Shown here: positions 1-64,000 of the stretch, in pieces
Numbering within the stretch: position 1 is the stretch's first letter
How the letters are laid out: the number at the start of each line of letters is the position of its first letter
Assembly: GCA_965224025.1 (NCBI GenBank)
Contig: OZ245033.1
Coordinates: 448,001-512,000 of the forward strand
Source of the DNA: Candidatus Multivorans sp.
Lineage (GTDB): Bacteria > Acidobacteriota > Thermoanaerobaculia > Multivoradales > Multivoraceae
Length of the DNA stretch: 64,000 nucleotides
Direction: 5' to 3'
Notes under the pieces: generated by a model
Seen by the model: only the letters and a program-made list of their open reading frames with translations
Told to the model about the DNA's origin: nothing
The model's database searches: none
Translations under genes and position numbers: made by a program

Positions 1-101
1 GTACAGGCGCTAAACAGAAACACCAACACCAAGGCTACGAGCAACAGGCGATAGGACCTAGACCCACAGACCATGGTCTGCTCAAGAAACCGAAGCGGCA
101 T
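1..101 (-). CDS. 5' part of a putative lipoprotein (runs off the window edge)
   Basis: Manual translation MPLRFLEQTMVCGSRSYRLLLVALVLVFLFSAC: hydrophobic stretch plus lipobox-like FSAC. Confidence 0.35.
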   Translation of the reverse strand, partial: MPLRFLEQTMVCGSRSYRLLLVALVLVFLFSAC

Positions 102-104
102 CCC

Positions 105-772
105 TCAGCAGCCGGCCTTCGCAGCCACCGCTGGCAGTCGCCGCCGGACGGTCCGTCTGAGCCGACCACTCTCTTCGCACAGGATCCGCAAAGTGCCCGA
201 AAACGACTCCTCCAACTCCACGGGCAGCGAAGACTCTAGGCCCCAGAAGAACCGGACAGGCCCGAACTCAGCGTAGTAAGTCACGCGGGCATGTCGAAGG
301 TGTTCCTGCCGACGCCTGACCTGTTCCTCCCAAGCCCCGTTGCACTTACGATCGTCTCCGTGCGACCCGTACCGACTGTACGCGTAGCCTCGGCCACACT
401 CGCTACCTGCATGAAGCCCTGAACCAACTCAGTCCATAGGACCCGCAGAGCGTCTAGCTGGTCCTCGGAAAAACGCTGGCAAGCTGTGAAGCCCTCAACC
501 AACTGAGAGTACTCTGAGCCACCGCCCGCCCCTATCCTGAACTCATCATGTCGCCAGTCCTTAGAACTCAGATCAAGTTGAAGCAGGGTACCGTTCCCCT
601 TCCCCCTCAAGCTCGAACCAGGCAAGAACAGGCACTCTGGATCCACGAAGTGGCACCCAAGTCCGAGTGCTGCCAACGCCGCGATTAGGAACGATGACCA
701 GCGAAACGCAGGTGTTTTGGACAACCTATGATATCCCAGTTGAGGGCGCGCCGCACCGCCGGCAGCCACCAT
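105..772 (-). pseudogene. Putative lipoprotein, probably frameshifted near 300-340
   Basis: ORF 281..772 has a hydrophobic stretch and lipobox-like LGLGC; another frame continues to a TGA at 105 just before the next ATG; lower GC than the rest of the window. Confidence 0.3.
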
Positions 773-949
773 TCACTCGACAATTGGGCCACCCCCAGGA
801 TGCTCTGGACAATCGTCATCGCCACAGCAGGCGTTAGCCTCCTCTTCCTTTCAGAATCGTCTTCTTCATCTCAAGCCTCCCTTGTCCCTTTTGAGTTGTT
901 GACCTGCCAACCAACCATCGCTCACCGTACACGGCTGGCCGCAGCCCGT

Positions 950-2048
950 CAAGGCCGCGCTGACCGTTCAGAGCGGCACGCTTCCTCCCATCACCGACGA
1001 AAGCGGCGAAGCCACTGTCGGCGTGGCGCCGGACCAAGACGTGATTCTCGTGTTCGAAGGTGCTGACGGCGCGCATGCCGCCGTCGTTTCGCACGAGTGG
1101 GCCTCGGACAGAAACGAGGGCGAAGACTCGGTCGTTGACGTTCGTCTCAGACGCCCTGTAGCGCTTCGAGGCCGCATCGCCGAAGTCGGGTCGAACCGCG
1201 CCGTACGCGGCGCGGCGGTTTGGTTCCTTTCTGACCCGGGGCGCGGCGGGCGTCTTCGCCTTAAGATCTCACATCCTGAGTATGTCGATCTGACTGAGAC
1301 CGTGGCGGACGTGCCTCACGGTGAAGGCTATCTCGACTTGGACGTGTTCACGCTGCCGGCCGGAACGGAGATTCTCGACCCGGGCCTGTCGGGCGAGCAT
1401 CTGTTTCGCCGGGTCCGCACCGACAGCGACGGACGTTTCCGTCTCGACAACCTAGTGCCCGCTACATGGTCCGCCGAGGCGCGCGACGAGTCGAGATGTG
1501 CCAAACTTGAGGGAATCGAGCTAGTACGGGGAGAAACACGCGAGATCGAACTCCGGTTGCAGACGCTGAATCGGTTGACAGTCCGCGTGACCAAGCACCC
1601 TAGCGAGCCGGTAGCGAACGCCAACGTCACGGTGAGCCTCGCGAGCTTCGCTCGGCCGCCTGTTGTCGGCCGGACCGACGCTGGCGGCCGCACCAGCCTC
1701 ACAGTGGGCCTCGGCGCCGCGACCGCCGAGGTCGCCCATCCGGACCTTCTCGGCCAATCGCGCGAGATCGTGCTCAAACCGGGCGCCAACGAACTCCACG
1801 TGCGGCTCGATCCTGGCTGGGAGATCGGCGGAGCGGTCCGGTCGGTCGAAGGCGTTCCGATCCCTGGGGCCGCCATCGAGGCGAGGCAGCGCCCGCCGGA
1901 CGAGGTCGGAAGCGACTGGGACGCTCGGGCGCGCGAGCTAGCCCGGCTGATGCAACCCTCGGCGCGGGCCAGGAACTCGAGCGGACCAGGCGTTGCTCGC
2001 CTTCGGGCCAACTGGCGCCAGTTAGTCCCGAGTTCTGTCGCGTCCTAG
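950..2048 (+). pseudogene. Remnant of a carboxypeptidase-regulatory-like (beta-sandwich repeat) surface protein
   Basis: Repeated motifs RTDSDGRFRLDNL, RTDAGGR and GVPIPGAAIEA; no signal peptide or credible start; abrupt sequence junctions. Confidence 0.5.
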
Positions 2049-2089
2049 CCCTCGCCCGCGATCGGCCGGTCGCCGCGTGTAGCGGGTCC

Positions 2090-2400
2090 TGACTACGCCA
2101 CGGCCTTTGTTGCCTCTCCCCCCCCCAGAAGGGGCTCGACCACGCACGCTCGCAGTCGAGTTGGGTGACGCGAACGTAGTAGTAGTCGCCTTCTCTTCCC
2201 TGCTCCAGGCCGGTCCACTCGAGGCGCTGGTCGAGGGAGCCTTCGGGATCGACGAGGCCGAGGCTGACGCTGACGCTGTCGTTGTCGACACCGGTGGCGG
2301 GAGTCGGGCGATGGACCACGGCCGACTCGCGCGCGCCGGCGAGTCGCAGGTCGAGGTCTACGCCGGGTAGGACCCCTTCACTCCGTTCGATGCCGCCGGG
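2090..2400 (-). pseudogene. C-terminal fragment of a DUF3604/CehA-McbA-type protein
   Basis: GDYYYVRVTQLDCERAWSSPFW resembles the YYYVRVxQxDGxxAWSSP C-terminal signature; N-terminus absent. Confidence 0.4.
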
Positions 2401-2536
2401 CTCCAGAATCCCGGCGTTGGTCGGTACTGCGCGAACGGCGCGCTTCAAGTGCTCGCTTTCTCGCACAGCTCAGGGGGGACGATGTCGTGTCCCCGGTCCT
2501 GGGCGATTGCAGCTGGTGGCGACCCCCCCAACAGGC

Positions 2537-2872
2537 TCACGGCTCCGAGAGATCGCGAAAGAGAGGCCCGGCACAGAAGTCGCGGAGAAAAGTCGAGCGC
2601 TGCACCAGGTGGACGGTGAAGGTGATCTCGTCGGCGCGAGCGATGAAGCGACGCCCCCGCGGCTGTTTGCGCAGCAACGCTTCGGCCTCGGCCTCCCAGG
2701 GGTCGATCTCGGCGATCAGGTGCTCGACTGTGGAAGGCTCGACCGCGTTCTCGAGCACGAAGAAGCCCTGCTCGCTCCATTGGCGGGCCTGCGCGGAAGA
2801 GATGCGCCGGTAAGGGCCGCCTCGCGGCTCCCAGCGAAAGCCCTGGTTGAGCGGATGGAGCTTCGGCGTCAT
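2537..2872 (-). pseudogene. N-terminal fragment of a phytanoyl-CoA dioxygenase (PhyH) family protein
   Basis: QARQWSEQGFFVLENAV N-terminal motif; ends before the HxD iron-binding motif. Confidence 0.55.
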
Positions 2873-3068
2873 GGCCGATCGGCAACAGACTGGTTCGGCA
2901 CGGAGGCCACGATCAAACCGCCAATCGGCGTGCTGCGACCCGACTCCCGGCCGAGCGACTCGAAGTTCTCCACTTCCAGGCCGCGGACTCGCTCTTCCTC
3001 AAGAAGGTGCAGAATCATCCGTACCTGACCGGCGCAATCCGGCACGTGGCGGGAATCGGCCCGAGTGA

Positions 3069-3168
3069 GGGCGCCAGCCGGGTGCGGCAGGCGGAACTGA
3101 GGGGCCTGCGGGCGTTCGTCCAGGAACACCGTCCGCGCCGGGCCATCGTGGTGTGCAACGAGAGCGCG
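3069..3168 (+). pseudogene. C-terminal fragment of an AAA/DUF4143-type protein
   Basis: GASRVRQAELRGLRAFVQEHRPRRAIVVCNE resembles the tail of ORF 42786..44126 (HADFSGLRKLARAAGKRFVRGVVLY). Confidence 0.4.
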
Positions 3169-3187
3169 GCGAGCTGTTGGCGTGCGC

Positions 3188-3276
3188 CGGGCGGTGGATG
3201 GTCGCGACGCGTTCGTGGCACGTTCGATGACCCGTACAGACACTAGGTACCACTGCGAGAACCCGCGCAAGCCGGG
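3188..3276. repeat. 89-bp direct repeat, copy 1 (copy 2 at 6645..6733)
   Basis: Aligned by eye, 2 mismatches. Confidence 0.92.
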
Positions 3277-3583
3277 CGCCCCCTCATGCGGGATGCGTCC
3301 CGTGGGACACGGCTCTTGCGGCGACGGGATGCGGTCGGCCCGACCTCCGTCTCGCTTTCGGTCCGAACGCTTCAAGAAGCACCCCACCAAAGCGGTACGT
3401 CCCGCCGGTGAAGGCGGGACGAGAAGGGGCGACGACGGTAGGGAAGTCAATCTAGCGGGAAACCACTCTCGCTCTTGGACAGACGGCCTACCTCTACCGC
3501 CGCCGCCGCGCCGCTGAGCAAGGAGAGGGGAAACTGATGAAGGAAACCCCGAGTTCGAACTCAGCGACGCATGTTCCGGTCAA

Positions 3584-4723
3584 TCAATCGGGATTCGTCG
3601 GGAACGGGTTCCCGGGAACCAGATTGTCGGGAACGAGTTCCCGACCCTGAATGGCCGACGCTGCTGCCGGTTCGAAGCAGGCCACCCAGATCACGAACTG
3701 GTCGATCTCATCAGGCACCGGCACGGCACCGAACGGATTAACCGGCGTCGCGGTGACGTAGACGCCGATCTTGTCGTCTTTGTCCGCACTACTCGCGTGA
3801 CAGCGCCCAGTCGAGCTATCAACTGCCATAATGGTGATTCCGTTGCCATTGATGTCCACGCCCGGCGTGTCAACCGGCTTATCCGGGTCTGCAACGCCGT
3901 TCATGTCCCAGGTAGCCGACAAGGTTCCGGTGCCTGTTGTCGGCAAGTGACCATCTCCCGTCACCGAGAGATTCAGCTCAACCGTGTTCTCTCCAGTATT
4001 CCGGTGGACAACGCTGCCGTTGGCGACGTCGCCGTCGGGCCCCGTCGCCGTGATGCTGTACATAGCGTCGAGAACGCAGTCGTTCTGAACCTTGTCTGCA
4101 CAACGCCGCTTCGGTTTCATCGGGAGCAGATGGGACAGGATGCCTACGCGCCCGCTGTCCGCGTGCTTGACGAAGGTAGCTGCCGGCTCGTAGTCCTTAC
4201 CCAGAACCGTGAACTCCTGGCTCTTGGCGGTCAAGATGCCTCCCGGCATGGTGGGCAGGGTAGGTTCGTTCCCGTACACGCTCAGCGGCAGCAACGAACC
4301 GACAGCCGAACTGATCTCGTCGTTGATCCAATACCAGCCACCGGGCATGATGCCTTGAATGAGGGCTGTGCCGGTTCCATCGTCACAAGCCAGATCGTCG
4401 TCACCGAAGTGGGCGCTGACCATGCCTTCGTCGTTCGGCGTCAACCTGCCGGCCTTCGCATAGCCGTCGCAGGCGACCGCTACCGTGACGACGCTCTCGT
4501 CTTCGTCCATCGTCTCGTCGTCGTCTTCGTTGGCCGCTTCAGCGACGAAACCGCCCGAAGCGTCCGTGAAGGCGGCGACGTAACACTCCTCCGCAGGGGC
4601 GCAGTTGACGTTGATGCTGACTTCGACGGCGCTGACGTCGACGGCGCTGTCTCCCACGCCGGCCTGGCCGAAGCCGACCGACGCTGCCAGCGCCATGCAA
4701 GTGAGTAGAAGAATCTTCTTCAA
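3584..4723 (-). CDS. Secreted hypothetical protein (acidic, several Cys)
   Basis: 379 aa; signal peptide MKKILLLTCMALAASVGFG; AGAGGAG RBS before a TTG start. Confidence 0.75.
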   Translation of the reverse strand: MKKILLLTCMALAASVGFGQAGVGDSAVDVSAVEVSINVNCAPAEECYVAAFTDASGGFVAEAANEDDDETMDEDESVVTVAVACDGYAKAGRLTPNDEGMVSAHFGDDDLACDDGTGTALIQGIMPGGWYWINDEISSAVGSLLPLSVYGNEPTLPTMPGGILTAKSQEFTVLGKDYEPAATFVKHADSGRVGILSHLLPMKPKRRCADKVQNDCVLDAMYSITATGPDGDVANGSVVHRNTGENTVELNLSVTGDGHLPTTGTGTLSATWDMNGVADPDKPVDTPGVDINGNGITIMAVDSSTGRCHASSADKDDKIGVYVTATPVNPFGAVPVPDEIDQFVIWVACFEPAAASAIQGRELVPDNLVPGNPFPTNPD

Positions 4724-5129
4724 CGTGTTTCTCCTCTTGGGCCTTGAGACCCTTTGACAGTTGGGCGGATAGCGACACCGCTACCCGTCCCGCGTTCTGA
4801 TGCGCCGCTCAGAACAACCTTCGCGGCACTCCTTAGCGCGCTCGCATCACCTCCAGGCGAAAGACTTCAAGGCCGAAGTAGGGACAGGGCCCAGACTGAC
4901 CGCCGCTGGCCGTACAAGACCCCACACGGGCTCGATCCAGCGAACTCCAAGCTTCAGTCCTGCCGTTCGGGAGGCACGTTACTGCTCTACAAGTCGGTTT
5001 AACGGGCGAAAGTACGGAAGCAAATACGCTCCGTGCTCTCCTCGAGAGCCATGGTTGTGGGCAGGCAGATCGCCGTACCGCTGCGACGGCAGGTGATACC
5101 TAGAACCCGTAAAAAGGAGGGGAATTCAG

Positions 5130-6137
5130 TTGACAGCCAAGAGAGCGTTGGCCGTGGAGAATGGGATATCGGTTTCCGACGCAGTTCGGACATCGTTGTC
5201 CGAGAACACTCGTATCGCCTATCAGTGTGGATGGAAGCGGTTTACGACCTATTGCGATGAAGTGGGGAGAGATCCAATGACCGCGACTCCGGACGACATC
5301 ACGGGCTTCCTGGTCTGGATGGCCTCCGTGCCCCGCTCGCCAGGTGCGACGACCAAGAAGGGGGAGCCGCTAGCGCTCGCGACGATTCGGCTCTACATCG
5401 CGGCGATCAACCGGAAGTACCGAGAGCACGGCCGCGAGTCCCCGGCGAACGACCTAAGGGTGGCGAACGTCCTTCAAGGACTTGGACGACTCTTGTCCCC
5501 CCGCCAGCGGCAGGTGAAGGCGCTACGGGAACACGAGATTGCGCGTATCCTGGACTACTGCGACGAGCTTGCACAGCAGGAGAAACGGCAGGTGATTGCA
5601 ACTCGGGACGCTGCCGTGATCGCGGTCGGCTTCGCTGCAGCGATGCGACGGTCCGAGATCTGCAGTCTCCGGTTCGCCGACGTCGAATTTCTCGGTGATG
5701 AGGATGACTTCCGGGGAATGTATCTGCACGTCCGGGAGTCCAAGACCGACCAGTTACGCCGGGGTCAGCGGATCGCAGTTCCCGATGGTGAACTGGTTCG
5801 TCCCGTACGACGACTGCGACTGTGGTTCGCCGCCTCCGGCATTGTCCGGGGGCCGGTGTTCCAGACGATGCGGAGCAACGGGCACATACAGGGACGGGCC
5901 ATGCATCCGTCCGACATCGCTCGGACGGTGAAACGCTATGTGAGCGCCATCGGCCTAGATCCCGCCCACTATTCGGGACACTCCCTACGAGCGGGATTCG
6001 TGACCAGCGCAGCCGTCCACCGTGCCCGACTCGACAAGATCATGGAGGTCACCAGACACAGCAGCGCGGGCATGGTCCTACGGTACATCCGGCAGGAGGG
6101 TGCCTTTGAGGACCACGCTGGCGCGGCGTTCCTCTAA
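5130..6137 (+). CDS. Tyrosine recombinase/integrase (Cre-like, with N-terminal core-binding domain)
   Basis: Catalytic R (MRRSE), K (ESKTDQ), HSLR, H (TRH) and Y (LRYIR); GGAGG RBS. Confidence 0.9.
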   Translation: MTAKRALAVENGISVSDAVRTSLSENTRIAYQCGWKRFTTYCDEVGRDPMTATPDDITGFLVWMASVPRSPGATTKKGEPLALATIRLYIAAINRKYREHGRESPANDLRVANVLQGLGRLLSPRQRQVKALREHEIARILDYCDELAQQEKRQVIATRDAAVIAVGFAAAMRRSEICSLRFADVEFLGDEDDFRGMYLHVRESKTDQLRRGQRIAVPDGELVRPVRRLRLWFAASGIVRGPVFQTMRSNGHIQGRAMHPSDIARTVKRYVSAIGLDPAHYSGHSLRAGFVTSAAVHRARLDKIMEVTRHSSAGMVLRYIRQEGAFEDHAGAAFL

Positions 6138-6343
6138 CGCCTCCGCCGCGTCCCGTCCTGAGAAGGGCTTGACAAACCGACTTATCGCTGACTTCCGCAG
6201 TCGGGGCAACTGGCGGCAGTCCAGCGAGCAACTGCGAATGCCACGATAGACGCGATCCGGACGACCGCATATTCGTCCGTCGCTCAATTACGTCCGTCGC
6301 TGGAATACAGTACTGAAGACCGCCTCGCTGAGCCGGCCCACCG

Positions 6344-6628
6344 TCATTCTTCGGTGAGGCCGAACCGCTCACGGAGCTCGTCAACGTCCATCGCTATCCC
6401 TTCCCCAGCTTCGACCTGGGCGATCGCCTTCCGCAGCCTCTCGGCATTCTTCGGAGAGCGAAGCAGATAGTCCGTCTCCATCCACGAACTCAGATCACTC
6501 GCCGCGATCAGAGCGACGGGTTCCTTCCCGCGCCGCCGGATCAACACCGGCTCGTGCGTGTCCGTCACCTGGTCCATGAGAGTGGCGAGCTGCTCGCGTG
6601 CGCCGGTGTAGGTGGTTTCCCTGATCAT
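6344..6628 (-). CDS. yefM: Phd/YefM family antitoxin; cognate toxin truncated
   Basis: TYTGAREQLATLMDQV...SWMETDYLLRSPKNAERLRKAI; start re-called at ATG 6628 after GGGAG. Confidence 0.85.
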   Translation of the reverse strand: MIRETTYTGAREQLATLMDQVTDTHEPVLIRRRGKEPVALIAASDLSSWMETDYLLRSPKNAERLRKAIAQVEAGEGIAMDVDELRERFGLTEE

Positions 6629-6644
6629 GGCTTCACTCCCTGGT

Positions 6645-6733
6645 CGGGCGGTGGATGGTCGCGACGCGTTCGTGGCACGTTCGATGACCCGTACAGACAC
6701 TATGTACCACTGCGAGAACCCCCGCAAGCCGGG
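6645..6733. repeat. 89-bp direct repeat, copy 2; includes the putative yefM promoter/operator
   Basis: Matches 3188..3276; two GTAC cores (cgtacagacactatgtacca) recall the TGTACA YefM operator. Confidence 0.9.
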
Positions 6734-6783
6734 GTGCCCGCGTGCAATCCGTGCGCCCGATGACGGGCGCACGGAGTGGTTCA
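6734..6783 (-). repeat. Partial family-B palindromic element plus family-A stub
   Basis: gaaccactccgtgcgcccgtcatcgggcgcacggattgcacgcgggca matches 13807..13854 with one mismatch. Confidence 0.85.
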
Positions 6784-7210
6784 TGCCGGTGTCGATCACC
6801 AGGCGGCAGGAGATGAACATCTCCATGACCAGCCGGCCGTACAGGTCGTAGGCGTTCTCGTAGACGCCCATCTCCTTGCCGAGGTTAGCGGCGTACTCGG
6901 CCCAACCCTCCGTGAAGGCCCCGTAGCCGATCGTCTCGCGCCGGAACCGGGGCAGGTCCTCGCGCTCGTTCGCCAGCGCGAACTGGAAGTGATGCCCGGG
7001 ATCAGCTCGTGTAGATCAGCCCCTGGGCCGAGAACAGGGACCGGTTCTCGAGGTCGGAGAGTTGTAGCGGTACTCGCCGCGCGGGTTCGCCGCGGCGTAC
7101 TCGTCGCCGACCGACGCGATGAGTTTCGCATCGGCGCCGGTGCTCGACCCTCCGCAGGCCGACAGCAGCGGAACAACGACTACGACTACACAGAACGATG
7201 CGGTCTTCAT
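6776..7210 (-). pseudogene. DUF885 family lipoprotein remnant
   Basis: Lipoprotein signal (LLSAC), HELIPGHHFQ, FTEGWAEYA and RLVIDTGMN; large internal deletion, several 1-nt frameshifts, 3' end replaced by a repeat. Confidence 0.8.
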
Positions 7211-10200
7211 GGCTTCAGCGATCGTACATACAGCACCGGAACGACGACCAGGTTCAGGAACGTCGACGTCAAGAGGCCTCCGAGAATGACCTGCGCCATC
7301 GGACTCAGGATCTCGTTGCCCGGGGCGCCGGCAGCCAGCACCAGGGGCACCAGCGCCAGGCCCGCGGTCAACGCCGTCATCAGCACGGGCGCCATCCGCT
7401 GTCCCGAGCCGCGCCGCACGGCTTCGTCCAGCGGCAGCCCCTCGGCGAGCAGCCGCCGGTAGTTGCTGACCAGCAGCACGCCGTTGCGCGTCGCGATCCC
7501 GAACAGCGTCACGAAGCCGATCACGGTGGCAAGCGACAGGACGCCGCCGCCCAGAGCCACCGCGAGCACGCCCCCAACGAGAGCCAACGGGACATTGACG
7601 AGCATGATCAGGGTCTCGCGGTGGCTGCCGAACTCGATGTAGAGGAGTCCGTACATGGCGATCAGGATGAGCACCACCAGCAGGGCCACGGTGGAGACGC
7701 GGCGGCCGGCTTCCTCGAACTGCCCGCCGAAGGTCACGAGGTAGCCGGACGGCAGGTCGACCCCGGCGTCGACGGCGGCTTGCGCCCGCCCCACCGTGCC
7801 GGCGAGGTCGGCGGCCGCCATGTTGGCGGTGACCATCGCCACCCGCTGCGCGTTTTCCCGCCGGATCAGCGACGGTCCGAGAGCGTGCCGGACCTCCGCC
7901 ACGGCGCCCAGCCGAACCAGGTCCCCGGCCGGGGTCGAGACCGGAAGGGCCGCGATCTTCTCGGGCGAGGACCGGAGGCTCGGCGGCAGGCGGACGGCGA
8001 CATCCGACGCCAGACCGTCCTCGACGATCTCGCCAACTACCACACCCTGGAAGAGTGCTTCCACTCCCTCTCCAAGGCCCGCAAGGCCAAGCCCGTGCCG
8101 GGCGATCGTGGTGCGATCGAAGTCGATCACGAGTTGGGGAATCGCCGCCTGCTCCTGGTTCGACAGGTCGACGATGCCGGGCACGGCGCCCAGAACCTGC
8201 TCGACCCGGGAAGCGAGCGTCCGCAGCACCGCCAGGTCGGGCCCGAACACCTTGACCGCGAGATTGGTCCGGGACCCCGACATCATGTGGTCGATCCGGT
8301 GGCTGATCGGCTGCCCGAAGGAGACGGTCGTCCCCGGGATCGTCGCCACGGCGCGGCGCATCTCGGCGACCAGTTCGTCCTTGCTTCGGCCGTCCCCGAG
8401 CGGCGCCAGGACGACCTCCATCTCGGATGCGTTGACCCCCTGCACGTGCTCGTCTTTCTCGGCACGCCCGGTCCGGCGGCTGGTCGAAACCACCTCGGGG
8501 AAGGCGAGGAGCGCTTCCTCCACCTGGCTCCCCAGCCGGTCGCTCTCGGCGAGCGGAATCCCCGGCGGGCTGACGACGGCAACGGTGAGCGATCCCTCGT
8601 TGAACGCGGGCAGGAAGCCGCGGCCCAAACCGGGCACGAGCGCGGCCACGGGCACGACCACGACGACCACCAGCAGGAGAACCGCCCAACGGTGCCCGAG
8701 GCACCAGTCGAGAGTCGGCGTGTACCCCGCTCGCAGAGCGCGCAGGAGCCAGGGCTCGCGGGCACGAAGCACCTTCGCCCGGCCCAGCAGAAGGAGCGCC
8801 AGCACCGGCGTGACCGTCAGCGCCACCACGAACGAGGCCGAGAGCGCCGCGATGAAGGCGAGGCCGAGCGGCCGGAGCAGCCGGCCCTCCAGGCCCGGCA
8901 GGAAGAAGATCGGCACGAAGACCAGAACGACGACCAGCGTGGCGATGAGGATCGGGCTCAGCACCTCCCTCGTCGCCGCGGCGACGACCTCAGCCGCCGG
9001 CCGGCGATCGGCTCTCGGCAGACGGCGCTCCTCCTTCAGCCGCCGGAAGATGTTCTCGATCGCGATGATCGCGTCGTCGACCAGAAGGCCGACCGCGATC
9101 GACAGGCCGCCGAGGGTCATCGTGTCGATCTGAAGGCCGAGGGCCGCGATCACCAGGATCCCGGTGACCAGCGAGAGGGGAATGGCGAACGCCGAAATCA
9201 GGGTCGTCCGGACGCTGCCAAGGAACAACGCCAGGATCACGATGACCAGGATCGCGCCCCAGCCAAGCGCTTCGGAGACGTTCCCGATCGCCACCTCGAT
9301 GAAGTCGGCCTGGCGAAAGTTCTCGCTCTCGAGAACCACGCCCTCGGGGAGCGTCTGCTGCAGCCTCGCCAGAGCCGCGTCGATCGCCCGGGTCAGCTCG
9401 AGCGTGTTGGCCTCCGGCTGCTTCTGCACCGACAGGATGACCGCTGGGCGGTTGCGGTACGACGCCGTGCCGCGAGCCGGCTCGGCGCCCCATTCGACGG
9501 TCGCGACGTCGCCGACCCGCAGAGGGACGCCGCCCGCGACCCGCACCACGGCCGCGGCCACGTCCTCGGGGCTGCGCGCCCGGGTGAGCCCGCGGACGAT
9601 GTGCTCCTGCCCGCCCTCGACGTGGAAGCCCGCCGCCAGACTGCGGCTCGCGGCGGCCACCGCCTCGATGACCTCGGTGAGGGGCAAGCCATTCTGGGCG
9701 AGAGCAGCAGGCCGAACCGTGACCTGGAGTTGACGCCGCTCACCGCCGATCGGGACCACCTGGGAGACGCCGGGAATCGAGAGGAGCGTGCGCCGGACGA
9801 CCGTCTCGGCCACACGCCGCAGTTCCATCGCACTGACGCCGCCTTCCGTTGCCGGCGCCGCGGTCATCGCGATGAACGTGATCTCGCCCATGATCGACGA
9901 GATCGGGCCGAGTTCCGGCGGCTCGGCCTGGGCCGGGAGGTCGACCCGCTGCAGGCGTTCGCTGACGACCTGGCGGGCGCGGTAGATGTCGGTTCCCCAG
10001 TCGAACTCGACCCACGCCACCGAGAGCCCGTCGACGGAGACCGAGCGCAGCCGGCGCACGCCCGGCGATCCGTTGACCGCCGACTCGACCGGGAATGTCA
10101 CCAGGAGTTCGACCTCTTCGGCCGCCATTCCCGGGGCTTCCGTGATCACGGTCACCGTCGGCGCGGAGAGGTCCGGGAAGATGTCCACCGGCAGGGTCGC

Positions 10201-10299
10201 GACAAAGAGAGCTCCGGCCAGGGTGAGGAGCACGGCGCCGGCGATCACCAGCCACCGGTGGCCGAGGGAGAAGCGAAGCAGTCTTTCGAGGGGTCCCAT
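7207..10299 (-). CDS. Heavy-metal efflux RND permease (CusA/CzcA family)
   Basis: PVDIFPDLSAPTVTV, GLLVDDAIIAIEN and RMAPVLMTALTAGLALVP; about 1030 aa from ATG 10299. Confidence 0.93.
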   Translation of the reverse strand: MGPLERLLRFSLGHRWLVIAGAVLLTLAGALFVATLPVDIFPDLSAPTVTVITEAPGMAAEEVELLVTFPVESAVNGSPGVRRLRSVSVDGLSVAWVEFDWGTDIYRARQVVSERLQRVDLPAQAEPPELGPISSIMGEITFIAMTAAPATEGGVSAMELRRVAETVVRRTLLSIPGVSQVVPIGGERRQLQVTVRPAALAQNGLPLTEVIEAVAAASRSLAAGFHVEGGQEHIVRGLTRARSPEDVAAAVVRVAGGVPLRVGDVATVEWGAEPARGTASYRNRPAVILSVQKQPEANTLELTRAIDAALARLQQTLPEGVVLESENFRQADFIEVAIGNVSEALGWGAILVIVILALFLGSVRTTLISAFAIPLSLVTGILVIAALGLQIDTMTLGGLSIAVGLLVDDAIIAIENIFRRLKEERRLPRADRRPAAEVVAAATREVLSPILIATLVVVLVFVPIFFLPGLEGRLLRPLGLAFIAALSASFVVALTVTPVLALLLLGRAKVLRAREPWLLRALRAGYTPTLDWCLGHRWAVLLLVVVVVVPVAALVPGLGRGFLPAFNEGSLTVAVVSPPGIPLAESDRLGSQVEEALLAFPEVVSTSRRTGRAEKDEHVQGVNASEMEVVLAPLGDGRSKDELVAEMRRAVATIPGTTVSFGQPISHRIDHMMSGSRTNLAVKVFGPDLAVLRTLASRVEQVLGAVPGIVDLSNQEQAAIPQLVIDFDRTTIARHGLGLAGLGEGVEALFQGVVVGEIVEDGLASDVAVRLPPSLRSSPEKIAALPVSTPAGDLVRLGAVAEVRHALGPSLIRRENAQRVAMVTANMAAADLAGTVGRAQAAVDAGVDLPSGYLVTFGGQFEEAGRRVSTVALLVVLILIAMYGLLYIEFGSHRETLIMLVNVPLALVGGVLAVALGGGVLSLATVIGFVTLFGIATRNGVLLVSNYRRLLAEGLPLDEAVRRGSGQRMAPVLMTALTAGLALVPLVLAAGAPGNEILSPMAQVILGGLLTSTFLNLVVVPVLYVRSLKP

Positions 10300-10310
10300 G
10301 CCCCAAGCCC

Positions 10311-11996
10311 TTAGTGGACGTGACCCTCGGCCTCGCCGCTGGCCATCAAGGACGAGCGGCGGATCGCGTCGCCGCCGCGGGTCACCAGGCGCTGGCCGTG
10401 CATCAGGCGCTCGACGCGCGCCCGGTCTCCCTGCCGCTTGAGCACGGTCACCCTCTGGCGTACGAAGCTCTCCCCGGAGAGCTGCAGGAACACGACCGGT
10501 ACGCCGCCGTCGTCGACCAACGCCGACTCGGGAACGACGATGCCGGTCTCCTCCTCGTCGAGGAGGATCTGCGCCGCGACAGTCGATCCCAGTGCGATGC
10601 CGGCGCCGGCAAGGCCCGGTGCCTGCAGCAGAACGGTGACGGTACCGGTCCGCGGCGAGACTTCCGGCGCGATCGAGACGAGGGAGAGCCCCTCCTCGAC
10701 TCTCACCGGCTCGCTCTCCGGATCCTCGATAACGAGGCCCCGCACACCCGAGGCGGCGAGCCGGCGCGCTCCCTGAGGCGGCAACGCGACCTCGATCCAC
10801 GCGAGGTCCGTTCGGACCAGACGGGCGAGGGAGTCGCCGGCGGCCACCGTCGCGCCGGGCGTTGTGCTGACCTCGGCGATCTGGCCGGCGAACGGGGCCT
10901 TCAGGGAGATGCCGATGCCGTCCGCTCCACCCTCGCGGGAGGAACGGGCCGACTCGAGGTCGCGTTCCGCCGCCCGGTGTCGCGCCTCGAGTGTCCTGAC
11001 CCGAACCCGAGCCTCCTCCGCCTCGCGCTCGCTGGTCGCTTCGAGAGCCAGAAGTTCTTCCAGGCGCAACCGCCGTGCATGGGCGCTCTCCAGCTCGGTC
11101 GCCAGCGTCTCGAGCTCCGCTTCGAGCGTCGCCAGACTCCGCTCGGCCGCGACCAGCGGGACCACGCGGAACAGGCGGGAGTCCCGCTGCACGCGGCGGC
11201 CGACGAACGGCCAGGCGCTTGAGGCGCCCGGCGGCTGCACGACGCCGTCAACCTGTGCGGTCACCGTGCTCTCGCCACCCGCCGGCGGACGGAAGGTCGC
11301 CAGGCCGGCCACGCTCTCGGCCAACCGCCCCTCCTCGACCCAGGCGGTCGCGAAGGAACTCTGCCACTGCTGCTCCTTGAGGAAGGAGACGGGCTCGCCC
11401 CCGTCGGACCCGGTCGGCGCCGAGGAAGCAACCAGGAGGCCACCCGGGTCGTCAGACGTCCCAACCCGGACCCGGCCGCCCCGGATCTCCTCGGTGCCTT
11501 CCGCATCGTGGATGCGAAACACCACATCGGCGTCGCCGGCCTGCCGCGGCGTCACCTGGATGTCGAAGATCCCGGGCCGGAGCACCTCATCCGCGCCAAA
11601 CACCTGCTCTTCGGAAGCGTCTACGAGCACGATCTCCACTCTGCCGTCCACCACGGGCGTGAAGTCGGCGAGCCGCGTCACGTGGGTGTGAGCCTTCGCC
11701 GCCTGGCCCGCCACCAGAGCGTCGACCTCGGGGAAGACCTCGAAGCGCTCGCCCCAGGCGGTGACGGCCCAGGTTTCGCTCTCGGCGGGCGGCGGCTCGG
11801 CCGGCGGAGCGGCACCGCAGGCGAGCAGGAAGAGCGCGGGGAGCGCGCCAACCCAGCTCCGCCGCGAGCGGGCGCAGCACGGGCCAGGCACACGGCGCTT
11901 CGATCCTGGGAACGCGGGCATCCTGCCCGCATCCGGAGGGGTTCGGCTCCGGGCCTGCTCACACATCTTCGTCATCATCGTTCCACTCCACGTCAT
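10311..11996 (-). CDS. RND efflux periplasmic adaptor (membrane fusion) lipoprotein
   Basis: Lipobox LLAC, LKAPFAGQI lipoyl motif, VVPESALVDDGG, C-terminal GHVH; operon position. Confidence 0.9.
   Translation of the reverse strand: MTWSGTMMTKMCEQARSRTPPDAGRMPAFPGSKRRVPGPCCARSRRSWVGALPALFLLACGAAPPAEPPPAESETWAVTAWGERFEVFPEVDALVAGQAAKAHTHVTRLADFTPVVDGRVEIVLVDASEEQVFGADEVLRPGIFDIQVTPRQAGDADVVFRIHDAEGTEEIRGGRVRVGTSDDPGGLLVASSAPTGSDGGEPVSFLKEQQWQSSFATAWVEEGRLAESVAGLATFRPPAGGESTVTAQVDGVVQPPGASSAWPFVGRRVQRDSRLFRVVPLVAAERSLATLEAELETLATELESAHARRLRLEELLALEATSEREAEEARVRVRTLEARHRAAERDLESARSSREGGADGIGISLKAPFAGQIAEVSTTPGATVAAGDSLARLVRTDLAWIEVALPPQGARRLAASGVRGLVIEDPESEPVRVEEGLSLVSIAPEVSPRTGTVTVLLQAPGLAGAGIALGSTVAAQILLDEEETGIVVPESALVDDGGVPVVFLQLSGESFVRQRVTVLKRQGDRARVERLMHGQRLVTRGGDAIRRSSLMASGEAEGHVH
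11905..11936. repeat. Family-A REP-like palindrome inside the adaptor CDS
   Basis: cctgggaacgcgggcatcctgcccgcatccgg is the exact reverse complement of intergenic 34269..34300. Confidence 0.9.
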
Positions 11997-13228
11997 GGCT
12001 GCGGCTCTCCTCCCGCCCGAGCAGCCGTGAGCAGCGCGGCCGCATCTCCGCCGGACCCCGAGAGTCGATCCAGCTCGCGGTGGGCGGCGAGCGCCGCTTC
12101 GTGCAGATCGAGCATCGCCAGTTCCGCTTCGGTCACCGAGCGGTGCGTTTCGAGCAGATCGGTCACGCCGATCTCGCCCTGGCGAAAGGCCGCCTCGGCG
12201 CCATCCAGCATCCGGTCGCTTCGGCTCAGTTCCTGTCGAGCCTCAGTGAGAGCCGCGGACAGCCGAGCGAAGTTGTCGCTGGCGGCGCCGCGGGAAACGG
12301 TCACTTCCCGCTCGATGAGTTCGAGCCGCGCCCGCGCGGCCTCCAGGCCGGCATTCGCGGTCTTGCGGGATGCCTGCCGGCGAGCGAAGAACGGCAGGGA
12401 CCAGGCGAGTCCAAAGATGGGCCCGTCGACAGCGCCCGGCGTGAGATCCTGCCGCCGCCAGCCCACGGTGACCTCTGGGGAAGCAATGAACCGCCGCGTC
12501 GCTTCCCGAGCGAGTTCCGCGGCGGCAAGGTCCGCTTCGGCGGCGCGCACCCCGGTACCCACCCCATCGAGCGACGGGGCGTCAGGCGGGTCCGGCAGAA
12601 CCGGGTACGCAGCCGCCGGAAGATCGGGGCGCCAGGCGGCTGCCTCGGCTCGCGCCCCTTCGCTCGCCACCTCCGCCAGAACAACGCGGGACCTGAGCGT
12701 GGCGGCAGCCAGCCGGAGGCGATTCGCTTCCAGTCCCGAAGCTTCTCCCCGTTCGGCCCGCGCTGCCTCTCGCTCCGCCAGCGACTCGACGCGCTCCGCC
12801 TGAGCCGCCAGTAGCTGGCGGCGGGCATTGGCCACCGCCCAGCCGGCGTAGGCCTCCCTCATCGCCAGCCGGTAGGTCCGGAACTCGTGCGCCAAACGCG
12901 TCCGAACGGCCTGTACCTCCGATTCGCGAGCCTCGATCTCCGGCCCCCGCTCAGCCCCCGGGATCTGCCAGGAGACCAGGATGTCGGTCTGCCCGATCGG
13001 CCCAGCCGGATCCTCCCGAATGCCTTCCAGCACGGGGTTTGCGAACGTCCTGGCCGCAGTCACGCGGGCCTCCGCGTGCGCCAGGGCCTGGACGCTTTCG
13101 CGCACGGCCGGGTGCTTCTCGTCGAGCGCCGAGAGGTACTCGGCCTCGGTGAGAACCCGCGGCTCCTGGGCCCCGCCGGCAGCGGCGATGAGCCACGCCA
13201 AGAGACTGATCAGACGGAAACGATGCAT
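11993..13228 (-). CDS. TolC/CzcC family outer-membrane efflux protein
   Basis: Signal peptide, helical repeats, AFRQGEIGVTDLLE; ATGA overlap with the adaptor gene. Confidence 0.88.
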   Translation of the reverse strand: MHRFRLISLLAWLIAAAGGAQEPRVLTEAEYLSALDEKHPAVRESVQALAHAEARVTAARTFANPVLEGIREDPAGPIGQTDILVSWQIPGAERGPEIEARESEVQAVRTRLAHEFRTYRLAMREAYAGWAVANARRQLLAAQAERVESLAEREAARAERGEASGLEANRLRLAAATLRSRVVLAEVASEGARAEAAAWRPDLPAAAYPVLPDPPDAPSLDGVGTGVRAAEADLAAAELAREATRRFIASPEVTVGWRRQDLTPGAVDGPIFGLAWSLPFFARRQASRKTANAGLEAARARLELIEREVTVSRGAASDNFARLSAALTEARQELSRSDRMLDGAEAAFRQGEIGVTDLLETHRSVTEAELAMLDLHEAALAAHRELDRLSGSGGDAAALLTAARAGGEPQP

Positions 13229-13288
13229 GCTGACTCCTTTCCACGTCGAGGTCTTGGGCTCGAGATGAGCCCGGCCACGAGCCGTGGA

Positions 13289-13654
13289 TCAGAGAAGCAG
13301 GGAGCAGTGGGATCGGAACAGCGGTGTCGGCGGTCCGCGTCTGGACGAGCCGTCGAAGCGCGATCCCTCGGCGAGGGTTGCCGTCCGCAAGGCTGACGCG
13401 GGAAGCACGGCCGCGAAGGCGGGGCCGGGACCCGGGATCCGCGCCTGACCGTCGAACCACGCATCGTGATCGTGGTCCGGCATCGCCTCAAGATCGTGGC
13501 GATGGCCGTGGGTGGCCGCCCTCGCCAAGTCGGCGAGTTCATGCTCGTGCGCAGCGCCGTGGGGGCCGTGATGTTCGACCGTCAGGTGCAGACCAACCCC
13601 GAGTGCGGCGGCGCCCGGCGCCATCCATCCCAACAGGATGGCGACTGCAACCAT
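13289..13654 (-). CDS. Small His-rich membrane/secreted protein leading the efflux operon (CzcI/DUF2946-like)
   Basis: Hydrophobic N-terminus, HHGPHGAAHEH...HGHRH...HDHD, C-terminal RGPP..LFRSHCSLLL; start uncertain. Confidence 0.6.
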   Translation of the reverse strand: MVAVAILLGWMAPGAAALGVGLHLTVEHHGPHGAAHEHELADLARAATHGHRHDLEAMPDHDHDAWFDGQARIPGPGPAFAAVLPASALRTATLAEGSRFDGSSRRGPPTPLFRSHCSLLL

Positions 13655-13755
13655 GCGCTTGAGCGGGGCGCTCACAAGAGGCACTGTGACAGAAGCGCCA
13701 CGGTTGGTCAACGAAACCCGCAGTCCACGAACGGCGATACGCTTGCCGCTTGCAC

Positions 13756-16116
13756 ATGCCGAAACCAAACCTGGGAACCCGTGTGGCGCGACCTCGCGCC
13801 ACACGCGAACCACTCCGTGCGCCCGTCATCGGGCGCACGGATGGCACGCGGGCATCCTGCCCGCATCCGGCCCAACGGGCCGGTCTGCTTGGCGTTGTCC
13901 CTTCATACCTGCGGACGCCCCTGCGTCTGTTCTGCGCCGCTCTGGCCTGCTCGATCTTCGCTGCCTGCGGCGGCGAGTATCCGCCGCCGCCCTCGACGGA
14001 GCAGATCCCCTTCACCGAGACGATCCACGGGGTCGAGTTCCAGGATCCCTACCGCTGGCTGGAGGACCAGGACAGCCCGGCAACCCGCGCCTTCATCGAC
14101 CGGCAGAACGAGTACGCGGAGCAGATCCTGGGCCAGCCGCCGGAACGCGATTGGGCTCGACGGCGGCTACGCGAACTCATGGGAACGCCGGCCATCGGCT
14201 CGCCCAACAAGGCGGGCGACTACGAGCTCTTCACCCTGCGCCGGGCCGGCGAGGAACTGGCCTCGATCGTTCGCCGTGAGGCGCCGGAGGATGCGCCCGA
14301 GGGTGCACCCGGGCCGATCGACCCGGCGCGCGACTACGAGGTCGTGGTCGACCCGGCGGATCTCGGCGGCGACTACACGCACCTCGACGTCGTGTCCGTT
14401 TCGCCCGACGGGCGGCTCCTGCTCTACAACGTGCGAGTCGGCGGCGAGGACGAGACCACGGCCCGCTTGCGCGACCTCGAGCAGAACGTCGACCTCGACT
14501 TCGAGCTGCCCCGGGCGTTGAACGACCAGGCGTTCTTCGCGAAGGACGGCAGCGGCATCTACTACACGGTCCGCGACCGCAGCGAGGGATCGCGCGTTCG
14601 TTTCCATACCTTCGGCACCGACCGGGCGGACGATGCTCTCGTGTTCGGCGAGGGAATCGGGCCGCGGAGCTTCGTCCGCGCCGAGCAGCTCGACGACGCG
14701 TTGCTGCTCGTCGGCGTTCAACACGGATGGGCCCGTAGCGACCTCCATCTCGTGGAGGTGGGAACCTGGAAGGCGACGCCGCTCGTCACCGACACGGAGG
14801 CGCGCTTCAACACCCACACCGCCGACGGCAGGCTGTTCGTGCGCACGAACCTGGACGCGCCGCTGAACCGGCTGATGGAGGTCGACCTCGACCGGCCGGC
14901 GGTCGCGAGCCCGGGTGGCGCGTTGTCGCGCCACACGCGAACCAGTCCGAGCGCCCGTCATCGGGCGCTCGGATGGAACTGGCGCGAGGTCGTGCCCGAA
15001 GCCGACGACGTGCTGCAAGGCGTCGCCGTCATCGACGGCAAGCTCTACCTGACCTACCTGCACCATGTGGCGAGCCGCATCCGGGTGTTCGAGTTCGACG
15101 GCACGCCGGCCGGCGAGGTCGAAGTGCCCGAACACCACAGCGCCAGCATTCGCGCGGCTGGGGAGGGCAAGGCTCTTCTCTCGCTGGTCTCCTTCCTGCA
15201 GCCGCCCGTGACCTGGCTGCTCGATCTGGAGGCGGGCACGCGCGAAATCTTCCGCGAGCCCCAAGCGCTCTTTTCGGCCGACGGCTACACCGTCCAGCAG
15301 GTGCGCTACACCTCGAAGGACGGCACGTCCGCGCCGATGTACGTCGTCCACCGCGAGGACTTCGAATCCGACGGAAGCGCTCCCGCCCTGCTCAACGGCT
15401 ATGGCGGCTTCAACGTCTCCCTCACCCCGCGTTTCAATCCGCTGGCGGCCCTGTGGATCGAGGCCGGCGGCGTGTACGCCGTCGCCACGCTCCGGGGCGG
15501 CAGCGAGTACGGCGAGGAGTGGCACCAGGGCGGGATGCTCCACAACAAGCAGAACGTCTTCGACGACTTCATCTCGGCCGGCGAATGGCTGATCGCCGAG
15601 GGCTACAGCGACCCCGAGCGCCTGGCGATCCACGGCGCGAGCAACGGCGGACTGCTCGTCGGCGCCTCCTTGACTCAACGCCCCGATCTCTACCGCGCGG
15701 TGCTCTGCGGCTTCCCCGAACTCGACCTGATCCGCTTCTACACCTTCACCGACGCGAACAACATGCCCGCCCTGCTCGAGTACGGCGACGGAGAGATTCC
15801 CGACCAGTTCGAGTCCCTGCGCGGCTTCTCGCCCTATCAGGCGGTCAAGGACGGCGTCGCCTACCCCGCCGTCATGCTGACCCAGGGCGACCGCGACACC
15901 CGGGTGCCGCCGCTCCAGGCGCGCAAGATGGCGGCCCGCCTCCAGGCGGCGACGTCTTCGGGCCTGCCGGTGATCCTGCGCTATCACCCGTACGCCGGGC
16001 ACGCCGCGAGTCGGGGTCTGCCGACGTCGGAGCGGATCGAGTTCGTGGCGGCGGAGGCTGCGTTTCTGTTCACGCAGACGGGGTTGGGGGCGGCAGGGAC
16101 GGCATCGGGTGACTGA
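13756..16116 (+). CDS. Prolyl oligopeptidase (S9A) lipoprotein with in-frame repeat insertions
   Basis: [20 protein letters not shown] (catalytic Ser), DTRV, AGH; lipobox FAAC; start uncertain. Confidence 0.92.
13771..13870 (+). repeat. Family-B double-hairpin element (13779..13844) nested inside a family-A REP
   Basis: ctgggaac + 66-nt element B + cac + gcgggcatcctgcccgcatccgg. Confidence 0.85.
14911..14976 (+). repeat. Family-B double-hairpin element, in frame inside the peptidase gene
   Basis: Aligns end to end with 13779..13844; stems GTGGCGCG/CGCGCCAC and TCCGAGCGCCCG/CGGGCGCTCGGA. Confidence 0.92.
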
Positions 16117-16352
16117 CTGCAGATCGAAATGCGGAGCTATGCAAGACTTCGACATCGCTCCAGAGGCGGTGCCGAAGTTCGGCACAACGCCCGTTCCATC
16201 CCGAATCCGGGCAGTCTCCACCCGGACGAGGGGCGGTGCCGATCCCGCCATGCGGCGTGCTAGGTTCGCCACGCGGCATCTCTGTTCACGGAGTGGTCGT
16301 CGATGCTAAGCTGCACCGTTGCTCTTCCTGAACCACCGAGGAGCCCGATCCA

Positions 16353-16598
16353 ATGAGTGAAGCGCTTCTAGATGCCCCGCCCGGCAAGGAGAAACAGATC
16401 TTCTTCGAGTCCTTGGAAGCCGCCGAGGAAGCGGCTCGTCTGCGAAAGAGGGGCGCGACCGAGTCCGGCTTGGTGATTCGCGTTGAGCGTTCGCCATATG
16501 GTGCCGGATATGTCGTGCGCTCGGTTCCGCTTGGTTTCCTCAGCAGGCCGCGGCTCCGGCCACTTCTCCGGCCGCTAGCGCGAAACTACGGCCAGTGA
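16353..16598 (+). CDS. Small hypothetical protein
   Basis: 81 aa; GAGGAG RBS; stop overlaps a short GTG-initiated ORF. Confidence 0.45.
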   Translation: MSEALLDAPPGKEKQIFFESLEAAEEAARLRKRGATESGLVIRVERSPYGAGYVVRSVPLGFLSRPRLRPLLRPLARNYGQ

Positions 16599-16693
16599 CC
16601 GAAGAGAAGGAGTTGACCAGGCTCGGCGCGATAAGAGAGCTCATCGAACTCGAGCAACGCTGCGGACTCGTCTAGCTTGCCGCAGTAGCGTCG

Positions 16694-16760
16694 CTGCTTC
16701 GGCACGCGCCGCGCCACCTGTGAACCAGTCCGTGCGCCCGCCATCGGGCGCACGGATGGC
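16694..16760 (+). repeat. Degenerate family-B element between convergent genes
   Basis: gaaccagtccgtgcgcccgccatcgggcgcacggatggc. Confidence 0.8.
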
Positions 16761-16789
16761 AGGCCGGCACACCCAGTGGCTGGCGGGGG

Positions 16790-17328
16790 CTACGGCAGGG
16801 GGAAGTCCTCCAGGTAGTACTCGTAGTCGGGCTCGACGTCGGTGTCGAGCGTGTCGAGTACGCGGACGACGCCGTTGTAGAACGCGACGATGATCGTCAG
16901 TTCGACCAGGAGCTCCGCGTCCAGGTGAGGTCGCAGAGCGTCGAGATCTCGGCGCTGATGCCGGGGCCGAGCGTGGCCTCGTCGGTGGCGGTCAGGACCA
17001 GCCGCTCCATCTCGGTGAGCGCCTCGGCCTCCGGCCCCACGGCCACGGCCCGGATATCGTCGTCCGAGAGGCCGAAGTGGCGGCCGAGCTGGACGTGGTG
17101 GCTGTACTCGTAATCGGTCCGTGTCACTACGCCGACGCGGAGGATCGCCATCTCCCGTAACCGGGGGTCGGAGCGGGACTTGAAACGAATCCACGCGCCG
17201 AGCTGGCGAAACGCCCGCGTGCCGGATGGGCTGTAGACGAGGATCCGCGCCAGGTTGATCGGCGGATTGAGCAGGTCGCGGTCCGGTGGAGCGAGATCGT
17301 CGGCGTTCAGGTAGGGAAGTCGAGCCAT
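16790..17328 (-). pseudogene. Carboxymuconolactone decarboxylase/AhpD-like protein, frameshifted near 16945
   Basis: DPRLREMAILRVG...YEYSHH in one frame and LVELTIIVAFYNGVVR in another. Confidence 0.8.
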
Positions 17329-17369
17329 GGAGGACCTTTCTCGGGGTTTGGTGGTTCGGCGAAGGCCGG

Positions 17370-17803
17370 TCAGCGGACGGGAGACAACACGGTGACGCCG
17401 CCGTCGACGACGAGCGCCTGGCCGGTGATGTAGCGCGCGTGTTCGGAGGCCAAGAACACGACCGCGCGACCGATGTCCCAGCCGGTTCCTTCGATCCGCA
17501 GCGCCGAGGCGTTCTTGCGCCGTTCGCGGATCTCGGGCGTCATCGTCGGGCGCTGGACCATCGGCGTCCACACCTGCCCGGGGAGCCGCCTTCTCCCTCG
17601 ATCATCTCGATGGTGCCACGGCCCGCTTCCTCGTTTCGGTCCACGACCACGACCTTGGCTCCACCCCGGGCAAGGAGGATCGCGGCGGCGCGGCCATTCC
17701 CGATTCCGTCGCCTCGCGCTCCGCCTCCGATCACCACGGCTGTCCGGCCGCTGAAATCGATGCGATCTCCGCCTGACGAGGAGCTCTCTCCAGCCGTGCT
17801 CAC
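17370..17803 (-). pseudogene. SDR oxidoreductase with the central region deleted
   Basis: N-terminal Rossmann GDGIGNGRAAA joined out of frame near 17585 to PGQVWTPM...YITGQALVVDGG; YxxxK missing. Confidence 0.85.
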
Positions 17804-19353
17804 CTGCCCAGCACCGCCTCCCTGCATTCGAAGCTGGCCGCGTCCCTGGGATCGCCGCTGCCGGAGTAGACCGCCACCCGCGGATACCGACAGATCGGCC
17901 GCGATTCGGCGATCTCGCCGTCGCCCCCGTCATCCCGGCGGACTCCGTCCAGCGTCTCGGGCGCAACGCCCTCCTCGACCCAGCGGACAACGGCGGCGAA
18001 GGGGTTGTCCGGAGTACGACCCGGAATGTCGCGGCAATGCAACGCGCCGGGGGCCAGGAAGAGGCGCAGGAGGTCGCCGGTATCGCCCATGCGACGCTCG
18101 ACGCCCTCGAACCAGTCGATCGTGCCCTGGGTGTAGATCAGCGGATCGGACCAGCCGTGCCAGACGATCGCCTTGCCGTCGCTGTCGCGAAAGCCCGAGA
18201 GATCGGCGCGGTCGGTGCCGAACACACGCCCGAACTCTTCGACGGACTGATCCCAGTAGTGCTCGTAGGAGGCCTGGGTCAGCGCGGTCCAGTCGAAGTC
18301 CGGGTCGCGGGCCAGGAAGTAGCGGAACCAGTCCAGGGTGATCCGCATCGGCCGGCCCGCGGGCGGATCGCCGGCCGTCCCGTTCAGAGGCATGAAGTCG
18401 GTCCCGAGCGCGAGGCCGTACCAGAGGAAGGAGCCGTCTCGTCTACGGGGGCCTTCGAGGATCTTCCGGATGACGGCGATGTCGGCCTCGGTGACTGGCC
18501 CGCAATCTTCAGCCTCGGCGCCGAGGAGTTCCGCAGGATCGAACGGACACTGCCGCGGTTCGGGGATCACGCCGTCGGCGACGCCGTCCTGCAGGTCACA
18601 GGCTTCGACCGCCCCTGCCTGGGCTAGCCGGAAGGCGCACGGACGCACGAAGTGGCCGCTCTCGAGCATGACGAGTTGTCCCCACATCTGGGCGAGGTGC
18701 AACCGGTCCCAGTTGATCGCCGGCGCGCCGGAGAGGACGCCGTCGTAGTCGTCGGGGTAGCGCTGGATCTCCATCAACCCCTGGCGGCCGCCTGTGGAGC
18801 AGCCGCGGAAGTAGGAGTACTTCGGCGGCCGGTCGTAGAAGGCCGTGGTCAGTTCCTTGCCGACCCGGGTCATCGCGTGGATGCCGAGGTAGGCGTTGTC
18901 GCGGATCAGCATCCACTCGAGAGCGCCGTCGGCACCGAGCGCGAAGCTGCCGCCGCCCTCGTGGCCCGTGTCCGTGGCGGCCGCCGCGAAGCCTTCCCGT
19001 ACGGCGCCCGGGAGCGTGCGCGGACTGCCGCCGGAGAAGCCGCCGCCGCCGGTGCCGAGGAAGCGGCCGTTCCAGGCTTCGAGGGGAAGGGCTACCCAGA
19101 TCGTGATGCGGTCGTTGGCCGGTGGGTGGGTGGCGGCGACGGTGACCCGGCTGTAGGGAGGGCCGCCGGGGCCGGCGGTTTCGACGACGGCCGAGTCGAC
19201 GGTGGCGTCGGCGAGTTCAAGGCCGGCGAGGCTCTCGCAGGTTCGGGCAGGTTCGACGGAGGCGTAGACCGGCGGCGGAGTCCATTGCCCGGCCGCGGGG
19301 ACGGCGAGGGCCGCCGTCAGGGCGAGGACGGCGGTGATCAGGGAGTACTTCAC
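17800..19353 (-). CDS. Tannase/feruloyl esterase family alpha/beta hydrolase
   Basis: WNGRFLGTGGGGF, GCSTGGRQG, HGWSD, PGALHC; signal peptide from GTG 19353. Confidence 0.92.
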   Translation of the reverse strand: MKYSLITAVLALTAALAVPAAGQWTPPPVYASVEPARTCESLAGLELADATVDSAVVETAGPGGPPYSRVTVAATHPPANDRITIWVALPLEAWNGRFLGTGGGGFSGGSPRTLPGAVREGFAAAATDTGHEGGGSFALGADGALEWMLIRDNAYLGIHAMTRVGKELTTAFYDRPPKYSYFRGCSTGGRQGLMEIQRYPDDYDGVLSGAPAINWDRLHLAQMWGQLVMLESGHFVRPCAFRLAQAGAVEACDLQDGVADGVIPEPRQCPFDPAELLGAEAEDCGPVTEADIAVIRKILEGPRRRDGSFLWYGLALGTDFMPLNGTAGDPPAGRPMRITLDWFRYFLARDPDFDWTALTQASYEHYWDQSVEEFGRVFGTDRADLSGFRDSDGKAIVWHGWSDPLIYTQGTIDWFEGVERRMGDTGDLLRLFLAPGALHCRDIPGRTPDNPFAAVVRWVEEGVAPETLDGVRRDDGGDGEIAESRPICRYPRVAVYSGSGDPRDAASFECREAVLGR

Positions 19354-19409
19354 GGGTCCGTCGCAGAGCTGAAGGCGCAGTATGGTCGCCGCTTCGCGGC
19401 GCGTCTTTC

Positions 19410-19455
19410 TGGCCGCCTTCGGCGGCAGCGGGCCAGAAGGCCCGCGCACCCAGAG
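19410..19455 (+). repeat. Family-C REP-like palindrome
   Basis: gcgggccagaaggcccgcgcacccagag; also at 22233 and inverted at 22361. Confidence 0.88.
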
Positions 19456-19545
19456 ACACACCGTGCCGCTCCAGCCTGCGCTACACGGGCAGAGGGTATC
19501 GTCGCCGGCACATCACCTCGGAGTCGTCCACAAGGAGTACTCAGA

Positions 19546-20637
19546 ATGACGAGATCGAGCGCCCGAACTTCCCCGGCTCTTCCGCTGACTCTGGCTCTGG
19601 CCCTGGCCCTGGCGTTGAGCCTCGGCGCCGGCTACCAGGCAGCGGCTCAGGAATCCGGCTCGGAGGGTTCATGGAACATCGGCGAGCGCACCGTACCGGC
19701 CCCGGCGGGCGCCAGCGACGAACTTCGGGCGGCGCTCGCTGCGATGCCCGCCCCCAACGTGGCTGCCTCCCAGGCGCAGACCCCTCAGACCGAGGAACAG
19801 TGGCTGGCAATCCAGGCGGGCTCCGCCAACGCCGATCTCGAACAGATGGCAAGCGGGTACGGCCTCAAGATCGAGAAGGACGAGATCGAGGGAGTCGCCG
19901 TGTACCGGGTGACGCCGAGCGAGATCGACCCGGCGCACGCGAGGCACATGTTCCTGCACGTCCACGGCGGCGCCTACGTCCTCGGCGGCGGCGACGCCTC
20001 GGCCACCGAGGCTGCCCTGGTTGCGGCCCGGGCCGGCATCCCTGCCCTCTCCGTCGACTACCGCATGCCGCCCAGGCACCCCTTTCCGGCCGCGGTCGAC
20101 GATGTCGTCAAGGTCTACCGGCATCTCCTCGAAAGCCGATCCGCGAAGTCGATCGCCATCGGCGGGACATCCACGGGCGGCGGCCTGGCGCTGGCGTCCG
20201 TTCATCGCTTCCGGGCACTCGGCCTCGAGACGCCCGGCGCCATCTACGCGGGAACCCCATGGGCAGACCTGACCAAGACGGGGGACTCCCTGTTCACGAA
20301 CGAAGGGCTGGATCGCGTCCTGGTGACCTACGACGGGCTCCTGGGGGCGGCCGCGCTGCTATACGCGGATGGCCACGACCTCAAGGACCCGCTCATCTCT
20401 CCTGTGTACGGAGACTTCTCGGGATTCCCGCCGACGTACCTGATCACCGGCACCCGCGACATGTTCCTGAGCGACACCGCGCGCACGCACCGCAAGATGC
20501 GCGAGGCGGGAGCGGTCGCCGACCTTCACGTCTACGAAGGCGTCGCGCACGCTGACTACCTGATCCTCACCGAATCGCCGGAGTCGGAAGATGTGTTCAG
20601 GGAGGTCGGCGCGTTCTTCAGGAAGCACCTGGAGTAG
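19546..20637 (+). CDS. Secreted esterase (HSL family alpha/beta hydrolase)
   Basis: HGGAY, GTSTGG, GTRD, GVAH; AAGGAG RBS and signal peptide. Confidence 0.9.
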   Translation: MTRSSARTSPALPLTLALALALALSLGAGYQAAAQESGSEGSWNIGERTVPAPAGASDELRAALAAMPAPNVAASQAQTPQTEEQWLAIQAGSANADLEQMASGYGLKIEKDEIEGVAVYRVTPSEIDPAHARHMFLHVHGGAYVLGGGDASATEAALVAARAGIPALSVDYRMPPRHPFPAAVDDVVKVYRHLLESRSAKSIAIGGTSTGGGLALASVHRFRALGLETPGAIYAGTPWADLTKTGDSLFTNEGLDRVLVTYDGLLGAAALLYADGHDLKDPLISPVYGDFSGFPPTYLITGTRDMFLSDTARTHRKMREAGAVADLHVYEGVAHADYLILTESPESEDVFREVGAFFRKHLE

Positions 20638-20669
20638 GAGAGGTCGTCGCCGTTTCGCGGCCGTTGTTT

Positions 20670-20696
20670 CCGCGGGTCAGAAGACCCGCGGCTACA
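20670..20696 (+). repeat. REP-like variant GCGGGTCAGAAGACCCGC (second copy 30576..30600)
   Basis: Same architecture as family C with a compensatory C-G to T-A pair. Confidence 0.75.
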
Positions 20697-20768
20697 GGCC
20701 GGAATACCCAGCAAGACGCCGTTGCCAAACGAGGCCTTTCTGCCTTGGACGTACGGCTCGGCCAGCTA

Positions 20769-21140
20769 CTAACTGCTGCGATTGGCCGTGAACTCGCGTT
20801 CGCCGCGGGGGGTGACCATCTTGCCGGTCATCGTGTCGCCATCGACCGTCGCCTCGAAGTTCAGATCGAAGGTCTGGCCGCCCCTGCCCACTTCGCGTCC
20901 GAACTTGAGCGTCTCGCCGTCCCAGGACACGTTCGTCAGGTCGCCGCTTCGGCGTGGGTTGCTCCAGGCGCCCTTGAGCTTGCCGTCCACCTCCGTGAAC
21001 TCGTAGACGACCTCGAAGGCACCCTGTGGCGTTTGGGCCATCGACGTCCACTTGCCGAGGACGGGGGCGTTGTCGGCGGCCAGCGCGGCCGGGGCCAGCG
21101 CCAGAAGGAGGGAAGCGGCGATCAGGATGGTCTGTCTCAT
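20769..21140 (-). CDS. Small secreted beta-rich hypothetical protein
   Basis: 123 aa; signal peptide; GAGGAG RBS; high GC3. Confidence 0.8.
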   Translation of the reverse strand: MRQTILIAASLLLALAPAALAADNAPVLGKWTSMAQTPQGAFEVVYEFTEVDGKLKGAWSNPRRSGDLTNVSWDGETLKFGREVGRGGQTFDLNFEATVDGDTMTGKMVTPRGEREFTANRSS

Positions 21141-21408
21141 GGCGGGCTCCTCAGGAGGTTCGGTGCTCGTGTGTTGGCGGCGGTCGCCGGGCAGCGACTG
21201 AACGTGCCGGTATCCGTAGCCGCTCGTAGGATGGGTTTGTCTTGGGTGTAAGGACGACCGTCGTTGCCGTTTTGTTCCTGTCGGCTGGGGTTGCGCCGGC
21301 GGGGAGCGCGTGCCTGTCCTTCTTCCCGAAACCGGCTAGAGGGGAACCGATGAAGATTGAACATTTCAAGTGCGCGGTCGCCGACCTCGCCGAGGGAAGG
21401 TGGAAGCG

Positions 21409-22158
21409 ATGAAGATTGACCACTTCATGTACGCGGCCGCCGACCTCGACGAAGGAATGGCGTTGGCCGAGGATGTCTTCGGCGTGGCGCCGGCGTTCGG
21501 CGGCGCCCACGAAGGGCTCGGAACGCGCAACGCGTTGCTTGCCTTGCGAGCTGGCGCCGCAGAACGCAGCGAAGCGAGTTCGGGGCGCAAGCTCGCAGGC
21601 GCGGACGGGATGGGCGGAAACACCGAGCCTGCGAGGGGTTTCGGGGCGCTGGGCGACACGTACCTCGAGATCATCGCGCCGGACCCGGCGCAGTCGGTGG
21701 AGAGCCAGATGGTCGAGGGCATGGCCGAGCTGAGTGCCGGGGGGCTGGTGACGTGGGCGGCGCAGGGCGATCTCGTCGTCACGAAGGGCTTGCTCGAGGA
21801 GGCGGGGATCTCGTCGGCCGGCCCGGTGGAAACGCGGCGGCGCACGGCCGACGGCGAGCTGCTGGTGTGGGATCTGCTGTTTCCGCAAGGTAGCGGCTAC
21901 GGGATGCCCTTCTTCATCGACTGGCGGGAGTCTCCCCACCCGGCCACGACGACGCCGGTGGGCGGGGAGTTGCGGTCGTTCGGGATCTCGACGCCGGACG
22001 CCGAACAGCTTGACGCGGTGTTGGCGAGTCTTGGGCTGGGCGTGGAGGTGTCGGATGGGGAGCCGGTGATGCGGGTCGTGATCGAGGGGGCGAAGGGTCC
22101 GGTGGAGTTGGTTTCTACGGAGGAGAGTCGGGGGCTGCAGCCATCGTCAAGGCGTTGA
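21409..22158 (+). CDS. VOC/glyoxalase-like family protein with a 35-aa in-frame insertion
   Basis: IDHFMYA, GGAHEGLGTRNALL, YLEIIAPDP, MPFFIDW, HPA. Confidence 0.88.
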   Translation: MKIDHFMYAAADLDEGMALAEDVFGVAPAFGGAHEGLGTRNALLALRAGAAERSEASSGRKLAGADGMGGNTEPARGFGALGDTYLEIIAPDPAQSVESQMVEGMAELSAGGLVTWAAQGDLVVTKGLLEEAGISSAGPVETRRRTADGELLVWDLLFPQGSGYGMPFFIDWRESPHPATTTPVGGELRSFGISTPDAEQLDAVLASLGLGVEVSDGEPVMRVVIEGAKGPVELVSTEESRGLQPSSRR

Positions 22159-22232
22159 TGGGATTCGGAGACAGCCGACGTCGCTGCGATGGAGGTTTCT
22201 GCCGTACCCGGCATCGTCTCACTGCGGGCGAT

Positions 22233-22407
22233 GCGGGCCAGAAGGCCCGCGCACCCAGAGATAAGGCGGTGCTGCGAGCAAAGCTCTGTTCTGCAAACGT
22301 CACCGCGTCACTGCGAGCGGCAAGAGTGCAGTAGAGACTCTCGCCGCGGCGAAGGCGTCGCTCTGGGTGCGCGGGCCTTCTGGCCCGCTGCCGCCGCAAG
22401 GCGGCCA
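22233..22407. repeat. Inverted pair of family-C REPs (REPIN-like)
   Basis: 22233..22260 and 22361..22388 are reverse complements separated by 100 nt. Confidence 0.85.
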
Positions 22408-22515
22408 AGTGACGCGCCGGCCTTTGGCCGGCACCGCTTGGGCGATAGGAGTAGGGTTGGCCGCTACAACAAACCTGATCACGACCGTCCTTCACAGCCT
22501 CGACGGAGGAACACG

Positions 22516-23001
22516 ATGACCGAGAACGTCCCGAAGAACCGTACTCGTCTGGCCCGCCCCTACCTCGCGATCGCGGCCCTGAGCCTCGCCGCCATCCCGG
22601 CTGCCGCTCAGAACTACATCGACGATTGGGCCAAACGGGCGGGCGAACAGATCGTCTGGCACCGGACCCGGTTGAGCGACACGGTCTACCTGCTCCTGCC
22701 CGAGCCGGCCCTGGCGGGCAATCTCGCGGTCTCCGCGGGAGAGGACGGCATCCTGATCGTCGACGACGAAACGAAGATCATCCCCGGCCACGGGCCGCTG
22801 GCGACGAAGGCCGATCTGCAGAGGTACCACGACTACGTCACTGAGACGATCGACCACATCGACAAGCAGAAGAGCGCAGGCAAGTCGCTCGAGGACGTCC
22901 AGAAGGACGGCCTGCCGGAGAAGTTCGCGCCGTACGGCAATGGCCCGCTGTCGCCGGAGCCGGTCTGGATCGGCTACGTCTGGGCCAGCCTCGACGACTG
23001 A
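22516..23001 (+). pseudogene. MBL-fold metallohydrolase with an in-frame internal deletion
   Basis: GNLAVSAGEDGILIVDD fused directly to ETKIIPGHG; HxHxDH motif absent. Confidence 0.82.
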
Positions 23002-23804
23002 GAACGTCCCTGGAGAATCCAACCTCTCCGTCGGGCGCGGCGACGACCAACGACGTCGTCATCGACGTCCGGGACCTGCGAAAGAGCTACAAGGACATTG
23101 TGGCCGTCGACGGGGTCTCGTTCCACGTCCATCGCGGCGAGATCTTCGGCATGCTGGGCCCGAACGGGGCCGGCAAGACGACCACCGTCGAGATTCTGGA
23201 GGGACTGCGCGAGGCGGACGGCGGCGAGGCGTTCATCGACGGCGTCGGCGTGAAGAAGAACCGCCGGCGCGTCAAGGGCATGATCGGAGTCCAGCTCCAG
23301 CAGAACGCCTTCTTCGACAACCTGACGCTCCGCGAGACGGTCCAACTGTTCGCGACGCTCTACGGCGCGGACACCTCGCCGGACGAGATGCTGGCCAGGG
23401 TCGACCTGGCGGATCGGGCGAAGTCGCGGTACAAGCACCTGTCCGGGGGCCAGAGACAGCGCTTCTCGATCGCGGTCGCCATGGTCAACGAGCCGGTGGC
23501 GATGTTCCTGGACGAGCCGACGACCGGCCTCGACCCCCAGGCCCGCCGCAGGATGTGGAAGCTGATCGACGGCCTGCGGTCCAACGGCATGGCGATCATG
23601 CTGACCACCCACTACATGGAAGAGGCGGAGGTGCTCTGCGACCGGGTGGCGGTCATCGACCGCGGCTCCATCGTCGCGGTGGACGCGCCGCAGGCGCTGA
23701 TCCAGCAGTTGGCGCGCCGCGGCGGCCAGTCGGTCCGCCGGGACGGCGCCCTGACGCTGGAAGACGTCTTCCTCGATCTGACCGGGCACCAGCTCGTCGA
23801 GTAG
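22998..23804 (+). CDS. ABC transporter ATP-binding protein (probable CTG start)
   Basis: GPNGAGKTT, LSGGQ, LDEPT, TTH; conserved VIDVRDLRKSY lies upstream of the first canonical start at 23100. Confidence 0.9.
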   Translation: MRTSLENPTSPSGAATTNDVVIDVRDLRKSYKDIVAVDGVSFHVHRGEIFGMLGPNGAGKTTTVEILEGLREADGGEAFIDGVGVKKNRRRVKGMIGVQLQQNAFFDNLTLRETVQLFATLYGADTSPDEMLARVDLADRAKSRYKHLSGGQRQRFSIAVAMVNEPVAMFLDEPTTGLDPQARRRMWKLIDGLRSNGMAIMLTTHYMEEAEVLCDRVAVIDRGSIVAVDAPQALIQQLARRGGQSVRRDGALTLEDVFLDLTGHQLVE

Positions 23805-23814
23805 GGGTCCCACG

Positions 23815-24948
23815 GTGAAGATCTACACAGCGTTCATCGTCGCCGAGTTGAAGATGTTCTTCCGCGACCGGGCGGCGCTCTTCTGGTCGTTGGCCTTTCC
23901 GACCGTGATGATGGTCGTCTTCGGCCTCTTCGACTTCGGCAGTTTCGTCCCGCCGAGCGTGGGCATCGTCGACCAGGCGAAGAACCAGACGTCGGCCCTC
24001 CTGGTGTCCGTGTTGAAGGGCGACCTCGGCGGCGAACCGCTCTTCACCGTCCCCGAGTCCGAGGACGCCGAGGTCCTGCGAGCCGAGGTCCTCGCCGGCG
24101 ACATCACCGCGGTGATGGTGATCCCCGAGGGCTTCGGGGAACTCGGCTTCGGCGAACTCGGCGCCTCCTCGACAATCGACCTCACGTTCGATGGCAGGAA
24201 GGCCCAGGAGGCGGAGGCGGCCCGGTCCATTCTGGCTCAGGTGCTCGAAGGGGTCTTCAAGTCCGTCGCGGACGTCCCCGCGGAGTACCGGGTCGAGAAC
24301 TGGGCGACGGTCTCCGCCACCGAAGTCGCGGGCCGCGGCCAGGGTTACAAGGGGTTCATCGTGCCCGGGATCGTCTCGCTGGCCATCATGCAGAGCGCGC
24401 TCTTCGGCGTCGTCTTCACGCTCGTGCGGCTGCGCAACCAAGGCGTGCTCAAGCGGCTGCACGCCACGCCCATCGGCCCGAATCATTTCCTGGTCGGTTC
24501 ACTCACGACCAGGCTCCTGCTGCTCGTTCTGCAGACGAACGTCTTGCTGCTCGTCGGCATCCTCGTGTCCCGCGTCGACGTGGCGCCGGGCTATCCCCTG
24601 TTCTGGCTGGAGGTCATCCCTCTGATCTTCCTCGGCGGACTCGTGTTCGCCTCATTGGGCCTGGCGATCTCAGGCATCGCGAAGACGGAGAACACGGCGG
24701 CGCCCCTCGCGAACATCGTGTCGCTGCCCCTGATGTTCCTGTCCGGCGTGTTCTTCTCCCAGACCGCGCTGCCGGACTGGCTCCTGGGGTTCGCGAAGTG
24801 GCTGCCGCTGACCTTCCTGGCCGACGCGATGCGAGCCATGGTGAACAGCGGCGAGACGCTGTTCAGTCAGGGCGGGCCGATCCTGGGGTTGGCCGGGTGG
24901 GCCGTCGTCTGCTTCGGGCTTGCCGTGTGGGCGTTCCGGTGGGAATGA
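23815..24948 (+). CDS. ABC-2 type exporter permease
   Basis: FFRDRAALFWSLAFP, LKRLHATP, FLSGVFF; multiple TM segments. Confidence 0.9.
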   Translation: MKIYTAFIVAELKMFFRDRAALFWSLAFPTVMMVVFGLFDFGSFVPPSVGIVDQAKNQTSALLVSVLKGDLGGEPLFTVPESEDAEVLRAEVLAGDITAVMVIPEGFGELGFGELGASSTIDLTFDGRKAQEAEAARSILAQVLEGVFKSVADVPAEYRVENWATVSATEVAGRGQGYKGFIVPGIVSLAIMQSALFGVVFTLVRLRNQGVLKRLHATPIGPNHFLVGSLTTRLLLLVLQTNVLLLVGILVSRVDVAPGYPLFWLEVIPLIFLGGLVFASLGLAISGIAKTENTAAPLANIVSLPLMFLSGVFFSQTALPDWLLGFAKWLPLTFLADAMRAMVNSGETLFSQGGPILGLAGWAVVCFGLAVWAFRWE

Positions 24949-25533
24949 TCGGCGGTGCCGCGGAACGTGCGAGAGCAACGCCGCTCCAGTAGCGCTTCAG
25001 AACTCGATCGGAAAGACGTTGGGGGTAGTGTCGATCCGAATCAACCTCCGCTCGCTAACGCCCGGGGCATCGACTTGGAGGCGGTAGTTGCCGGTAGGAA
25101 TACGGCCGGTCCAGAGCGTCTCACCCGTTGAATGGCCGTTGTCACATGGTTCTACTGCGTGGCCCAAATGAGTGACGTCCCCACAGGGCGGCGCGAGGAG
25201 GGCGTCCGGGATGCTGCCCACGGTCGCGGCGTCGTGCCGTCCGACGTTGAGTTGAACGACTGCGTCACCGTCCGATCGTGCAGCAACAACCTGAAGCGCT
25301 GGCCGCCAGACCAGAGGGTCCGCCGTTTCACCCACGCGGGGCCAAACGACGACATGATTCGGTTGATCCGCGACGCTGCGCCCGCACTGTCACCCGCGTC
25401 GGGAGCGAACTCGTGTGCCGGCCACTCGCCCAGTTCAACTCGACCGAGCAACGCCGCATCTTGCGCCTTCGCCGTAACGCTCGCGAAAGACAGCACGCAA
25501 AGGGGATTATATCCGTAGGTTGACAGAAACCGA

Positions 25534-25668
25534 TCACGCCTCGGCCTTCTTGGTGGCCTTGACCGGCTTCGCCCGGTCCTTCATCAGCAGCCAGTGCGCC
25601 ACCTGCTTCGGAGTCGCGCCGTTGTAGTTGGCCTTCAATCCCTTGCGGCGAGGCTTCTTGATCTTCAT
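25534..25668 (-). CDS. 44-aa basic micro-protein inside the IS
   Basis: MKIKKPRRKGLKANYNGATPKQVAHWLLMKDRAKPVKATKKAEA; high GC3; fills the gap to the TIR. Confidence 0.5.
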   Translation of the reverse strand: MKIKKPRRKGLKANYNGATPKQVAHWLLMKDRAKPVKATKKAEA

Positions 25669-25711
25669 AACAGCGCCGCTCACCTAGGCCCGCCGTAGAT
25701 GGAATGCTCCC

Positions 25712-27298
25712 TCAGAACAGTTCCTGCTGCGCCATCGGCTTGCCGCTGTACGGATCGTTCATCGTCGGCAAGCGTGGCAGTCTCCCGTCGAAGTACTCGC
25801 TGATCGGCCATAGCTGCATTCTCCTGTAGGGCTGACCGGACACGCTGATCGTGCCAGCCTCTGCCGCTTCCGCCCGCGCTGCACGCGAGCCGACTGGTTC
25901 CAGTGTGACGAAGCAGCCGAGAGCCGCTTCGTCGCGGTCTGTGACATGGCGGAAGTCCCGCAACGCTCCGAGATGGAATCCACCGCCCTTGATCTGCGCC
26001 AGCGCGAGACGGGAATCGTAGTCGTCCGGCTGAGCGGCGATCACGGCGCGACCGTCCACGCCGCCGTCCGCAACCTGCTTCATGTTCGGCGCGAAACCGG
26101 GGAGCCGCGTCACCGCCCACGATTCAAAGCTGAACGGCTGCTCGGTTGCCAGCTTGCGCGCCGATGCGAGATCGACCGGGATCCCCTTCGTCGGGATCGT
26201 CCGGTTCTTCAGCCGCTTCTCACGGATCAGGTCGATAGCGAATGACGAAATGTCGATCCCGGCCCACTGTCGGCCGAGACGCTGCGCCGCTTCAATGGTC
26301 GTACCGCAACCGCAGAACGGATCGAGAATCAGGTCGTCAGGGTTACTGCTCGCTTCGATGATCCGCTCCAGCAACGCGCGGGGCTTCTGGGTCGGGTAAC
26401 CCATCCGTTCCTTCGCCTGGGCGCCGATCGGCCCTATGTCCGTCCATAGGTCCTGCAACGGCCGGCCCTTGGCCTCGTCCAAATAGCGCTTGTAGGCCGG
26501 GACGCGGCCCGGCGCTGTTTGTACAACCCGTCCTTCGTCGATCATCCGCTGCATCCGCTCGCGGGAGTAGGCCCAATAGCGCGTTACGCCCAGTACCTCG
26601 TACTGCGGGTTGCCCTTCGCTGCACCGCCGCGCCCAGTCATATCGCTGAGTCGATAGCGCCGTCCAGTGTCTTCTTCGACATAGCGGTAGAAACCGTCGA
26701 CGTATTGGTCATCGTATGGCGTGTACAGCGGATTCCAAGCCCAACCGTCGCCCCTCGAGTAGTAGAGGACGCGATCCAGTACACGTCCAAATTGTCGTCT
26801 TCCCTGCGCGCCGTCGTTGTGGCTGCTGGTTCGCTTCCATCCGATTTCGGATCGGAAATTCGGCACACCGAAGATCGCGTCCATGACGATTTTGAGATAG
26901 TGGCTCGCGGTCGGGTCACAGTGCAAGTAGATCGAACCTGTTGGCTTGAGGAGCCGGTGCATGTGCTCCAAGCGCTCCGCCATGTAGGTCAGGTAGGCGA
27001 GCATCCCGGACGGGCCGATGGCGTGCCGTAGGCCCACTATCGCGTCGTGGGCGCGTCGTGCGGGCGCACCCTCGTAGGCCGCGTAGCGGTCCGCCGCGGC
27101 TTCGTCCCACGCCCATGTGTCGCTGAACGCCCGGTACTGCGCGTCAGCGCCGCCGCGAGCCGAGTAGAGGATGTTGTAGTCGGCCTTCGAGTTGAATGGC
27201 GGATCGAGGTAAATCAGGTCTACGGACTGATCGTCCCATCGCTGCATCCAGTCGAGGCAGTCACCGTAGTACAGCGTGCCCGCGTCCGGTGGGTTCAT
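25712..27298 (-). CDS. Beta-class N6A/N4C DNA methyltransferase with a C-terminal Mrr-like nuclease domain
   Basis: DLIYLDPPF, YPTQKP, LDPFCGCGTT; tail FESWA...DGGVDG...AQIKGG. Confidence 0.92.
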   Translation of the reverse strand: MNPPDAGTLYYGDCLDWMQRWDDQSVDLIYLDPPFNSKADYNILYSARGGADAQYRAFSDTWAWDEAAADRYAAYEGAPARRAHDAIVGLRHAIGPSGMLAYLTYMAERLEHMHRLLKPTGSIYLHCDPTASHYLKIVMDAIFGVPNFRSEIGWKRTSSHNDGAQGRRQFGRVLDRVLYYSRGDGWAWNPLYTPYDDQYVDGFYRYVEEDTGRRYRLSDMTGRGGAAKGNPQYEVLGVTRYWAYSRERMQRMIDEGRVVQTAPGRVPAYKRYLDEAKGRPLQDLWTDIGPIGAQAKERMGYPTQKPRALLERIIEASSNPDDLILDPFCGCGTTIEAAQRLGRQWAGIDISSFAIDLIREKRLKNRTIPTKGIPVDLASARKLATEQPFSFESWAVTRLPGFAPNMKQVADGGVDGRAVIAAQPDDYDSRLALAQIKGGGFHLGALRDFRHVTDRDEAALGCFVTLEPVGSRAARAEAAEAGTISVSGQPYRRMQLWPISEYFDGRLPRLPTMNDPYSGKPMAQQELF

Positions 27299-28281
27299 GC
27301 CGAGCGAGCGCCGGACGGCAGGCCGTTGTCGGCGATCAGGTCACGGTACTGGAGCCGCTTGCCCGCCAGCCCCTCGGTGACGGACGCCATTTGCGCCAGC
27401 GTGTCGAGATCGCGGAAGTTGTGACGGCCCGCGAACTGGTTGACGTAGCGCTGTAGATGCTTCGGTGAGAGCTTGTGGTACACGCCCTTGTGGGCGCGCT
27501 TGAGCATCGACCAGAAGCTCTCGATCGAGTTCGTGTGAACCTTGCCCGCAACGTACTCGCCGACCGAGTGCTTGACGGTGCCGCGCTCGTACTCGGTCAA
27601 ACCGCTGTACGCCCCCGTATCGTCCGTGTAGACCGTTGCGCCGGGTTCGACGTGCTCACGGACGAACGCTTGCAGGGTCTCGCCGTCGGTCGAACGGACG
27701 ACACGCGCCGCCACCATGCCGGTCTCGCGGTCCTTGACGCCCACCACCGCTGTCTTGCCGACAGAGCCACGGCCTTCGAGGGTCTTGCGCTTCTTCGCGT
27801 GCATATTCTTCCGCAGACCGCCGAAGTACGCCTCATCGGCTTCTGCCGGTCCCTCGAAGCGCACGGTCGGCCCCGAGTCGCTGAACTCGCGGATGCGCTG
27901 GAGCATGAACCACGCGGTCTTCTGAGTGACGCCCAGGTCACGGTGGATCTTCATCGACGACACGCCCTTGAGGCTCGTTGTGTCGAGGTAGATCGCGTAC
28001 AGCCACTTGAGCAGAGGCAGCTTCGACCGCGCCATCACGGTGCCGGTCTTCACCGAGAAGTACCGCTTGCAGTCGCGGCAGCGGTACGGCATCTTCGCGT
28101 GGCTGCACTCGTGGTTGTTGTCGGTGCCGCAGTGCGGGCAGTAGCGCTCGCCGTCCGGCCAGACGATCGCCTCGAACCACTGCCGCGCCGCTTCCTCATC
28201 GGGGAACATCCGCTGCAAGTCGAACAGCGTGATGCCCTTCCGGTGAGCCTTGCCGGGTGCCTTGAGTTCTGTGTCGTTCAT
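27295..28281 (-). CDS. IS1595 family (ISXO2-like) DDE transposase
   Basis: Zn ribbon CPHC...CRDC, HTH region, EADEAY / YTDD / NSIESFW; ATGA coupling to the methyltransferase. Confidence 0.95.
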   Translation of the reverse strand: MNDTELKAPGKAHRKGITLFDLQRMFPDEEAARQWFEAIVWPDGERYCPHCGTDNNHECSHAKMPYRCRDCKRYFSVKTGTVMARSKLPLLKWLYAIYLDTTSLKGVSSMKIHRDLGVTQKTAWFMLQRIREFSDSGPTVRFEGPAEADEAYFGGLRKNMHAKKRKTLEGRGSVGKTAVVGVKDRETGMVAARVVRSTDGETLQAFVREHVEPGATVYTDDTGAYSGLTEYERGTVKHSVGEYVAGKVHTNSIESFWSMLKRAHKGVYHKLSPKHLQRYVNQFAGRHNFRDLDTLAQMASVTEGLAGKRLQYRDLIADNGLPSGARSA

Positions 28282-28480
28282 CGCTTCTCCCTCCGTCAAC
28301 CGTGAGGTATACCCTACCGGACGGAGAGCCAGTTTGTCAACCTAGAGATATAATCCCCCACGCAAACTGCCGCCGCTGAAACCCTCGCGGATCTGAACAC
28401 AGGACAGCAGGTCCAATCCAACCGCACGGTCTCTGGAGTGGTACCGCGCTCTGCGCGGCCCTAGAAGCCCGACTTCCGCT

Positions 28481-29554
28481 CTACTGACCGCCCGAACTCT
28501 GCGGCTGGTCGTACTCCGACTCGAGCAGGCGAGCGCCGCGCAGGACGTTGCCCATCGCGTAGTTGCCTTCGTGACAGGCGTACTCGTAGACGCGGCTGTC
28601 CTTGCCCTGCCAGGAGTACTCACCCGCCCAGGGCGCAGTCCACGAGTTCGGATCCTCGACCCGGAAGTGGTAGAGCAGATTCCCGTCCTCGGTCCGGGTG
28701 AAGCGCTCCTCCACGTGCATGGTCTCGCTGCCTCCGGGGAGACCGGTCTGGTTGCGGAAGTTGCGCGTATTGACGACCAGGGTGTCGCCATCCCAGTGGC
28801 CGACGCCATCACCGAGCCACCAGTTGACGCCATCAGGACCGGGCTCGCCGTCGATGGGCACGATCCGGGCGTCGTGGACCATCTCCGCCATGATGACGAC
28901 ATGGTTCTCGGTCTGGACGATGCGCGCGTAGTTGTTGTACAGGCTGGGCAGCAGCGGAGGTCCGCCGACGAAGCCGAGCAGGCAACGCTCGGCCAGGGCC
29001 AGGGTCTCGGGGCCATCGAACGGGCCGGGGCCGTCATGGTCGAGCCAGGATGCGGTGCCGTCGTTGTTGTGGATGAACGAGGCGAAGTTCGTGGCCATCC
29101 GGCGCATGGCCGCGGGCGTCATCATCGGCCGGCGACCGTTCGGCGGGTCGTAGATGATCGAGGTGCGGAACTTGCCGTCCACCACCACGGCCTCGGAGCC
29201 GGGGTCGATCCAGAACGCGTTGTAGCCGCCGACGCCGCCGCCGCCGAAGCGGTTGTCGCCATCGCCGCCTTTCTTGGGCGCTCCGCGGTCGGCGCCGCCA
29301 CCCTTGTCCTCTTCGATGTTCTGCCAGAACGCCTCCCTCTCCTCTTCGAGCGCCTGCCCTTGCTCGGGGGTCAGGTAGAGGTTCTCGCCGTACTGCTGCG
29401 GACGATCGACCGGGGTGACCGTTCCGGCGTCATACACCCCGGAGAGGTCGGGTTTGCCGTTCGGCAGCCGCTTGATGCCGTCTCCCTCCTCGGCCAAAGC
29501 CGGCACAGCGATGAGGACGAGAATGGCGAGCGAGGCGAGGATGAGCTTGCGCAT
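28481..29554 (-). CDS. Conserved secreted hypothetical protein (PDLSG...YEYACHEGN type)
   Basis: Signal peptide; GKPDLSGVY, GDGVGHWDGDTLVV, YEYACHEGNYAM. Confidence 0.85.
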   Translation of the reverse strand: MRKLILASLAILVLIAVPALAEEGDGIKRLPNGKPDLSGVYDAGTVTPVDRPQQYGENLYLTPEQGQALEEEREAFWQNIEEDKGGGADRGAPKKGGDGDNRFGGGGVGGYNAFWIDPGSEAVVVDGKFRTSIIYDPPNGRRPMMTPAAMRRMATNFASFIHNNDGTASWLDHDGPGPFDGPETLALAERCLLGFVGGPPLLPSLYNNYARIVQTENHVVIMAEMVHDARIVPIDGEPGPDGVNWWLGDGVGHWDGDTLVVNTRNFRNQTGLPGGSETMHVEERFTRTEDGNLLYHFRVEDPNSWTAPWAGEYSWQGKDSRVYEYACHEGNYAMGNVLRGARLLESEYDQPQSSGGQ

Positions 29555-29693
29555 GGCTTGAGTCCTTCCGTTGGGGAGCTCGTATCGGTGAATGCGACCG
29601 GGTCAGCATGCTAGCACTGACCGACCCCTCAGGAACTCGCGTCGTTCGCGGCGTTCGGCGGCTACAGTGGTTGCCGGAAGCTTGGACCGGTTG

Positions 29694-30359
29694 ATGAGGA
29701 CGGGGGAGAAAGACGCTCCGGTGGGTTGCCCGAAGGGCCCGGACCGCGCCCCACTCGCGGCTGCCGGCCTTTGCGCCTTGCTCCTGGCGCTCCCGGCGGG
29801 GGTTCAGCCGCAGGATCCGGCCGGGCCGACGGTCGAACGGGTTGAACTGAACGGCACCCCCTACGACGTGCCGCCGCCTTGGCGCGGGAACCGCATCGAA
29901 GCGGCCGCCGACACCTCCACCCTGGTCGCGGTGCCAGCCGAACTGAGCGGAGAACTCGGCATCTACGTCACTCCCGAGACGCGGGACGCTCTGGTGGCGA
30001 TGGCCTCCGCGGCGCGGGAGGAGGGACTTCAGTTGCAGGTGGACTCGGGGTTCCGCAGCTACGGTTTCCAGAAGCGGGTCCTGGAAGACCTCCTCGCGGA
30101 CGGCAGACCGTTCCTGAACGCGGTGCGCTGGACCGCGCCGCCGGGCTATTCGGAGCACATGACGGGTCGCGCCGTCGACTTCGTTCCCAGCGACGCGGAC
30201 TTCAAGGACGTGGCGGCCTACCGATGGCTCCAGGACCGCGCGGCGGACTTCTGCTTCACCGAGAGCTACCCGCTCGGCAACGCCGGCGGCTTCGACTGGG
30301 AACCGTGGCACTGGCGCTACGACGACTGCGGCGAGTACCTTCGCCCGCCGGGCGAGTGA
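29694..30359 (+). CDS. D-alanyl-D-alanine carboxypeptidase (M15B/VanY-like)
   Basis: SGFRS, SEHMTGRAVD, EPWHWRY. Confidence 0.9.
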   Translation: MRTGEKDAPVGCPKGPDRAPLAAAGLCALLLALPAGVQPQDPAGPTVERVELNGTPYDVPPPWRGNRIEAAADTSTLVAVPAELSGELGIYVTPETRDALVAMASAAREEGLQLQVDSGFRSYGFQKRVLEDLLADGRPFLNAVRWTAPPGYSEHMTGRAVDFVPSDADFKDVAAYRWLQDRAADFCFTESYPLGNAGGFDWEPWHWRYDDCGEYLRPPGE

Positions 30360-30662
30360 CCTGCGGACTACTGCCCTTGAGCAGGAGGACCGGAGCTTCC
30401 GCGGCGCTCCGGAGGGCCTCCGAGGGATTGTTCGTGAACTCGCCAACGGTGATCGATCGCAGGGAGCCTCCGCACAGGAAGTATCCTAGGATCTTGCGTG
30501 GGTCAAGCCCGCTCGGTGCCCGCACCGCGGTAGGGTGAGGCTGCGTAGCCTCGTCGCTTCGCGTCTGCGTTGCCTCGCGGGTCAGAAGACCCGCGTTACA
30601 GCTCGGCCAGAAGGCCGGCGCACCGACACTCGGCGGCGATGGGCTGCCGAGGAAACTTCAAG

Positions 30663-32150
<1,488 letters not shown>

Positions 32151-32183
32151 GCACGCGGCAGTTCCTCCCCGGAGGCGGCCGGA

Positions 32184-32495
32184 TCATGCTGGCCGGGCCT
32201 CGTAGCGTTGGACGTCGATCTCCCCTGCGCGAGCGCGTACGCGCGAAGCGTCGTACCAAGCCTGCATCCTCAGCAACGTATCCATGCTCACGCCGAAGGC
32301 CTTCTCGATACGCAGGGCCATTTCCGCCGAAAGAGCCGAGTTTCCGTTCAACAGATCCGAGAGCGTAGCCCTGCGCACGCCGAGAATCTCGGCAGCCTTC
32401 GTGACGTTCAGGCCCAGCTCCTCGATGATCTCTGTGCGAATGAAATCGCCAGGGTGGGAAGGCGTCATCTTCACGTTGACTCCGGTGCTCGCCAT
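32184..32495 (-). CDS. higA: HigA family antitoxin
   Basis: PSHPGDFIR...LSAEMALRIEKAFG...LLRMQAWYD. Confidence 0.9.
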   Translation of the reverse strand: MASTGVNVKMTPSHPGDFIRTEIIEELGLNVTKAAEILGVRRATLSDLLNGNSALSAEMALRIEKAFGVSMDTLLRMQAWYDASRVRARAGEIDVQRYEARPA

Positions 32496-32584
32496 CAGTG
32501 GCAGTCCTCCAGATTCAAGCGGTCTACGTAGTCGTCCGTTTCTTCGAACGTGATGCGCCAGTTGCCGGAGACCGAGACGCTCCA
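32495..32584 (-). pseudogene. higB: C-terminal 29 codons of a HigB/RelE toxin
   Basis: WSVSVSGNWRITFEE...LEDCH-stop with TGATG overlap into higA; N-terminus absent. Confidence 0.85.
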
Positions 32585-32949
32585 TGGGGTTCCTTGCCCT
32601 CTTCGGGATGAACCTCGCGGACGGTCACGGACGGGGATTCACCTGCCTCGTACGTGAACGCGTACTTCAGGGCCTTGCGGTTCTCCTCGGGCACCGGGTC
32701 CACGTGTGTGGCAAGTTCAGGCCCGTCGAAGACGTTGATCTTGCAGAACTCCTCGCCCTGGCACACGCGCTTCCCCATCTGAACCCAGTCCTCCATCTTC
32801 GTGTCGGGCCGAATCCAGGCGCCCCAGGCGAGGCCCGTCAAGCCGACCGGATTGAGCGGCGGCGGGGAACCGCCCTGTTGCTGTCCGAAGGCCGCAACGG
32901 ACAGGAAGAAGATCGTGCTGATGGCCAGAACGTGAGTGCGTCGGTTCAC
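32585..32949 (-). pseudogene. Secreted hypothetical protein with its 3' end fused to the higB remnant
   Basis: Signal peptide; reads out of frame through the higB fragment to 32524. Confidence 0.5.
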
Positions 32950-33169
32950 GGAGAGTCACCTCATCGGGCCGAAGTCTGTCGGTAGAAGAGTTCCTGCCTC
33001 GCAACTCTACCCGGGCCGTGCTAGGGGGTCTCCCGCCGTGGCCGGCGACCGCTTCTGAGCATCGGTCGCGTCGTCCTTTCGCAGTTTGCTGGCTGGATGG
33101 CCGCGCAGGAGCCTCGCCGAGCGGTACAGTGCGGCGCACCGGTAGGACGAGGCACGGAGGAGCACGGCC

Positions 33170-34237
33170 ATGGAGTTCTGGACTAAAACCGTCGCCGCAC
33201 CGACCCGCGGCGCCGAGTTCGCCCTCGAGGCCGAGGACCGGGGCTGGGACGGCATCGACGTCGTCGACTCGCAGAACCTCTCCGGCGACCCCTACGTTTC
33301 TCTCGCCCTGGCGGCGACGACGACCAGGAAGCTGGGGGTCGCGACTTCGGTGACGAACCCGGTCACGCGGCACCCGGCGGTTACGGCATCCTCGGCCCTC
33401 TCCGTGCAACTGGTGTCACGGGGCCGGATGGTGCTCGGCATCGGCCGCGGCGACAGCGCGCTGGCGCACCTCGGCCGAGCGCCCGCGCGCCTGGGATGGT
33501 TCGAGAACCACCTCGTCAACCTGCAGGCGTACCTGCGCGGCGAGGAAGTGGCGTTCGAGGACACGAGCATTGCGGACGAAGCCGCGCCGCTTGCCGAGAA
33601 GCTCGGATTGGCGCACGGTCCCTCGGCCAGCTCGATCCGCTGGATCGGCGACTGGCCCAAGGTGCCAGTCGAGGTCGCGGCAACCGGTCCGAAGGTGATC
33701 GGGATCGCCGCCCGCCAGGCCGACCGGGTCATGCTCGCAGTCGGCGCCGATCCGAAACGCGTTGCGTGGGGCATCGAGACGGCGCGCAACGCCGCCGCGG
33801 AGGCTGGCCGCGATCCGGACTCGCTCCGGTTCGGCGCCTATGTGAACCTCGTCTGCTGCGACGACCCGGCAGTCGGCCGCGAACTCGGTCGGGCGACCAC
33901 CGGCCTGTTCGCCCGCTTCTCGGTCATGTACGGCGAGATCGCCGGGCCCGCCGACGAGCGTGAGGCGGACGTGTTCCACAAGCTCCACGACAGCTACGAC
34001 ATGAACGCCCACGGTCGGGCAGGCGGACAGCAGACGGCCGCGCTGACCGACGAGTTCATCGACGGTTACGCGATCATCGGCCAGCCCGATCACTGCGCGG
34101 CGCGGATCGAGGCGCTGCTCGAGCTCGGAGTCGACAAATTCGCGGTCACCGGACCCAACTTCGCGTCGCCGAGCCCGCCGGCCCGGGAGGCCGCGGAGCG
34201 GTTCACGGAGGACGTCCTGCCCCGGTTGCGGGGGTAG
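33170..34237 (+). CDS. LLM-class (luciferase-like) flavin/F420-dependent oxidoreductase
   Basis: VTNPVTRHPAV, GRMVLGIGRGDSA, VAATGPK. Confidence 0.9.
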   Translation: MEFWTKTVAAPTRGAEFALEAEDRGWDGIDVVDSQNLSGDPYVSLALAATTTRKLGVATSVTNPVTRHPAVTASSALSVQLVSRGRMVLGIGRGDSALAHLGRAPARLGWFENHLVNLQAYLRGEEVAFEDTSIADEAAPLAEKLGLAHGPSASSIRWIGDWPKVPVEVAATGPKVIGIAARQADRVMLAVGADPKRVAWGIETARNAAAEAGRDPDSLRFGAYVNLVCCDDPAVGRELGRATTGLFARFSVMYGEIAGPADEREADVFHKLHDSYDMNAHGRAGGQQTAALTDEFIDGYAIIGQPDHCAARIEALLELGVDKFAVTGPNFASPSPPAREAAERFTEDVLPRLRG

Positions 34238-34268
34238 GCGCCGCCGCCGGCCAAACCGTCGGTTCGCG

Positions 34269-34300
34269 CCGGATGCGGGCAGGATGCCCGCGTTCCCAGG
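34269..34300. repeat. Family-A REP-like palindrome between convergent genes
   Basis: ccggatgcgggcaggatgcccgcgttcccagg. Confidence 0.9.
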
Positions 34301-34321
34301 AACGGAGCACCGGCCGGCGGT

Positions 34322-35566
34322 TCACGCGTTCCGCTTGATGTCCCGGAACGGGCCCTTGTCGGCGCGGAATCCCTTCGGCATCCCGAGGACGCGCTCGGAG
34401 ATGATGTTGCGCTGAATCTCGTCCGTGCCGCCGGCGATCGAGATCGCGGGCACGGAGACCAGGATCTCGGCGACGATGCCGTCCGCCGCCGATTCGGGGC
34501 CGCTCAGCATGGCGTCAGCGCCCGAGATCATCGTGTGGACCAGCGACGCCTGGCGGGCGATGACGCTGGCCGCGAGCTTGCCGATCGACCCGGCGGGGAT
34601 GATGTCGGTCGTCCCGGCCTTGCGCTTCGCCTCGGCGCTGTCGGACGCGAGTCGCGCCCCGGTGGACAGGCAGATCAGCTTCGCGATCTCCTGCCGCACC
34701 GCCGGATCCTGGATCGCGCCGGTCTCTCGCGCGCGCGGCAGCACGAGATCGACCCGGCCCTCGCGTTGCGGATACCAGGTGTAGGGCTCGGTGGCGATCC
34801 GGATCTCCTCTTCGTACTCCGCGTAGATGGGCCCCTGCTTCGGGCCTTCGAGCGAGGACCCCCGGACCCGGCGGCTGAAGCCGCGGCGTTCGAAGGACAG
34901 CGTGGTCGAGGCGACGTGCCAGCCGGCGCCCTCGCCGCCGATCAGGTCCTCGGGACGCACGACGGCGTTCGACATGAACACCTCGTTGAACGACTGGTGC
35001 CCGTTCATCTGCTTGAGCGGCCGCGCCTCGACCCCCGGCTGCCGCATGTCGAGCAGGAAGTAGCTGATCCCCTGGTGCTTCGGGACATCCCAGTCGCTGC
35101 GCGCGACCAGGAGCCCGAAGTCCGCGTGGTGGGCGCTCGTGTTCCAGACTTTCTGGCCGTTGATGATCCACTTCCCTTCCACGAGTTCCGCCCGAGTGCT
35201 CAGGCCGGCCAGATCGGAGCCGCTGCCGGGCTCGCTGAAGAGCTGGCACCAAGTGTGTTCGCCGGTAAGTATGGGCCGGAGGAACCGCCGCTTCTGGTCG
35301 TCCGACCCGCAGGCCAGGATCGTCTCCGAGGCCAGCCCGCGAGGACCCACCTGGGCGGCCGGGACCACGTCCTTCTCTCTGAAGACTTCGGCGACCACCA
35401 CGGCCTGGTCCAGCGTGAAGCCGCGGCCGTACCACTCCTCGGGCCAGTGCGGCGCCGCCCAGCCAGCCTCGAGCAGGATGTTCCGCCACTCGATCAGGGG
35501 ACGATCGGTACGCCAGTTCGCGTCGAGCCAGGCGGAAACTTCGCGCCGGATCCGTTCCGGGGTCAT
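34322..35566 (-). CDS. Acyl-CoA dehydrogenase (catalytic-type subunit)
   Basis: WCQLFSEPGSGSDLA, NGQKVW, SIAGGTDEIQRNII. Confidence 0.92.
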   Translation of the reverse strand: MTPERIRREVSAWLDANWRTDRPLIEWRNILLEAGWAAPHWPEEWYGRGFTLDQAVVVAEVFREKDVVPAAQVGPRGLASETILACGSDDQKRRFLRPILTGEHTWCQLFSEPGSGSDLAGLSTRAELVEGKWIINGQKVWNTSAHHADFGLLVARSDWDVPKHQGISYFLLDMRQPGVEARPLKQMNGHQSFNEVFMSNAVVRPEDLIGGEGAGWHVASTTLSFERRGFSRRVRGSSLEGPKQGPIYAEYEEEIRIATEPYTWYPQREGRVDLVLPRARETGAIQDPAVRQEIAKLICLSTGARLASDSAEAKRKAGTTDIIPAGSIGKLAASVIARQASLVHTMISGADAMLSGPESAADGIVAEILVSVPAISIAGGTDEIQRNIISERVLGMPKGFRADKGPFRDIKRNA

Positions 35567-36663
35567 GCCGCGCCCTCGAGCATCGTCATCATCCGTTCGC
35601 GATGGATCGCCGGGGTGCCGAGAAACACCTCGGAGGCCTTCGCGCGCTTGAACCACAGGTGGGTGTCGTTCTCCCATGTGAAGCCGATCCCTCCCCGCAA
35701 CTGGATGCCCGCTCGCGCCGCGCTCATGTAGGCGTCGGCGGCCGCCGCCTTCGCCATGCTCGCGGCGTAGGGTTCGCCCTCGCCGGCGTCCAGGCAGCGC
35801 GCGGAGTGGTAGGTCAGCGCACGCGCCAGTTCGATCTCTACAGCCAAGTCGGCGCAGCGGTGCTTGAGCGCCTGGAAGGAACCGATCGGCCGGCCGAACT
35901 GGAACCGGTCCTTCGTGTACGCGACGGTGGACTCGAAGAGCCGCTGGGCACCGCCGATCATCTCGTGGGCCAGCGCGGAGCAGATGAGGTCCCAGATCCG
36001 GTTCAGGGTTTCGCCGCTCACCGCCCCAACCGGCCGGCCAGGAACGTCGGTGAACACCACCCGGGACAGCTTCCGGGTCGGGTCCAGGACCTCAAGCGGC
36101 TCGATCTCGAGACCCGGCGCGCCGGACTCGACCGCGTGGAGCCCGAGCCCCGAACTCGTCCCGGCCATCACCAGCAACAGGTCGGCGACGTGGGCATCGA
36201 CCACCATCGCCGCCGTTCCCGAAAGCCGACCGCCTTCCGCCGTCCGGAGCGACCCGCCGATACCGGCCAGGCTGTTCAGATCGTCGAGGACCAGCGTCGC
36301 GATCACGGAACCCGAGGCGATACCCGGCAGCAGCTCCGACCGTCCCGGCTCGTCCGCCGCCTCCAGCAGCGCGGTTCCGGCCATCACGGCCGAGGCGAAG
36401 AACGGGCCGCAGAAGAGCGTCCGTCCCATCTCCTCGGCGACGATGCCGAGGTCCACCGGCCCGCCGCCGGCGCCGCCGTGGGCCTCCGGAATGTGGACGC
36501 CGGCAAGGCCCGCGTCGCCGCAAAGCTCCTGCCACACGACCGGGTCGTAGCCGCGGTCGGAGGCCATCAACTCGCGGACGGCGGTCGTCGGCGACTTGTC
36601 GCGGAGCGCCCGCGCCACGATGTCGCGTAGAAGCTGCTGCTCCCTCGAGAACCCTGTTTGCAC
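35563..36663 (-). CDS. Acyl-CoA dehydrogenase (short partner subunit)
   Basis: RFQFGRPIGSFQALKH, GGIGFTWE; ATGA coupling. Confidence 0.9.
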   Translation of the reverse strand: MQTGFSREQQLLRDIVARALRDKSPTTAVRELMASDRGYDPVVWQELCGDAGLAGVHIPEAHGGAGGGPVDLGIVAEEMGRTLFCGPFFASAVMAGTALLEAADEPGRSELLPGIASGSVIATLVLDDLNSLAGIGGSLRTAEGGRLSGTAAMVVDAHVADLLLVMAGTSSGLGLHAVESGAPGLEIEPLEVLDPTRKLSRVVFTDVPGRPVGAVSGETLNRIWDLICSALAHEMIGGAQRLFESTVAYTKDRFQFGRPIGSFQALKHRCADLAVEIELARALTYHSARCLDAGEGEPYAASMAKAAAADAYMSAARAGIQLRGGIGFTWENDTHLWFKRAKASEVFLGTPAIHRERMMTMLEGAA

Positions 36664-36761
36664 GCTTCCTCCTCCAGTCGCTAGAGATAGAGTCTACGGC
36701 GGCCCCGGAGCCAGCATCGTACTGAGTGGCCAGACACCATCCAACTCGAACCAGGCCAGGC

Positions 36762-37424
36762 ATGCCAGAGTCCAGCCGCTTGAATTCAGGAGCCAGGGGT
36801 CGAGGCGTCACACGTCCACGCCGCACTCAGGCCGAGCGGCGGGCCGAATCCGAACGCGAGATCCTCCAGGCCGCCGCGGTTCTCTTCGGCCGCCAGGGCT
36901 ACACGTCGACCACCCTGGAGCAGATCGGGATGAAGGCCGGCTATTCGAGCGCCCTCGTGTCGCTGCGCTTCGGCTCCAAGGAGGGAATCGCCGAGGCGAT
37001 CGTCGCCCGCCTCCAGACCCGGGCCGGCAGCGAAGTATTCGAACCGGAGGAGGGGGTGACCGGCCTCGCCAGCCTGAACCGCCTGTTCAACGGCTACTCC
37101 GAGCTGCTCCGCAATGCCGAGCAGTGGATGCGCGCCCTGTTCATGCTGATGACCGACTCCCTCGGGCCCCTGAACGGGAAGATCGACCTGTTTCGCGCCG
37201 GCAACGAGAACTTCGCCGCCGCAATCGAACGAGCCGTTCGGGAAGGACAACAGGCCGGCGAGATCCGGGCCGACCTGGACCCAGCCGAAACCGCCTTCCA
37301 GGTTCTCGCTGCGGTTCGGGGAGCGACTCTTCTCTGGTTGCTTGATCCGAGGAAGGTCGACGTCGTGGAGGCGATTCAGAGGCTGCGCGTCAGCACAGTG
37401 GAGCGGCTCAGGCCCGACGAGTAG
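36762..37424 (+). CDS. TetR/AcrR family regulator
   Basis: ILQAAAVLFGRQGY...FGSKEG HTH; divergent from the dehydrogenase pair. Confidence 0.9.
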   Translation: MPESSRLNSGARGRGVTRPRRTQAERRAESEREILQAAAVLFGRQGYTSTTLEQIGMKAGYSSALVSLRFGSKEGIAEAIVARLQTRAGSEVFEPEEGVTGLASLNRLFNGYSELLRNAEQWMRALFMLMTDSLGPLNGKIDLFRAGNENFAAAIERAVREGQQAGEIRADLDPAETAFQVLAAVRGATLLWLLDPRKVDVVEAIQRLRVSTVERLRPDE

Positions 37425-37459
37425 CCCCTCCACGGGAAGGAACTGCCACCCGGAACGGG

Positions 37460-38808
37460 TTGCTCCAGACGTCGAACGCCGTTTTCGTCGACGAAGCCGA
37501 GATCGCCGCGTGGCACGCGAAGTTCCCACAGCCCTATAAGCGCGAGGAGTACCTTGGTCTCTACGCCGACGTCCACGGCACGCCGGAAGAGCCCCACAAC
37601 CGCCACATCCACGAGCTGGCACGCACGGCCTCAAGCGCGTCGGCCGCCACGGCAGGTTCTCCGCCATGGGCGTGCCGCTCGTGGAACTCCCGCGCTGGAA
37701 CGACATTCAGCTACTCACCGCCCAACTCGCCCGCCGGCCGCTGGCGGACGACGATCCGGTCGAAACCGAGTTGGTCATCGGCCCACGGGCGGCCAGGCCG
37801 CTGCGCCTGCGCATCCCTATCTTCGTCAGCGACATGAGCTTCGGTGCCTTGAGCGAAGAGGCGAAGCTCGCCCTGGCGAAGGGAGCGGAGATGGCGGGCA
37901 CCGGCATCTGCTCGGGCGAGGGCGGCATGCTGCCGGAGGAGCAGCAGAGCAACACGCGCTACTTCTATGAACTCGCCTCCGGCAAGTTCGGCTGGTCGCT
38001 CGACAAAGCCGCGCTGGCGCAAGCGTTCCATTTCAAGGGCGGGCAGGGCGCGAAGACGGGTACCGGCGGGCACCTTCCCGGCGCCAAGGTGAGCGGCAAG
38101 ATCGCCGAAGTGCGGGGCCTCGAGCCGGGTACGGCGGCGATCAGCCCGTCGCGGTTTCCCGACCTCGTCTCGCCGGAGGACTTCCGCGAACTGGCCGATC
38201 AGGTCCGTGAACGAACCGCCGGCATTCCCATCGGCTTCAAGATGTCGGCCCAACACGTCGAGGACGACATCGACTTCGCGCTCGACGTGGGCGTCGACTA
38301 CATCATCCTGGACGGCCGCGGCGGCGCCACAGGAGCGGCGCCCGACATCTTCAAGGACAACATCTCGGTGCCGACCATCCCGGCGCTGGCCCGCGCCCGC
38401 CGTCATCTCGACGCGCGCGACCACGGCGAGGACGTGACCCTGATCATCACCGGGGGCCTTCGTACCGAGTCCGACTTCGTGAAGGCCCTGGCGCTGGGCG
38501 CCGACGGCATCGCCGTCGCCAACTCGGCCATCCAGGCGATCGGCTGCCTGGGCATGCGCGCCTGCCACACGAACAACTGCCCCGTCGGCATCGCGACGCA
38601 GAAACCCGAGCTGCGCGCCCGACTGCGAATCGGCTCCTCAGCCCGTCAACTGGCCAACTATCTCGAAGCCACGGTCGACCTGATGAAGGTCCTGGCCCGC
38701 GCCTGCGGCCACGACGATCTTCGCCGGTTCGGCACAGGCGACCTCGTCACCTGGAAGCGCGACATGGCGGACCTCGCAGGCATTCCGTACGCCGGCGTCG
38801 GTGGCTGA
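37460..38808 (+). pseudogene. FMN-binding glutamate synthase-like protein, N-terminus lost and frameshifted near 37625
   Basis: MSFGALS, GQGAK, CLGMRACHTNNCPVGIATQ; upstream homologous frame shifted; ORF 37666..38808 may still be translated. Confidence 0.75.
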
Positions 38809-38834
38809 CGCGGCGCTCAGCGGCGCTTCGCGCC

Positions 38835-38863
38835 GATGCGGGCAGGATGCCCGCGTTCCCAGG
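38835..38863. repeat. Family-A REP-like palindrome
   Basis: gatgcgggcaggatgcccgcgttcccagg. Confidence 0.88.
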
Positions 38864-38901
38864 ATTCCGTGTGGAACGAGCGTCGCCAACGGGCGACGGA
38901 G

Positions 38902-38978
38902 TGGCGCACCCTGGAGGAGTCGAACCCCCAACCTTCGGATCCGTAGTCCGACGCTCTATCCAGTTGAGCTAAGGGTGC
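38902..38978 (-). tRNA. tRNA-Arg (anticodon ACG)
   Basis: GCACCCTTAGCTCAACTGGATAGAGC...CT-ACG-GA...GGTTCGACTCC...GCCA; 77-nt cloverleaf with encoded CCA. Confidence 0.97.
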
Positions 38979-39279
38979 ACGGATCGCCGCGCCGCGCGAG
39001 TGGGGCACCTTACCAGCTTGTGGAGCCAACCGGGACCCCTAGCGGCCACGAGTCAGTCCGTGGCTAGCCCTCTCGGCACCGACGTCCAGCCCAGTCGGGG
39101 CAGGAGGGGTCGGCTCCCGGGTGCCTCTGAACGAGCGACGGACGACGACATCGCCCTAGCCGACGCCCTACCGAAGCGAGTGCAGCGGAGTGAGCGCAAC
39201 CCTATCCCATCTCCTCTCAAGCGCGAACGTCACCTGGGAGCTGACCCTTCTGCCCCAGAACGGGCGGGTCCTGCCAGTG

Positions 39280-40641
39280 CTAGTCGCCGGCCCCAGTCGC
39301 AGCCGCTGCAGTGTGCTCCTCGTACTCCTCCTCCGACAGGAACACGAAGTTCGTCCAACCGATCGCCATGTCGTCGACGGTCCGGTTGCCCCAGCCGACC
39401 CACGCCGTGGGATCCGGGTTGTAGGGGTTGTTCTCCGAGTTGTCGTGGTAAGAGGTCACATGCAGCACGGTGCCGGTGGGAAGCACCGGCGGGTTCTTGT
39501 ACGGATAGGCGATCTGCCAGTTGAAGTCGTCGTTCTCGATGCGCGTGAGCAGTTCGCGTCGGCCGTCGGTGTGGATCGCCTCGAGCTGCATCGCCTTGCC
39601 GCGGTAGTGCATGTGGGCCTGGAAGCTGATCAACTGGATCGGTCGGTCGAGCACGCGGTAGCCGTCGTGACGGACGTTGTCGGCGCCGGGCGGAATGGAC
39701 AGTTCGTTGTTGCGCCAGCCGCGGTTGCTGGGCAGGCCGGCGAACAGCCGTGTCGAGACGATCCGGTGCTTGGGCGCCACGCCGCGTGGATAGAAGCCGA
39801 AGCCGATTCGCGTTCGGTCCCGGATCTCCTCGCCGACCGAATGGTAGTGGCCGCTGAAACGGATTACAGCGCCGGCCATCAGCAGCTTGCCCGTGTTCTC
39901 GGCGTAGACGTCGCCCGTGTTGCCGACCGCGTACTCGATCAGCAGCGATCCCACCGGGTTGCCTTCGGCATCGCGACGGTTCGGATCGTCGTCGCGCTCG
40001 AAGAAGTCCCGGTCCACGTAGTCCGCGTCGTTCTGCATCGCGTAGACCATCGTGTGATGGACGCTCCGCCGGCCCTCCTTGCTCGGCTTGACCTCGATCC
40101 AGCGGATGTAGCGGTCTTCGGTGAGGCCGCTGTCGGCGAGGAAGTTGACGAACAGGTCCGGGCCCTCAGGCGGAACGACCATGTCCTTCTGCATTTCGAC
40201 CACGAGGTCGGGCTCGCCGTACTCCCACGCGTCGCCGTCGGGAAAGTCGATCGGCGGCGGCAGGTCGTCCGGGTTGCCGCGCGGTGCGCCCGCGTCGACC
40301 CAGGAAGTGACCAGGGCGATCTCCTCGTCGCTCAGGCTCGGGTCGGAGTCGTACTCGCCGATCGTGCGGTCGATGTGCCAGGGCGGCATCTCCCGGCTTG
40401 CCACCCGCCGCTTGATCGAGCGCGCCCAGGGCCGGGTCTGTTCGTAGGTGAGCAGCGCCATCGGCGAGGCGGTGCCCGGCCGGTGGCAGCGCTGGCAGGA
40501 GCGCTGGAGGATGGGCGCGATGTCGCGGCTGAAGGTCGGGGCTTCGCCGTCGGCCGCAGCGGCCGGCGAGGCCGCCGGGGCCGCAAGGAAGGCGTACAGC
40601 AGGATCGGCGCCGGAGTCATCGCGTGGAGAGTGCGGTTCAT
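39280..40641 (-). CDS. Cytochrome c domain / copper type II ascorbate-dependent monooxygenase-like protein
   Basis: Signal peptide, CQRCH, MPPW, VHH, HYH, HMH and terminal DDM; start at ATG 40641. Confidence 0.85.
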   Translation of the reverse strand: MNRTLHAMTPAPILLYAFLAAPAASPAAAADGEAPTFSRDIAPILQRSCQRCHRPGTASPMALLTYEQTRPWARSIKRRVASREMPPWHIDRTIGEYDSDPSLSDEEIALVTSWVDAGAPRGNPDDLPPPIDFPDGDAWEYGEPDLVVEMQKDMVVPPEGPDLFVNFLADSGLTEDRYIRWIEVKPSKEGRRSVHHTMVYAMQNDADYVDRDFFERDDDPNRRDAEGNPVGSLLIEYAVGNTGDVYAENTGKLLMAGAVIRFSGHYHSVGEEIRDRTRIGFGFYPRGVAPKHRIVSTRLFAGLPSNRGWRNNELSIPPGADNVRHDGYRVLDRPIQLISFQAHMHYRGKAMQLEAIHTDGRRELLTRIENDDFNWQIAYPYKNPPVLPTGTVLHVTSYHDNSENNPYNPDPTAWVGWGNRTVDDMAIGWTNFVFLSEEEYEEHTAAAATGAGD

Positions 40642-41141
40642 GGTTCGCTCCCGGTCGTGGCCGGTTGGGGTTCGACGCAGACCCCGCGCTCGGCGGCGGC
40701 GGTGTCGATCTGCTTCGCGCGGTGGTAGGCCATGGAGATGTTCTCGATCAGGTAGAGGGGATCGATGCCGCCGCGTTCGGTGGTGGTCTGCGTGCTCTCC
40801 GCCCAGGTCAGCGTCCAGCCCAGGTTGCCCTGGTAGTCGTTCGGCTGGACGATGAGACAGACGCTGCGCTGGCGTCCCGGTTCGAAGACGGTCGGCTGGC
40901 CCCGGTCGGCGGGTCCCGGGTCGAAGCCGTTCGCTTCGCCTGCCGGAATCTCGACCGCGACCGAGTTGTGGTTGTAGTAGCCGAATACCAGCACCGCGGT
41001 CTGGTCCTCGTTCACGACGTAGCCCTCGTAAACCGGGTAGATCGGCCGGTTGGGCTGCGCGCTCGCCGGGGCCGCCGGCGCGAGCAGGGCGGCGGCGAGC
41101 AGGGCGAACGCCGGGGCGCGGATCGAGGACGGTTTCGTCAT
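40638..41141 (-). CDS. Secreted hypothetical protein coupled to the monooxygenase
   Basis: Signal peptide; PVYEGY...FGYYNHN...DRGQPTVFEPGRQ; ATGA overlap. Confidence 0.8.
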   Translation of the reverse strand: MTKPSSIRAPAFALLAAALLAPAAPASAQPNRPIYPVYEGYVVNEDQTAVLVFGYYNHNSVAVEIPAGEANGFDPGPADRGQPTVFEPGRQRSVCLIVQPNDYQGNLGWTLTWAESTQTTTERGGIDPLYLIENISMAYHRAKQIDTAAAERGVCVEPQPATTGSEP

Positions 41142-41159
41142 CGCACGTAGCGGGTCGAA

Positions 41160-42725
<1,566 letters not shown>

Positions 42726-42785
42726 ACGCAGGCCCTCCCTGTTCTACGCCGTGGACGGAAGGGTCATCTTAGCGCCCGCGCGGCG

Positions 42786-44126
42786 TCACGCCGCCTCCCA
42801 CAACCTTCGAACCGGCACGGCGTACATGCCATGCCCGAAACCCGTACTTGCCTCGCCGTCATAGAGCACGACTCCGCGGACGAAGCGCTTGCCCGCTGCC
42901 CTGGCCAGCTTGCGCAGGCCACTGAAGTCCGCGTGCGTGACGGTGGCTGCGGCCTTGATCTCCACTCCGGCAATGAACCGGGCGCCGCGCTCGATCACGA
43001 GGTCCACTTCCGCGCCGTCCTTGTCGCGGAAGTGGTGGAACCTCATGGACGCGTCGTGCCAACTTGCCTGGCGCCGCAGTTCCTGGAACACGAAGGTCTC
43101 CAGAAGCCGTCCGAGCAAGGAACGGTCGCCGGCGAGCGCCGGGGCGTCCACGCCCAGCAGCGCGGCGGCAAGGCCGGTATCGCCGACGTGCAGCTTGGGC
43201 GTCTTGATCAACCGGCTCAGGCGGTTGCTGTGCCAGGGCTGGAGTCGTTCCAGCAGGAAGAGCCTCTCCAGGAGCGCGACGTAGTCGCCGATCGTGGGCC
43301 GGCTCAGGTTGAAGGGCGAGGCCAGACTGGTGAGGTTGAAGAGTCTGGCGGTCTGTGAAGCAGTGGCACTCAGGAGAGCGGGCAGGATGTCGAACGATCG
43401 GATTCGTGTCATGTCGCGGACGTCGCGCTGGATTTGCGTTTCAACGTAGTTGCGATGCCATTCGGCCTGGCGTTCGGCGGTTGGACGCAGGAGCGCCGCG
43501 GGGAATCCGCCCGCGACGATCCGGTCAATGAGCCGCTTGCCGAGCCGCTCGGTTCGACGCACCGGGAATCCCTCTCCGAACAGGGCGCTCAGGAATCCGG
43601 TGCTGGAGTAGGAATCGCCGCGTACGGCCGGGTCGGCCAGTTCGTACTGCGCCAGCGGATGCAGCGGCACGATCTGCAGGCGACCCGCCAGGGATTCGGA
43701 CAGCGCCGGGAGGAGCAGCACGTTGGTGGAACCGGTGAGTACGAAGCGGCCGGGCGCCCGGCGTCGGTCGACCTCCATCTTGAGCGCTTCGAACAGGCTC
43801 GGAACGTGCTGGACTTCGTCCAGGATGACTCGTTCGGGCAGGTCCGCGACGAAGCCCGCGGGATCGGCCCTGGCGCCCTCTCTGGCGACCGCGTCGTCGA
43901 AGCTGATGTAGGCGTAGTCCCGGTGGCTTGGCCCCCGCGTTGGCCGGATGCCGCTCCAGGCTGCGGAGTCGCCGCCCCAGGTCAAGCGGTGCGAAGCGCA
44001 GGCGTATTGGGCGAGGGTCGTCTTGCCGCACTGCCGCGGACCGTGGATGAGCACGACCGGCGAGTCTTCCAGCGCTTCGGCCAAGCGCTCCTCGGCGCTG
44101 CGTGGATAGAAGATCGGCGTCGGCAT
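42786..44126 (-). CDS. AAA+ ATPase with wHTH and C-terminal DUF4143 PD-(D/E)xK nuclease-like domain (COG1373 type)
   Basis: GPRQCGKTT, ILDEVQ, LTGS, GGFP, KTPKLH, EVDLVIE...GVEIK; start re-called at ATG 44126. Confidence 0.9.
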   Translation of the reverse strand: MPTPIFYPRSAEERLAEALEDSPVVLIHGPRQCGKTTLAQYACASHRLTWGGDSAAWSGIRPTRGPSHRDYAYISFDDAVAREGARADPAGFVADLPERVILDEVQHVPSLFEALKMEVDRRRAPGRFVLTGSTNVLLLPALSESLAGRLQIVPLHPLAQYELADPAVRGDSYSSTGFLSALFGEGFPVRRTERLGKRLIDRIVAGGFPAALLRPTAERQAEWHRNYVETQIQRDVRDMTRIRSFDILPALLSATASQTARLFNLTSLASPFNLSRPTIGDYVALLERLFLLERLQPWHSNRLSRLIKTPKLHVGDTGLAAALLGVDAPALAGDRSLLGRLLETFVFQELRRQASWHDASMRFHHFRDKDGAEVDLVIERGARFIAGVEIKAAATVTHADFSGLRKLARAAGKRFVRGVVLYDGEASTGFGHGMYAVPVRRLWEAA

Positions 44127-44230
44127 TCGGCCGATCGTAACGTTGATGGTCGACTGATTGCAAGGTTGAGGCTCGGCCAATCGAAAGCTTGGGGTTCGGC
44201 CAATCGTAAGGTTGAGCGTCGGCCAATCGC
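44127..44230. repeat. Tandem 23-nt direct repeats (about 4.5 copies)
   Basis: Units start at 44127, 44150, 44173, 44196 and 44219; consensus TCGGCCAATCGTAAGGTTGAnnn. Confidence 0.92.
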
Positions 44231-44259
44231 AGATCTCTCGATTCCGGAGACCCGATCCC

Positions 44260-47200
44260 TCAGGGCGGACTCCAGAGCCAGTCCAAGTCGGAGAAGGCAA
44301 GTTCCGGGCCGAAGTTCTCGATGTTGTCTTCGACGTTCAGGATCAGGCACCTCTCGGTACCGCCGTTCTTTGGCCCTCGCAAGCCGCGGCCGATCATCTG
44401 GAAGTAAAGATTCGGGCTGTAGACCGGGCGGGCAACGAGGATCGCGCGCGTCTTCGGCGCGTCGAAGCCTTCGCGGAACACGCCGTAGTTCACGAGTGCC
44501 CGAAGGGCCCCGCTGCGGAACTCCTCCACGACCTGGCGGCGAGTCGCGGTGTCGGTTTCTCCGCTGACCGCGCGGGACGGAATGCCCTGACACTCGAGGA
44601 GCGCGGCGAGGGTCTTCGCGTGTTCAACGGATGTGGCGAAGACGAGGGTTGGCCAGTCGCGTTCGATGTGCTTCTCGAACGCGCCAAGGATCCGCTTGGT
44701 GCGGGCGGTGCTGCCGGCGATGCGGTCTTCCACCGCTCTGGGAAGCCAGGGCAGGTTCCACCGCTCGCCGTTCCATCCCTCCCGGCGCATGGGCCGGAGG
44801 TCGTCGTCGCGCAAATGGAAGGTGTCGCCCCGGATCACGCCGTGGTCCACCTGAGAGAGGATTCCCATTTCCTGCAGGTGCTGAACGACGGCGGGCGGGT
44901 CGTCCATCGGGAACGCCCCGTTGTCAAGTCGTCGTTTCCCGTAGCGATTGACCAGCCTGGCCGTCTCCTCTTCGTCTCTCCCGCGGTAGGGCGTGGCGGT
45001 GAGGCCGACCAGGAACGGCTCGTCAGGCTTCGGGTAGCGGGTCAGGCCCGTCTCCTCCATCACGGACGTGTAGGTCGGGGCGATGGACCGATGCGCTTCG
45101 TCGAAGACGACGAGTTGAAGATCGGCCAGGAATGCGTAGTCAGGGTGCCCGAGCCGTGCCCGCAGCGTCTGGATTGAAGCGACCACGACGTGCCGCTTGG
45201 TCAACGGACGAGGACTTTCCTGACCGGCCCACGCTCTGGAGATGCGCAGACGCTCGCCGGAGTCGCCGACGCTCGCCCACACTTGCCGCCACGCCTCGAC
45301 AGCTTGCTCGCAAAGCTCGTCGCGGTCGGCGACCCAGAGCACTCCGCCGGGGAAGTCGCCTTCCCGTGTCGCTTCGACAATCGCCTGCACCGCAACCCGC
45401 GTCTTCCCGGCGCCGGTCGGCAGACTGATCATGGCCCGGCGTTCGCCTCCCGCAGCCGATTCGCCTCCCAGCAATGCCTGAAGATTCTCAGCGACCCGTT
45501 CCTGGTAGTCGTGCAGCGGAGGGAGCTTCTCAGGACCCCGAACTTCCAGCCAGGGGTCCCGCTTGGGGGTTCGCTTGCCGGCCCAGTCGTCGGCGAAACC
45601 GAGAGCCTGGACGAAAGCGATTGCCCGTGATGAACCGGCCCACTGTTTCGGGGGATCGAGGTCGTGCAGTGCTTCACGGTGCCGCCGCAGTGCGTCCGTA
45701 TGCCAGGTCGCGATGGCCGCCTCGGCGAGTCTCTTGCCGCCGAGTTCCTTGCCGTCGACTTCAAGCATGGCGAGCAGCATGTCGGGGAGTTGGTTGCGTA
45801 GAGCCTGTTCGCCGACAGCGGCCAGCAACCGATCTGCGGCCGACGACTTCTGGCGGATCGCGTCGCGGCGGGCTTGGACCTCCCTGGGCGTCCTCCGGTC
45901 GAGGATCTGCTGGAGCGTGTCTTCGGTGAGGTCTAGCTCCAGCTCCCTGGAGACCAGCCGCAGTTGCTTTTCCTCCTCCGCTACGGAGTCCGCGAGGTAG
46001 GCGTTCAAGTGCCTGGCTCTGCAGTCCACGTCTCGACCCGCGACCAGGATCCGCTTGCAGCGGATCAGCAGGCAATCCGACCTGTCCGCCGGCAGTACCG
46101 CGCCGAGACCCGGCCAGACGTCGGTCAGGAAGACGGGCTCCGCTTCTCCGATGAACTCCGGTCTCGGGTCCGTCAGGTCGAAGGCATCGCGGATCGACTC
46201 CCAGTTCTCGTGCCGATAGAGGACATCGGCTTCGCCGTTCTTCGGAGGTTGGCCGTGCGCGTCGCCGAACGAGACAATGCCGGCTGGTGTTCTGATCCGC
46301 CCGTGCTTCATCAGCGTGGGAACCGCCAAGGACCTGAAGCGAGCCGACGGGTATGCCTGACCGTTCGTGCCGCTATGGCCCATCGACCAGTGGGTGAACG
46401 TTGCCTCGAGTTCAAGGAGCTCGTCGGTGTAGGCCAACCGTCCCTCGTCGGAGAGCCTCGCGAGTACGTCGAGCGGGCCCGCCCCCTTGGCCGATCCGAC
46501 GAAGTCTCCGTCGCCGGACCAGTGTCCGAAGCGGAGGTAGCCATGCTGGGGGGTATGCGGAAGGTCATCCCGTTGCCGGTACTTCGCCTCGCACTCTCGC
46601 CGGAAGACCTCGAAGTCGACAGCGAACGAGAGGTTCCAGCCGGGTGCAGGGCGATCGGTGGTGCCCAATTCCTTTAGCAGGTCGAGGTCCCGGCGGTGGA
46701 CGTCTCGTCAATTGTCGCCTCTCCGTCCCTGCTCCCGTCGGATGGCACGATGGGCCCCGGAAACAGCACGGAAGCGAGCGGCTGCCAAGCGTCGGCGAGG
46801 GTTCGCGCCTTGACGCGGTAAGGCAACACGCCAGGGTGGTTCGCTATCTCGGCGGCGATGTCGAATGCCCTGCTTGCGTCGAGTCTTCGAGCAGCAGCCC
46901 AGAACGCATCCCAAGCGTCCTCTGCGGGTTTGGTCTGGCGGCTTCCCAGTCCTACCCGTCGAGCGGCGCGCCTGAAGGTGGCTTCGGGGCTTGGCGTTCG
47001 GAGGCCCAGCGCCTGGAGGACCTTCCTCGTTGGCGGGTCCTGGGCGAGTCGACGATGAACCGTCGATGCCTCTTCCCCATCGACCGCGGCCGCTTCGGCG
47101 GGAAGAAAGACCGAGTCGGCGTCGACCGGCTTCCACTCGTTGGCCTCGGTCAGAACGATGTTGCCCAGGTTCGTCCCTTGGCGCACCGCTTCGGGAATGG

Positions 47201-48846
47201 CCTACGCCGTGCGTAGGGCGGCCCTCGATGCGGCGACTGCCTGCTCGCCCGAACTGCCTTCGACCAGGGCTTCCAGCCACTCCTGCAGAGAGGCGCGGGG
47301 GGCTGGCTGTCGGTAGTAGTTGCCCGGAAACAGGCGGTCGATCCGGGAGAGCCGCTCGCGGGTCAGCGCCGAGTGGCTAAGCCAGTTCGTTGGCCGGCCC
47401 TCGTATGCCGCCCACCGTTTGAAAGGGGCCTCGTCCGTTTGAAAGGGGCCTCGTCGATCCGGTTGCCGGATGTGAGTTCACTGGGCGGATAGCGAAGCGC
47501 GTCAGGTACCTGGACGTCACCGTTCTGGTCGGGCACGATCGGGCGTCGCGACAGATGGCCGAACAGTTCGCGCCGCAGGAGCGCTGCCTGGTCCGTGTCG
47601 CCGGCTTCGTGTCGGCGCGGCAGAACGTCGAGGTGGCGGGCCGGATCGTCCTCGGCCCGGAGCCCGGCGATCTCTTCGGCAACCACCTTCGCCGCAGCCG
47701 GATGATCTCGTCGTTGTAGGGGCCCGACAGCAGATTCTGGCGGTCCTCGTTCGTCTTCCACGGCGCGTTCAGGATGCCGCCGACGAGACTCGCCGTCCGG
47801 GTAGGAAAGTAGGCCCAGAAGTGCCCTACGTCTCGGCTAACGTCGAGCGACGCTGCCCACGTGATCGGAACCTCGTTGCTGTCATCAAGCGAACGGCGGT
47901 CGCTGCGGGCACTCACGGAGAGCGTGTGCATCGTCTGGAAGATGCGCCATCGGCTGGTTTGTTCCGTTACCTGCGAGACGTCCGCCTTGAGCAGTTCGAA
48001 CACCGCGTCCGACTGTTGACGAAGCGTGTAGCGGCTTATGGACTGGCCATCGTCGAGGTGCAACTCCCGGACATGATGGACGAGGAGCAGGAACTCCGCC
48101 GGGAAGTCCCTGATCTGCTGTCTGAGAGCCCCCACTCCTCGCTCCAGGAGCGGCAGGCGTACGATGTTCGTCGCCCAACTCATCAGTTCCCCGAGCGTGC
48201 CGTCCTCGTCCTCGGCGCGACACGGGTCGAGCGATTCGGGCAGCCGAAGAACCGGATAGTCCCGGAACTCGCGCCCGGTTGCCGCCTCGATCACCTGCCT
48301 CGCGTGTTCTCGGCCAAACCGGAACGAAACGGAGCGGCTGTAGAACTCTGGGGCATCGGTGACGCCGAGCACCGACTTGAACCCGAGCCCAAACCTGCCG
48401 ATCGCCGCCGTGTCCCTCTTGCTTGACAAGTGGGCAAACATGAGGGCCGTGATTCCGCTCTCATCAACCGGCAGGCCGTCGTCCGCGCAGTAGAGGTTGT
48501 CTCCAGACAATCTGATGCTGATCCTGCGGCGGCCGCTCTCGGCTTGAAGCAGGGCGTCTGCGCTGTTCTGCACGAGCTCGATGATCTGCCGGTCCGCGTA
48601 GCCGCCGCGGGCGGTGTCGTGTTCCTGGTTTACGTGTTCGTACACGAGGTTTGGTTGGTTCCCGTAGGAGGCCAGGGTGCCTTTCGTCTCCCGCCGAATG
48701 AAGTCGGCAAGTGGGCTCTCTGGACCTGCCCAGGCTTCGCGACCATGATGGACGCTGGGACTCCCAGCTTCAATGGCGTTCCTCAAGGGGCTCTCCTGGC
48801 CTTCCGGGCGCGGGCTTTCCGCGTTGGTCTCTGACCCTGATCTCAC
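44260..48846 (-). pseudogene. Sacsin-like GHKL ATPase fused to an SF2 DEAD/DEAH helicase, multiply frameshifted
   Basis: N-terminal ELVQNSADA, DDG and IGRFGLGFKSV; C-terminal PTGAGKT, DEAH, LTAT and QMIGRGLRG; breaks near 47700, 47430, 47200 and 46680. Confidence 0.82.
47415..47454. repeat. Perfect 20-bp tandem duplication
   Basis: ccgtttgaaaggggcctcgt x2. Confidence 0.95.
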
Positions 48847-48917
48847 TACAGATTCGAACGATTGATGCCCGTGGCCGCGTGCTCCCACCGGGCCCGGGAG
48901 GTGTCTTGACTTCTCGA

Positions 48918-49940
48918 TCAGACGACGATCCGCGCCACCCGCTCCACGAACCAGAACGCCGCGATGATTCCAGTCGCGTAAATCGGCGTACGCAGGACGA
49001 GCTCCGGCACGACGATCCCTACCCGGTTGACGGCCGCCACCAGTGCCAGCACGACCGCGACGACCAGGAGTTGTCCCACCTCGACCCCGACGTTGAACAG
49101 GAACAGGGCCATCGCGATCGCCCGCTGCGGCAGGCCGATTTCGGCCAGAGCGCCGGCGAAGCCGAAGCCGTGCAGCAGGCCGAAGGCGAACGCGATAAGC
49201 CAGGGGCTCTTCGTCGTGATCGGCGATCGCTGGTCCTCGGGCCGCAGCAGCTCGACCGCCAGGAACAGGATGGACAGGGCGATGACCGCCTCGACGGGCG
49301 CCGAGGACAGCTTGACGACATCGAGGGATGACAAGGCAAGCGTGATGCTGTGGGCAAGCGTGAAAGAGGTGATCACGCCGACCAGGCGCCACGGACTGCG
49401 GACGTAGAAGAGCAGTCCGATCACGAACAGGATGTGGTCGAAGCCGAACAGCAGATGCTCGACGCCGAGCCGGAAGTAGGGCGCGGCGTTCCCCGCCGCC
49501 TCTCGGTCGACGGTGTACGAGGGCGCCTCCGGGCGCAGCAGTTGGGTCAGGCTGTCGCCACCTGTGAAGCTGATGCGGAGCAGGACGTCGGTGAGCGTCC
49601 GTTCGAGCCCCTGGATGGCGAAGATGTCGCCGTGGAACGTGCGCTCCGGGTCGGTGTCCGGCGCCTCGCACTCGACCGTCCAGCGTTCGACCAGGGCGCC
49701 GGCGAGGTTCTCGGGCGGCTGCCGGGCGGTCTCGGTGCAATAGTCCGGGAGGATCGGGTCGAGCAGCAGCAGGAGCGCGCCGCGCCGCGGCTGCTTCCAG
49801 ACGACCTCGAAGCGGCCGGTCTCGACCTCGATCAGCTCCAGGTAGCCGGGGCGGACCTCGTGGCCGCCGGCGGGGGCGGCGGCGAAGAGCCCGACCAGGA
49901 TCGCCGCCGCCGGCAGCCCGTGCAGGCAGCGCCGTGTCAG
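48918..49940 (-). CDS. HupE/UreJ family membrane protein (probable CTG start)
   Basis: Open frame from a CTG overlapping the upstream TGA; signal peptide, HEVRPGYLEL, GVEHLLFGFDH, FTLAHSITL, FGLLHGFGFA. Confidence 0.88.
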   Translation of the reverse strand: MTRRCLHGLPAAAILVGLFAAAPAGGHEVRPGYLELIEVETGRFEVVWKQPRRGALLLLLDPILPDYCTETARQPPENLAGALVERWTVECEAPDTDPERTFHGDIFAIQGLERTLTDVLLRISFTGGDSLTQLLRPEAPSYTVDREAAGNAAPYFRLGVEHLLFGFDHILFVIGLLFYVRSPWRLVGVITSFTLAHSITLALSSLDVVKLSSAPVEAVIALSILFLAVELLRPEDQRSPITTKSPWLIAFAFGLLHGFGFAGALAEIGLPQRAIAMALFLFNVGVEVGQLLVVAVVLALVAAVNRVGIVVPELVLRTPIYATGIIAAFWFVERVARIVV

Positions 49941-50854
49941 GGCGCGTCTCCGCCGGCTTCGTCACCTCCTTCGAGTTCGGAGGCGAAGTCGATCTCTTCG
50001 ATCTCGATCTCGTAGCGGTTGCGCAGGTTGTCGTGGGCTTCGCGGTTCGCCGCGTCGCGGGCGTCGCGCTGGGCGTCCTCGAGCACCCGCCGGCGCGCGT
50101 CCTCGAACACGGCCGGCTTCGCCTCGGTGCGAAGAGAAAGGCGGACGATGTGGTAGCCGTAGGCCGACTCCACCGGCCCGGCCCACTCGCCGACCGGCAG
50201 GTCTGCGAGAGCGTCGACGAAAGCGCCGCCGAAGAGCTCCGCGAGGTCGGCGGCGGTGCGCCGCCCGTACTCGCGGCGCAGCATGAAGGGGTCGCCCAGG
50301 CGCCGCCAGAGCGTGTTCTCGGGTTCGGCGCCCCCACCCTCTTCCGTGAGTTGTACGAGGATGTCCGCGGCCACCCGTGCCGCCTCCTCGTCGCTGCCGC
50401 GGCGGTCGGGGCTGACGTAGACGTGGCGAAGGGTGAACCGCTGCGCGTCTCCGTAGCGTTCCGCGTTCTCCTCGAAGTAGGCGGCGAGCTCGCCCTCGGA
50501 TATCGCGTCGACCACGACCGTGTCCTCGATCAGGAAGGACATCTTCTGGGCGAGGCGTCTGCGCACGATCGTGTCGTCGCCGTCGAGGCCCATCCGCATC
50601 GCCTCGCGGACCAGGACCTCCTCCCGGATGTGGTCTTCGACCAGGGAGTCGAGCTCGGCGGCGGTCGGCAGACGCCCGATCTGGGCGCTCCAGAGGGTCG
50701 CCAGCCGGACCACCTGGTCCCGGGTAACGAGAACGTTGCGGCTCTCCGGGTCGAAGACGCCGCCGGCCATGCGGTCGAGGGCGAACACCCCCGCTCCGAT
50801 ACCTAAGAACACCAGCAGGGGGTCGCGAAGGAAGCGGCGAACAGAGTCACGCAT
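49937..50854 (-). CDS. PpiC/parvulin-like peptidyl-prolyl isomerase
   Basis: EEVLVREA..MGLD.DD.IVRRRLAQKM, GPVESAYGYHIV. Confidence 0.88.
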   Translation of the reverse strand: MRDSVRRFLRDPLLVFLGIGAGVFALDRMAGGVFDPESRNVLVTRDQVVRLATLWSAQIGRLPTAAELDSLVEDHIREEVLVREAMRMGLDGDDTIVRRRLAQKMSFLIEDTVVVDAISEGELAAYFEENAERYGDAQRFTLRHVYVSPDRRGSDEEAARVAADILVQLTEEGGGAEPENTLWRRLGDPFMLRREYGRRTAADLAELFGGAFVDALADLPVGEWAGPVESAYGYHIVRLSLRTEAKPAVFEDARRRVLEDAQRDARDAANREAHDNLRNRYEIEIEEIDFASELEGGDEAGGDAP

Positions 50855-50924
50855 AGCGAGGGATACTACGCTCTCACGCTCGCGCCGCTGCAGCGTAGAA
50901 CCGTAGGTGGTCTATGGCCGCCGC

Positions 50925-50956
50925 CCTGGGAACCCGGGCGTCTCGCCCGCATCCGG
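50925..50956. repeat. Family-A REP variant
   Basis: cctgggaacccgggcgtctcgcccgcatccgg. Confidence 0.75.
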
Positions 50957-51040
50957 CGCAGAGCGCCGGTTCTGGTGGCGATAGCCTCCCTCGAACCCGA
51001 GGTCTGCGGGTCGACGTCCAGGAAGAACGGAGGGGTCGTG

Positions 51041-52096
51041 ATGGCGAACGAAGAACGGCGACGCGTGGCAGCGATTGTGCGGGCGGGTTGTCTTGCCGGA
51101 ACCGTGTTCTTGGGCGCTGCGGTTCCGGCTGCCGGACAGACGAAGACCGGCGGCGACGCGGAACGCGAGAAGGTCCTGTTCGACTGCGACATCGGCTCGG
51201 ACATCGACGACGCCTACGCCATGGCGCTGCTCCTGGCGAGCCCGGAGATCGAGCTCGTCGGCGTCACCGTCGGCCACGCGCGCACGCCGGACCGGGCGCT
51301 GCTGGCGCTGCGCATGCTCTACGAGACGGGGCTTGACCACATCCCGGTCTACGTCGGCCGGGAGACGGCGTTGGTTACGCTGCGCGACGGCGAACCTCAC
51401 GACGAGTTCAAGCAGGCGCCGTACAACCGGCAGTTCCACTGGGGCCGGGGCTTCGACGAACTGGAACCGGAGTCGCAGCCGGCGGCCGAGTTCATCGTCG
51501 AGGCGCTCAGCGCCAACCCGGGCGAGATCACTCTGCTGACCGTCGGCCCGGTGACCAACATCGGCGACGCGCTGCTACTCGACCCGGACGTCCTCAAGAA
51601 CGCGAAGCGCGTCCTCTCGATGTACGGCTCGATCCGGTCCGGCTACGACGGCGGCGAAGCCCAGCGCGAGTGGAACGTCCTCGCTGATGCGGCGTCGTCG
51701 AAGGTCTTCGACCACGCGGTCCAGCGCGGCGGCACGGACGTCGTCTACATACCGCTCGACGTGACGGACCACGTCCGCCTCGACGCCGACCGCCGTCTCC
51801 ACCTGCACATGCGCGGGACCCCGATCACCGACGCGGTCACCTCGCTCTACTCCCTGTGGCGAGACGAAGAAAGAGACCAGACCACTCCGCGCCTCTTCGA
51901 CGCCGTCGCCGTCGGCTTCCTCCTATGGCCCGATCTCTTCGGCCTCGAACACGGCCGCGTCACCGTCGACGAACGCAGCATGACCCTCTTCAAACCGGGC
52001 GCAGAACCCACATCCACCGTCGCCCTCACCATCGACGACGCCGAGTTCATCGAACGCATGGTCGTCCGCTACCTGGAACAGACACTGCGCCGCTGA
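51041..52096 (+). CDS. Nucleoside hydrolase family protein, probably exported
   Basis: DCDIGSDIDDA, GPVTN, EWNV; signal-like N-terminus. Confidence 0.88.
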   Translation: MANEERRRVAAIVRAGCLAGTVFLGAAVPAAGQTKTGGDAEREKVLFDCDIGSDIDDAYAMALLLASPEIELVGVTVGHARTPDRALLALRMLYETGLDHIPVYVGRETALVTLRDGEPHDEFKQAPYNRQFHWGRGFDELEPESQPAAEFIVEALSANPGEITLLTVGPVTNIGDALLLDPDVLKNAKRVLSMYGSIRSGYDGGEAQREWNVLADAASSKVFDHAVQRGGTDVVYIPLDVTDHVRLDADRRLHLHMRGTPITDAVTSLYSLWRDEERDQTTPRLFDAVAVGFLLWPDLFGLEHGRVTVDERSMTLFKPGAEPTSTVALTIDDAEFIERMVVRYLEQTLRR

Positions 52097-52127
52097 GCAT
52101 CGGTACTCGGCGTCGTCCGCACGCCTG

Positions 52128-52373
52128 CTTCAAGTCGCCGCTCATCGAACCGGACGTGCGGTTTTCCCGCATCCGGCTCTCGGACGGGATCAAGCCTTCG
52201 CCCACGGAAAGCGTGCGGTGCGCACGGTCAGGTGAGTGAGGCCGTACTCTTTCCAGAGCATCTCGTCGGGGAAGCGCACGTGCTTCGCCGATCTCACCTT
52301 GTGCTTACGGCACAGCCACTGTCGCAGCCGCCGGGTCGCGTGCCGGTCCACCGCGGAGTAAGACGGACTCACC
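52128..52373 (-). mobile_element. Group II intron 3' remnant (end of the maturase ORF plus domain V)
   Basis: RRLRQWLCRKHK domain-X motif, then GAGCCGGATGCGGGAAAACCGCACGTCCGGTTCGATGAGCGG. Confidence 0.88.
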
Positions 52374-53756
52374 CTAGATCGGTTCGCCCAACTGCTCGGT
52401 CAGCTCGGCTTGGCGGGCGGCGAGCTGTTCGGGCGTCGACGCTTCGAGGACGAGGCGTAGGAGCGGCTCGGTGTTCGAGGGGCGGACGTTGAACCACCAG
52501 TCGTCGAAGTCGATGCGGATGCCGTCGAGGCGGTCGAGGGTGCCGCCCTGACCTGCGGCGTAGCGGTCGACGAGGGCTGCCATGGCGGCGTCCTTGTCCT
52601 CGACTTCAAAGTTGATCTCGCTGCTCTTCGCGTAGCGGCGTAGCGGCGCGGCGCCCTCTGAGAGGGACTTGCCGGAGCGGCGGATCAGGTTGAGGACGGC
52701 GACGACGGCCAGGATGGAGCTGTCGGCGCAGTAGTTCTGGCGGAAGTAGTAGTGGCCGGCGAGTTCGCCGCCGAACAGCGCGCCGGTGCGGCGCATCGTG
52801 GCCTTGACGAAGGAATGGCCGACCCGTTCCGGCAGCGGCGTGCCGCCGTGTTCGCGGATGTACTCGGGCACCGCCCGTGAGGAGCGGATGTCGTGGATCA
52901 CGGCGCCGCCGGGCGCCCGTTCGAGCATCTGGCCGGCGATCAGGGCGGTGATCAGGTCGGACCCGATCGGCTCACCGAGTTCGTCGACGAAGGCGGCTCG
53001 GTCGCCGTCTCCGTCGAAGCTGACGCCGAGGTCCGCCTGGCTGCCTGTGACGAGGCGGCTCAGGTCGCGCAAGTTCTCCGGCAGCAGCGGGTTCGCCTCG
53101 TGGTTCGGGAAGGTCCCGTCGAGCTCGAAATAGAGCGGCAGCAGTTCGACGCCGCAGGCCAGAAGCAGAGGCCGGTAGATCGTGCCCATCCCGTTCGCTG
53201 CGTCGGCGGCCAGTCGCAGCTTCGGTCCGCCTGCGGCCTCGAACGATCGGTCGAGGAAGGAGAGCACGTGCTCGGCGTACTCCGCTTCGATGCTCGTCGT
53301 CTCGACCCGTCCGGGCGACGCGGCCGGCGCCGGCTCCGGACCGAGGGCGTGCTCCTCGATGATCGGGATGCCGTGGTCTCCCGACACCGGCACGGCGCCG
53401 GCGAGGCTGAACTTCAGGCCGTTGTACTCGGCCCCGTTGTGGCTGGCCGTGACCTGGATGCCGCCGGCGGCGCCGAGCCTGCCGGTGGCGAAGTAGTTCA
53501 TCGGCGTGGTCGCGAGACCGATGTCCAGGACATCGAGCCCGGCCCGCGTCAGCCCGTCGCAGAGCGCCTCGGACAGCGGCACGCTGTGCGAACGCATGTC
53601 GCGGCTGACAACGACGGTGCGGGGCCGTTCCGCGCCCTGGTCCCCCTCGAGTTCGACCAGGTGGCCGAATCCCATCCCGATCCGGCGCGCCAGCGCCTCG
53701 TTCAACTGTCCCGGATAGAGGCCGCGGACGTCGTAGGCCTTGAAGATTCCTGCCAT
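52374..53756 (-). CDS. manB: Phosphomannomutase/phosphoglucomutase
   Basis: IFKAYDVRG, TASHN, DGDGDR, GELAGH, RPSNTEP. Confidence 0.93.
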   Translation of the reverse strand: MAGIFKAYDVRGLYPGQLNEALARRIGMGFGHLVELEGDQGAERPRTVVVSRDMRSHSVPLSEALCDGLTRAGLDVLDIGLATTPMNYFATGRLGAAGGIQVTASHNGAEYNGLKFSLAGAVPVSGDHGIPIIEEHALGPEPAPAASPGRVETTSIEAEYAEHVLSFLDRSFEAAGGPKLRLAADAANGMGTIYRPLLLACGVELLPLYFELDGTFPNHEANPLLPENLRDLSRLVTGSQADLGVSFDGDGDRAAFVDELGEPIGSDLITALIAGQMLERAPGGAVIHDIRSSRAVPEYIREHGGTPLPERVGHSFVKATMRRTGALFGGELAGHYYFRQNYCADSSILAVVAVLNLIRRSGKSLSEGAAPLRRYAKSSEINFEVEDKDAAMAALVDRYAAGQGGTLDRLDGIRIDFDDWWFNVRPSNTEPLLRLVLEASTPEQLAARQAELTEQLGEPI

Positions 53757-53776
53757 GGAGTTCCCTCGGCCTTTGC

Positions 53777-56700
53777 TCAGTGGGACTGGACTTCGATCGC
53801 CAGGGCGAAGGCCTGACCCTCGATCGGAGCGTCTTCCAGGCCATCCGGTCTTTCGCCTTTTGTGGCCTGGAAGTTGACGGCCAGGGTCTCTCCGCGGATC
53901 CACTCCCGGTGAGCCTCGATGGCCCGTTCGATCTCGTCGTTCGCCCGGTAGCGCACGGCGATGCGGTCGGCGTAGTCGAGGTCGGCGGCGCGGCGCCGGT
54001 TCTGGACCCGGTGGACGACCTCGCGCGCGAGGCCCTCGGCGATCAGGTCGTCGTCCAGGTCGACGTCGAGGGCGACCAGCAGCTCGCTGTCCCCATGCAC
54101 GGCGATCCCGGGACGCTCTTCGAGCCGTACCTCGACCTCGTGCGGTTCGAGGTACGCGGTGTCGCCCTCGAGGTCAATCGCGATGCGCCCGTGGCTGTCG
54201 AGTTCCCGCTTCAGGTCGGCGCCGTTTCGGGCCGCGAGGGCGGCGCGCACGCCCGGCATGGCGCGACCGAACCGGGGGCCGCACTTCGGGTAGTGCGGCA
54301 CCACGTCGAAGGACACGTACTCGGAACTATCGGCGGCCCAGCGGACCTCGTGCACGTTCAGTTCGTCCGAGACGAGGTCGACGTAGGGCTCGACCAGGGA
54401 TTCGAGTTCCGGATCGGCGCTCACCAGGGTGACGGAGCGGAGCGGCTGGCGGATCTTGACGCTGTTCGCGTTGCGCGCGGAGCGACCGTTGCGCGCTACG
54501 CGCAGCACCGTGGCCATCGCCGCTTCGAGCCGGTCGTCGACCCGGTCCGCGGGCGCTTCGGGCCACGACTCGAGGTGGCAACTGACCGCGCCCCTGCCCT
54601 GGCTCGAAAGCAGCCGGCGGTGCAGCTCCTCGGCGACGAAGGGCACGAAGGGCGCGATCAGGAGGCGCAGCGTGGTCAGGACTTCGTACAGAGTCTGGTA
54701 AGCGCTCTCCTTCTCGGTGGCCTTCCCGCCGGCGCCCGGCGCCTCGTTGGGCGCCCAGAACCGGTCGCGGCTGCGACGGATGTACCAGTTCGTCAACTCG
54801 TCGAGAAACGTCTCGATGCCGCGGGCGGCGGGCGCCGTGCTGTAGCCGCGGAGATGGTCGGTCGTGGTTCGAACGAGCCGGTAGAGACGGAGCAGGATCC
54901 AGCGGTCGAGCTGAGCCCGTTCGGCAAAGGAGATCTCGGGCCCGCCCGGCCTCCAGCCGTCGAGGTTGGCGTAGATGGTGAAGAAGGACAGCGCGTTCCA
55001 CATGGGCAGCAGGAAGGTTTGCGCCGCTTCCCGCGCCAGGCGGGCCGAGAAACGGGACGGCTGCTCCGGGTTGTTGACGCAGAAGTACCAGCGCAGGGCG
55101 TCGGCGCCGGTCTCGGCCAGCACCTCCATCGGTTCGACCACGTTGCCGAGGCGCTTCGACATCTTGCGGCCGTTCTCGTCGTTGACGTGACCGAGGACGA
55201 TGCAGTTGCGATAGGCCGGGCTGTCGAACAGCAGGCAGCCGAGAACGTGCAGGGTGTAGAACCAGCCCCGGGTCTGGTCGACCGCCTCGGAGATGAAGTC
55301 CGCGGGGAAGCGGGAACGGAAGGTCTCGCGGTTCTCGAATGGGTAGTGGTACTGCGCGAAGGGCATGGCGCCGGAATCGAACCAGGCGTCGATCACGTAC
55401 TCGACCCGCTTCATGGCGCCGGAACAGCCGGCGCCGCCGCATGACCAGTGGAAGTCGTCGTCGATGAAGGGCCGGTGGGGATCGAAGTGCGAGCGGTCGT
55501 AGGGGTCTTCCGGCAGCGTTCGCCCGGCGCGGCGGAAGAGCTCCTCGAAGGAACCGACGACCTCGGTCTCGCCGCAGTCGCCGCACTTCCAGACCGGCAG
55601 GGGCGTGCCCCAGTAGCGGCTGCGCGACAGGGCCCAGTCGACGACGTTCTCGAGCCAGTCGCCGAAGCGTCCCTGCCCGACATGCTCCGGATGCCAGTGG
55701 ATCTCGCGGTTCTTCTCGATCAACCGGTCGCGGGCCGCGGTGGTGCGCACGAACCAGCTCGTCGTCGCGTAGTAGAGCAGCGGCTGGTCGCAGCGCCAGC
55801 AGAAGGGGTAGCTGTGGCCGTGCCGTTCGCCGTGGAGCAGGCGGCCCCGCTGCCGCAGCGAGCGGACGATCTTCGGGTCGGCGTCCTTGAACCAGTCGCC
55901 GTTGATCTCGTCGACCAGGGACCGGATGGAAGAATCTTCGGAACTTGCGCCGGCGTCGAGCGCGACCCGGCCCTCTGCGTCGACCGCTTGCAGTTCAGGC
56001 AGACCGTACTCGCGGCCGCTGCGCTCGTCGTCCTCGCCGAACAGGGGCGCCGTGTGGACCGCGCCGGTGCCCTCTGCCCGAGTGACGTAGTCGGCGAGCA
56101 GGATGCGGAAACCAGCCGTGTCCGACACCTCGGCGGGCCGGTACGGGCGGCTCGGTTCGACGGGGAACGGCCGGTCGTAGAGCAGGCCCTTCAGGGCATG
56201 GCCGGAGAAGCGGGCCACCGTCGCCGCTTCGCGCAAATCGATGCGGGTCGGCTTGCCGTCGCCGGGAACGAGCGCCGGGACCGGTCGCTCGAGGCCCTCC
56301 GCGATCAGCAGCAGCCGCTCCGGATCGCCGGGGTCCGCCACCGCGCGGTACGTCAGTTCGGGATGCACCGCGATCCCGGCGTGGGAAAGCAGCGTCCAGG
56401 GCGTGGTCGTCCAGGCCACGATGGCGATCGGCCGGTCGGTGCTGAACGCCGCGCTGCCGTCCGCCTCGTCGCCGATCACGGAAAGCGTCTGCCCGGGCCG
56501 CAGCGGGAAGCGCACCCAGATCGACGGGTCCTCCGTGTCGCGGTAGTTCTGGGCCACCTCGTGACTCGACAGCGTGGTGCCGCAGCGGGCGCAGTAGGGC
56601 TGGATCTTCCGGCCCTCGTAGAGCAGGTCCTGCCGCCAGAGCTCGGCGAGCGCCCACCACACCGACTCGATGTAGGTGTTCCTGTAGGTCACGTAGGCGC

Positions 56701-57154
56701 CGTCCATGTCGAGCCAGTAGCCGACCCGATCGGTCATCCGCCGCCACTGCCGTTCGTAGGCGCTGACGCTCTCGAGGCAGGCGCGGTTGAACTTCTCGAT
56801 CCCGTAGTCCTCGATCTGCTGCTTGCCGGAGAAGCCGAGTTGCTTCTCGACCTCGATCTCCACCGGCAGGCCGTGCGTGTCCCAACCGCCCTTGCGGGGC
56901 ACGCGCCGCCCGGTCATCGTGCGGAACCGGGGGTAGAGGTCCTTGACCACGCGAGTGACGACGTGGCCGACGTGCGGCACGTTGTTGGCGGTCGGCGGAC
57001 CCTCGTAGAACGAGAACTCGCGCTCGTCGTCGCCGCCCGACGCGAGAGAGGCCTCGAACACTCTTTCGCGCCGCCAGAACTCAAGCGTCTCGCGCTCGAG
57101 CTCCGGAAAGGGATAGCCGCCCGGGACGGACGGAAACGCTGGATCCCTGGACAC
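53777..57154 (-). CDS. ileS: Isoleucine--tRNA ligase (type 2)
   Basis: EGPPTAN..PHVGH, GWDTHGLPVE, WTTTPWT, KMSKR; C-terminal EGLAREVVHRVQ and no terminal zinc finger. Confidence 0.96.
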   Translation of the reverse strand: MSRDPAFPSVPGGYPFPELERETLEFWRRERVFEASLASGGDDEREFSFYEGPPTANNVPHVGHVVTRVVKDLYPRFRTMTGRRVPRKGGWDTHGLPVEIEVEKQLGFSGKQQIEDYGIEKFNRACLESVSAYERQWRRMTDRVGYWLDMDGAYVTYRNTYIESVWWALAELWRQDLLYEGRKIQPYCARCGTTLSSHEVAQNYRDTEDPSIWVRFPLRPGQTLSVIGDEADGSAAFSTDRPIAIVAWTTTPWTLLSHAGIAVHPELTYRAVADPGDPERLLLIAEGLERPVPALVPGDGKPTRIDLREAATVARFSGHALKGLLYDRPFPVEPSRPYRPAEVSDTAGFRILLADYVTRAEGTGAVHTAPLFGEDDERSGREYGLPELQAVDAEGRVALDAGASSEDSSIRSLVDEINGDWFKDADPKIVRSLRQRGRLLHGERHGHSYPFCWRCDQPLLYYATTSWFVRTTAARDRLIEKNREIHWHPEHVGQGRFGDWLENVVDWALSRSRYWGTPLPVWKCGDCGETEVVGSFEELFRRAGRTLPEDPYDRSHFDPHRPFIDDDFHWSCGGAGCSGAMKRVEYVIDAWFDSGAMPFAQYHYPFENRETFRSRFPADFISEAVDQTRGWFYTLHVLGCLLFDSPAYRNCIVLGHVNDENGRKMSKRLGNVVEPMEVLAETGADALRWYFCVNNPEQPSRFSARLAREAAQTFLLPMWNALSFFTIYANLDGWRPGGPEISFAERAQLDRWILLRLYRLVRTTTDHLRGYSTAPAARGIETFLDELTNWYIRRSRDRFWAPNEAPGAGGKATEKESAYQTLYEVLTTLRLLIAPFVPFVAEELHRRLLSSQGRGAVSCHLESWPEAPADRVDDRLEAAMATVLRVARNGRSARNANSVKIRQPLRSVTLVSADPELESLVEPYVDLVSDELNVHEVRWAADSSEYVSFDVVPHYPKCGPRFGRAMPGVRAALAARNGADLKRELDSHGRIAIDLEGDTAYLEPHEVEVRLEERPGIAVHGDSELLVALDVDLDDDLIAEGLAREVVHRVQNRRRAADLDYADRIAVRYRANDEIERAIEAHREWIRGETLAVNFQATKGERPDGLEDAPIEGQAFALAIEVQSH

Positions 57155-57195
57155 GGCGTGCGGGCGTTTCGAAGGCGCCGGGGTGGATGCCCCGA

Positions 57196-58209
57196 TCAGG
57201 CGGCGAAACGCTGGCGCTCGATGAACGCCGTAAGCGCCGCCGCGAACTTGGCCGGCCGTTCGACGTGGGGCAGATTGCGGCAGCCGTCGAAGACCTCCAG
57301 GTCGGCCTTCGGCAGCTCCTGGAGCCAGAGATCGGCAGTCTCGAGCGACGGATGAGTGGCCTGACGGCCCCATGCCAGCCACAACGGCTGCTGGAGCTCG
57401 GCGCCGAAACCGGCTTCGAGCTGGTGGCCGAGCCGGCCGCAGAGGCTATCGGTCAGGGCGTGATTGGCGCCGGGCAGGTGACTGGCGCGGTACATCGCCT
57501 CGACCGCCGCTTCGCCGAGTCCCTCGGCCCCGAACATGGTCTCGCGACGCAGGTGAGTCTCCAGAGCCCGCCGGCCGGTCACCAGGTTGAGTGCCGAGGT
57601 GCCGAGCAGGGGAGCTCGCAGGAGCGTGTGAAGGACGGGGTCGCCGCGGTCCTGGATGACGTCGGCGCCCAGGCCCTGAGGTGCGATGAGCGCCAGTGCG
57701 GCGACCCGTTGGGGCGCATCCAGGGCCACCCGGACGGCGTATGCGGCGGCGCGGTGAGGGGCGACGAGTATCACCGGTTCGCCGATGACCTCTTCCAGGA
57801 AGCGGTCGAGCAGTTCGATGTAGAGCTCGGCCGTGTAGCGCTGGGCCCTGCGCTCCGAGTCGCCCCAGCCGAGCCAGTCGGGGACGAAGCAGTCGTGGCC
57901 GCCTGCGAGGCGCTCCGCCGCTTCCCGCCAGAGGAGCCCGGTGTGGCCGGGTCCGAAAGTGTGTAGCAGAACCATCGGCGGCGCGGCGCCCTGGCCGGCA
58001 CGGGGCATGTGGATGAAGGCGAGCCGCTGACCGTCGATCTCGATGTGCCGGGTGGCGCCCCACCGGGGTCGGGGCAACCGCGCGGCCCGGCGCGCGACCA
58101 CCGCGTTGATCACGGCGGGCGCCCCGAGCGCCACCCCGCCCAGAAGCAGGCCGCGGGTCACGCGGCGCCTGCGAAGACGCTTCAGTTCCTGATCGGCGGA
58201 GCGTGCCAT
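57196..58209 (-). CDS. Alpha/beta fold hydrolase-like protein
   Basis: PDWLGWGDS, LAWGRQA, LPHVERP; N-terminal membrane anchor. Confidence 0.82.
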   Translation of the reverse strand: MARSADQELKRLRRRRVTRGLLLGGVALGAPAVINAVVARRAARLPRPRWGATRHIEIDGQRLAFIHMPRAGQGAAPPMVLLHTFGPGHTGLLWREAAERLAGGHDCFVPDWLGWGDSERRAQRYTAELYIELLDRFLEEVIGEPVILVAPHRAAAYAVRVALDAPQRVAALALIAPQGLGADVIQDRGDPVLHTLLRAPLLGTSALNLVTGRRALETHLRRETMFGAEGLGEAAVEAMYRASHLPGANHALTDSLCGRLGHQLEAGFGAELQQPLWLAWGRQATHPSLETADLWLQELPKADLEVFDGCRNLPHVERPAKFAAALTAFIERQRFAA

Positions 58210-58251
58210 GTCGCGGACAATAACAGTGCGGACGGTGTGCATAATGGCTCA

Positions 58252-58725
58252 GTGGCGTTCGAGATAGTCGTGGTCTGGGTTGGTCGCCGGCGTGAGCCTT
58301 GGGAGTCCCTCTGCGGCGACTACCGGCAGCGGATCCAGAGGTTGGTTCCGGTACGCGAGCAAGTAGTGCGCCCGGCGCGTGGGGACGACCGGACTCGAGT
58401 CCGGCTCGAGGGGAACGCGATCCGCGCCGCCCTGTCCCCGGAGACCTGGACGGTGTGCCTCGACCGGAAGGGCCGGAACCTGAACTCGCGCGGCCTCGCG
58501 GTGGAGATCGGGCGGCTGCGTACCGAGTGGCGCCGGCCGGTCGCGTGGATCGTCGGGTCCGATCTGGGCCTCGATCACAAGTTGCTGAAGTCGTCCCGTT
58601 TGCGGCTTTCGCTGGGGCCTCTGACTCTCCCCCACGAACTCGCCCGGTTGACCCTTTTCGAGCAGATCTACCGCTCTTTCACCATTCTCGAGGGAATCAA
58701 CTATCATCGGCAGCCGTTTCACTGA
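58252..58725 (+). CDS. rlmH: 23S rRNA pseudouridine-1915 N3-methyltransferase
   Basis: LDRKG, VGSDLG, LTLPHELARLTLFEQIYR...YHR. Confidence 0.93.
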   Translation: MAFEIVVVWVGRRREPWESLCGDYRQRIQRLVPVREQVVRPARGDDRTRVRLEGNAIRAALSPETWTVCLDRKGRNLNSRGLAVEIGRLRTEWRRPVAWIVGSDLGLDHKLLKSSRLRLSLGPLTLPHELARLTLFEQIYRSFTILEGINYHRQPFH

Positions 58726-58745
58726 GCCGCGTGAGGGAAAAAGAA

Positions 58746-60464
58746 GTGGCTAGCGCGGACGAGAGCGCCCGGAGCGGCGGAGCAGACGACAGGAAGGATC
58801 AGGCTGCCGCCAAGGCTCGCCCGCTCGAGGCCGAACAGGCTGCGGCGAAGAAGGCTGCGGCCGAAGCGAGGCGCAAGGCGGCTGCAGCCGAGCGCGCGGC
58901 GAAGTCCGCTGCCGAGAAGAAGGCGGCGGCTCAGCAGGCCGCTCGGGCGGAGAGATCGTCGTCGGCCGCCGCCGCCAGAGCGGAAAAGGTCGCCGAGACC
59001 AGGAAGGCGGCTGCCGCGGCTGCCGTCAAGGCCGCGACGGAACGCCGCGCTGCCGTGAGGAAGGCGAAGAGAGCGGTTGCAGCGGGAAACACGGCCGCGG
59101 AGAAGGCAGCCGCCGCCGCCGCCGCGCGTAAGTCGGCCGCGCAGCAGGCTGCGAAGGACGAGAAGACCACGGCCGCGCTGGTTCTGAGGGCTGAGCAGGA
59201 GGCCGAGGCGCGGAGGGCGGCGCAGGACGAGGCGGTCAAGAAGGCTGCCGAGTTGTCGCGTTTGGCGAAGGCGGCGGCCGGGCGCCTGCGTACCGCGGAA
59301 ACGACCGCGAAGCGAGCGGATCGTGAGGCCGCTGCCAAGGCCGCGGCCGCTGCCAAGGCCGCTCTGGAGGCTGCCGAGAGCAGAGCGGCGCTCGAGGAAG
59401 CCCGGAGCACCGAAGCTGCGGAGCGTGAAGCCGCCGACACCGCCATGACCGCCGCGGTGGAGGAGAAGGAGGCGGCGAAAATTGCGACTCGTGACGCCGC
59501 TGCCTGCAGGTCCGCGGCGGTGCGAGCAGAACGCAAGGCCGTCAGCACCTCCGAGCTCGCAGCCAAGGGACGGAAGGAAGCCACCGCCCGGAAGAAGGAA
59601 GCCGCGCAGTCGGCGAGACTTGCCGTGAGGACGGGCGCCGCTGCCGAGAAGGCCGCGAAGTTGGCGGCCGACCGCAAGGCGGCGGCTCAGGCGGCGGCCA
59701 AGGACTCCGCGGCAAAGGGAGTCGTGGCGCGCAAGGCCGCACGCACTGCGGCGGCCCGCGCAGGGGCGCTGCAGAAGGCGACCAAGGCCGCGGCCGCGGC
59801 CAAGGTCGCGGCCCGAGAGGCTCAGCGGGCTGCCGCGGCCGCCGAGAAGCGGGTGGCCAAGGCCCGGGCGGCGGAGGAAGCCGAGGCGAAGAGGCCTGAG
59901 GTGGAGGCAGCCGCCGCAGCGGAAACCGCCGTCAGGGAGGCTGCCGAACGGGAAGCCGCGCGGCGGCTCGCGGCCAAGCAACGGCTGGCCAGGAAAAAGG
60001 CGGCTCAGAAGAAAGCGCCTCCGAGGAAAGCGCCGACGCTGCTCCTCAGGCCGCAGCGCACGGGCGACGGCCGGGGGAACAACTCTCTTCTCAAGAGCGC
60101 CGACATCGACATGGAGTTGGTGCGGGAGCGGCTGGAGGAGAAGCGGCGGGAGCTGTTCGGTCGCTACAACCGTGACCTCCATGCCGGCCTGAAGGCGTCG
60201 TCGGGCGAAGGGTCGGAGGATCTCGTCGACCGGGCGAACCACGCCTACAGCCGGGAGTTGAACTTCTCACTGTCGGACAGCGACGGCATTCTGCTCAAGC
60301 GGATCGACGAGGCGACGATCCGTCTCGACGACGGCAGCTTCGGGGTCTGCGTCCACTGCCACGCTGAAGTCGGCCGCGCCCGCCTCGAAGCGGTGCCCTG
60401 GGCCTCCTATTGCATCAACTGCCAGGAACTCGAGGAGAAGGGTCGGCTTCCGAGAGAAGAGTGA
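58746..60464 (+). CDS. dksA: DksA/TraR C4 zinc-finger protein with a long Ala/Lys-rich N-terminal extension
   Basis: EDLVDRA coiled-coil tip, CVHC...RLEAVPWASYCINC; GAGG RBS before GTG 58746. Confidence 0.82.
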   Translation: MASADESARSGGADDRKDQAAAKARPLEAEQAAAKKAAAEARRKAAAAERAAKSAAEKKAAAQQAARAERSSSAAAARAEKVAETRKAAAAAAVKAATERRAAVRKAKRAVAAGNTAAEKAAAAAAARKSAAQQAAKDEKTTAALVLRAEQEAEARRAAQDEAVKKAAELSRLAKAAAGRLRTAETTAKRADREAAAKAAAAAKAALEAAESRAALEEARSTEAAEREAADTAMTAAVEEKEAAKIATRDAAACRSAAVRAERKAVSTSELAAKGRKEATARKKEAAQSARLAVRTGAAAEKAAKLAADRKAAAQAAAKDSAAKGVVARKAARTAAARAGALQKATKAAAAAKVAAREAQRAAAAAEKRVAKARAAEEAEAKRPEVEAAAAAETAVREAAEREAARRLAAKQRLARKKAAQKKAPPRKAPTLLLRPQRTGDGRGNNSLLKSADIDMELVRERLEEKRRELFGRYNRDLHAGLKASSGEGSEDLVDRANHAYSRELNFSLSDSDGILLKRIDEATIRLDDGSFGVCVHCHAEVGRARLEAVPWASYCINCQELEEKGRLPREE

Positions 60465-61966
60465 AGACCTCTGCTGCGATCGACGCGGCGGTCGAGCGAA
60501 TTGAAGGCGGTGACCGCCAGCCGCTCTACCTGGTGATCGGCGAGCATGTGGTGGCGATGAAGGCGGCGACCCGGATTGCGGGCGCCTTGGCTGCAGGCAG
60601 TGGTTGCGAGGTGGCCGTCCACAAACGGCCGGCCGAACTGCGTCCGATCCTGGCCGATCTGTTGACCTTCTCCCTCTTCGATCCGGCCAAGGTCACCCTG
60701 GTCAGCGACAGCGCGATCTTTGCCGACAAGACCGCCGCCGCCGACCTGATCGACGATGCGGAAGCGGCGCTGCCGGTCACTGCCGGCGCCGCGCTCTCGT
60801 CAGCGGGGAAGGAAGCGGCCGGCCGGCTCCTGCAGGCGCTGCGGCTGTTCAGCATTCCCGGCGGCGCGGGTGCTCCCGATGAGGTGGTCGCATCGTTGCC
60901 CGCTTCGACCCTGGATGGAGGCCTCAAGCACCGCAGGCGCAGCAGGCGCCGGCGAACGAAGAAACAGAAGGGCGAACTGGCCAGGGATCTGGCCGGGCTT
61001 CTCGAAGCCGCGAGAGCCGAGGATCTCATGGGGTGGTCGGACAGCGACCTCGCCGAGCTTGGCCGCATTGTCGATGGCGTTCTGCCGGAGGGCCATGCCC
61101 TCGTGTTCGCCGAACGGCGCGCCGATCGCGCCCACCCTCTCGTTCAGCGGCTGTCCGAGAGGGAGGCCACGTTCGAAGTCGGGGCGCTCGAGTTCGACCG
61201 CCGTGGCGGCGTGGGCGGACTCGACTCCGTGGTCGCCGAGCTGGCGGATGAGACCGGCGTCGGCATCGATCGCGGCGCGGTGCAGGAACTGGCTCGCCGT
61301 ACTCTGCGCAAGACTGCGGGCTGGGGCGAGTCCGAGGTCGACGCCGACTCCGCCGCCCGCTTCGCCGCCGAGTACCGGAAGATCGCCGATGCGGTTCGCG
61401 ATCGGGCGGGCCGGATCGACCGGAGCGCGGTGGAAGAGATGGTGGCCGACCGCGGCGACCAGGACGTCTTCCAACTGCTCGACGCGATCGCGGAGCAGCG
61501 ACCCGCCCAGGCGCTCGCACTCTTCAAGCGGCGGCTCGACAGTTCGCCCGACCGGAACGCCGCCCGGCTCTCCTTCTTCGCCCTGCTGGCCAACTTCTGC
61601 CACCAGTTGGCGGCGGCGCATGGCCTTGCGGTGTCCCTCGACCTTCCGGCAGAGCGCAACTTCAATCGCTTCAAGACGCGGGTCCTGCCGAAGCTGACGG
61701 CCGACCTGCCGGGCGGCGCCGCCAACCCGCTGACGCGGATCCACCCGTTTCGCCTCTTCCGCATCTACCAGGCGGCTTGCGCGCGGCGTGACCCCAGCGC
61801 CTCCCGGGCAATCGCCGGTCTGCCTTGGCGGGTGCTCCAGACGGAAGTGCGGCTCAAGGGCGGCAGCGCCGACGGCGATACGGCGCTGGAGGCTCTGGTC
61901 GCGACGGTGGCGGGCGCCGGGCAGAGGGGACCGGAAGGCGGCTCCGCCCGGCGCCGCGCGTCCTGA
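60461..61966 (+). CDS. holA: DNA polymerase III delta subunit-like protein
   Basis: PLYLVIGE, TFSLF, DVFQLLDAI, EVRLKGG; longer than usual. Confidence 0.7.
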   Translation: MKTSAAIDAAVERIEGGDRQPLYLVIGEHVVAMKAATRIAGALAAGSGCEVAVHKRPAELRPILADLLTFSLFDPAKVTLVSDSAIFADKTAAADLIDDAEAALPVTAGAALSSAGKEAAGRLLQALRLFSIPGGAGAPDEVVASLPASTLDGGLKHRRRSRRRRTKKQKGELARDLAGLLEAARAEDLMGWSDSDLAELGRIVDGVLPEGHALVFAERRADRAHPLVQRLSEREATFEVGALEFDRRGGVGGLDSVVAELADETGVGIDRGAVQELARRTLRKTAGWGESEVDADSAARFAAEYRKIADAVRDRAGRIDRSAVEEMVADRGDQDVFQLLDAIAEQRPAQALALFKRRLDSSPDRNAARLSFFALLANFCHQLAAAHGLAVSLDLPAERNFNRFKTRVLPKLTADLPGGAANPLTRIHPFRLFRIYQAACARRDPSASRAIAGLPWRVLQTEVRLKGGSADGDTALEALVATVAGAGQRGPEGGSARRRAS

Positions 61967-61968
61967 CG

Positions 61969-62793
61969 ATGCCGGAGCTGCCGGAGGTCGAGGTTCTGCG
62001 TCGAAGCCTGGTGCGGCCGCTCGTGGGCGACCGCTTCGAGGAGGTGCGCGTCCACTTCCCGGCCCTGCGCGAACCACTCAGCCCGCCGGCGCTCCGCCGC
62101 CTCGAAGGGCGGACGGTCCGCCGCCTGCGCCGCCGGGCGAAGTACCTGTTGATCGACGCCTCCGGCGGACAGACCCTGGTGCTGCACCTGGGGATGAGCG
62201 GCCGCTTGACCCTGGTCGACCGGGAGGCGCCGCTCGTGGCGCACGAACACCTCGGCTTCGATCTGGCGTCGGGCCGCCGGCTGCGGTTCTGCGATCCGCG
62301 GCGTTTCGGCGTCGCCTTCGTTGCTGCAACCGAGGACCTCGACGGCGACCGGCACTTTCGCCACCTCGGCGTCGAACCCCTGGCGCCGGAGTTCGACGGG
62401 GCTCTTCTTTGGGCGCTGGCCCGTGGCCGCCGCGCCCCGGTCAAGAGCTTCCTGATGGACGCCTCCCTGATCGTGGGCATCGGCAACATTTACACATCGG
62501 AGGCCCTGTACCGCGCGCGGATCCACCCCCGCCGCTCGGTGGCGCGGATTGCCCGCCCGCGATTCGACCGCCTCGCCGCGGCGGTTCGCGCCGTGCTCGG
62601 CGAAGCGATCGAGCAGGGCGGGACGACGCTCAACGACTTCGCCGACGGCGAGGGCAACTCGGGCTACTTCCAGGTCTCGCTCGACGTCTACGGCCGCGAG
62701 GGCGAACCGTGCCCTGCCGGTTGCGGTTTTCCCATCCGCCGGATCGTGATCTCCAACCGCGGCACGTACTACTGCCCGCGCTGCCAGCGGTAG
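61969..62793 (+). CDS. mutM: Formamidopyrimidine-DNA glycosylase
   Basis: MPELPEVE, HLGMSG, GIGNIY, C-terminal zinc finger CPRCQ. Confidence 0.97.
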   Translation: MPELPEVEVLRRSLVRPLVGDRFEEVRVHFPALREPLSPPALRRLEGRTVRRLRRRAKYLLIDASGGQTLVLHLGMSGRLTLVDREAPLVAHEHLGFDLASGRRLRFCDPRRFGVAFVAATEDLDGDRHFRHLGVEPLAPEFDGALLWALARGRRAPVKSFLMDASLIVGIGNIYTSEALYRARIHPRRSVARIARPRFDRLAAAVRAVLGEAIEQGGTTLNDFADGEGNSGYFQVSLDVYGREGEPCPAGCGFPIRRIVISNRGTYYCPRCQR

Positions 62794-62896
62794 GTGCACG
62801 GAGGCAACGTTCCGGAAGCACTCCGTTCGCGGGGGTCCTGCTCCCGGGCCGCGCTGCCGGCGCTCGTCCATGGAGCGCGCGGTGTACGATGCCGGC

Positions 62897-63289
62897 ATGG
62901 GTCATAGCCCGCCCGAGAACCTGCCGGACGCTGTGGCTGCCGCGGCAAGAACAACGGTCGGGCTTGAACTGCTCATCCTGTACGGATCCCGTGCGCGTGG
63001 CGATGCACGCCGCAATGCGGACTGGGACTTCGGCTACGTGGCGGACGAGGCCGCGGGCGTGGCGGGCCTTCTTGCCGCTCTCGTCGAGATTCTCGGTGAC
63101 GACATCGATCTAGTCGACCTGGACCGGACGACCGGTCTTCTGCGCTTCAGGTCCTCCTGCGACGGCGTCCTGGTACACGAAGCGGAGTCCGGTCTGTTCG
63201 ACAGCTATCGGCTCGACGCTGCGAGCTTCTGGTGCGAGAACGCCTCCCTCTTCGAGCAGGGCTACGAAGAGACTCTGGAGGCTCTGTAG
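62897..63289 (+). CDS. Minimal nucleotidyltransferase antitoxin (MntA-like)
   Basis: LYGSRARGDARRNADWD, IDLVDL. Confidence 0.88.
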   Translation: MGHSPPENLPDAVAAAARTTVGLELLILYGSRARGDARRNADWDFGYVADEAAGVAGLLAALVEILGDDIDLVDLDRTTGLLRFRSSCDGVLVHEAESGLFDSYRLDAASFWCENASLFEQGYEETLEAL

Positions 63290-63291
63290 CC

Positions 63292-63723
63292 CTGTCCGTC
63301 CTCGATCGAGCCGTCCTCGCCGAGCGCGTCATGGCGGTTGAGCGTCATCTCGACCGCGTGGCGTACCGACTGCCCGACTCGCCAGACGACTTCCGGCCCT
63401 CGGCCGATGCGTCGGATGCCGTCGTGCTCCATCTCTGGCAAGCGACGCAGATCGTGATCGACGTCGCGATGGGAGCTTGCCTGGCGCTGCGCCTGGGTAC
63501 TCCGCGCAGCTACGGGGATGCGTTTCGGCGCCTTGAGAATGACGGGGTCATCGAGACCGACCTTGCGGACCGCCTCGTCCGGGCCGCGGGATTCCGCAAT
63601 CTCGTCGCGCATGCCTACGAGTCGCTGGACATGGTGCGCGTCCATGAGGCCGCAACGACCGGCCCTGCCGATCTCCTTCGGTTTCTGGCCTGCGTCAGCG
63701 ACTATACGAATCGTCAGAGCTAG
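63292..63723 (+). CDS. HEPN/DUF86 ribonuclease toxin (HepT-like; probable CTG start)
   Basis: GFRNLVAHAY (RX4HXY); follows the MNT gene; GGAGG at 63277..63281. Confidence 0.88.
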   Translation: MSVLDRAVLAERVMAVERHLDRVAYRLPDSPDDFRPSADASDAVVLHLWQATQIVIDVAMGACLALRLGTPRSYGDAFRRLENDGVIETDLADRLVRAAGFRNLVAHAYESLDMVRVHEAATTGPADLLRFLACVSDYTNRQS

Positions 63724-64000
63724 CGGACTTGCCGGGCAAAGCGTAGTCCCATCCAAAGTTGAGCCAACGGGCAAGGCTGGCGACCGCACCTCTTGATCTC
63801 CTACTACGCCGGGTTCTATAGTCAGGGAGCCCCACTTTCACGTTGAGCCCCGGCGCTACAAGGAGACTTGACGCATGGATCGAAGGAAGTGGAACGGCAG
63901 GTACCTGGCCTCCAACGAGAGCTGTTCGTTCGACACGGCCGAGCCTTCCTCCTGTGTCACCCCGCCGCCGCCAGGAGCGGAGCTGCTTGCGGCGGTTCCC

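Follow-up and report, generated by a model that had tools for sequence, protein, structure and literature searches.

The double-hairpin segment at 14910-14978 of this Candidatus Multivorans genome is, with good probability, a REP-like repeat that was inserted by a single-strand mechanism into an S9A prolyl oligopeptidase (POP) gene, is read through as a 23-residue loop and is carried there as a passenger. The window, that is, the whole 64-kb stretch of DNA that was analyzed, holds this copy together with other copies and with the host repeats in which such copies are found:

6739..6822, reverse strand: partial copy (linker and hairpin 2), located where a DUF885 gene fragment is broken, 56 bits
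13770-13777: left half of a type-A repeat, CCTGGGAA, hosting the upstream copy
13778..13846, forward strand: second full 69-nt copy (the upstream copy), lying shortly before the POP signal peptide and nested in the type-A repeat, 98.7 bits
13847..13870, forward strand: right half of the type-A repeat, CGCGGGCATCCTGCCCGCATCCGG, hosting the upstream copy
13909..16116, forward strand: S9A POP gene with a lipoprotein-type N-terminus (from Pfam and PDB; start uncertain)
14910..14978, forward strand: 69-nt double-hairpin element (CCCGGG...GGATGGAA), lying in frame within POP
14912..14937, forward strand: hairpin 1 of the POP copy, 11-pair stem with one G.A mismatch (14914/14935), in RNA and DNA folds
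14946..14973, forward strand: hairpin 2 of the POP copy, 12-pair stem, loop TCAT
16687..16765, forward strand: partial copy that keeps hairpin 2 whole but lacks the 5' arm of hairpin 1, 59.1 bits
19417..19456, forward strand: empty type-E repeat, GCGGGCC-AGAA-GGCCCGC-GCACCCAG, from the repeat search

The element in the prolyl oligopeptidase gene

A preliminary description had placed a palindromic element at 14908-14976, with a matching full copy upstream and partial copies near 6745 and 16720, and all of these were recovered by both a repeat search and a covariance model. The repeat search of the window gave a 73-nt family at 13775-13847 (the reference), 14907-14979 (88%) and 16690-16762 (73%), along with an inverted partial copy at 6732-6782. 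A 31-nt core pattern, allowing up to 3 mismatches, matched the window three times and 100 shuffles not once, and the covariance model built from 104 copies found four copies only in the 64 kb. The POP copy itself scores 88.8 bits (E 1.4e-17, family model, 64-kb window). Its coordinates lie 2 nt from those first given; 14908-14976 is the codon-aligned equivalent and encodes 23 residues. The net length of 69 nt holds at both full copies of the window.

The POP segment folds into two hairpins, both as RNA (-48.7 kcal/mol, z -4.95) and as DNA (-34.4 kcal/mol, z -6.71), and in neither case did any of 200 shuffles fold as well. The loop of hairpin 1 is TTGT (14923-14926). In hairpin 2, an A-T pair at 14950/14969 takes the place of the family's usual T-A: stem 2 is TCCGAGCGCCCG/CGGGCGCTCGGA in the POP copy (14946-14973) and TCCGTGCGCCCG/CGGGCGCACGGA in the upstream copy (13814-13841), so that the swap reported earlier can be read from both full copies.

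The host gene, whose maximal ORF begins at 13750, is otherwise intact, as had been proposed. Both POP domains were found with Pfam (PF02897, E 5.4e-59; PF00326, E 1.2e-48), corresponding to an N-terminal beta-propeller and a C-terminal alpha/beta-hydrolase, and the solved enzyme of M. xanthus (PDB 2bkl) aligns at E 2.4e-113. S578 (in GASNGG), D663 and H698 are invariant across 107 aligned sequences and, to judge by their positions, would be the Ser-Asp-His catalytic residues.

Comparison with S9A orthologs supports the proposed 23-residue insertion. The alignment has a gap of exactly 23 aa in PDB 2bkl opposite the insert, which is carried by 10 of 62 aligned relatives (P0002-P0011) and absent from the other 52. 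The relative P0011 has 23 residues at the same place, 9 of which are shared, and the frame of the insert region is open in 9 protein clusters. Deleting 14908-14976 leaves DRPAVANWREVV, which is identical to the sequence of the relative P0019. In the AF2 model of POP (mean pLDDT 90.4), the insert comprises residues 334-356, between strands 321-325 and 358-362; no other internal loop has low confidence, and residues 334-353 are the sole internal stretch below 50. Judged by this model, the most likely effect of the repeat is a floppy surface loop of 23 residues on POP, and from the open reading frame we infer that the insert is translated.

The repeat family and its target sites

The element belongs to a family of at least 106 loci, those listed all in Acidobacteriota MAGs, which is a REP-like, non-autonomous 68/69-nt repeat of Ca. 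Multivorans and related Thermoanaerobaculia genomes. The family unit consists of two unrelated GC-rich hairpins and a GAACCA linker, with the consensus starting with CCCG and ending with GGCA. Both stems covary, with 98.4% of cells paired and six pairs changing on both sides, a level reached by 0 of 500 shuffles; the element is thus structured, as had been suspected, across the family. At the position of the hairpin 1 mismatch the family has GC in 56 rows and UA in 23, with 11 unpaired, and the variable stem 2 pair is UA in 68, UG in 9, AU in 6, CG in 6 and another combination in 7 of 96 distinct rows. No match at the element came from Rfam (gathering score for the window, E up to 1 for 13650-15100), and none from plasmid and phage collections when the upstream copy was searched with blastn.

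Gene context was counted on the 84 copies among the matches listed that have at least 3 kb of flanking DNA, and ORFs spanning copies were judged by a codon log-odds score. Only three of these copies, representing two events (POP and a PglX-like methylase), lie inside genes. The 81 extragenic ones sit between tandem (52), convergent (26) or divergent (2) genes, with one unknown, and are oriented like the upstream gene in 36 cases and opposite to it in 45. Copies tend to follow closely on a stop codon: 67 of the 84 lie within 200 nt of one, at a median distance of 35 nt. At orthologous sites the element is only slightly more conserved than its flanks (95.6% vs 92.5% identity; higher in 11 of 15 pairs).

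The element behaves as a discrete module, for which filled and empty sites were both seen. In the DNA examined, type-A sites were empty in 15 cases and filled in 30, and type B/E sites in 12 and 27, respectively. The window contributes empty type-A repeats at 11903-11933, 34269-34312 and 38835-38865 (the latter two on the reverse complement) and further type-E copies at 22222-22261 and 22361-22398 (reverse complement); the loop of the type-E repeat holds the element at other loci. The upstream copy, which fills a type-A site, has an orthologous counterpart in L006. Among the 94 copies listed, GAA stands directly 5' of the element in 75 (CAA in POP), the right flank is variable (CG 52, GG 15, CC 10, and others), and the junction falls in the apical loop of the reconstituted empty site in 55. 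In POP, the codons GCC-AAC-TGG-CGC make such a mini-hairpin, CGCCA-AC-TGGCG.

Neither of the element ends, CCCGKGTGG and GGATGGCA, is the inverted copy of the other, so there are no terminal inverted repeats, and flank comparison across the 94 listed copies found no target duplication. An apparent AC duplication, degenerate to GC on one side at POP, had been described; the letters are there, but they are not a duplicated target, since they come from GAA in the left flank and GGCA, GACA or GGAA at the element end, both of which are conserved. Neither the 196 ORFs lying up to 1.3 kb from copies nor the 37 ORFs of the window include a match to a Y1/HUH transposase or a RAYT. Other mobile-element genes occur near copies without a pattern, namely an rve fragment (L029), IstB (L046) and a phage-type integrase (L040), and the window contains an IS1595 transposase.

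The second in-gene event, in the PglX-like gene (L075), is a 68-nt copy nested in a type-A repeat, where one extra C downstream keeps the frame. Among 49 type-A hairpins, one has this extra C, which lies in a C run and could be an assembly error.

These data bear on the earlier likening of the element to Rickettsia palindromic elements (RPEs), and on an RPE-type reading in which its length and sequence would be adapted to coding regions and in-frame protein decoration would be its normal mode. We regard this reading as very improbable. Both in-gene events are in frame, the upstream copy is open in all three forward frames, and gene callers run element copies into N-terminal extensions. However, a length that preserves the frame is no trait of the family as a whole, as 57 of the 94 listed copies are 68 nt long and 29 are 69 nt, and the pglX copy is in frame only with the +1. 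Nor is insertion into genes a habit, given the 3 of 84 listed copies; the insert peptide, searched against 5.8 billion protein clusters, where absence is weak evidence, returned 9 hits, all of them POP carriers. In-frame survival would in any case be expected from selection against disrupted genes.

It had also been suggested that the segment might be removed. If it were spliced out like an intron or cut from the protein like an intein, the enzyme would never contain it; the strongly folding RNA and the seamless joining of the flanks into the ortholog sequence fit this. Against it, Rfam has no match at either threshold, 23 residues are far too short for an intein, and the frame is kept without stops in 9 clusters and restored by +1 in pglX, a pattern to be expected only of a translated segment. 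Removal from RNA or protein is accordingly extremely improbable, whereas loss at the DNA level, the other part of that suggestion, would be consistent with the patchy occurrence of the insert across the gene tree.

History of the POP copy

The compensatory pair in stem 2 is real, but it was not born in the POP gene. The A-T pair occurs together with the same stem 1 G.A mismatch at the unrelated loci L027 and L036, and without the mismatch at L005; L027 and the POP copy share 97% identity over 70 nt. As a subfamily trait also present at non-POP loci, the pair predates the POP insertion. An origin of the POP copy by local duplication of the upstream copy was rejected, because the two share just 88% identity and fall into different subfamilies.

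Insert-free close relatives include P0012-P0016, some of which are sisters of carriers on the gene tree, and a single clade of POP-insert carriers was rejected (AU p 1.6e-52). Meanwhile the copy has hardly changed. Three genomes share its 67-nt core without a single difference, with flanks that diverge by 6-11% (16 to 28 of 249 positions), and at third codon positions 0 of 23 differ in the insert vs 12-18 of 83 in the flanks. Across 8 carriers in the tree, one residue change was counted over 22 insert positions, compared with about 13 expected at the protein's mean rate, an estimate based on branch lengths that sum to about 0.59 per site. Because carriers and non-carriers interleave while the copy is nearly unchanged, these results imply either that insertion into the POP site, or clean loss from it, happened more than once, or that the copy is held by selection. 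No empty POP-site DNA was present among the element loci listed. Gene conversion from the main family was rejected as the cause of conservation, as the POP copies have retained a TTGT loop peculiar to them together with the rare A-T/G.A variant, and spread via homologous recombination is unlikely, since differences start within ~25 nt of the junction.

One way to read this conservation is that the host keeps the copy for a function of its own, such as a protein-bound or ribosome-pausing hairpin in mRNA or DNA, or a useful basic propeller loop, in which case it would reflect purifying selection and not youth. The unchanged core, the third codon positions without differences and the deficit of residue changes all speak for this reading. 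We nevertheless hold it to be unlikely: the insert is absent in P0012-P0016, sisters of carriers among them, the loop is predicted to be disordered, P0011 is alike in only 9 of 23 residues, and no binding partner or motif was identified.

For the preferred reading, a passenger repeat, the following course may be envisaged. An HUH/Y1-type (IS200/IS605- or RAYT-like) single-strand cut-and-paste would have delivered a 69-nt stop-free variant to the POP mini-hairpin. Since the length of this variant is a multiple of three and its landing site is a loop between two propeller strands, the copy could be read through, giving a basic, disordered 23-residue loop while the enzyme stays intact. The POP copy would then be a passenger, with its compensatory pair inherited from the subfamily.

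A bolder version is conceivable, although we give it a rather low probability. In it, an active mobile repeat of the single-strand type repeatedly enters and cleanly leaves the CGCCA-AC-TGGCG codon run of an essential-looking enzyme without ever breaking the frame, its sequence persisting because excision requires intact hairpins or because it is otherwise selected. If true, related species would differ by a reversible, transposon-driven polymorphism of a 23-residue loop.

Relation to known systems and significance

REPs are among the closest parallels to the family. According to the available text of Di Nocera et al. 2013 (PMC3733652), REPs are GC-rich palindromes located mostly between convergent or unidirectional genes near 3' ends, as here; occasional intragenic REPs encode 20-30 residues in known proteins (REP-decorated proteins), and G-T pairs in REP stems are taken as a hint of transcription, to which T.G at the variable stem 2 pair in 9 of 96 rows is a parallel. 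The traits of REPs (high copy number, extragenic position near gene 3' ends, rarity between divergent genes) are seen in our family, with 81 of 84 listed copies outside genes. As far as that text describes them, however, REPs carry a GTAG or CGTC end tag and consist of a single palindrome of 20-40 nt or of an inverted dimer, whereas this element has two unrelated hairpins in 68/69 nt and no such tag, CGTC being found only at the hairpin 2 loop junction. Unlike REP/RAYT systems, it has no RAYT among the ORFs near copies, and its host is an uncultured Thermoanaerobaculia group. It is not a REPIN, in which the same REP occurs twice in inverted orientation, as its hairpins are unrelated in sequence and fold separately; without terminal inverted repeats and target-site duplication, it is not a classical MITE either.

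In IS608-type elements, the ends are paired and their hairpins are alike. Miniature elements of the IS200/IS605 type are mobilized by a TnpA (HUH/Y1) enzyme to which the hairpins serve as recognition sites, with a bias to the lagging strand. Here, unlike in IS200/IS605, the left and right hairpins are dissimilar, and no cognate TnpA was found among the ORFs near copies. Likenesses to the ends and miniatures of IS200/IS605 and to REP/RAYT systems (compare PMC3333891, PMC8266576 and PMC6006769) include subterminal hairpins, the lack of terminal inverted repeats and target duplication, a position directly 3' of a short fixed target and a preference for single-strand-prone sites. Nested insertion into existing palindromic repeats recalls the REP-targeting insertion sequences described in the available part of PMC1525189, but the invader is a 68/69-nt non-coding repeat and not a full IS. 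RPEs, according to the MITE review PMC10969869, are about 150 bp long, and nearly half of them, in three of ten families, lie in ORFs. The element shares with them, on that description, the palindromic form and the in-frame occurrence in unrelated enzymes as an extra, fold-compatible peptide, and differs in its 68/69 nt, mostly not a multiple of three, and its two in-gene events in 84 listed copies.

In-gene insertion of palindromic repeats is already known from other bacteria. With the present case, a well-resolved REP-like family of uncultured Acidobacteriota joins the short list of palindromic repeats translated inside enzymes. For annotation, it carries the warning that ORFs are extended through repeats by gene callers; the POP record of the window, for example, starts upstream of the repeat. 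The family also provides natural experiments, namely filled and empty sites in three contexts, a +1-rescued nested insertion in a PglX-like gene, and a presence/absence pattern in POP beyond one event, which make site choice (GAA and hairpin loops), precise exit and the tolerance of proteins to repeats testable.

Copies of the repeat in the window and their fold

A 73-nt repeat family was placed by repeat search where the preliminary description had put it, and its copies, the second of which lies within an S9A prolyl oligopeptidase (POP) gene, are as follows:

13775-13847: copy upstream of the in-gene copy
14907-14979: in-gene copy (88%)
16690-16762: downstream partial copy (73%)
6732-6782, inverted: partial copy

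The 31-nt core pattern is matched three times in the window and never in 100 shuffles, and a covariance model of the element (a double hairpin of 68 or 69 nt), scanned over the window, returned the four known copies and no others. Two hairpins form in the fold of the 75-nt segment at the POP copy, at -48.7 kcal/mol (z -4.95) for RNA and -34.4 kcal/mol (z -6.71) for DNA. All four copies lie inside 10 kb (6739-16765) of the 64-kb window, and three fall in a 3-kb span around POP (upstream, inside and downstream); L006, a locus from a genome scan, also has both the upstream and the in-gene POP copies. Hopping over short distances or a hot spot in this region may explain such clustering. Other features of the window are:

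3188-3276 and 6645-6733: 89-nt direct repeat, 98% identical, ~3.5 kb apart
6347-7015 (-): DUF885 fragment of 74 residues (371-444 of the 532 profile positions) ending at the partial repeat copy, its open frame continuing into a Phd/YefM antitoxin; with the 89-nt repeat, this region resembles a rearrangement or a cassette insertion
21343-21457: tandem duplication of 56 nt (86% identity, spacing 59 nt) where a glyoxalase-like ORF begins
25712-27298 (-): N6/N4 DNA methylase, adjoined by an IS1595-family transposase at 27295-28299 (-)
44260-46668: ResIII/helicase ORF
52129-52181 (-): group II intron hit from Rfam at 42 bits (gathering score 40), flanked by nucleoside hydrolase and phosphoglucomutase genes
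58881-59920: several repeats of GCCGCNGCCAAGGCC type, Ala/Lys-rich and both direct and inverted, probably a low-complexity coding region

The POP gene and its insert

The ORF at 13750-16116 encodes the S9A enzyme, with PF02897 and PF00326 both matched, and its HMMER alignment to PDB 2bkl (E 2.4e-113) leaves an exact 23-column gap opposite the 23 residues that had been proposed as an in-frame insert. That proposal survives the question of whether orthologs from repeat-free genomes share these residues, because a 23-residue insert is present there in 10 of 62 aligned relatives (P0002-P0011) and absent from 52, and because the repeat family is present in genomes with an insert-free POP, such as the chromosomes of P0014 (5,438,760 bp) and P0013 (4,979,003 bp). 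In the relative P0019, the sequence DRPAVANWREVV is exactly that of the window POP minus the insert.

In an AlphaFold2 model built on 107 sequences (mean pLDDT 90.4, pTM 0.90), the insert, residues 334-356, lies between strands 321-325 and 358-362, and residues 334-353 are the only internal stretch with pLDDT below 50. The enzyme looks intact, since S578, D663 and H698 are invariant in the alignment of 107 sequences. We infer that the insert is translated because its reading frame is kept, because the frame is restored in pglX (see below), and because of its loop position.

At the gene start, no ATG, GTG or TTG occurs between GTG 13783, itself inside the upstream repeat, and the lipoprotein signal peptide, and the only candidate codons after that GTG are CTG (13885, 13909). 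The database entry for this protein, P0002 (786 aa), has its start at ATG 13756 and reads the upstream repeat in frame; similar repeat-derived N-terminal extensions are seen in the relatives P0006, P0012 and P0016, and these extensions are probably gene-caller artefacts.

A careful tree of 23 POP proteins was built from sequences stripped of the insert. Its eight carriers are scattered among non-carriers: P0005 (insert) and P0014 (none) are sisters, and P0015 (none) is the sister of P0003 and P0007 (insert). Six insert changes are needed on this tree, at least two of which are already required by its strongly supported branches; a single carrier clade is rejected by the AU test (lnL difference 146, p 1.6e-52), and a quick 58-row tree agrees. 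P0011 falls within the insert-free clade with a 23-residue insert in which 9/23 residues are the same, either a decayed copy or an independent event. The window and the two other POP loci, L006 and L083, share a 67-nt core without a single difference, against 16 to 28 differing positions in their 249-nt flanks; of third codon positions, 0/23 differ in the insert and 12 to 18 out of 83 in the flanks. The sole insert difference is in the junction codon (AGC versus AAC), and differences in POP start within ~25 nt of the insert junction. As a rough estimate, the chance of 67 unchanged nt at 10% divergence is ~1e-3, and for the 42 positions unfixed by the search pattern the chance of no change is ~0.015 per pair.

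Family, covariation and boundaries of the element

A scan with the hairpin-2 pattern, taking one genome per species, gave at least 106 element loci and, with the window's four, at least 110 unique copies. Among the matches listed, all loci are in Acidobacteriota MAGs, titled Ca. Multivorans (placed by NCBI in Thermoanaerobaculia), Thermoanaerobaculia, Holophagales, Acidobacteria or Vicinamibacteraceae. The alignment holds 104 copies, leaving out six that lack hairpin 1 or have it rearranged (the L002 second copy, L047, L086, L096, window 16729 and window 6748). Three variants were noted: at L047:2950-3110 an unrelated 28-nt segment takes the place of hairpin 1, with tandem repetition; at L086:230-380 the loop of hairpin 2 runs in the opposite orientation to its flanks; and in the L002 second copy (4960-5075) ~45 extra nt separate the two hairpins.

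Across 96 distinct rows, 98.4% of cells are paired and six pairs are changed on both sides; none of 500 shuffles reaches any of five measures, and sliding the partners lowers pairing to 26-54%. Of the 12 pairs of hairpin 2, 11 are fixed by the search pattern and hence uninformative on covariation; most of the signal is borne by the unconstrained hairpin 1 (e.g., one pair GC 56, UA 23). The stem-2 swap of the preliminary description, A-T at 14950/14969 in the POP copy and T-A in the other window copies, is real; its reading as a compensatory change arising in the gene did not hold. This pair is UA in 68 rows, UG in 9, AU in 6, CG in 6 and other in 7, and the swap is a subfamily trait that the POP copy inherited, because the AU rows comprise three POP copies plus L005, L027 and L036, a G.A mismatch in hairpin 1 is common to the POP copy, L027 and L036, and A.A intermediates exist (L073, L075). 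L027 matches the POP copy at 97% identity across 70 nt. Over 15 pairs of all kinds that look orthologous, identity is 95.6% in the unconstrained part of the element versus 92.5% in outer flanks, so conservation across the family is modest.

As a module the element is discrete and structured, and sites with and without it are seen in three contexts. It is found nested inside other small repeats that also exist empty, in the window as well, and these empty and filled sites set the module bounds at CCCGKGTGG...GGATGGCA.

Host repeats of the element (^, insertion point)
Type A site: CCTGGGAA^CGCGGGCATCCTGCCCGC; 15 empty, 30 filled
Type B/E site: GCCGGCC-AGAA^GGCCGGC; 12 empty, 27 filled

Among 94 copies parsed by pattern, lengths are 68 nt (57), 69 nt (29), 67 nt (4) and 66 nt (4); the left flank ends in GAA (75) or CAA (4), the element in GGCA (56), GACA (13), GGAA (12) or GGCG (8), and the right flank is variable. 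The element thus lies 3' of GAA, and neither the parsed copies nor the empty and filled sites have terminal inverted repeats or a target duplication; the 'AC duplication' described earlier consists of the A that ends the flank or element and the base after it. Insertion is often in hairpin loops: at 55/94 sites, deleting the element in silico leaves the junction within the best hairpin's apical loop, and the reconstituted empty sites have a mean hairpin energy of -6.86 kcal/mol versus -4.35 for 544 nearby controls. The POP site, GCCAA^CTGG inside CGCCA-AC-TGGCG, is a mini-hairpin of the same kind.

Proposed movement and genomic setting of the element

A single-strand HUH/Y1-type reaction, like those of IS200/IS605 or RAYT systems, could move the element, a reading to which we give somewhat less than even weight; no HUH/Y1-type gene was found among 196 ORFs neighbouring copies and 37 window ORFs. 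Clean loss might alternatively occur by slippage between AAC repeats that the hairpins bring together.

PMC3733652 describes REPs inside genes, coding for 20-30 residues, and reports that REPs favour positions following convergent and unidirectional genes; PMC10969869 reviews RPEs together with other MITE fusions that are in frame, and insertion sequences targeting REPs are the subject of PMC1525189. The literature search returned no published description of this repeat, which does not disprove that one exists, and the name 'Candidatus Multivorans' did not occur in the papers listed by one of the searches.

A second in-gene case is L075, a 1386-codon ORF for a PglX/MmeI-like methyltransferase. 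The linker before the DPAMGSGAFL motif has three states among relatives: no insert (e.g., P0128-P0135), a type-A repeat read as PGNAGVPPASGE (P0122-P0127), and, in L075, the type-A repeat plus a 68-nt element after GGGAA. The frame is kept with 68 nt because CCCC replaces the CCC found in 48/49 type-A hairpins, and the intervening stretch is read in a shifted frame (TRASRP, not NAGVPP); the extra C is either a compensating +1 or an assembly homopolymer error.

By a crude codon-score gene finder, 3 of 84 copies with at least 3 kb of context lie inside genes; a re-count of the other 81 gave 52 between tandem genes, 26 convergent, 2 divergent and 1 unknown. A stop codon lies within 200 nt upstream of 67/84 copies (median distance 35 nt), and orientation relative to the gene upstream is the same in 36 and opposite in 45. 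Only in POP (window, L006, L083) and L075 does an ORF span the copy and show coding signal to either side of it; L034, where the copy is close to the end of an APH-family ORF, and window 6748 are borderline C-terminal cases. A search of longer proteins at E up to 1, with 41 residues around the insert as query, matched nine, all POP carriers; that no non-POP protein with an insert-like peptide appeared in this search is weak evidence of absence. The element is mostly intergenic; it is seldom within genes, and there in frame.

Follow-up and report, generated by a model that had tools for sequence, protein, structure and literature searches.

A phased array of 13-bp boxes merged with a predicted leaderless promoter is the putative operator of a PDC-S01 ATPase-nuclease gene

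Results

A box array adjoins the PDC-S01 gene

The window, which is the whole 64,000-nt stretch of Candidatus Multivorans sp. DNA analysed here (contig OZ245033.1, positions 448,001 to 512,000), holds a PDC-S01 gene on the minus strand whose start codon is closely preceded by an array of short direct boxes. The features of the locus, all on the minus strand, are the following.

41160..42725, minus strand: abgT-family transporter gene, a neighbour and the conserved downstream anchor of the variable site
42786..44126, minus strand: PDC-S01 gene, 446 aa, AAA_14 plus winged helix plus DUF4143 (Pfam, PADLOC, structure model)
44128..44232, minus strand: array of five direct 13-bp boxes with a 23-bp period, predicted operator (sequence and conservation in homologues)
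44134..44139, minus strand: predicted -10 hexamer TACGAT, in the last box and 7 nt ahead of the ATG (sequence and homologues)
44158..44163, minus strand: predicted -35 hexamer TTGCAA, at the start of the penultimate box (sequence and homologues)
44260..48790 (start approximate), minus strand: frameshifted gene for a sacsin-type ATPase and SF2 helicase, a neighbour outside the unit that lies between the array and hupE/ureJ

The boxes occupy 44220-44232, 44197-44209, 44174-44186, 44151-44163 and 44128-44140 on the minus strand, the last ending 1 nt short of the ATG (44126) of the intact gene, and share the consensus TT[T/G/A]CAATYRGMCG with a nearly invariant core, TTnC-N5-GnCG. The repeat sequence, coordinates and 23-nt spacing given in a preliminary description of this DNA were all recovered on re-checking, and TRF returned a period of 23 with 4.5 copies over 44127-44229, 75% matches and zero indels. 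What had been called a 23-nt tandem repeat keeps its period but not its unit, which is a 13-bp box followed by a nearly free 10-bp linker. A two-box pattern matched four times in the window, every time inside the array, and in none of 100 shuffles; a genome-wide pattern search found it nowhere else in the source genome. The array is reproduced letter for letter in short-read contigs (two runs of one sample, possibly the source sample), and the breaks in the helicase gene are also present in short-read contigs.

The array is conserved in close homologues

The preliminary description had proposed a repeat search upstream of homologues, and periodic boxes were present upstream of the gene in all of the close homologues. 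At least two boxes precede the gene in 100/100 non-redundant close homologues from 13 phyla and at least three in 98, and in 91 of the 100 the array ends 0-3 nt from the start codon; control sequences never rose above two boxes. Boxes are spaced by 23 in 230 of the 264 gaps and by 22 in another 33; linkers are 9-10 nt long and unique in 256 of 264 cases. Judged by this conservation, the array belongs to the protein clade, which has Desulfosarcina variabilis and Acidithiobacillus ferrivorans as cultured carriers. A pattern search in an acidobacterial class other than that of the source found arrays in 8 of 157 genomes, and among nine same-pattern loci inspected in that class the gene lay directly downstream in seven, with no gene in two. 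Viral occurrences amount to one locus in IMG/VR and six distant phage records.

A Thermus homologue from an HB27-derived pTT27 record is apparently 5'-truncated and shows no array by eye, and the Thermus case is for this reason not used as evidence. PMC4406477 gives Thermus TT_P0211 as 6.6-fold up with plasmid plus Argonaute.

A predicted promoter is built into the last two boxes

Read along the minus strand, TTGCAA (44163-44158) is followed by an 18-nt spacer, TACGAT (44139-44134), 7 nt and the ATG at 44126. This geometry recurs in homologues: the predicted -35 is TTGCAA or TTTCAA in 61/91 with a spacer of 17-18 nt in 90/91, and the predicted -10 is TACAAT, TACGAT, TACACT or TACATT in 80/91, lying 6-8 nt ahead of the start codon in 90/91. 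Position 3 of the box depends on rank, with A in 88/91 last boxes, which produces the -10, and G or T in 90/91 penultimate boxes, which produces the -35. The TTGCAA unit, singled out earlier as the most divergent copy, is the usual form of the penultimate box rather than a decayed repeat. Nothing like a Shine-Dalgarno sequence precedes the ATG, as had been noted, and 0/91 homologues carry such a motif. A leaderless sigma70-type arrangement, with the -10 at 6-8 nt from the start, the -35 at 16-18 nt and no Shine-Dalgarno, is present in 91/100 homologues; the nine exceptions mostly retain a -10-like hexamer in register despite a decayed last box. By consensus the promoter is weak, with 8 of 12 matches against a scanner threshold of 9, so that no promoter was called at the site. 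The leaderless promoter proposed in the preliminary description thus holds as a prediction from geometry conserved in homologues, with a consensus score below threshold, and the PDC-S01 transcript would be leaderless, starting at 44126-44127. Given that the distance from -35 to -10 matches the 23-bp period, one series of boxes could double as binding sites and promoter hexamers.

The same geometry bears on the proposal, which we regard as highly improbable, that transcription of the array yields a repeat RNA that controls the protein, either as a guide or in the manner of a type III antitoxin. Repeats ahead of a nuclease gene would be explained, TACGAT occurs in box 2 as well, transcripts of the upstream gene might run on into the array and 13/100 arrays fold with z < -2. 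However, with the conserved -10 in the last box the predicted start site lies downstream of the array, a terminator was not called, and Rfam gave no match in 42500-49200 beyond one chance match. Nor is there excess folding: the window array has a z of -1.6, equalled by 12/200 shuffles, and the mean z over arrays is -0.49 in sense and -0.51 in antisense. A fixed 22-23-bp period with free linkers fits instead a constraint on the face of the DNA. In type III TA loci an array of ~34-57-nt repeats is transcribed ahead of the toxin gene, and the present locus resembles them in having a repeat array upstream of a nuclease gene. It departs from them in its period of 23, the conserved -10 in its last box and the lack of a terminator and of structured RNA, and Pfam found no toxin of the ToxN, CptN or TenpN families in the locus; the type III TA comparison made earlier was given up on these grounds.

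The protein is a predicted STAND-like ATPase fused to a nuclease domain

The earlier identification as an AAA-ATPase/DUF4143 nuclease is supported: the protein combines AAA_14 with DUF4143, its ATPase and PD-(D/E)xK residues are intact, and PADLOC matched it with PDLC04790 at 1e-150 and with six further PDC-S01 models. The AAA+/STAND-like ATPase domain has Walker A (G29-T36), Walker B (D103-E104) and R149, and is followed by a helical domain with GGFP, a winged helix at ~245-314 and the PD-(D/E)xK-type residues E343, D375, E389 and K391. Catalytic residues are kept in at least 90% of 144 divergent homologues, and G207 and P209 are conserved. An insert at ~45-70 is lineage-specific and of low confidence in the structure model.

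An earlier model, from 30 close sequences, was poor over residues 218-310, whereas that from 144 sequences is confident (pLDDT 92.5) and predicts the ATPase-helical-winged-helix fold of SSO1545/PAB2304, STAND proteins and origin-binding Orc1. Residues 1-325 matched best to SSO1545 (2fna) and PAB2304 (2qen), with Z of 15.9 and 15.8, rmsd of 4.5 and 4.2 and ~255 aligned residues; the top matches also include NLRs, Avs5 and Orc1, with 2qby at Foldseek rank 2. A P-loop domain, a GxP helical domain and a winged helix are the features of STAND/Orc1-like NTPases, and the protein has all three. In contrast to SSO1545, PAB2304, Avs5, CED-4 and plant NLRs, which share the fold of residues 1-325, the window protein ends in a DUF4143 nuclease, lacks a TPR, WD40 or LRR sensor and has 446 aa; we know of no cognate DNA repeat for any of them. 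A sequence search found no full-length relative among solved structures, and the fold search barely tested the nuclease domain, so its assignment rests on Pfam, the conserved residues and PMC3424549.

PMC12988326 and PMC3424549 describe the PDC-S01-type protein as an ATPase fused to a PD-(D/E)xK domain, and the former ranks PDC-S01 fourth in frequency among defence annotations across prokaryotes, one survey giving ~39,000 detections. It is thus a very common candidate anti-phage family with a predicted defence role. Like PADLOC PDC-S01 (COG1373), the present locus consists of a single gene with the domain pair AAA_14 and DUF4143. The protein family is already catalogued; we found no description of an upstream array, promoter or autoregulation of PDC-S01 in the literature covered, mostly openly accessible main texts without supplements, and to that extent the cis-element is not described in print.

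Neighbours vary and give no support for a joint system

The neighbour previously described as a helicase does have a helicase part, but it is the last piece of the frameshifted sacsin-type ATPase-helicase gene and not a whole gene. A joint system with the helicase is unsupported because neighbours are not conserved and genus relatives G050, G052, G013 and G057 hold the array and gene without the helicase gene.

By our reading of annotations, 14 of 71 neighbours are of defence or TA type, which bears on the idea that the array is a holding and assembly site and a sensor, such that a phage DNA mimic, titration or loss of the array would free or activate the nuclease in abortive infection or addiction, with autorepression secondary. 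It would be in keeping with a protein that joins a STAND-like fold to an effector and lacks C-terminal sensor repeats, with the conserved catalytic residues and with the occurrence of the family embedded in defence systems (10.1101/2024.01.29.577857). We nonetheless consider it quite unlikely, as promoter geometry alone explains the position of the array, the gene has been lost repeatedly with the array left behind in genus genomes, and in one phage test, against T4, T5 and T7, the protective systems did not include the PDC-S01 representative (10.1101/2024.09.26.614923).

Other system types also fit poorly. The iteron reading raised in the preliminary description finds no Rep family by Pfam, a locus on a 5.0-Mb contig and no plasmid record with at least 60% identity. 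CRISPR arrays have repeats with unique ~25-45-nt spacers and cas genes nearby; here linkers are 9-10 nt, no CRISPR Rfam family matched and no cas family occurs among the 71 neighbours. Elements of the IS21/Tn7 type have a DDE transposase and end repeats in inverted orientation; the neighbours include no DDE partner, bracketing arrays (below) are direct and the window has none downstream.

Box variation and the winged helix

Other clades pair other boxes with other recognition helices, a covariation that at clade level is inseparable from shared descent. The helix types that differ between clades include SRPTIRDY, DGKTVDRW and KPETAAGY. A direct or inverted repeat lies upstream of 41/60 distant homologues, against 11/60 coding controls. 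Variation in the 5' half of the box correlates best with residues 255-278 (partial r 0.20), a value reached by 0/150 synonymous-site nulls in helix windows and by 2/150 in any window. With all box positions used, however, window 306-317 comes first and no recognition-helix window ranks above 28th. Residue 266, which is S or A, and box position 6 are concordant in 89/101 cases, although eight independent pairs divide into ~4 for, 0 against and 4 uninformative (median p 0.125, not significant). The earlier suggestion that repeat sequence tracks wHTH sequence is thus favoured by the 5'-half correlation but not by the all-position ranking or the independent pairs, and we regard such tracking as suggestive and not significant. 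The winged helix of STAND proteins is usually a means of oligomerisation and not of reading sequence.

Downstream arrays and the question of mobility

In one Longimicrobiales clade 22/25 genes have arrays in direct orientation on both sides, with as many as 14 combinations of flanks; the second array is promoter-less and ~1.28 kb downstream. Its boxes have T at position 3 in 64/66 cases and are kept at 83% identity compared with 27-28% for the flanks. Retention of a promoter-less array while its linkers diverge suggests that the box works apart from the promoter. This arrangement resembles lac O2/O3 and lambda OL/OR, the auxiliary operators of autorepressors, except that here the boxes are direct and not palindromic and the putative repressor is an ATPase-nuclease.

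Bracketing also raises the possibility, which we consider unlikely, that the boxes serve in addition as ends or loading sites for a one-gene element that moves itself, its protein binding the element's own arrays, cutting close to them and promoting its excision, its insertion or allele replacement. Gene-less twin arrays in L330 and L344, and an internal deletion in L340 that retains both arrays, would agree with this. However, downstream arrays occur in only 5/94 non-redundant homologues and not in the window, and for bracketed elements only distant relatives were found and no clean empty site.

Within the genus 20/42 genomes contain the two-box pattern (control pattern 0). Every locus inspected lay at the gene, at a fragment of it or at a junction that holds the gene in relatives, a distribution which is not that of a host regulator's site. 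Over 30 genomes the window's junction changes state 14 times (10 gene, 7 orphan array, 13 empty), a near-identical tract shared by G000 and G016 begins near the -35 box and ends ~30 nt short of the stop codon, and a duplicated site in G067 carries the array in opposite orientations, all of which would favour a self-moving element. Against it, G052 is a mosaic whose crossover falls within the gene, a pattern of ordinary homologous recombination that also weakens precise transfer of a unit at the window's site; the genus search found one copy of the clade per genome; flanking direct repeats are present in 8/78 loci and vary in length and position; and the 71 neighbours include no integrase or recombinase, save one weak IS200-type match.

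One linker is common to genus orphan arrays and G067, but orphan arrays as a separate mobile mini-element were rejected, the pattern being found in only 1/301 genomes of the phylum of G067, namely G067 itself, and orphan-array identity roughly tracking abgT identity. We treat the orphan arrays of the genus as deletion remnants.

Discussion

The repeats are most likely the docking site of the adjoining ATPase-nuclease, lying inside that gene's promoter. The phased binding platform proposed in the preliminary description is in this sense upheld as a prediction, by the conserved array, the promoter geometry, the clade-specific boxes and recognition helices and the covariation of the box 5' half with residues 255-278. 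With a probability of roughly 70%, we infer that the protein binds the boxes cooperatively, through oligomerisation, and represses its own leaderless transcript. On this reading the PDC-S01 protein would have the array as its cognate operator, and this operator would be merged with the leaderless sigma70-type promoter of the gene. Protomers would sit head to tail on the direct boxes through the winged helix, one per box, and their STAND/Orc1-like ATPase domains would make binding cooperative over three to five boxes, covering the -35, the -10 and the start site. Such negative feedback would keep a latent nuclease scarce and docked, on a stand-alone gene that probably moves horizontally; for the nuclease target, foreign DNA in defence is our default guess.

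Rep proteins of plasmids bind phased direct repeats, the iterons, and autorepress, as is proposed here, and Orc1/Cdc6 on origin boxes similarly combines AAA+ with a winged helix. The present case differs from both in being a chromosomal accessory gene, patchy in the genus, with an array merged with its own promoter and a nuclease fused to the ATPase.

A clade-specific DNA site at a fixed position offers a substrate for binding, structure and nuclease assays on PDC-S01, and the position of the array predicts a leaderless, autoregulated PDC-S01 transcript. In heterologous tests of PDC-S01 the native array should be kept or deliberately removed. Because downstream arrays are retained, the choice between looping and self-mobility becomes directly accessible to experiment. 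There is a small chance that PDC-S01 polymerises on its clade-specific array, represses itself, uses the arrays, which some lineages have at both ends, to cut or synapse its own locus and moves or replaces itself without a recombinase; if true, this self-mobility would make it a new class of one-gene selfish element and not a phage-defence system. If only autoregulation holds, the mechanism would be an ordinary one and the array a useful handle on the family.

A repeat array abuts the P0001 gene

P0001, the 446-residue product of the window's PDC-S01 gene, matches AAA_14, DUF4143 and the PADLOC PDC-S01 model (1e-150), and a counterpart 98% identical to it occurs in a Ca. Multivorans genome (an acidobacterial genus). 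In the structure model (pLDDT 92.5) the ATPase is followed by a helical domain, then by a winged helix built of helices 245-257, 265-272 and 276-288 plus the wing, and last by a C-terminal alpha/beta domain; Walker A/B, R149, GGxP, E343, D375, E389 and K391 are retained by at least 90% of 144 homologues. A fold search with residues 1-325 returned PAB2304 (Z 15.9, rmsd 4.5) and SSO1545 (Z 15.8, rmsd 4.2) as best matches, aligned over about 255 residues, with NLRs, Avs5 and Orc1 ranking after them. An insert of ~23 aa directly after Walker A (residues about 45-70, window about 43920-43990), modelled with low confidence, is found in the P0001 sublineage and missing from most homologues. The family numbers 17,782 representatives at E 1e-10, with about 18 copies in the window's genome (tblastn). 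DUF4143 is tabulated as a PD-(D/E)xK family of unknown function (PMC3424549), and PDC systems appear as untested candidates in the available text of 10.1101/2024.01.29.577857. In that of 10.1101/2024.09.26.614923, one PDC-S01 representative is not among the systems protecting E. coli B against T4, T5 or T7, and the available portion of a BREX preprint holds nothing on the family.

Reading of the window sequence confirmed the repeat reported in the preliminary description, which comprises five direct boxes just before the start codon.

44220-44232, minus strand, box 1, 13 bp
44197-44209, minus strand, box 2, 13 bp
44174-44186, minus strand, box 3, 13 bp
44151-44163, minus strand, box 4, 13 bp
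44128-44140, minus strand, box 5, 13 bp
44126, minus strand, P0001 start codon ATG

TRF reports 44127-44229 with a period of 23 and 4.5 copies, and a two-box pattern matches four times in the 64-kb window, always within the array, and never in 100 shuffles. Over 43896-48960 the window is identical to short-read contigs of a single sample, possibly the source sample, that was sequenced in two runs. Elsewhere in the window, the top TRF score belongs to a 59-nt tandem duplication (21343-21457), and short in-frame-length repeats of periods 6-27 cluster at 58829-60034 (TRF), probably an Ala/Lys-rich coding region.

The array accompanies the protein clade and contains a predicted promoter

The box consensus was read by eye from 59 loci, to which 81 loci retrieved later by protein and 16 from relatives were added. 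Of 155 loci examined, 18 without an in-frame Walker A and one with too short upstream DNA were dropped, and the resulting 136 gave 100 non-redundant homologues once those above 90% identity were discarded. Periodic repeats had been anticipated upstream of DUF4143/AAA_14 homologues, and all 100 of these close homologues carry at least two boxes there (at least three in 98), whereas controls reached two boxes in 3/100 (in-gene) and 9/100 (opposite-strand) and three boxes never. The gaps are 23 (n=230), 22 (n=33) or 21 (n=1), and the last box ends 0-3 nt ahead of the start codon in 91 homologues. Array and protein clade go together, and the 42 named array loci cover 12 phyla in addition to the window's own.

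Upstream of the window's ATG, TTGCAA and TACGAT are 18 nt apart, and 7 nt separate TACGAT from the start codon. Among the 91 homologues, box position 3 is A in 88 last boxes, where the -10 hexamers include TACAAT (38), TACGAT (24), TACACT (11) and TACATT (7), and G or T in 90 penultimate boxes (TTGCAA 35, TTTCAA 26); it is T in 75/90 third boxes. Both the -35/-10 spacer (17-18 nt) and the distance from the -10 end to the start codon (6-8 nt) hold in 90/91, with an SD-like motif in 0/91, and in most of the nine exceptions a -10-like hexamer is still in register though the last box has decayed. A consensus scanner made no call at the window site, so that support for the promoter there comes from conservation; these rank-dependent hexamers and spacings support the earlier suggestion of a leaderless promoter within the array. 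The array would then sit upstream of the transcript, which, together with its lack of a terminator (by scan), an Rfam match or excess folding, argues against the repeat RNA that had been put forward as an alternative.

Candidate determinants of box recognition

The two-box pattern is present in 20/42 genus genomes (control pattern, 0), and each of the 22 pattern loci inspected coincides with the gene, with fragments of it or with a junction occupied by the gene in relatives, a distribution unlike that of a host regulon. In other clades, DGKTVDRW-type helices go with ATTCCGAATCAGACG every 22 bp, an NHVTTQKY helix with TTTCAATTGGTCG every 22 bp and a KPETAAGY helix with TCCGTTTCACCCGCT every 23 bp; more distant clades have palindromes upstream. 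A direct or inverted repeat beat all 20 shuffles in 41/60 distant homologues, some of them kin, versus 11/60 coding controls.

Across 115 clade loci, and with the rest of the protein allowed for, variation in the box 5' half, one of three box subsets tried, correlates best with residues 255-278 (r 0.20), a value reached by synonymous-site nulls in 0/150 cases in helix windows and 2/150 in any window. Neither the full box nor the 3' half singled out the helix. Residue 266 (Ala versus Ser/Thr) pairs with box position 6 (T versus A) in 89/101 loci, but eight independent pairs gave about four for and none against (median p 0.125). Support for the proposal that the repeat tracks the winged helix is suggestive only.

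Several paralogues in the window's genome (G000) have repeats of their own. At L090 (C1, about 2891545-2891700) seven TCCGTTTCACCCGCT units of 23 bp abut the ATG of a PDC-S01 paralogue, an array type kept in several genus relatives; at L091 (C1, about 958700-958810) four GAAATCTCGGA units spaced at about 22-23 bp precede another; and several among L092-L102 have inverted repeats across apparent leaderless promoters.

Arrays downstream of the gene

No downstream array is present at the window's gene. A second array lies beyond the stop codon in 5/94 homologues, all Gemmatimonadota records, and a pattern search of 251 genomes from the order of G067 (Longimicrobiales) gave matches in 38. We examined 34 loci (27 new, 7 earlier; full gene in 28, downstream sequence in 27), of which 23/27 are bracketed by arrays. 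A single well-supported clade contributes 22 of these out of its 25 genes, with as many as 14 different combinations of flanks (short flanks may overcount); all six clade members retrieved by protein search are bracketed. The distance from the ATG to the first downstream box is 1279-1283 nt in 17/23 and one period shorter in three. Downstream boxes have T at position 3 in 64/66 and hence no promoter hexamers, and all six invariant bases are intact in 38/44. Among the 195 most divergent pairs, boxes are 83% identical, a figure inflated by pattern-based retrieval, compared with 57% for fourfold sites, 34% for linkers and 27-28% for flanks; a decaying relic does not account for this pattern. We prefer to read the downstream array as a putative auxiliary (looping) operator; its rival would make it the end of an element. 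At L348 and L350 two box pairs, separated by about 100-120 nt of AT-rich DNA, both lie upstream of the gene or gene start.

Turnover and neighbourhood

Among the best 30 of 42 genus genomes, the hupE/ureJ-abgT junction holds the gene in 10, an orphan array in 7 and neither in 13, with 14 state changes on the abgT tree. The orphan arrays have two or three boxes and lack the -10 box; we take them for deletion products, since some are joined to gene remnants. Between G000 and G016 the gene is 98% and abgT 94% identical, and G052 is a mosaic with its crossover within the gene. Junction alleles are exchanged, in a pattern that fits ordinary recombination at a hotspot. Gene-less twin arrays, variable repeats flanking 8/78 loci and a duplicated site where the array is inverted leave a self-mobile gene as a less probable alternative.

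Arrays that lack the gene, twin or single, occur at L330/L351, L344 and L339; L340 has an internal deletion with both arrays kept, and L330 resembles a mosaic of two downstream-type arrays. In G067, one copy of a 10-kb segmental duplication (L200:4264-4304 versus 14242-15609) has array-gene-array and the other the inverted orphan array, which shares an identical linker with the orphan arrays of the window's genus. Host-sequence duplications flank the gene in L007, L025 and L031 and measure 49, 167 and 341 bp, respectively; by our reading of the sequence the first is a tRNA-like 3' end and the last resembles the 5' part of hsdM.

Among 71 adjacent ORFs at 42 loci, picked by a codon score, 14 are defence or TA-type, as assigned by reading of matches, and many others housekeeping; no family was seen more than four times and no integrase was found. 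Gene neighbours are not conserved. The sacsin-helicase gene upstream of the array, frameshifted in the window, is absent from G050, G052, G013 and G057, genomes that all keep array and gene, and with the variable neighbours this speaks against the helicase as a system partner. That gene (44260-48790, minus strand) encodes a sacsin-type ATPase and SF2 helicase in several broken frames, the breaks being the same in short-read contigs; its N-terminus matches Tiamat TmtA models, and a perfect 20-nt duplication lies at 47415-47455.

Proposed mechanism

We consider it most likely, with a probability of roughly 0.7, that P0001 binds the boxes head to tail, oligomerises through its ATPase domains and masks its promoter, keeping down the leaderless mRNA from which it is made. 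Binding and repression are inferred, as is the nuclease target. Repression would hold the nuclease scarce on a gene that spreads horizontally. We found no description of the repeats in the literature searched, whose coverage is incomplete. The array is real, and what is new is a predicted cis-regulatory element attached to the already known, unexplained PDC-S01 family.
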